From the NCBI GenBank assembly GCA_050178385.1, contig JBFXGD010000063.1, positions 1 through 17,637 of the forward strand: DNA of 17,637 bases, read 5' to 3'. A model generated the notes under the pieces. The model was not told where the DNA came from and did no database searches. It saw nothing but the letters and a program-made list of their open reading frames with translations. Source of the DNA: Calditrichaceae bacterium. Lineage in GTDB: Bacteria; Calditrichota; Calditrichia; Calditrichales; JBFXGD01. The position numbers and the translations under genes are program-made. Positions 1 through 17,637 of the stretch are shown here, in pieces; positions within the stretch are counted from its first letter, which is position 1; every line of letters starts with the position of its first letter.

Positions 1-387
1 CGTAAAACAGTGCGGGCAATCTTTAGTTGTCGGTGCCGGCGCGGGCTTCTCATCTTCTTTTTTCTTCATGCGATTCATCTGCTTCACCACCATAAATATG
101 GCAAAGGCGATGATAAGAAAATCCAGAATGGTATTGACAAAGACCCCATAGTTAATTGTCGCTGCTCCCGCTTCCTGCGCCGCGGCAAGTGTTTCGTATC
201 CCTTGCCTGATAAATCATAAAATAAATTCGTGAAATCAACATTCCCCATCAGCATACCTATCGGCGGCATGATAACATCTTTTACAAGTGAACTGACGAT
301 TTTTCCAAAAGCCCCACCAATAATGATACCGATCGCCATATCCATTACATTTCCGCGCATGGCAAATTCTTTGAATTCTTTAAACAT
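1..387 (-). CDS. mscL: Large-conductance mechanosensitive channel MscL (3' end outside window), with the start of a C-terminal CxxC Zn-ribbon extension
   Basis: Manual translation from ATG at 387: [44 protein letters not shown]...[52 protein letters not shown]. Canonical MscL N-terminus and TM1/TM2. RBS AAAGGAG at about 394-400. Confidence 0.97.
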
Positions 388-607
388 AAAGTTCTCCTTT
401 TAATAATGTGATTGTTTAATTTTGTCTTCTGATTACCGGCAGGTCTTTTCAAATGATATGCCGGCTTTTGTTTCATGATTAACTATTTCGTGTGAAATAT
501 TGTTTATAAACACTTTATGTCAAATCATAAACGATCTGTATATTTAAAATATTTGACAAAACCGCGGCACTTCACCCGCAAATATGGTTATATCGCCCGG
601 GATTTTA

Positions 608-817
608 TTATTGATTTCGCCTTTTCTTCTTTTTTTTATGGGACGGATGTTTCACACCGTCACCCTGAAACGGACTTTTTTCTTTCCCGGAATCAGACAG
701 TAAATTGGATTGCCATCTGAACAGATGACCACAATTTTCGCAAACGACAAACATACCGATCAGCGTATCCGGACTTATCGTTAATTTTCCCGAACATTTT
801 GGACAGATAATTTTCAT
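608..817 (-). CDS. Small Zn-ribbon protein (CxxC-x17-CxxC) with basic tail, about 69 aa
   Basis: MKIICPKCSGKLTISPDTLIGMFVVCENCGHLFRW...KKKKKRRNQ resembles the MJ0042-type zinc-ribbon pattern. ATG at 817 is preceded by GGTGA. The ORF track start at 856 is probably too far upstream. Confidence 0.7.
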   Translation of the reverse strand: MKIICPKCSGKLTISPDTLIGMFVVCENCGHLFRWQSNLLSDSGKEKSPFQGDGVKHPSHKKKKKRRNQ

Positions 818-839
818 AACTTCACCATACACCGGAAGC

Positions 840-855
840 ATCAAATTACCTGCCA
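840..855 (-). promoter_or_regulatory. Candidate sigma54 -24/-12 promoter for the Zn-ribbon gene
   Basis: Minus strand TGGCAGGTAATTTGAT versus consensus TGGCACGNNNNTTGCW: correct spacing, two mismatches including the -12 C to A. Lies just downstream of a sigma54 activator gene. Confidence 0.4.
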
Positions 856-998
856 TTTTTTTCGTCCATCCCGGATTTTTATCGTAAGACTAAAAATATC
901 AATTACTTGGAAGGATATATAATTCAAAACTATGATTACACTTTTTTAAAGATACCGGGGGATATTTCCATATTGAGGGTCTTTTGGCTCGGCAGATC

Positions 999-2363
999 TC
1001 AGTCAAGATTAAATTTTTCAAGCCGGTATCGAAAGGTGTCGCGTGACAACCCTAATAATCTGGCCGCCCGGCTTTTATTCCCCCCCGCTCTTTCCAAAGC
1101 CGACAAAATGAGCTGCTTTTCCACATTTTCCAAAGAAATCCCGTCCACAGGCACCGTCCATTTCCCATCTCCTTTATCACCATCTTTGTGATGCAGTACA
1201 AGATCAGATGATTCTATTCTGCCGGTTTCAATAAATATCATTGCTCTTTCAATCACATTGCTTAATTCACGTACATTACCAGGCCATTGATAGCCTATCA
1301 ACTTCTGTTCCGCTTCTTTGCTGAATCCGGTTACATGTTTTTTGAACTCAATATTAAAAATCTGTAAAAAATGATGAGCTATCAATATGACATCACGGTC
1401 AAGCTCTCTTAAGCCGGGCAGATTTATCGTAACCACTTTCAAACGATAGAGCAAATCTTCTCTAAACTCCCCTTTACCGATCAACTCATCAAGATTCCTG
1501 TTTGTCGCTGCAATCAGACGCACCTTCACATCCTGTTCAGCATTGCTTCCGAGTCTGCGAAATTTTCGCGTTTCAAGAAATGTCAGCAGTTTTGCCTGTA
1601 ATTTCAGAGGCAGTTCACCGATTTCATCAAGGAACAGCGTTCCGCCGTCCGCTTCTTCCAGCAGTCCCTTGCGACTCGCGACAGCCCCCGTAAATGCCCC
1701 CTTCTCATATCCGAACAGCTCCGATTCCAGCAATGTCTCGGGAATAGCCGCGCAATTTATTTCAACAAAGGGCGTTTTGGATTCCTGAGACGAATAATGA
1801 ATCACCTTGGCCACAAGGCTTTTCCCCGTACCGCTCTCGCCGAGAAGCAGAACCGTGGCTGCCGGTATTTGGGAAATTTTCCCAACCATCTGTCTGATTT
1901 TTTCAATAGGTTCTGATTCACCTAAAATACTTGCCGAAAGGAAATCCCCTTTTGCCGCAAGAAAACTTTCCAGCAATAATATTTCGTTTTTTTGCTGAGC
2001 GATTTGTTGTTTCTGAATTGCCGCTTCAGTGGTATCTTCCACCAGACAGAACAAAGGAACTTCAGGATCACCCGTCCGAAAAAAAGAGAGACTAAAATAC
2101 CGCTCTTCCCCATTCGCCAAAACCCGGTTCAGGTATTCGAGAGTAAAGCTTCCTCTTTTCACCGCCAGAATTTCCCGCAGCGTGTTTTCAAGACCAACCG
2201 TTTCCGGCACCAGATCCGTGATCCGTTTTTGTCCCGGCTTCTGGTTCCCCATACAATAATCTGTAAATCCGCTGCCCGAAGAAATTACCACCATCAGATC
2301 GGATAGCCAGGCAAAGCTGAATTTTTTGTATTCAAGGATATTTTCAAAAAAGGATTTATTCAT
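999..2363 (-). CDS. Sigma54-dependent enhancer-binding transcriptional regulator (PAS-like input, AAA+, Fis-type HTH)
   Basis: Walker A GESGTGKS, intact GAFTGA, Walker B LFLDEIGE, FREDLLYRL, WPGNVREL, and C-terminal HTH GNKSRAARLLGLSRDTFRYRL. The N-terminus lacks receiver motifs and ends in PAS-like VEDTTE followed by a coiled coil. Confidence 0.95.
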   Translation of the reverse strand: MNKSFFENILEYKKFSFAWLSDLMVVISSGSGFTDYCMGNQKPGQKRITDLVPETVGLENTLREILAVKRGSFTLEYLNRVLANGEERYFSLSFFRTGDPEVPLFCLVEDTTEAAIQKQQIAQQKNEILLLESFLAAKGDFLSASILGESEPIEKIRQMVGKISQIPAATVLLLGESGTGKSLVAKVIHYSSQESKTPFVEINCAAIPETLLESELFGYEKGAFTGAVASRKGLLEEADGGTLFLDEIGELPLKLQAKLLTFLETRKFRRLGSNAEQDVKVRLIAATNRNLDELIGKGEFREDLLYRLKVVTINLPGLRELDRDVILIAHHFLQIFNIEFKKHVTGFSKEAEQKLIGYQWPGNVRELSNVIERAMIFIETGRIESSDLVLHHKDGDKGDGKWTVPVDGISLENVEKQLILSALERAGGNKSRAARLLGLSRDTFRYRLEKFNLD

Positions 2364-2898
2364 ATTTTACATTTACCAATAATTCCTGGAGCTGCCAAAA
2401 GATATTTTCCACGTTTTCTCCGGTTTTGGCGCTTGTAAGATAAAATTTGTGTTTTCCCGAGGCGGCGATTGAATCCATAAGTTCAAATGATTTTGATTTT
2501 TCTCCGGTCAGATCATTCTTGTTTCCCGCCAGTAAGATCCGCGCGTCCGGATTAATTTCCCGGAAGAATCCGGCTATTTCCGGTATCTTTTCAATCGTCT
2601 CAGGTCTGGTCAGATCGCTCACGATCAGGGCCCCCGACGCGCCCGTATAATAATTTTTCAGCGCGGGTCCGGCCTTCCCGAAACCTTCAATATCCCAGAT
2701 CACAAAATGAAATTGAACCATTCTTCCGTCAGACACGCTTACCGGCGGCAGAATTTTTTGAGATACTTTTACCCCGATGGTTGAGAGATAGCTGTCATCA
2801 AAGATATTATCGACAAACCGTCTTACCAAACTGGTTTTGCCGACTCCAAACATACCCAGCAGACAAATTTTCTTTTTAAGAATTACCGCTTCGTTCAT
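2356..2898 (-). CDS. Rab-like Ras-superfamily small GTPase (prokaryotic Rup-like)
   Basis: G1 GMFGVGKTS, G2 YLSTIG, G3 WDIEG, G4 NKND, G5 TSAK, plus Rab-like YYTGASGALIVSDLT. Stand-alone, 180 aa. Overlaps the next gene by 8 bp. Confidence 0.93.
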   Translation of the reverse strand: MNEAVILKKKICLLGMFGVGKTSLVRRFVDNIFDDSYLSTIGVKVSQKILPPVSVSDGRMVQFHFVIWDIEGFGKAGPALKNYYTGASGALIVSDLTRPETIEKIPEIAGFFREINPDARILLAGNKNDLTGEKSKSFELMDSIAASGKHKFYLTSAKTGENVENIFWQLQELLVNVKYE

Positions 2899-2923
2899 TG
2901 TTGAGATTCAACCCTTAGGTCCG

Positions 2924-4699
2924 TTATTCTATTAAGAACGTGACTCTTCTGTTTAATTCATGCATCTCAGTGCCTGTATCCGATAAAATCGGCTCTTCTG
3001 CCCCTTTTGCGATTACGGTGATCTTCGCTTCCGGAAATCCATGGTTAATCAGATATCGCCGGACATTCTCCGCCCGCTTCATTGACAGATCGTAATTAAT
3101 TTTGTCGGATCCGGATGGATCCGCGTGGCCGATGACCGTAATTCTTGTAAAATTCGCGGTTTTGAGTTTGCCTTCAATCTCGTCAAGAAGATCTATATTT
3201 TTAGCTGTAATGTTCGTTGAACCTGAATCAAAGAGGATTCTCACCGATCGGATGAAATCCGCGGACAGATCTTCCCGATTCTTTACCTTCAGATTGTTTA
3301 TGACCACAGGAAATCGTGTTATCTGTGCGGCCGCGGAACCTATTAGTATTTTATTGTTCCCGGTGGCCGTTTCACCTTCTAAAAAAAGCCGGTTGCCGTC
3401 CACGATAAACCGGATGCCGCCCAGGTCATCTTCTAACTGCCCGGGATAAAGCGCTTTCATTCCAGACCATATTTTTTCCGGCTCAATATCCCGGTTCCTG
3501 ACATTAATATCATTGGATACCTCCTTGACACCGGCCTGCTTTATCATGAGGGACTCTATTTTTTCACGGTCACTCCAGTTCTCCGCCTCACCGGCCAGCG
3601 TGACATGCCGGTCGTTTATCTCAAACCGGATATTGCTCAGAAGCTCCGGATTCTTTTGGCGAAGTTCGTTCAGGCTGGCTTTTAATTCGCTCTCCCTAAA
3701 TTTTTGCGGAATAAAGAAAATCCCCGCGTAAACAATCAGCGCCAGCAGCAGAATGGTCAACAGATACATCAATCCTTTCGGACGCCGGTTCAAATCCTTT
3801 CCGGTACCATCACTTTGCCGTTTCCGGTTGTACTGTTGAAGGAACGATTCCAGATCCGACCGGACCCGGTTAAACGGTTCTGTATCACCCTTAAATTCAC
3901 GGAGAGATTTGAAATATTGTTTATGTAAGTTCTGCTCAAGCTGACGAAGATAATCTTTTAATTCTTTCGGCGGCACGCCCGATGTTACGACCGCAAGATA
4001 GGCATTTCGTCCGTTTTCCAGCAAAATCTGAAGATCGTCATACTGAATTTCACTCAGATCCCGTTCGCTGTTTTCACTAAAGGCCGTCTTCGCGAATTCA
4101 CGGATGGCCGACAGCATACCGCTGATCATATCCTCATCGCCGGAAGCGGAGGATGACCGGTCATGGACATGTGTAAGAAGAAGGCCTGATTCTTTGTGGA
4201 TATAAAATATTTCGTGAATGGTAAATGGAAGTGAATCGGCAAGAACCAGCGCGGCGCTTTCGACTCCGGTAATCCGCGCCTTTAGTTTTTTAAACATCAT
4301 CTCAAAGCTAAGGGCCCGGTCAACGCGCTCATTTACAGTTTTAGCAAGATTCTTCATGGCCTCGGCTATGGACTTCCGGATACTCTGGCCAATCACGGGA
4401 TAAAGAGCGTCAACAATATCTTCCCTCGCGACTTCTATTTGTTTCTTGATGGCTGTTCCCATTACAGGAGCCAGCGCTTCGGCTATCTCGTCTTTTGATT
4501 CGCTTATCTTTTGGGTCAGGAGTCCGGCGATAACAGGATCAAGTGTTTTGATCAGCCAGTTTTTATCGCGCCATTGAACCTGGAACGATTCAATACGGGA
4601 TTCAAGATCGGCTACGCTTTTCAGATTATCCGCCAGTAGAATCCTTCTGAGCTGATCAACGGGATCTTCGGAAGAAGTATACTTTTTCAGCTCAGCCAT
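2924..4699 (-). CDS. Single-pass membrane protein: cytoplasmic helical repeats and longin/roadblock-like domain, TM, two BON domains, OmpA-like peptidoglycan-binding domain
   Basis: C-terminal OmpA motifs ILFDSGS...VIGHADPSGSDKINYDLSMKRAENVRRYL...NRRVTF. BON-like VTLAGEA...GVKEVSNDINV and LFLEGET...VVINNLKV. TM at aa about 309-331. Cytoplasmic IFYIHKESGLLL...DMISGMLSAIREFAK. Confidence 0.88.
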   Translation of the reverse strand: MAELKKYTSSEDPVDQLRRILLADNLKSVADLESRIESFQVQWRDKNWLIKTLDPVIAGLLTQKISESKDEIAEALAPVMGTAIKKQIEVAREDIVDALYPVIGQSIRKSIAEAMKNLAKTVNERVDRALSFEMMFKKLKARITGVESAALVLADSLPFTIHEIFYIHKESGLLLTHVHDRSSSASGDEDMISGMLSAIREFAKTAFSENSERDLSEIQYDDLQILLENGRNAYLAVVTSGVPPKELKDYLRQLEQNLHKQYFKSLREFKGDTEPFNRVRSDLESFLQQYNRKRQSDGTGKDLNRRPKGLMYLLTILLLALIVYAGIFFIPQKFRESELKASLNELRQKNPELLSNIRFEINDRHVTLAGEAENWSDREKIESLMIKQAGVKEVSNDINVRNRDIEPEKIWSGMKALYPGQLEDDLGGIRFIVDGNRLFLEGETATGNNKILIGSAAAQITRFPVVINNLKVKNREDLSADFIRSVRILFDSGSTNITAKNIDLLDEIEGKLKTANFTRITVIGHADPSGSDKINYDLSMKRAENVRRYLINHGFPEAKITVIAKGAEEPILSDTGTEMHELNRRVTFLIE

Positions 4700-5102
4700 T
4701 TTCTACCGCTTCTTCTTTAGTAATGTCATGCTCATTGCCTTTCAGCTTACGCGCGACATCCGCTAAATAAGAACTGACTTCCTCCCTGTCTGTCTTTTCA
4801 CGTCTCAGGTGTTCGATTTTTTCTTCGATAAGCGATAACTTTTCATCAACCGTCCCGAGCAGCTCCGATCCTGATTTATGGATGGACTCTCTTAACTGAG
4901 TGAATTTTTCATTGTTTTTGTTTTCGGCCTGTTGGATCATTTCATTTATTGAAGCGGTCATCTCAGAAAAATTTGTTTTCAGCTCATTCAGCTTTTTCTC
5001 CAGCTTCGAAAATTCTTCCTGAAATTCCCGAAGCTGTTCGCCGAAGATAAGATGACGCACCTGTTCAATATCGCTGGACAACTTTTTTTGATCCCCGCTC
5101 AT
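4692..5102 (-). CDS. Coiled-coil hypothetical protein, first gene of the GTPase operon
   Basis: 136 aa, heptad-rich, N-terminal IEQVRHLIFGEQ. RBS GGGGGG upstream. Overlaps the OmpA-domain gene by 8 bp (ATGGCTGA). Confidence 0.85.
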   Translation of the reverse strand: MSGDQKKLSSDIEQVRHLIFGEQLREFQEEFSKLEKKLNELKTNFSEMTASINEMIQQAENKNNEKFTQLRESIHKSGSELLGTVDEKLSLIEEKIEHLRREKTDREEVSSYLADVARKLKGNEHDITKEEAVENG

Positions 5103-5508
5103 ACATTACCCCCCTGAAGGATGATTAACAGATTTTAGGATTGTCCGTAATCTATAATGATTATTTAAATCTTTTATATAATTATATTTTATGATCGCCT
5201 GTGGAGATATTGAGAGAGAATTCTGATAACCGGATTGACTTATACTCTTAATATATGCGGACAATATGAATTTGATATGATCTATCCCCCTTCAGATTCA
5301 CAAAGACTTCATCCTAAACGCTGTCAAAATGGATTTTATTCTTCCACTTCTGTTTTAAAAACCGAGCGCCGATGAAAAGACGTAATTAATATATAAAACA
5401 ATTCACAGCATTGAAAGAAATTTAATGTAATGGTAAGACAGCCAAAATTTTGCAACAGAGAGTTTCGTCTCGGGATAGTGATGGTCTTATTTAATTATGG
5501 ATAGAAAT

Positions 5509-5541
5509 AAAAAAACCTCCCGGAAAGATCATACCGGGAGG
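5509..5541 (-). terminator. Rho-independent terminator of dcp
   Basis: Minus strand CCTCCCGG-10 nt loop-CCGGGAGG followed by T7, about 20 bp after the stop codon. Confidence 0.85.
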
Positions 5542-5561
5542 CTCTTTAAAGATTATAAAAA

Positions 5562-7661
5562 CTAATTTAATCCGCGTCTTTTTAACAGAGGCTCAATTTT
5601 TGGTTCGGCGCCTCTGAATTTTACATAAAGCGTCATCGGATCATCCGATCCGCCCTTTGAAAGCACATTTTCTCTAAACGCCAGAGCGGTTTTCTGATCG
5701 AACAGCCCGTTCTCCTTAAATGCTTCGAATGCATCCGCATCCAGAACAGCAGCCCAGATATAACTGTAATAACCGGATGAATAACCGCCGGAGAAAATGT
5801 GACGGAAATAAGGGCTTTTGTATCTTGAGACTATTTCCGGTATCAATCCGATTTTGTTCATCGAATTATTTTCAAATTCTGCCGGGTCAAGCTCTTTAGC
5901 CTCGGTCAGAGTATGCCAGTCCATATCCAGGAAAGAAGCGGCAAGATATTCAACCGTGGCGAATCCCTGGTTGAAATGGCCTGAATTTTCCAACTTTTCG
6001 ATCAATTCATCAGGAATCGGTTCATTGGTTTCATAATGCCGCGCGTAGGATCTTAACACTTCAGGTTCCGAAGCCCAGTTTTCCATAATCTGTGAGGGAA
6101 GTTCAACGAAATCCCTCGGAACGGAGGTTCCGGAGATCGTATGATAGGTGCTGTTGGACAGAAGCCCGTGCAGAGCGTGACCAAATTCATGGAACAGAGT
6201 TTCAGCTTCATCAAAACTCAGCAAAGCGGGCTTATCCCCGGTTGGTTTGGAAAAATTGCAAACATTGGCTATAACCGGTGTGACGTCTTTTCCATCCTGA
6301 CGGGACTGCTTCCGGTACGCGTTCATCCAGGCGCCTCCGCGTTTGCTGGCTCTTGGAAAATAATCTGTGTATAAAATCCCAATATGAGAGCCATCCGCTT
6401 CTTTTACTTCAAACGCTTTGACATCCGGGTGATATACGGGAAGGTCCGCCCGTTCTTCAAAGGTAATTCCATAAAGATTTGTGGCGACCGCGAATGCCCC
6501 GTCTCTTACGTTTTCCAGTTTGAAATACGGTCTGAGAGCCGCGTCATCAAGATCATATCTGGCTTTTTTCACTTTTTCCGAATAATACCACCAGTCCCAC
6601 GCTTCCAGCTTAAAATTGTTGCCTTCGGCTTCAATCATCTCCTGCATATCTTTTGCTTCTTTTTTGGCGATAGGAAGCGCCGCGTCCCAGAGCTGATTTA
6701 GTAATTTATAAACACGATCCGGAGTTTTCGCCATATTTTCATCCAGGATAAAATCGGCGTGTGTTTTATATCCGAGAAGATTGGCTTTTTCTACTCTCAG
6801 CGCTGCCATTTTTGCAAGGATTTCTTTGTTGTCCAGTTCGTTTCCATTGTCTCCGCGATTGATATAACCTTTAAACATCTTTTCACGCAGATCTCTTTTT
6901 TCTGAATATTGCAAAAACGGGATTAAGCTCGGCTTATGAAGCGTAAAAACCCATTTTCCTTCATAGCCTCTTTCGGCTGCCGCTTCGGACGCGCCTTTGA
7001 CAACCGACTCCGGGAGCCCCGCGAGATCCTCTTTTTCATCGATCACCAACTCAAACGCGTTATCCTCTTTTAAAATGTTCTCGCCGAACTGCAGGGAATA
7101 CAGAGACAACTTTTCGTTTATTTCGCGGAATCTCGCCTGTTTTTCAGGATCCAGATTTGCCCCGCCGCGCACAAAACCCTTATAATATTTTTCAAGCAGC
7201 GCGGATTGTTCTCCCGACAATCCCAGTTCATCCTTCTTATCATAAACCTGTTTTACCCTCTCAAACAGCTTTGGATTCAGATTTATATCATCATTGTGAC
7301 CCGACAATAACGGCGTGACATCTTTAGCAATCTCCTGCAAATTGTCATTGGTATTTGCAGAAGTTAAGTTGTCGAAGACATCGCTTACTTTTATCAGTAA
7401 CGCGCCGCTCCGCTCCATTGCATCTATCGTATTCTCGAAGGTGGGGGCCTCCGTATTGCTGACAATCGCTTCTATCTCACGCTTCTGCTGTTTCATACCT
7501 TCTTTATAAGCAGGCATAAAATGCTCTTCTTTTATCTTGCTAAACGGCGGAACACCGAAAGGCGTATCATATTCGCTGAAAAATGGGTTGGATTCCTCCT
7601 TTGAGCATGACCAGAGCATTATTCCGACAGCAATAAATGCCAAAGTGAACATCTTCATCAT
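5562..7661 (-). CDS. dcp: M3 family metallopeptidase, peptidyl-dipeptidase Dcp (lipoprotein)
   Basis: TLFHEFGHALH zinc motif, RDFVELPSQIMENW, HIFSGGYSSGYYSY, GGAWM. Lipobox-like LWSC. Confidence 0.93.
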   Translation of the reverse strand: MMKMFTLAFIAVGIMLWSCSKEESNPFFSEYDTPFGVPPFSKIKEEHFMPAYKEGMKQQKREIEAIVSNTEAPTFENTIDAMERSGALLIKVSDVFDNLTSANTNDNLQEIAKDVTPLLSGHNDDINLNPKLFERVKQVYDKKDELGLSGEQSALLEKYYKGFVRGGANLDPEKQARFREINEKLSLYSLQFGENILKEDNAFELVIDEKEDLAGLPESVVKGASEAAAERGYEGKWVFTLHKPSLIPFLQYSEKRDLREKMFKGYINRGDNGNELDNKEILAKMAALRVEKANLLGYKTHADFILDENMAKTPDRVYKLLNQLWDAALPIAKKEAKDMQEMIEAEGNNFKLEAWDWWYYSEKVKKARYDLDDAALRPYFKLENVRDGAFAVATNLYGITFEERADLPVYHPDVKAFEVKEADGSHIGILYTDYFPRASKRGGAWMNAYRKQSRQDGKDVTPVIANVCNFSKPTGDKPALLSFDEAETLFHEFGHALHGLLSNSTYHTISGTSVPRDFVELPSQIMENWASEPEVLRSYARHYETNEPIPDELIEKLENSGHFNQGFATVEYLAASFLDMDWHTLTEAKELDPAEFENNSMNKIGLIPEIVSRYKSPYFRHIFSGGYSSGYYSYIWAAVLDADAFEAFKENGLFDQKTALAFRENVLSKGGSDDPMTLYVKFRGAEPKIEPLLKRRGLN

Positions 7662-7842
7662 CTTAATCCTTTCCGATTTATGAAAGAGTAAATTTCAAAC
7701 AAGATTCTAATATCCGAAATTTTTTAAAAAATACAATTTTAATTGAAACAAACGCTAAACAACGGAATAAGTTGCGTTTCAGACCGCTTAGATTCTATAA
7801 CGCTTTAATCAGGTTAAATTATTTTCAATGTTATTTTTGATC

Positions 7843-7871
7843 TTGACAATTCAAATGGAATTGACGAAAAT
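7843..7871 (+). promoter_or_regulatory. Possible sigma70 promoter for the SRPBCC gene
   Basis: TTGACA (7843-7848), 17 bp spacer, GAAAAT (7866-7871), about 30 bp upstream of RBS GGGGGAG and the ATG. Confidence 0.35.
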
Positions 7872-7903
7872 TTCAAGGGATTGAATTATTAGGGGGGAGT
7901 CCA

Positions 7904-8344
7904 ATGAAATTCAATTTTTTTATCACCATCAATAAAAGTCGCTATGAAGTCTGGAAGATTTTTGACAATCCGGATAATTTATCGAAATGGCAGCCTACTT
8001 TAATAAAATTTGAGCATCAGAGCGGTGATCCAGGAAAGCCCGGCGCGGTATCCATGCTGACCTATAAAGAAAAAGAAGAATTTATTATGCTTGAAACCAT
8101 CACATCCAGAAATGAACCCGAAGAATTTTCAGGCATTTATGAAAATCCGACAGCGCGGACTTCCATGAAAAACACATTCACCGCCATCAACGACAAAACG
8201 ACAAAATGGGATGTGGAAACGGAATTTACATTCAAAAATCCTGTTTCAAAAATACTTTCTCCATTGATGAAAGGCATGATCAGTAAACGCGTGACCGGAG
8301 ACATGAACCGGTTTAAAAAATTCGCCGAGAGTGTAACCGGTTAA
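7904..8344 (+). CDS. SRPBCC (polyketide cyclase/START-like) family protein
   Basis: ITINKSRYEVWKIFDNPDNLSKWQP N-terminal signature and C-terminal helix DMNRFKKFAE. Strong RBS. Confidence 0.85.
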   Translation: MKFNFFITINKSRYEVWKIFDNPDNLSKWQPTLIKFEHQSGDPGKPGAVSMLTYKEKEEFIMLETITSRNEPEEFSGIYENPTARTSMKNTFTAINDKTTKWDVETEFTFKNPVSKILSPLMKGMISKRVTGDMNRFKKFAESVTG

Positions 8345-8433
8345 GTTGAGCCATCATTTTCAGAAACTATGAATTATATTTACCACGATAACCGTTTCAA
8401 TCTGGAAATCAATCACTTGACGGAGAGATACCT

Positions 8434-8964
8434 ATGAAAAAGCTGTTTTCATTTATCATAGCCGCATTGTTTATTTTCCCTTGTGTCATTCATGCCCAGA
8501 CGGAATTGTCAGGGCACCTTAAACCGCTCGAACCTTTTGTGGGCAAAACCTGGAAGGGTGTATTCGCCAACCCGGATAAGGACAAAATGACTCAGGATGT
8601 CTCCCGCTGGGAGAGAGCCCTGAATGGCCAGGCAATCCGAATTCTGCATTCGGTAAATGACGGTGAATACGGCGGTGAATCGATTGTAATGTGGGATCCG
8701 GATAAGGAAAGCCTTATTTTCTATTATTTCACCACCGCCGGCTTTTTCACAAACGGCACCATAAAATTTGAAAACGGACAATTTATAAGTCATGAATACG
8801 TAACCGGTGAAAAGAGCGGAATTACAGAGGTTATGGGCGCCGGAAAAATGCTTCCCGACGGCCGCTACCTCAGCAAATCGAAGTACCTTCAAAACGGCAA
8901 ATGGGTGGAGGGGCATGAGATATATTACGTGGAGGATCCGGAAGCCAAAGTCATCATGAAATAA
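8434..8964 (+). CDS. Secreted hypothetical protein, probable beta-barrel
   Basis: Signal peptide MKKLFSFIIAALFIFPCVIHA. LKPLEPFVGKTWKG followed by alternating beta-strands. RBS GGAGAG. Confidence 0.8.
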   Translation: MKKLFSFIIAALFIFPCVIHAQTELSGHLKPLEPFVGKTWKGVFANPDKDKMTQDVSRWERALNGQAIRILHSVNDGEYGGESIVMWDPDKESLIFYYFTTAGFFTNGTIKFENGQFISHEYVTGEKSGITEVMGAGKMLPDGRYLSKSKYLQNGKWVEGHEIYYVEDPEAKVIMK

Positions 8965-9142
8965 GATCTCTTTCCGGAATATCTTGTTTAATGGGGATAT
9001 ACAATGCTGATTTGTACCTGTTAGGTCTCATAAATTCATCAATTCCATTGATGGAAATAACGGATCGTGTCAAACTTCTTTCCGGGTGTGAGTTTTCTAA
9101 TTGTGTTCCATGTTTATATTAAAGTTCTCAGGGGAGGCAGAT

Positions 9143-10804
9143 ATGCGGCGGGGTTCACTGACTTTCATCCTTGTTTTGTTTTCTATTCAATTATATTCTC
9201 AGACAAATCCAAATGACAGCGGCGGTATTCTTTCACCTGAACAGGCCGCTTACGATGTTACTTTTTATGATCTTGACATGCGGATTGATCCCGCGGACAG
9301 CAGCATTCAGGGTATTCTCACCATGTATGCGAACATAACGATTGCAACTGAACACATCGTATTGAATCTCGATACTCTGCTCACAGTTGAAAAAATCCTG
9401 AACAAGTCGGGCAATGAACATCGCTTTTCGCGGGACCGGGGTAACATCTGGATCGAGCCGGGTAGAACTTTACAGCCGGGTGAATTCACTGTTTTTAAGA
9501 TTCATTATCACGGAAAACCGCGATCCGGACAAAAAGGAAAATTTAACAAGTTTATCTGGGCTGAAACCGCAGGCGGTGAACCCTGGGTTGGTGTTTCATG
9601 CGAATATAGCGGCGCCGATATTTGGTGGCCGTGTAAAGATCATCCTTCCGATGAACCGGATTCCATGGCATTACATTTTACCGTCCCTGAAAATCTGCTT
9701 GCCGTGAGCAACGGACGCCTCATATCTTCTAAATCCAACCAGGACGGTACCCGTACTTTTGACTGGTTTGTTTCTTCACCTATAAGCAACTATTCTGTTT
9801 CGGTTTACGTCGCCCCTTATGTGGAAATTCAGGAAAAATTCAAATCCGTTTCGGGTGATGTAATCCCGGTTTCATTCTGGGCATTGCCGGAGAATGAATC
9901 AAAAGCAAAGGAATTCCTGCCGGGATTTTTGGAACATTTAGCATTTTTTGAGAAACTCCTTGGGCCTTATCCGTTCCGGTCCGATAAATACGGCATCACG
10001 GAAGCGCCCTACCTGGGAATGGAACATCAGACCGTCATCGCGTACGGAGGCAACTATGATTTCAGATCGATGGGAGATGTGGACTGGGGATTTGACGCCC
10101 TTCATCAGCATGAATTAGCGCATGAGTGGTTCGCCAATCTGGTTTCACCATCCGACTGGTCTGATTTATGGCTTAGCGAGGGACTGGCTTCCTATATGCA
10201 GATCATATACGCCGAACATAAATTAGGTAAAACAAAAGCAGATGAGCTGATGGAGATCATTCGGTCATATATCACCAATAAACAGCCGGTTGTTCTGCCG
10301 CGCGGAGCGATTTTTAGCGAAGCGTATGACATGGACGTGTACTTTAAAGGCGCCTCTATGCTGCACACCCTGCGCCATCTAATCGGCGATCAAAAATTTA
10401 ATCTGCTGCTTAGACGCTGGGCCTATCCTGATCCTGAAGATGAAAAAAAGGTCAATGGAGAAGCATGCCGGTTTGTCAGCACGCCGGATTTTGAAAAACT
10501 CGCGGAAAAAATCTCCGGGATGAAACTTGACTGGTTTTTTGGAGTTTATCTGTATCAAAAAGATTTACCGGTACTCAACATAAATAAAACCGACAATTTT
10601 TTAAATCTAACATGGGCAATTACGGATCATTCAAATTTCCCGATGCCGGTGGATATAAAAATTGACGGAAAAATTCAGCGGGTTGAATTGCCCGGAGGCC
10701 ATGCTTCCGTTCCCTTAACCGCTGAATCAAAATGGCAAATTGATCCCGGAAAATGGATACTTTTTGCGACAGGGGACACTCCTTCGCCGGGAGTATTAAA
10801 ATAG
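9143..10804 (+). CDS. M1 family aminopeptidase, exported
   Basis: GMEH exopeptidase motif, HELAH-x18-E (WLSEG), YFKGASMLH. ATG 9143 follows GGGGAGG and starts a signal peptide (ORF track start 9101). Confidence 0.92.
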   Translation: MRRGSLTFILVLFSIQLYSQTNPNDSGGILSPEQAAYDVTFYDLDMRIDPADSSIQGILTMYANITIATEHIVLNLDTLLTVEKILNKSGNEHRFSRDRGNIWIEPGRTLQPGEFTVFKIHYHGKPRSGQKGKFNKFIWAETAGGEPWVGVSCEYSGADIWWPCKDHPSDEPDSMALHFTVPENLLAVSNGRLISSKSNQDGTRTFDWFVSSPISNYSVSVYVAPYVEIQEKFKSVSGDVIPVSFWALPENESKAKEFLPGFLEHLAFFEKLLGPYPFRSDKYGITEAPYLGMEHQTVIAYGGNYDFRSMGDVDWGFDALHQHELAHEWFANLVSPSDWSDLWLSEGLASYMQIIYAEHKLGKTKADELMEIIRSYITNKQPVVLPRGAIFSEAYDMDVYFKGASMLHTLRHLIGDQKFNLLLRRWAYPDPEDEKKVNGEACRFVSTPDFEKLAEKISGMKLDWFFGVYLYQKDLPVLNINKTDNFLNLTWAITDHSNFPMPVDIKIDGKIQRVELPGGHASVPLTAESKWQIDPGKWILFATGDTPSPGVLK

Positions 10805-10995
10805 ATATAATTTTTATGAATCAATGAGAATTTGACGATTTTTTTAACATCGTCGTTATTTTCGGCAGGCTCCGGATTCGATAACAGGCTTATACCATCC
10901 GGCCTTTTTCACGAGGCAACGATGCCGCGGGATTCCGGAACGAAATCCGGCTAAAAAAAATTCAATAAACGTATCAACCCGATTGAGGAGAATTG

Positions 10996-11904
10996 ATGAA
11001 CTTTCTAAAGAGCGGAATCATATTCTTTTTCCTGACCACTACTTTCTTTTTAGCGGGATGCGGATCTTCCGAAAAGAGTTCCTATACAAATGGAATCGAT
11101 GAATGGCATAAAAAACGCGTTTCTTCTTTAACCCGCGAAGACAACTGGCTGAGTCTCGCGGGTTTGTTCTGGCTTAATGAAGGGCAAAACCGGTTCGGCA
11201 GCGATACATCCAACGATATCGTGTTCCCGGAGAAAGCGCCGGGGTTTATCGGTTCGCTTATTCTGGAAGACAATCATGTTTTGGCAAAAATTAATGCGGA
11301 TGTAAACGTAACCGCGGGTGAAAATCAGGTGACATCCATGATCCTGCGAAGTGATGCCGACGGGGATCCCACTATACTGACATCAGGGTCACTGAGCTGG
11401 TTCATCATCAAACGCGGGAATAAGTATGGTATCCGCCTTCGCGACAGGGAACATCCCAATTTAAAACACTTTAAAGGAATAAACAGATATGCCGTAAAAG
11501 AATCCTGGCGTGTTCAGGCAAAATTGGAACCCTATAATCCGCAAAAAACAATTGCCGTTCCCACCATTTTGGGGACCGTGGACAGCTCTTTTTCTCCCGG
11601 CGCGCTGGTTTTTGAAATTGCCGGGGAAACTTACAGGCTGGATCCGATTGCCGACCCGGGGGATGATAAATACTTCGTGATTTTCGCGGATGACACCAAC
11701 GGGGATGAAACCTACGGCGCTGGACGCTTCCTGTATGTGGACCGGCCGGGCGCGGATGGTATCACTTATATCGACTTTAATAAAGCCTACAATCCCCCCT
11801 GCGCCTTCACCGAATTCGCGACATGCCCCCTACCGCCTTTTCAGAACAGGATGCCGGTTAAAGTGACCGCCGGTGAAAAAAATTACGATAGTGAGAATCT
11901 TTAA
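10996..11904 (+). CDS. DUF1684 domain lipoprotein
   Basis: WLSLAGLFWL, FADDTNGDETYGAGRFL, DFNKAYNPPCAFTEFATCPLPPFQN, AGEK. Lipobox LAGC. RBS GAGGAG. Confidence 0.92.
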   Translation: MNFLKSGIIFFFLTTTFFLAGCGSSEKSSYTNGIDEWHKKRVSSLTREDNWLSLAGLFWLNEGQNRFGSDTSNDIVFPEKAPGFIGSLILEDNHVLAKINADVNVTAGENQVTSMILRSDADGDPTILTSGSLSWFIIKRGNKYGIRLRDREHPNLKHFKGINRYAVKESWRVQAKLEPYNPQKTIAVPTILGTVDSSFSPGALVFEIAGETYRLDPIADPGDDKYFVIFADDTNGDETYGAGRFLYVDRPGADGITYIDFNKAYNPPCAFTEFATCPLPPFQNRMPVKVTAGEKNYDSENL

Positions 11905-11943
11905 CCAATTAAAGTGGTTTTTTTAATATCAGGAGGAAAATTA

Positions 11944-12498
11944 ATGATGTCAGAAATGGCCGCAAGAGACCGCATGTCCAATACGGCCTTTAAAATGATG
12001 ACGCTGGCATTTAAAATTGCTGATTTCTTCTCCCCGCGGACGGGCAAACTTGGCGATTTCGGCATTAAAGAAGGATTCACCGTCATTGATTACGGCTGCG
12101 GTCCGGGTCGGTACATACCTGAAGCATCAAATCTGGCCGGGAGTTCAGGAAAAGTTTACGCGGTGGACATCCATGAACTGGCCGTTAACTCAGTCCGCGA
12201 ATTAATCAAAAAAAGAAAACTGCAAAATGTGGAAACCATTCATATTTCCGGGTACCGGACTCCATTGCCGGATAACACCGCCCATATCATCTATGCCCTG
12301 GACATGTTTCACGGAATCAACCAGCCGGACCAGCTTCAAAAAGAATGGCGGCGTTTATTAAAATCTGACGGACAACTTATCCTGGAGGATGGTCATCAAC
12401 CAAGAAAAAGAACAAAGAAAAAAATCGCTGACGCGGGATTTTTTATTATTCAAACTGAAAAAAAGGAACACCTGATCTGCAAACCGAAAATGAAATGA
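11944..12498 (+). CDS. Class I SAM-dependent methyltransferase
   Basis: VIDYGCGPG motif I, VYAVDIH, RLLKSDGQL. ATG 11944 follows AGGAGG. Confidence 0.9.
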   Translation: MMSEMAARDRMSNTAFKMMTLAFKIADFFSPRTGKLGDFGIKEGFTVIDYGCGPGRYIPEASNLAGSSGKVYAVDIHELAVNSVRELIKKRKLQNVETIHISGYRTPLPDNTAHIIYALDMFHGINQPDQLQKEWRRLLKSDGQLILEDGHQPRKRTKKKIADAGFFIIQTEKKEHLICKPKMK

Positions 12499-12506
12499 TT
12501 CTTCTG

Positions 12507-12932
12507 TTATTTTACTCTGTAGTAAGTCACCGTTTCTTCACCAAAAAATGACGGCCGGTGAATTGGCTGATCCTTATTTATCTCTCCCGGTTCCACATCA
12601 AGACGGAACATGGCGTTGTTTTTATGTTCAATGATTCCATAGAGGGCTTTCCCCGCGAGCGGACCTTCATTAAATCCGCTTAAATCTATCGTGACCGGAC
12701 AAGTATCGAAATCAATTTTATATTCTATTTCAAATGTTTGTGTCATGTTTTTCGATTTTAATTTCCATTCCGCCCGGTTATCTTCCATAAAAACAAAGGT
12801 CTGTTTTATCCCCATTTTATCTACCCCGGACCACTCTCCGATTAAATACCCTCTGTTTTCTTTCCGGCAACCAGCGAAAATTATCAACAGCAGAATCAAT
12901 ATTCCGGATATGAATACATTTTTGTTTGTCAT
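12507..12932 (-). CDS. Hypothetical lipoprotein, lipocalin-like/TIGR03067-like beta domain
   Basis: Lipobox FAGC. LIGEW...YKIDFDTCPVTIDL...GKALYGI...RPSFF resembles the TIGR03067-type pattern. RBS GGTGGGG. Confidence 0.75.
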   Translation of the reverse strand: MTNKNVFISGILILLLIIFAGCRKENRGYLIGEWSGVDKMGIKQTFVFMEDNRAEWKLKSKNMTQTFEIEYKIDFDTCPVTIDLSGFNEGPLAGKALYGIIEHKNNAMFRLDVEPGEINKDQPIHRPSFFGEETVTYYRVK

Positions 12933-13159
12933 CAATTATCCCCACCCTATTAAATTTATGCTAAATCAAAATACAATTCATAGAATTTAAATCAAAGAAA
13001 AAATCCTGATATTATATTCCCGGCGCTAACGGGACTTTTCTGTCAAACTGCCTCTTAATTTTCCTGACACCTTTTGTCAGCACAAATATATTTTTATTTT
13101 CTTAAACCAAATCGTATTCTTTACGTATCTATATGCGGTTACTAACTTATGGGGATAAG

Positions 13160-14257
13160 ATGTCCGCGCAAAAATCAAATGGCAGCAGTGAACCAAAGAT
13201 TTTTGATACGATCTTTAACGACGTACGAAAAGGCGATTTACGGCGCACCATGCGGCGTGATTTAAAAGATTTAAAAGCTTTCTATATCAACGATGAGCGA
13301 AAAAAACGGCTGGAGAAAATGGGCCGATTCAAACGCTGGTTTTTCATAACCATTTGGCTGTTTAAAAGCCTTTTTTTTAAACTCACTCCGGCCAGGCGTC
13401 TCCTGTTTATCATCGCCTTCATTTTTTTGTTCACCGCAAATTCCGGAAACATGCAAACCGGCTCCAATGGTCTTCTTTTTGCCGGCCTGATATTCCTGTT
13501 TATTCTCATGCTGGAGCTCAAAGACAAGCTGCTGGCCAAGGATGAACTTGAGACCGGACGATCCGTTCAGTACGCGCTGATGCCAGAGCGTTCGATTAAC
13601 ATACAGGGTTGGGAGCTCTACCTCTTCTCACGGCCGGCAAATGAAGTGGGCGGTGATTTGATCGACTTTATCCCTTTGAGGGAAAATCGGCATGGTGTGG
13701 TTCTTGGCGATGTTTCCGGCAAAGGACTCGGCGCCGCGCTTTTTATGGTCAGGCTGCAGGCAGTCATCAGAGCGATCGCTCCCGATTATGAATCGCTTGC
13801 GAAATTCGGAAAAAAAATAAATGAGATTTTTTACCGGGACCGGATGAATAATAAATTCGCTTCTGTTGTTTATTGCGAAATTCAATCCGGTTCAAACCGG
13901 CTGAACATGCTAAACGCCGGTCATATGCCCCCGATTATTCTTAAAGACGGCCGGATCGAAGAACTCGCCAAGGGACAGCCCGCGCTTGGTATCATGCCGG
14001 ATATAGATTATAACGAGACCATTCTTGAACTCCAAAAAGGACATTCCCTGTTAATTTATTCCGACGGTGTCACCGAGGCTCGAAATCCGGAGGGAGAATT
14101 TTATACTGAACAAAGGCTGTTCAAAATTCTTACTTCAATGACCGGTCTTTCGGCTAAAGATATTGGTGAAAGACTCACATCTGAAATTGACCGTTTTGTC
14201 GGTGACGCGCCGGCAAATGACGATTTGTCCCTGATTATCTTAAAACGGACGGAGTAA
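13160..14257 (+). CDS. Membrane-anchored PP2C-type (SpoIIE/RsbU family) Ser/Thr phosphatase
   Basis: EVGGDLID, LGDVSGKG, NAGH, YSDGVTEA and DDLS motifs, with N-terminal hydrophobic helices. ATG 13160 follows GGGGA (ORF track start 13133). Confidence 0.92.
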   Translation: MSAQKSNGSSEPKIFDTIFNDVRKGDLRRTMRRDLKDLKAFYINDERKKRLEKMGRFKRWFFITIWLFKSLFFKLTPARRLLFIIAFIFLFTANSGNMQTGSNGLLFAGLIFLFILMLELKDKLLAKDELETGRSVQYALMPERSINIQGWELYLFSRPANEVGGDLIDFIPLRENRHGVVLGDVSGKGLGAALFMVRLQAVIRAIAPDYESLAKFGKKINEIFYRDRMNNKFASVVYCEIQSGSNRLNMLNAGHMPPIILKDGRIEELAKGQPALGIMPDIDYNETILELQKGHSLLIYSDGVTEARNPEGEFYTEQRLFKILTSMTGLSAKDIGERLTSEIDRFVGDAPANDDLSLIILKRTE

Positions 14258-14348
14258 TTCCGCGTTCATTCTTTTTGTTTTCTTAAAATCGATTAATGCT
14301 TATCTTATATCCGGAATCAGTCTGAAATTTAAATCCGGAGAATTGATC

Positions 14349-15437
14349 ATGAAAAAATATATGATGTTTTTCTTTATTCTGATTATTGTCTCTGTCTCAC
14401 ATCCCATTTTCGGTCAGGAAGCGGACAGCGGTCTTGACAAGGTGATCAAAGAGCTTAAACAGAACAATGAAAACCTTCAGCACCGTCTTGACGCCATCGA
14501 AAAATCGATCGATGATATCCAGTGGTTTAATAAAGTGGGTGATGTGGCATTTATTGATAAACAGTACATGACGGGTCCGCCGCTGGCGCACGAAAAAAAC
14601 CCGACGGCTCAGGGCGCCGGGAATCCGGTGAAATTCTGGTCCTATATATTTATTCCCAAAGACATCGATCCCGCGAAAAAATATCCGCTGATCATCTTTC
14701 CCCATGGCGGTGTGCATGCCGATTTCACAACTTATTATACGCATATCGTCAGAGAACTGATCGCCCAGCAGTACATTGTCATCGCGGCAGAGTACCGCGG
14801 CAGCACCGGTTACGGAAAGAGCTTTTATGAAAAAATCGATTACGGCGGTCTCGAAGTTGAAGATGTAAATGCCAGCCGTGATTTTATGCTTGAAAATTAC
14901 GATATTGTCGATAAAAACCGGGTGGGGATCATCGGCTGGAGCCATGGCGGATTGATCGCTCTCCATAATATCTTTGATCATCCCGAGAATTATAAGGTAG
15001 CCTTTGCCGGTGTGCCGGTCAGCGATCTGGTCGCGCGGATGGGTTATAAAGATCAGGAATACCGGGATCTCTATTCTGCCGAATATCATATCGGCAAAAC
15101 CGCCGATGAGAATGTGAATGAATACCGTCGCCGTTCCCCCGCCTGGAACGCGCACAAGCTCAAAACGCCCCTGCTTATTCACACCAACACCAATGACGCC
15201 GATGTCAATGTTCTGGAAGTCGAACATCTGATTAAATCACTCAAAGCCGAGGGCAAGAAATTTGAATACGAGATCTTTCAGGATATACCGGGCGGTCACT
15301 CATTTGACCGTATGGATACAAAAAAAGCCCGTGAGATACGAGTAAAAATCTATAAATTTATCGGACAATATCTGACACCGCCGAGACTGATCGATTCTGT
15401 CAAGGAACTGGAAAAAGCCGCGTACCGGTTTAATTAA
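14349..15437 (+). CDS. S9 (prolyl oligopeptidase-like) alpha/beta-hydrolase peptidase, exported
   Basis: PHGGVH, EYRGSTGYG, nucleophile GWSHGG, NDADV (Asp), GGHSF (His). Signal peptide present. Confidence 0.92.
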   Translation: MKKYMMFFFILIIVSVSHPIFGQEADSGLDKVIKELKQNNENLQHRLDAIEKSIDDIQWFNKVGDVAFIDKQYMTGPPLAHEKNPTAQGAGNPVKFWSYIFIPKDIDPAKKYPLIIFPHGGVHADFTTYYTHIVRELIAQQYIVIAAEYRGSTGYGKSFYEKIDYGGLEVEDVNASRDFMLENYDIVDKNRVGIIGWSHGGLIALHNIFDHPENYKVAFAGVPVSDLVARMGYKDQEYRDLYSAEYHIGKTADENVNEYRRRSPAWNAHKLKTPLLIHTNTNDADVNVLEVEHLIKSLKAEGKKFEYEIFQDIPGGHSFDRMDTKKAREIRVKIYKFIGQYLTPPRLIDSVKELEKAAYRFN

Positions 15438-15552
15438 TTTACCTAACCCGGATTAGATGGCCCTACACCTTCGTTGAAACTCAATAGATTATGGCGGCCA
15501 AAGAGTATAAATTTCAATTTTGAGTAAACTTAATATTCATACGGGGGAAATC

Positions 15553-15939
15553 ATGAACAAAGATTCCAATGCAGAGCAAATATGGGATGAAGAAATAAGA
15601 CAAAAATTTATAAAAGAAGCCCGGGATGAGCAAAACCGGTATTCTCTTTATTATAAAACGCGTTTCTGGTCGATGATGATCGCTCAGGGCACAGGAGCGA
15701 TGCTGGTAATCGCAGGGGCGGTACTGTCACTGCTGGGTTTCAGCGGAACGATTGAATGGCTGGAGCATGCTCACAACAATATGGAGCGGTTTTATAACGC
15801 CGGCCCCGGTTTCACCTTTATTATTCTCGGTATCCTTACCTTATGGCTCTCCAGACCACGCCCCCATCACGAACCTCATGCTCCCGAAGGCCGCCACCGT
15901 ACAGGAAAACTTTTTGATGTGGATGATTTGCTGGAGTAG
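15553..15939 (+). CDS. Hypothetical membrane protein with two TM helices
   Basis: Hydrophobic segments GAMLVIAGAVLSLLG and GPGFTFIILGILTLW. ATG 15553 follows GGGGGA. Confidence 0.75.
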   Translation: MNKDSNAEQIWDEEIRQKFIKEARDEQNRYSLYYKTRFWSMMIAQGTGAMLVIAGAVLSLLGFSGTIEWLEHAHNNMERFYNAGPGFTFIILGILTLWLSRPRPHHEPHAPEGRHRTGKLFDVDDLLE

Positions 15940-15983
15940 GAAGTAGGAAGGTTAAGATAAAAGAAAAAAGAGTAAGAACGGGC

Positions 15984-16020
15984 AGTTTCCCCCTTACCAA
16001 AGGGGGACTAAGGGGGTTGT
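15984..16020 (+). repeat. Palindromic repeat family 1, copy A (C5TT-N4-AAG5 hairpin plus ACTAAGGGGGTTGT tail)
   Basis: AGTTTCCCCCTTACCAAAGGGGGACTAAGGGGGTTGT; 32/37 identical to the reverse complement of 17395-17430. Confidence 0.85.
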
Positions 16021-16030
16021 TTTCGGAGTT

Positions 16031-16237
16031 CTACAAAGATGCGACATCGTCAGGATTTTTATCAAATTAACCATATTTATCATTATTTCGTGGATTTTCA
16101 ATGCACCCATCAATCCAAATCCCGGAGGGATGAAATTTTTGTAGAAAACCAGCCACCCTGAAATCCCGCGACCCGAAGGGGTCAAACCATTACCGCGGGA
16201 ATCCCTATGCTACAAAAATGCGACACCTTCGGTGTCG
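16031..16237. repeat. Palindromic repeat family 2 (GTAG-tagged REP/REPIN-like cluster)
   Basis: ATCCC-GGA-GGGAT...ATTTTTGTAG (16119-16144) faces CTACAAAAAT-G-CGACACC-TTC-GGTGTCG (16210-16237). Internal hairpin GACCC-GAAG-GGGTC (16170-16183). Truncated extra copy CTACAAAGATGCGACA (16031-16046). Confidence 0.7.
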
Positions 16238-16300
16238 GGCTTTCATGTCCAATGGAATAAATATTTTTCATTATATTCAACATTATCGACATGAATATTT

Positions 16301-16423
16301 CTCTTTCCCGTCACTTTTTGACCTGCCCCATCACTAAATGACCCCTTCCCGTAACAAATTGATTCTTTCCCGTAAAGTTTTACCTCTTCCCGTTACTTTT
16401 TGACCCGTCCCGTCACCCATTAA
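16301..16423. repeat. Degenerate 20-21 bp tandem array, six units, consensus approximately CYYTTCCCGTHACTTWTTGA
   Basis: CCC(G/A)T cores start at 16307, 16327, 16348, 16369, 16389 and 16409, with a seventh core at 16444. Confidence 0.8.
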
Positions 16424-16448
16424 TACAGATTTTCCTTACTTTTCCCGT

Positions 16449-16481
16449 AAAAAAAATGCCCCCCGCTAATCGCGGGGAGCA
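16449..16481 (-). terminator. Rho-independent terminator of the 249-aa gene
   Basis: Minus strand TGCTCCCCGC-GATTA-GCGGGGGGCA followed by T8, about 20 bp after the stop codon. Confidence 0.88.
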
Positions 16482-16500
16482 GAATATCTATCTTATCCTG

Positions 16501-17250
16501 TTAACCTTCCACCGGCACCGATTCCTGGTCTGATTTCCGATTTTTATTATAGCGTTTTGCATATTGACTCACATATCCCTTAAAACGCTGATCGTCCCGC
16601 CAGAAAACATACTGACCGCATTCACGGATATCGTCCATGGCTTCTTTTAAATATGTATAAGCCTTATCGCGTGTCACCCGGGTTTCGTTATTGTCCACGC
16701 GATCTGTGGCCGCCAGGGATAGAAGCTCCGCCATTTCATCGGATGTGGCTGCCGCCGTATCCAGCAGGGTTAAATCAAAACTGATTTTGGTTAGCGGCTC
16801 GCTGTTGGCTTTGCCCAGTTCAGCAAGGTCATTTAAATCCTGGATCATATCGGCATGACTGTTGCCCTCGGCAATCTTACTCACACGGCTAGCCAGCTCC
16901 GGTAGTTTACGATAGGCGAAGTGAAAATCATGAAGAAGCTGGTCACGAAGATCGTAGGCAGCGGGTGATTTTTCTTGCCAAAGTCTTTCCGCTTCTTCCC
17001 GGTTAAAACGATCCGTAAACCACAGGGATTCAGCCTGACGAGTTGCCCCGGTGCGGGTGGGGAGATCTTCAACCAGAGTCCAGTCCAGACCGGCCGCGAT
17101 GAGTTTTTCCTTATCAGCCTGACACCATTGATACGTGTTTTCCGCCTCCTGCAAATAGACATCCATGGGCATGTTTGGAGATTTGGTGACTTCATCGGGA
17201 ATCGCTTCGATTTCCGTCTGTTTTGCCGCAAAATCACTGGCATTTGACAT
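16501..17250 (-). CDS. Uncharacterised acidic, predicted all-helical protein (249 aa)
   Basis: Long ORF with RBS GGAGGAA before ATG 17250 (MSNASDF...) and its own terminator. No recognisable catalytic motif. Basic C-terminal patch YAKRYNKNRK. Confidence 0.88.
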   Translation of the reverse strand: MSNASDFAAKQTEIEAIPDEVTKSPNMPMDVYLQEAENTYQWCQADKEKLIAAGLDWTLVEDLPTRTGATRQAESLWFTDRFNREEAERLWQEKSPAAYDLRDQLLHDFHFAYRKLPELASRVSKIAEGNSHADMIQDLNDLAELGKANSEPLTKISFDLTLLDTAAATSDEMAELLSLAATDRVDNNETRVTRDKAYTYLKEAMDDIRECGQYVFWRDDQRFKGYVSQYAKRYNKNRKSDQESVPVEG

Positions 17251-17291
17251 AACAATTTCCTCCAATTTCGTTAATGGTTTGTTTTGTAAAG

Positions 17292-17480
17292 CCCCTTTGA
17301 CAAGGGAAATAGCCTGTCCCCCCTTAAATAAAGGGGGTTAGGAGGTTGTGTCTTTATTCCACCAGCTTGTGAATTATTCCAATCCGTTAGTTTTATAACC
17401 CCCTTAGTCCCCCTTTTACAAGGGGAAACTCAATTATCCTGCCCCCCTTAGTAAAGGGAGTTAGGGGGTTGTGTCTTTAT
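17292..17480. repeat. Palindromic repeat family 1 cluster: four copies arranged as two inverted doublets
   Basis: B (reverse remnant, 17292-17309), C (forward, 17313-17357), D (reverse, 17395-17430), E (forward, 17438-17480). C and E share CCTG..CCCCCCTTA..TAAAGGG.GTTAGG.GGTTGTGTCTTTAT. Confidence 0.88.
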
Positions 17481-17487
17481 CTACCGA

Positions 17488-17637
17488 TTATTCCAATTCC
17501 CTAACTTTCCCCTCTATCAATCGTAATGTCCCATTTATATTTTCCACCACGTAATGAGCATTAATTCTTAGGACTGTGAGCCCGATGGCCTGTAATTTTG
17601 CATCTCGCCGAGCGTCAGAATCAACCTTGCCGTCATG
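17488..17637 (-). CDS. 3' end of a DUF559 (Vsr-like) endonuclease-domain protein
   Basis: Manual translation HDGKVDSDARRDAKLQAIGLTVLRINAHYVVENINGTLRLIEGKVRELE* fits the DUF559 C-terminal pattern H..D..RD..L...G..VLR. The 5' part lies outside the window. Confidence 0.8.
   Translation of the reverse strand, partial: HDGKVDSDARRDAKLQAIGLTVLRINAHYVVENINGTLRLIEGKVRELE

Follow-up and report, generated by a model that had tools for sequence, protein, structure and literature searches.

A minus-strand operon of four ORFs in Calditrichaceae bacterium, located at positions 999..5102 of the analysed DNA (a stretch of 17,637 nt, hereafter the window), almost certainly belongs to the Group 1 Rup systems and carries a σ54 enhancer-binding protein as its output. 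On balance, the operon as a whole is best explained by a pathway in which a longin-type guanine nucleotide exchange factor (GEF) yields Rup-GTP, which acts on a helix of the activator and thereby on σ54-dependent transcription of envelope genes. The overall architecture has been known from genomes since 2014, when Wuichet and Søgaard-Andersen gave an explicit description of Group 1 Rup systems, with the OmpA membrane protein and output module among their parts (PMC4316618). As of that year, none of the Group 1 Rup GTPases, the bacterial proteins nearest to Rab/Ras, had been experimentally characterised (PMC4316618). Our literature search found no later study of these GTPases and no published report of a σ54-activator output, of DUFX as a longin, of a PAS and helix input or of a regulon for Rup. 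The 2014 paper assigned no fold to DUFX and gave no regulon; the terms "sigma" and "PAS" do not occur in its main text, nor "sigma54" in the supplement searched, and Calditrichota are absent from its 27 rows.

Organisation and Conservation of the Operon

The operon comprises the following genes.

4692..5102, minus strand: DUFY-type cytoplasmic coiled-coil protein, 136 aa, with conserved N- and C-terminal motifs
2924..4699, minus strand: DUFX:OmpA, 591 aa, with N-terminal helical repeats, predicted longin domain, one transmembrane helix, BON, BON-like and OmpA-like domains
2356..2898, minus strand: Group 1 Rup Rab-like GTPase, 180 aa
999..2363, minus strand: σ54 enhancer-binding protein, 454 aa, with PAS and helix input, AAA+ domain with GAFTGA, and Fis-type HTH

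Its location is that given by the first-pass annotation, and the two 8-bp overlaps (4692-4699 and 2356-2363) and the 25-bp gap (2899-2923) reported there were confirmed from the ORF coordinates. The proposed co-occurrence of the four genes was recovered as well. Thirty further Calditrichota genomes gave a match; 28 of them show an identical gene order, and the remaining two are cut by contig ends. Due to this conservation the arrangement is not considered a product of chance, although these counts come from related, hence non-independent, genomes. A σ54-activator output adjoins the best Rup match in all 30 other Calditrichota genomes having Rup. Of 86 genomes of the phylum, 31 have Rup, 32 have the longin and 33 have a strong PAS module, which is nearly one set. 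In G022 and G083, the system is split by contig ends. The breadth of homologues derives from profiles, which also recover the Mesorhizobium and Nostoc plasmid Rup systems; starting from one sequence, a contig scan gave only four loci, and a search for the PAS module only two proteins. A search against Rfam gave no match.

Order and features agree with Group 1 Rup (PMC4316618), in line with the earlier assignment of the GTPase to the Rup type. Shared are the order DUFY, DUFX:OmpA, Rup and output, a G3 motif without Gln, the optional OmpA part, and an N-terminal conserved region of the output with an invariant Gln. The difference lies in the output, which here is a σ54 activator, whereas it is typically a diguanylate cyclase/phosphodiesterase or a histidine kinase (PMC4316618). 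Due to the wording "typically" in that paper, the σ54-activator output is a variant of the system.

The Rup GTPase

The Rup GTPase matches Pfam Ras with an E-value of 1e-26, with Rab22A and Rab1 as its best relatives of solved structure. With 180 aa and the motifs GMFGVGKT (G1), YLSTIGV (G2), DIEGF (G3), NKND (G4) and SAK (G5), it corresponds to the stand-alone Ras-superfamily GTPases of 150-240 aa with eukaryote-like G1-G5 that define Group 1. Residues W68 and Y83, which we take to be members of the Rab hydrophobic triad, are invariant in 84 of 84 homologues. The catalytic Gln is absent from G3, as in 81 of the 84 homologues, and is present in three. No Cys motif was found at the C-terminus, which ends with LVNVKYE and thus lacks the prenylation cysteines of eukaryotic Rabs. 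A classification as a eukaryotic Rab, defined by these cysteines together with the catalytic Gln, was consequently rejected.

The σ54 Activator and Its Input Module

As annotated before, the output is an enhancer-binding protein with a GAFTGA motif and a non-receiver input: sequence and Pfam domains revealed a σ54 AAA+ domain with Walker A/B and a Fis HTH, and no receiver. These features, together with the presence of rpoN in the genome, define it as a σ54 activator. Of the 42 linked homologues, only three have the exact GAFTGA motif, and the majority have GAFT(H/N)A. AAA+ domain, GAFTGA loop and Fis HTH are shared with PAS-controlled σ54 activators (PrpR, TyrR-like, AtoC and ZraR cores; NCBIfam matches), but no NCBIfam equivalog cut-off was reached, and the protein differs from these activators in its clade, input module and recognition helix (SRDTFRYRL). 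Rup-linked activators form a single clade with a distinct recognition helix (tree support 0.745); 24 other σ54 activators are encoded in the genome and might serve the promoter-like sites described below.

The input of the activator is formed by one module.

1935..2363, minus strand: Rup-associated input module, residues 1-143, PAS core with P-E-x-x-G-x-E followed by a helix

The N-terminus has no Pfam match of its own; PAS_4 is matched by 31 of 84 homologous modules, and the structural model matches PAS/LOV domains, which bears out the PAS-like input proposed earlier. As to the suggestion that the PAS-like domain is the contact, the fold stands, but not the core but the helix following it represents the most conserved surface of the module, and a Mesorhizobium output matches the module in this helix only. 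Residues Q119, Q123, N126, E127 and L130 of the helix form a stripe that is predicted from the model to be exposed. Q123, located on the outer heptad face and present in 82 of 84 modules, presumably represents the invariant Gln of the N-terminal output region defined for Group 1 (PMC4316618).

Across outputs of at least six types, including kinases and cyclases, the input module keeps its place beside Rup. Of the 42 loci scanned, out of 43, 23 have a histidine kinase, the most frequent of the other outputs, and five have a GGDEF protein. The metagenome locus L124 was left out; its apparent Rup-PAS fusion extends across a base of ambiguous identity and was dismissed as artefactual. This neighbourhood survey agrees with the earlier expectation of a constant PAS-like module combined with varying outputs. 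The view of the system as a substitute for a phosphorelay is valid at the present locus and fails as a general statement, with histidine kinases at 23 of the 42 loci. Taken together, Rup probably binds the input module of the activator.

A different role of the module was proposed in 2014 (PMC4316618), according to which the invariant Gln of the output completes the active site of Rup, hydrolysis is the switching step, and the input module is a GAP (GTPase-activating protein), or GAP and effector together. The near-general lack of the G3 Gln in Rup alongside the conservation of Q123 fits this proposal, as do TBC GAPs, which provide a Gln in trans. We regard it as unlikely, since the mid-helix position of Q123 within the stripe of Q119, N126, E127 and L130 suggests an effector surface rather than a finger loop, and since an invariant Arg is absent from the module, R80 being the best candidate (72 of 84).

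DUFX:OmpA, DUFY and the Predicted Longin Domain

Three regions were delimited in DUFX:OmpA downstream of its N-terminal repeats.

3803..4222, minus strand: predicted longin domain, residues 160-299 (AF2 model, structural match)
3710..3766, minus strand: single transmembrane helix, residues about 312-330 (Kyte-Doolittle 2.66)
2930..3694, minus strand: periplasmic BON, BON-like and OmpA-like peptidoglycan-binding domains (Pfam, AF2 model)

Of the BON-BON-OmpA arrangement described in the first-pass annotation, one BON (336-402) and the OmpA domain (489-584) were assigned by Pfam, while the second, BON-like unit (407-472) is visible in the AF2 model only. A Foldseek search with the entire model returned exclusively OmpA/BON rows. 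Residues 45-145 form long, highly conserved helical repeats. For the 136-aa DUFY-type protein, database matches are weak and of the coiled-coil type only; its conserved motifs are (I/V)R.LIFG at the N-terminus and K.DR..L at the C-terminus.

Thirteen of 28 σ54-type Calditrichota DUFX proteins lack the transmembrane helix and OmpA and end at most 20 residues from the longin domain; at six of these 13 loci a separate signal-anchored BON-OmpA gene is situated 3' of the activator gene. A cell-wall signal can therefore not be general: the anchored receptor envisaged previously would be represented here by the OmpA membrane protein, but the anchor is dispensable in the family.

In the AF2 model, residues 160-299 adopt the topology bb-a-bbb-aa, which is the longin order (PMC3747258) and apparently not the roadblock/MglB order (a-bb-a-bbb-a), as two helices follow b5. 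The domain model matches Sec22 (Z 13.6, rmsd 2.6, 126 aligned residues), VAMP7 (Z 13.2), a Lokiarchaeal longin (Z 11.8), a Mon1-Ccz1 chain (Z 10.9) and many further solved longins at Z 10-13, and no roadblock entry was found among the 50 structural matches listed, beyond which a weaker one may exist. Due to weak sequence support (Bet5 with E 0.38; Intu_longin_1 in 4 of 75 rows with E 0.014 or worse), the fold call rests on the AF2 model, according to which the domain is predicted to be a true longin domain; from the former description as longin/roadblock-like, the longin part is retained and the roadblock order appears less likely. The longin profile recovers 6,689 clusters at E ≤ 0.001, non-Rup proteins included, and no fusion to Rup or PAS was observed among 132 further longin proteins.

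Helix a1 is the most conserved surface of the longin and corresponds to the GTPase-binding face in Mon1-Ccz1 and TRAPP. It contains G194-MLS-A198, with Gly in 63 and Ser in 11 of 75 sequences at the first position and Ala in all 75 at the second, a pair resembling G250/T254 of Mon1 and G106/G110 of Ccz1, which are required for GEF activity. The longin GAP signature of the FLCN/NPRL2/SMCR8 type was not found, as the b1-b2 loop (K169-E-S-G172-L) has G172-L173 instead of a GP motif before b2. Nor was a conserved Arg finger found; R231, in the loop where the Arg of a longin GAP would presumably be expected, occurs in 27 of 75 sequences only. The motifs thus appear to be of GEF type rather than GAP type. 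Longin topology, the small-residue pair in helix a1 and a Rab-like partner are shared with the longin Rab-GEFs Mon1-Ccz1 and TRAPP Bet5/Trs23 (PMC5216073), and by analogy we lean towards the longin being a GEF for Rup. In contrast to these complexes, the present system is bacterial, has one longin gene, whose product may form a homodimer and is fused to TM-BON-OmpA, and its GEF activity is putative. MglA/MglB and the actinobacterial conservon (PMC4316618, PMC3747258) likewise encode a small GTPase together with a partner of the roadblock/longin class and signalling proteins, but here the GTPase is Rab-like and not MglA-like, the partner apparently has longin and not roadblock order, and the output is transcriptional.

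Alternatively, DUFX and DUFY might hold the activator on a scaffold at the membrane or the pole, with Rup setting where or whether the complex assembles and the longin serving as a docking platform instead of a GEF. Many longins have no GEF role, SNARE and adaptor longins lead the structural matches, the long and conserved helical repeats would suit a scaffold, and MglA/MglB function in polarity (PMC4316618). We consider this rather improbable in view of purely cytoplasmic DUFX forms that retain the same output and of the conservation maximum on helix a1.

Promoter and Enhancer-Like Sites

The σ54 promoter and enhancer units and the likely target genes at 989-1 lie just outside the region covered by the first-pass annotation and were missed there.

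958..989, minus strand: tandem enhancer-like sites, unit 1 (989-978 and 969-958, spacing 20), score 20.4, within background range
840..855, minus strand: σ54 -24/-12 promoter-like site, TGGCA-N6-TTG, ahead of the zinc-ribbon gene
608..817, minus strand: zinc-ribbon protein, 69 aa from ATG 817, likely target gene
565..597, minus strand: tandem enhancer-like palindromes, unit 2 (597-586 and 576-565, spacing 21), score 37.8, rank 2 of 12 genome-wide
448..463, minus strand: σ54 -24/-12 promoter-like site ahead of mscL
1..387, minus strand: mscL, cut by the contig end, likely target gene

A longer gene call for the zinc-ribbon protein, starting at 856, overlaps the promoter-like site. Contig C244 carries on from the cut mscL with a third unit, which precedes DUF4332, BON-LysM and DUF2780, likely target genes as well.

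The sites described here resemble the general architecture of PAS-controlled σ54 activators, in which paired enhancer sites are situated some 100 bp upstream of the -24/-12 promoter. The promoter motif was observed 3' of the activator gene at 24 of 41 σ54 loci and at none of 24 loci with other outputs; as controls, the reverse strand gave no match and shuffling a mean of 0.33. The pattern had been loosened after the strict TTGC form matched one of 42 downstream regions; in the window, the strict consensus gave 11 matches with two mismatches compared to 12.1 expected. The promoters are often preceded by tandem GGnSAWWTSnCC palindromes, a pattern chosen by eye, which occur in 6 of 17 held-out loci compared to 0.38 in shuffles. 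Motif finding by EM, trained with four near-duplicate loci left out, was replaced by the pattern and held-out tests because one of eight shuffles equalled the real score. The annotation of neighbours covered 104 selected neighbours, and a scan for sigma70 promoters and terminators was near chance.

Ranking of the genome by matrices trained on other genomes placed DUF4332 (43.9) and mscL (37.8) ahead of the next site (21.7). In Rup-positive genomes, the unit is located 5' of 10 of 15 DUF4332 loci remote from the activator, one of 23 loci being left out of this upstream analysis as it has no upstream DNA. Twenty of the 31 genomes with Rup encode DUF4332, compared to three of 31 Rup-negative ones; of 20 other Rup-positive genomes, just two have the unit at mscL. 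Based on the conserved promoter and enhancer-like sites, the neighbouring envelope genes are likely targets, and we consider the assignment of the zinc-ribbon gene, mscL and DUF4332-BON/LysM-DUF2780 to the regulon probable. No promoter or enhancer unit was found 5' of DUFY and hence no sign of autoregulation.

A strong unit is also situated 5' of DUF4332 in one genome without Rup, G045, which is 95% complete; an alignment search found no Rup-like gene there, and among four of its activators the one that could be parsed has no matching recognition helix. That the PAS domain senses a small ligand of its own, with Rup, DUFX and DUFY acting in parallel or downstream and another activator serving the units, would suit the bona fide PAS fold, the number of other activators and this unit, but is improbable given a distinct module family that tracks Rup across the phylum and adjoins it in at least six output types, and given the lack of units behind all 24 non-σ54 outputs.

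Proposed Mechanism and Significance

Returning to the longin-GEF pathway, we infer all of its protein contacts. The likely signal is the mechanical or osmotic state of the envelope, an assignment that is tentative. The longin, situated on a peptidoglycan-tethered membrane protein, would act as exchange factor for Rup: paired as a homodimer and scaffolded by DUFY, it would load Rup with GTP in the fashion of Mon1-Ccz1 and TRAPP. Two Rup-GTP molecules might then bind the dimeric post-PAS helix, which would resemble a Rab effector coiled coil, and thereby release the AAA+ domain of the activator. Its HTH may bind the GGnSAWWTSnCC pairs about 70-175 bp upstream, and the activator would open the promoters ahead of the zinc-ribbon gene, mscL and DUF4332-BON/LysM-DUF2780. 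It is tempting to speculate, although the full combination is rather doubtful, that this constitutes a complete eukaryote-style G-protein pathway in a bacterium, comprising a cell-wall-tethered longin-homodimer GEF, a Rab-like GTPase, a portable PAS-helix effector and a σ54 envelope and mechanosensitive regulon.

The σ54 variant with its predicted promoters and enhancers makes the function and control of Rup accessible through a simple reporter assay. Rup proteins have been stated to be without an MglB-like partner (PMC4316618), and longins to be restricted to eukaryotes and Asgard archaea; a longin partner, if true, would overturn both statements, and the longin family is large, including non-Rup proteins. 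The system would then parallel, in bacteria, the pairing of longin and Rab on which TRAPP and Mon1-Ccz1 are built, and would come with a ready transcriptional read-out.

Operon Structure, Conservation, and Output Variety

An ORF check of the window bore out the four ORFs, two overlaps, and one gap of the first-pass annotation.

4692-5102, minus strand: DUFY, 136 aa
2924-4699, minus strand: DUFX:OmpA, 591 aa, Pfam matches BON and OmpA
2356-2898, minus strand: Rup GTPase, 180 aa, Pfam match Ras
999-2363, minus strand: sigma54 activator, 454 aa, Pfam matches Sigma54_activat and HTH_8

Each operon gene occurs once in the genome, in which rpoN and 24 further activator AAA domains were found, and the closest named records are from Calditrichota. 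The rest of the window carries ordinary genes (peptidases M3, M1, and S9, a methyltransferase, DUF1684, and a SpoIIE phosphatase); the ORFs at 16501-17265 (-), 15520-15939 (+), 12507-12935 (-), and 8434-8964 (+) have no Pfam match.

Rup matches were observed in 31 of 86 phylum genomes, longin-profile matches in 32, and strong matches to the input module (activator residues 1-143) in 33, plus 4 weak ones. In 30/30 other genomes, a sigma54 activator lies behind the best Rup match. The proposed co-occurrence of the four genes holds, with the full order in 28 of these 30 and the remaining 2 cut by contig ends. Systems broken at contig ends occur in genomes G022 and G083, the latter with a Rup fragment. 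Three secondary Rup matches lack a sigma54 output. At locus L065 (G067:C21), a second DUFY-DUFX-Rup set occurs in which the input module was not detected, with an LRR-Roc-COR gene nearby.

Among the best 80 of 580 metagenome loci, the input module is present on 67 ORFs, 15 of them with a sigma54 AAA domain. The 42 other module-bearing ORFs scanned comprise 23 kinases, 5 GGDEF proteins, 3 nucleotide cyclases, 1 HD and 1 winged helix protein, 4 ORFs with only more PAS/GAF, and 5 without match; as the first-pass annotation had suspected, the output varies on a constant input module. Our profiles also matched the Mesorhizobium (cyclase output) and Nostoc (kinase) copies of a plasmid collection, in case of the Mesorhizobium output only in the helix of the module. 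DUFY-DUFX is divergent from Rup(-activator) in metagenome loci L070, L072, L073, L074, L078, L088, and L120; where the activator is complete, the downstream promoter is mostly kept.

The Predicted Longin Domain of DUFX

Regarding the longin/roadblock-like domain claimed for DUFX, the AF2 model (pLDDT 83.9) points to a longin, although the assignment is weak from sequence alone. Residues 160-299 follow the longin order of elements as defined in the available text of PMC3747258, and a wide structural search matched the model to Sec22 (Z 13.6, rmsd 2.6, 126 aligned), VAMP7 (Z 13.2), CPLANE (11.9), a Lokiarchaeal longin (11.8), and Mon1-Ccz1 (10.9). Prokaryotes were said to have no longins (PMC3747258, available text); Asgard longins were described later (PMC10933270; bioRxiv 2020.10.19.343400; both in part). 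Atlas neighbours of the domain are mostly archaeal, with scores <0.9.

Helix a1, with GM(L)TA, is the best-conserved element. In Mon1-Ccz1, exchange depends on G250/T254 and G106/G110, two residue pairs of helix a1, as well as on the G232/K233 site (PMC5216073, available text). A GP motif together with an Arg finger is found in longins of the GAP type (PMC12290439, available text). Due to the conserved helix a1, the lack of a GP motif (G172-L173 at this position), and the occurrence of R231 in only 27/75 proteins, we prefer a GEF over a GAP role.

A wall-anchored receptor, as the first-pass annotation proposed, is not a requirement: 13 of 28 sigma54-type Calditrichota DUFX proteins end after the longin. 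In 6 of these 13 loci a separate BON-OmpA gene is situated behind the activator, in three of them preceded by a promoter unit (a sigma54 promoter-like site with upstream tandem palindromes). Some other DUFX proteins carry SH3 in place of OmpA. Residues 45-145 form three helical repeats of ~22 residues (L.PV...I...I), in which P101 is invariant; in long homologues of the cyanobacterial type, these repeats are expanded. Two to three longin copies occur in large CARDB/DUF5915 proteins (P0235-P0237, P0242, P0244, P0248, and P0365), and tandem longins in P0238, P0243, and P0249.

Input Module and GTPase

The PAS-like input was correctly recognized: the module was assigned a PAS fold with a long helix behind it. 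Among its conserved residues, E54 is invariant and Q123 is present in 82/84 sequences; in a heptad analysis, Q119, Q123, N126, E127, and L130 all fall on the outer face. The closest solved relatives of Rup are Rab22A and Rab1. At the Ras A59 position, 46/84 homologues carry Glu (E71 in Rup); Ras A59E alters exchange and hydrolysis. W68 and Y83 of Rup are invariant and presumably belong to the Rab hydrophobic triad. Partners of Rabs bind around such residues (PMC5902227, available text), and we read the module helix as a Rab-effector-type site. The main rival is the published proposal that the invariant N-terminal Gln of Rup outputs acts as GAP residue on Rup, whose Group 1 members lack the G3 Gln (PMC4316618, available text).

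Activator Clade and Predicted Regulon

Compared with 20 paralogues from this genome, the 42 Rup-linked activators group in a single clade (support 0.745). A recognition helix ending in RYR is present in 36 of the 42, unlike in the 13 paralogues that could be parsed.

The predicted regulon lies beyond the 999..5102 interval of the first-pass annotation. Near sigma54-type loci, zinc ribbon genes (9/45 vs 0/68 other loci) and MscL or MscS genes (9/45 vs 3/68) recur, as do DUF4332, BON-LysM, DUF937, and barrel OmpA. The strict promoter pattern had matched 1/42; once its -12 C was no longer required, TGGCA-N6-TTG was found no more than 400 nt from the activator stop in 24/41 sigma54 loci (reverse strand 0, shuffle mean 0.33) and behind 0/24 other outputs. 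Further upstream, tandem GGnSAWWTSnCC palindromes, spaced by 19-23 or 29-32 nt, occur in 12/24 training loci, 6/17 held-out loci, and 2/24 other outputs (shuffle means 0.4-0.6; the EM motif-finding control was not clean). Both elements together occur in 10/24, 3/17, and 0/24, respectively (shuffles 0).

Using matrices whose training set left out this genome and its closest relative, 12 units were found in the 3.9 Mb genome (G000). The top unit (43.9) lies on contig C244, which extends the window past base 1.

G000:C244 485-1925: the genome's top-scoring promoter/enhancer unit, followed by DUF4332, BON/LysM, and DUF2780 genes

The unit ahead of mscL ranks second (37.8) and the third scores 21.7; that ahead of the zinc-ribbon gene reaches only 20.4. 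The caller's start of the zinc-ribbon ORF (608-856), at 856, overlaps the promoter-like site; its homologues start at a Met equivalent to 817.

DUF4332 genes occur in 20/31 Rup-positive vs 3/31 Rup-negative genomes, and units precede 14/22 DUF4332 loci in the former (10/15 of those far from the activator) and 1/3 in the latter; for mscL the values are 2/20 and 0/12, all counts overstating independence since the genomes are related. G045 has a strong unit ahead of DUF4332 (locus L188, G045:C118), yet the Rup system was not found in that genome, which may reflect an assembly gap, a relic, or another activator.

Relation to Published Rup Systems

In the available text of PMC4316618, a Group 1 Rup neighbourhood is defined as holding, besides the GTPase and an output, a coiled-coil protein and a domain of unknown function, behind which TM and OmpA often follow; the output is typically a kinase or a diguanylate cyclase/phosphodiesterase. 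The 27 members of its table show the order DUFY, DUFX(:OmpA), Rup and include no Calditrichota, and "sigma54" does not occur in the searched text and supplement. Literature searches, which covered few subscription papers, retrieved no later study specific to Rup. The locus is a known, uncharacterised system, of which the variant with a sigma54-activator output was not found in print. The relay proposed in the first-pass annotation, in which the GTPase gates the activator, is plausible, with GTPase binding being predicted. With the longin assignment, the reading of the module helix as an effector site, and the regulon prediction, the system can be tested directly.

Follow-up and report, generated by a model that had tools for sequence, protein, structure and literature searches.

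A predicted longin-fold domain in wall-anchored bacterial receptors that probably docks onto an adjoining Ras-like GTPase

Residues 160-299 of a membrane receptor encoded by a Calditrichaceae bacterium are predicted, from a structural model, to form a longin-fold domain, and modelling of the corresponding complex suggests that this domain probably docks onto the Ras-like GTPase encoded by the adjoining gene. We consider it likely that the domain serves as a docking or regulatory platform in a pathway leading from a wall-anchored receptor to a Rup-type GTPase and then to a PAS-headed sigma-54 activator. The DNA under study, called the window below, is the whole stretch of 17,637 nucleotides that was analysed (GenBank assembly GCA_050178385.1, contig JBFXGD010000063.1, positions 1 to 17,637 of the forward strand), and a first-pass annotation made from its sequence alone had already called, by eye, a longin/roadblock-like domain in this receptor.

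The four-gene cassette and the layout of the receptor

The receptor is encoded by the second of four tightly packed minus-strand genes, for a coiled-coil protein, the receptor itself, a Ras-like GTPase and a PAS-headed sigma-54 activator. The stop of the coiled-coil gene and the start of the receptor gene overlap by 8 bases, the GTPase gene starts 25 bases past the receptor gene, and the start of the activator gene again overlaps the stop of the GTPase gene by 8 bases. The genes and domains are the following:

4692..5102, minus strand: gene 1, coiled-coil protein P0004, 136 aa (ORF and translation; weak coiled-coil-type Pfam matches only)
2924..4699, minus strand: gene 2, receptor P0001, 591 aa (ORF, Pfam, AlphaFold2 model, Kyte-Doolittle)
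4229..4699, minus strand: receptor residues 1-157, long helices (helices 13-44, 46-67 and 69-128 in the model)
3803..4222, minus strand: receptor residues 160-299, predicted longin-fold domain (AlphaFold2 model)
3707..3775, minus strand: receptor residues 309-331, predicted single transmembrane helix (Kyte-Doolittle)
3494..3694, minus strand: receptor residues 336-402, BON domain, putatively periplasmic (PF04972, E 1.1e-11)
3236..3493, minus strand: receptor residues 403-488, putatively periplasmic stretch without a Pfam match
2948..3235, minus strand: receptor residues 489-584, OmpA-like peptidoglycan-binding domain (PF00691, E 3e-20)
2356..2898, minus strand: gene 3, Ras-superfamily GTPase P0002 of Group 1 Rup type, 180 aa (PF00071, E 1e-26)
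999..2363, minus strand: gene 4, sigma-54-dependent activator P0003, 454 aa
2031-2363, minus strand: P0003 residues 1-111, PAS domain
1920-2030, minus strand: P0003 residues 112-148, signalling helix
Minus strand, within gene 4: P0003 residues 146-313, AAA+ domain, and residues 410-451, HTH

From its N terminus, the receptor thus consists of a helical region, the longin domain, one transmembrane helix, a BON domain, a BON-like stretch and an OmpA domain. Pfam and NCBIfam scans returned nothing credible for residues 1-300, Pfam seeing only the BON and OmpA domains, and the OmpA region gave many OmpA/Pal/MotB matches in NCBIfam that were all under the family cut-offs. Judging from its sequence, the stretch at residues 403-488 is possibly a second BON-like unit. 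The single hydrophobic stretch of the receptor was found at residues 307-334, with Kyte-Doolittle windows above 1.6 starting at residues 307-316 only. Since basic residues come before the transmembrane helix and the BON and OmpA domains come after it, a cytoplasmic location is expected for the N-terminal ~300 residues and a periplasmic one for the wall-binding BON/OmpA part. The domain had been described in the first-pass annotation as fused to a peptidoglycan-binding membrane protein, and this description is borne out by the one transmembrane stretch together with the OmpA match (PF00691, E 3e-20).

The N-terminal region has features of its own. Three tandem Pro-punctuated repeats of 22-23 residues each can be read at residues 53-120 (window 4340-4543, minus strand), each of them beginning with a conserved Leu-x-Pro-Val motif. 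These repeats are the most conserved stretch of the N-terminal region among 70 sequences, with P101 invariant and L76, P78, D97, A98 and G104 at least 90% conserved. The model shows the repeat region as one long helix of low confidence (pLDDT 56-66 over residues 91-140), and such amphipathic repeats could either run along the membrane or be a binding site for the coiled-coil partner.

Past the cassette, the next genes on the same strand encode a zinc-ribbon protein and MscL, a mechanosensitive channel (1-387 (-) and 608-856 (-)), and a 374-aa SpoIIE/PP2C phosphatase, which is an output type of related cassettes in other genomes, is encoded 8 kb away on the opposite strand (13133-14257 (+)), its first 180 residues having no family assignment. 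No Pfam match at E<=0.001 was obtained for the window ORFs 8434-8964 (+), 12507-12935 (-), 15520-15939 (+) and 16501-17265 (-), which encode 139-254 residues. Within the window, 11 sites match the sigma-54 promoter consensus when up to 2 mismatches are allowed, versus 12.1 expected. One sigma-54-like site with 2 mismatches before the zinc-ribbon gene (841-855 (-)) has GA for GC at -12 and was put down to chance.

Predicted fold and distribution of the cytoplasmic domain

The fold was read from an AlphaFold2 model of receptor residues 1-305, built from a 70-row homologue alignment (mean pLDDT 79). Over residues 160-299, most 10-residue blocks had a pLDDT of 91-97, with values of 70-81 at residues 181-220 and 291-300. 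The modelled strands (160-168, 174-179, 216-220, 223-229 and 233-240) and helices (189-209, 247-267 and 274-299) follow one another in the beta-beta-alpha-beta-beta-beta-alpha-alpha order of longin domains, and the model superposed over the whole domain on solved longin domains well above other folds. Every element that had been named by eye, that is, two strands, a helix, three strands and then helices, is found in this model. The extent given for the domain was residues 159-288 of ORF 2924-4699 (-), which are indeed encoded at 3836-4225 (-) of the window, whereas the modelled domain ends around residue 299, 11 residues later.

The first-pass annotation had also proposed a comparison of an AlphaFold model with known structures. 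When the model was compared to the PDB using Foldseek, 32 matches were obtained at E<=0.001, and nearly all of those listed were Roadblock or longin proteins, including the RagA C-terminal domain, LAMTOR subunits, Bet5, sigma-adaptins, zeta-COP, MglB, MglC, Mon1-Ccz1 and Sec22b, the last with a target TM-score of 0.73. The Roadblock matches span only residues 158-268, without both C-terminal helices, and the Roadblock/LC7 family PF03259 did not match the domain at E<=1 in either the receptor scan or the per-member scans. The label 'longin/roadblock-like' holds for the structural matches, with an order of elements that is that of longins, but not as far as a match to PF03259 is concerned. Elsewhere in the same genome, there is one canonical Roadblock/LC7 gene (locus L082, G000:C3:8398-8667 (+), PF03259 E 1.3e-12), presumably encoding the MglB-type partner of another GTPase.

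At the sequence level, kinship of the domain to longins is below significance. The longin-type Pfam families Longin (PF13774), Intu_longin_1 (PF19031) and Fuz_longin_1 (PF19036) did not match the receptor at E<=1, and a per-member Pfam scan found Intu_longin_1 in 2 of 64 members, with a best E of 0.034. A profile built from a domain-only alignment, full-length rows having given mainly OmpA matches, had Bet5 as its best match in the PDB (E 0.15), and Bet5/TRAPPC1 accounted for 3 of its 6 matches (E 0.15-1.6). Using phmmer against the PDB, 4 weak matches were obtained, none of them to a longin-domain protein; the LAMTOR2-like match covers receptor residues 4-58, outside the longin domain. The ESM Atlas provided leads only: its nearest clusters consist of unnamed proteins from archaea (scores 0.91-0.93), and rank 15 is taken by an Asgard cluster labelled 'Roadblock/LAMTOR2' (score 0.85), 22% of whose members carry Fuz_longin_1.

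The domain is abundant. The 146-aa domain segment alone retrieved 3707 protein clusters (representatives at 50% identity) at E<=0.001 and 1716 at E<=1e-10, and 582 of 599 candidate stretches taken from one-genome-per-species contigs encode a relative, so that the domain pattern is not a product of chance. Within the phylum of the window, it was found in 32 of 86 genomes (22 of the 53 high-quality ones), usually as one copy, and the genome of the window itself has one copy. Source names of the relatives were 'hypothetical protein', 'OmpA family protein' and similar, the words longin or Roadblock never being used, and their C-terminal halves vary, with OmpA with or without BON, SH3 (PF08239) or DUF4115.

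Other architectures were seen among the relatives. Forms of ~270-300 residues, made of the helical region and the longin domain without a periplasmic part, occur in complete Flavobacteriia genomes, for example of Lacinutrix and Polaribacter (P0338, P0346, P0347 and P0351), and some short forms are named 'cell envelope biogenesis protein OmpA' while having no OmpA domain record. At the other end of the size range, P0115, P0195, P0221, P0224 and P0234 (1231-2171 residues) carry two or three longin-type domain copies and CARDB, with DUF5915 in four of the five.

Linkage to the GTPase and the predicted complex

Conservation of the cassette was assessed on the best 80 of the 582 loci, which come from Calditrichia, Chloroflexota, Cyanobacteria, Acidobacteriota and others. 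A GTPase homologue is present in 72 of these 80 loci, from several phyla. In 60 of them, it comes directly after the receptor gene on the same strand (55 within 300 nt and 5 in which an over-long ORF call overlaps the receptor end); in 10, it is located upstream, again on the same strand, and in 2 it is further off or on the opposite strand. The upstream cases are Chloroflexus-type loci (L013, L015, L025, L027-L030, L032, L033 and L036) with a different gene order, the GTPase gene standing before the coiled-coil and receptor genes. Five of the eight loci lacking a GTPase reach the end of their contig after no more than 225 bases, and no GTPase was found in L017, L020 and L024 despite ample flanks. 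Of the 80 loci, 66 have a coiled-coil homologue directly upstream of the receptor gene, and 68 have one anywhere in the locus.

The neighbour had been called Rab-like. A Ras-superfamily GTPase does adjoin the receptor, but its type is Group 1 Rup and not Rab. P0002 has conserved P-loop, T40, D69, NKxD and SAK motifs, and it is devoid of the switch-II glutamine, with F73 after DxxG; Gln is found at this position in only 1 of 48 aligned GTPases. The genes located after the GTPase match P0003 only over its first 140-180 residues, corresponding to the N-terminal PAS part, and the outputs of 15 scanned downstream genes were histidine kinase, adenylate cyclase, GGDEF, HD-GYP, SpoIIE phosphatase or sigma-54 AAA+. 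A common PAS part combined with varied outputs is what one would expect of interchangeable effectors read by one GTPase.

To predict the complex, two copies of receptor residues 145-300 were combined with the GTPase, each with its own alignment. The complex score was 0.80 (0.80, 0.81 and 0.80 in three runs), compared to 0.01 for the best of 3 controls, and the three runs had at least 92% of their contacts in common, with a partner pLDDT of at least 81. In the calibration of the tool, 116 of 157 solved complexes attained this mark, as did 2 of 215 mismatched pairs, counts that apply only roughly to a three-chain prediction with own alignments. The score may also reflect memory of the solved MglA-MglB, Mon1-Ccz1-Ypt7 and Rag-Ragulator complexes, and thus likeness rather than binding.

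The predicted contacts of the receptor lie at residues 170-174 (the beta1-beta2 turn), 188-206 (alpha-1) and in the loop 270-274, the second receptor copy making its contact through helix 191-206. On the GTPase side, the contacts involve switch I and strand 2 (residues 30-47), strand 3 (64-68) and switch II (78-88), together with residues 5-10. Conservation of at least 90% is seen at 18 receptor positions, 9 of which are found within the 25 interface residues of 156 (hypergeometric p 3e-4), and mean conservation is 0.70 in the interface versus 0.45 outside (Mann-Whitney p 1.7e-5), an overlap that is partly dependent since the predictor was given the same alignments. G172, G194, M195, A198, I199 and F202 are conserved at 100% in 64 sequences; G194, M195, A198, I199 and F202 may be partly core residues.

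Possible modes of action and comparison with known systems

On the reading that we consider likely, the receptor would cross the inner membrane once and be fixed to the cell wall by its periplasmic BON and OmpA domains, while its cytoplasmic longin domains, probably as a dimer, would grip switch I, the interswitch strands and switch II of the GTPase, this binding and its interface being predicted by the model. We infer that regulation then runs from the envelope to the genome: an envelope cue would alter the longin platform, which would change the nucleotide state of the GTPase or its release, and the loaded GTPase would act on the PAS head of the downstream sigma-54 activator to turn transcription on.

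What the longin domain would do to the GTPase is a separate matter. We lean towards a GEF-like action, like that of Mon1-Ccz1, TRAPP and DENN, since several longin assemblies are GEFs and since the cassette has another GAP candidate. The predicted interface gives no such preference: the P-loop residues (15-23) are absent from it on the GTPase side, no conserved catalytic-type longin residue is placed near the nucleotide, and R200, conserved at 87.5%, is outside the listed contacts. Without a P-loop contact or a catalytic-type residue at the nucleotide, a GEF is not favoured over a GAP or over plain docking. We propose only tentatively that this bacterial longin family acts as a transmembrane receptor-GEF: the receptor would sense the wall or the envelope and load a Ras-like GTPase, which would in turn switch on interchangeable PAS-headed effectors.

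Within the docking reading, it is rather unlikely that the domain would instead act as MglB may do, that is, as a GAP or co-GAP that repositions the switch regions of the GTPase and so turns it off at the membrane. No conserved Arg, Gln or Asn of the longin domain lies near the nucleotide in the predicted interface, and the glutamine suggested by Wuichet & Sogaard-Andersen (2014, Genome Biol Evol 7:57; PMC4316618, in the sections available to us) as a possible GAP residue acting in trans is an invariant one in the N-terminal region of the output protein. Two glutamines are strongly conserved there among 79 output sequences, Q119 (97%) and Q123 (99%), and both are modelled on the long helix right after the D-x-T-E junction of the PAS core, where they may be coiled-coil or signal-helix residues instead of catalytic ones. 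Considering that both GAP and GEF activities have been reported for MglB (PMC11016934, in its available part), the analogy with MglB is not decisive.

We also regard as unlikely a non-catalytic role, in which the domain would passively anchor the GTPase to the membrane, or bind it in the manner of an effector, and keep it at the envelope in one nucleotide state, as the longin-like SRX domain does with SR-beta-GTP. The interface motifs are strongly conserved across phyla, which says little against this reading because such conservation would suit anchoring equally well; passive anchoring is simply a less specific reading than catalysis. A small-molecule sensor of PAS/GAF/profilin-like type that makes no contact with the GTPase is very improbable, its support being that the alpha/beta sandwiches of the longin, GAF and PAS folds are related to one another and that the PAS-GAF photosensory module 5lly_B came at Foldseek rank 44 (E 1.3e-3). 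The platform reading is the one that we retain, and the first-pass interpretation of a membrane-tethered longin domain regulating its GTPase neighbour is supported in part, through the fold, the four-gene linkage and the domain architecture, with binding and interface as predictions.

Roadblock/longin platforms are common regulators of Rab, Rag and Arf GTPases. The present family would add to them a large, unannotated bacterial family of longin topology that is firmly tied both to a Ras-like GTPase and to an anchor in the cell wall. If the receptor-GEF reading were true, such receptors would give bacteria an equivalent of receptor-to-Ras or GPCR-to-G-protein signalling, and the pairing of longins with GTPases would not have been invented by archaea or eukaryotes. 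Roadblock proteins have been described as abundant in archaea and sporadic in bacteria, and an archaeal origin was thought likely for the Roadblock/longin families (PMC10933270, in the part available to us). A recent preprint from the Aravind laboratory (10.64898/2026.10.19.760177) states in general terms that profilin-longin-like domains accompany GTPases across life; its accessible part does not mention the receptor protein.

The cassette itself is already known, as it corresponds to the Group 1 Rup neighbourhood of PMC4316618. In the sections available to us, this neighbourhood is described by a coiled-coil protein, a protein with a conserved domain, whose function is given as unknown, followed by a transmembrane segment and OmpA, a Rup GTPase without the G3 glutamine, and an output protein with an invariant glutamine near its N terminus, in the N-terminal region, and all four features are found in the window. 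The same sections give neither a fold nor a role for the receptor domain, for which we propose here a longin fold and a predicted GTPase interface, and they present Rup interactions as experimentally uncharacterised. The typical Group 1 Rup outputs given there are a diguanylate cyclase/phosphodiesterase or a histidine kinase, whereas the output is a sigma-54 activator here; sigma-54 outputs may already be included in supplementary table S2 of that paper. Our literature search, thin on subscription journals, yielded no later paper in which the domain's fold is named or a Rup system is tested, and the longin fold and docking model for the 'unknown' domain thus appear to be unpublished. The gain is a mechanism to test rather than a new system, and it bears on the origin of longin-GTPase modules: Rup systems acquire a concrete hypothesis on which protein touches the GTPase and through which residues, to which binding, exchange and hydrolysis assays apply.

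Compared to the eukaryotic and Asgard longins (VAMP7, Sec22, Ykt6, TRAPP Bet5/sedlin/synbindin, adaptin sigma/mu, Mon1-Ccz1, CPLANE, SRX and the Lokiarchaeal Roadblock-Longin protein 8yqg), the receptor domain is bacterial and has no significant sequence similarity to them. Unlike these longins, it is fused after a helical repeat region and before a membrane helix and wall-binding domains, and its predicted partner is a Rup GTPase instead of a Rab, Arf or Rag. In bacteria, MglB, which works with MglA, and CvnB, which works with CvnD in the actinobacterial conservons, are small soluble proteins, whereas the domain described here is part of a receptor.
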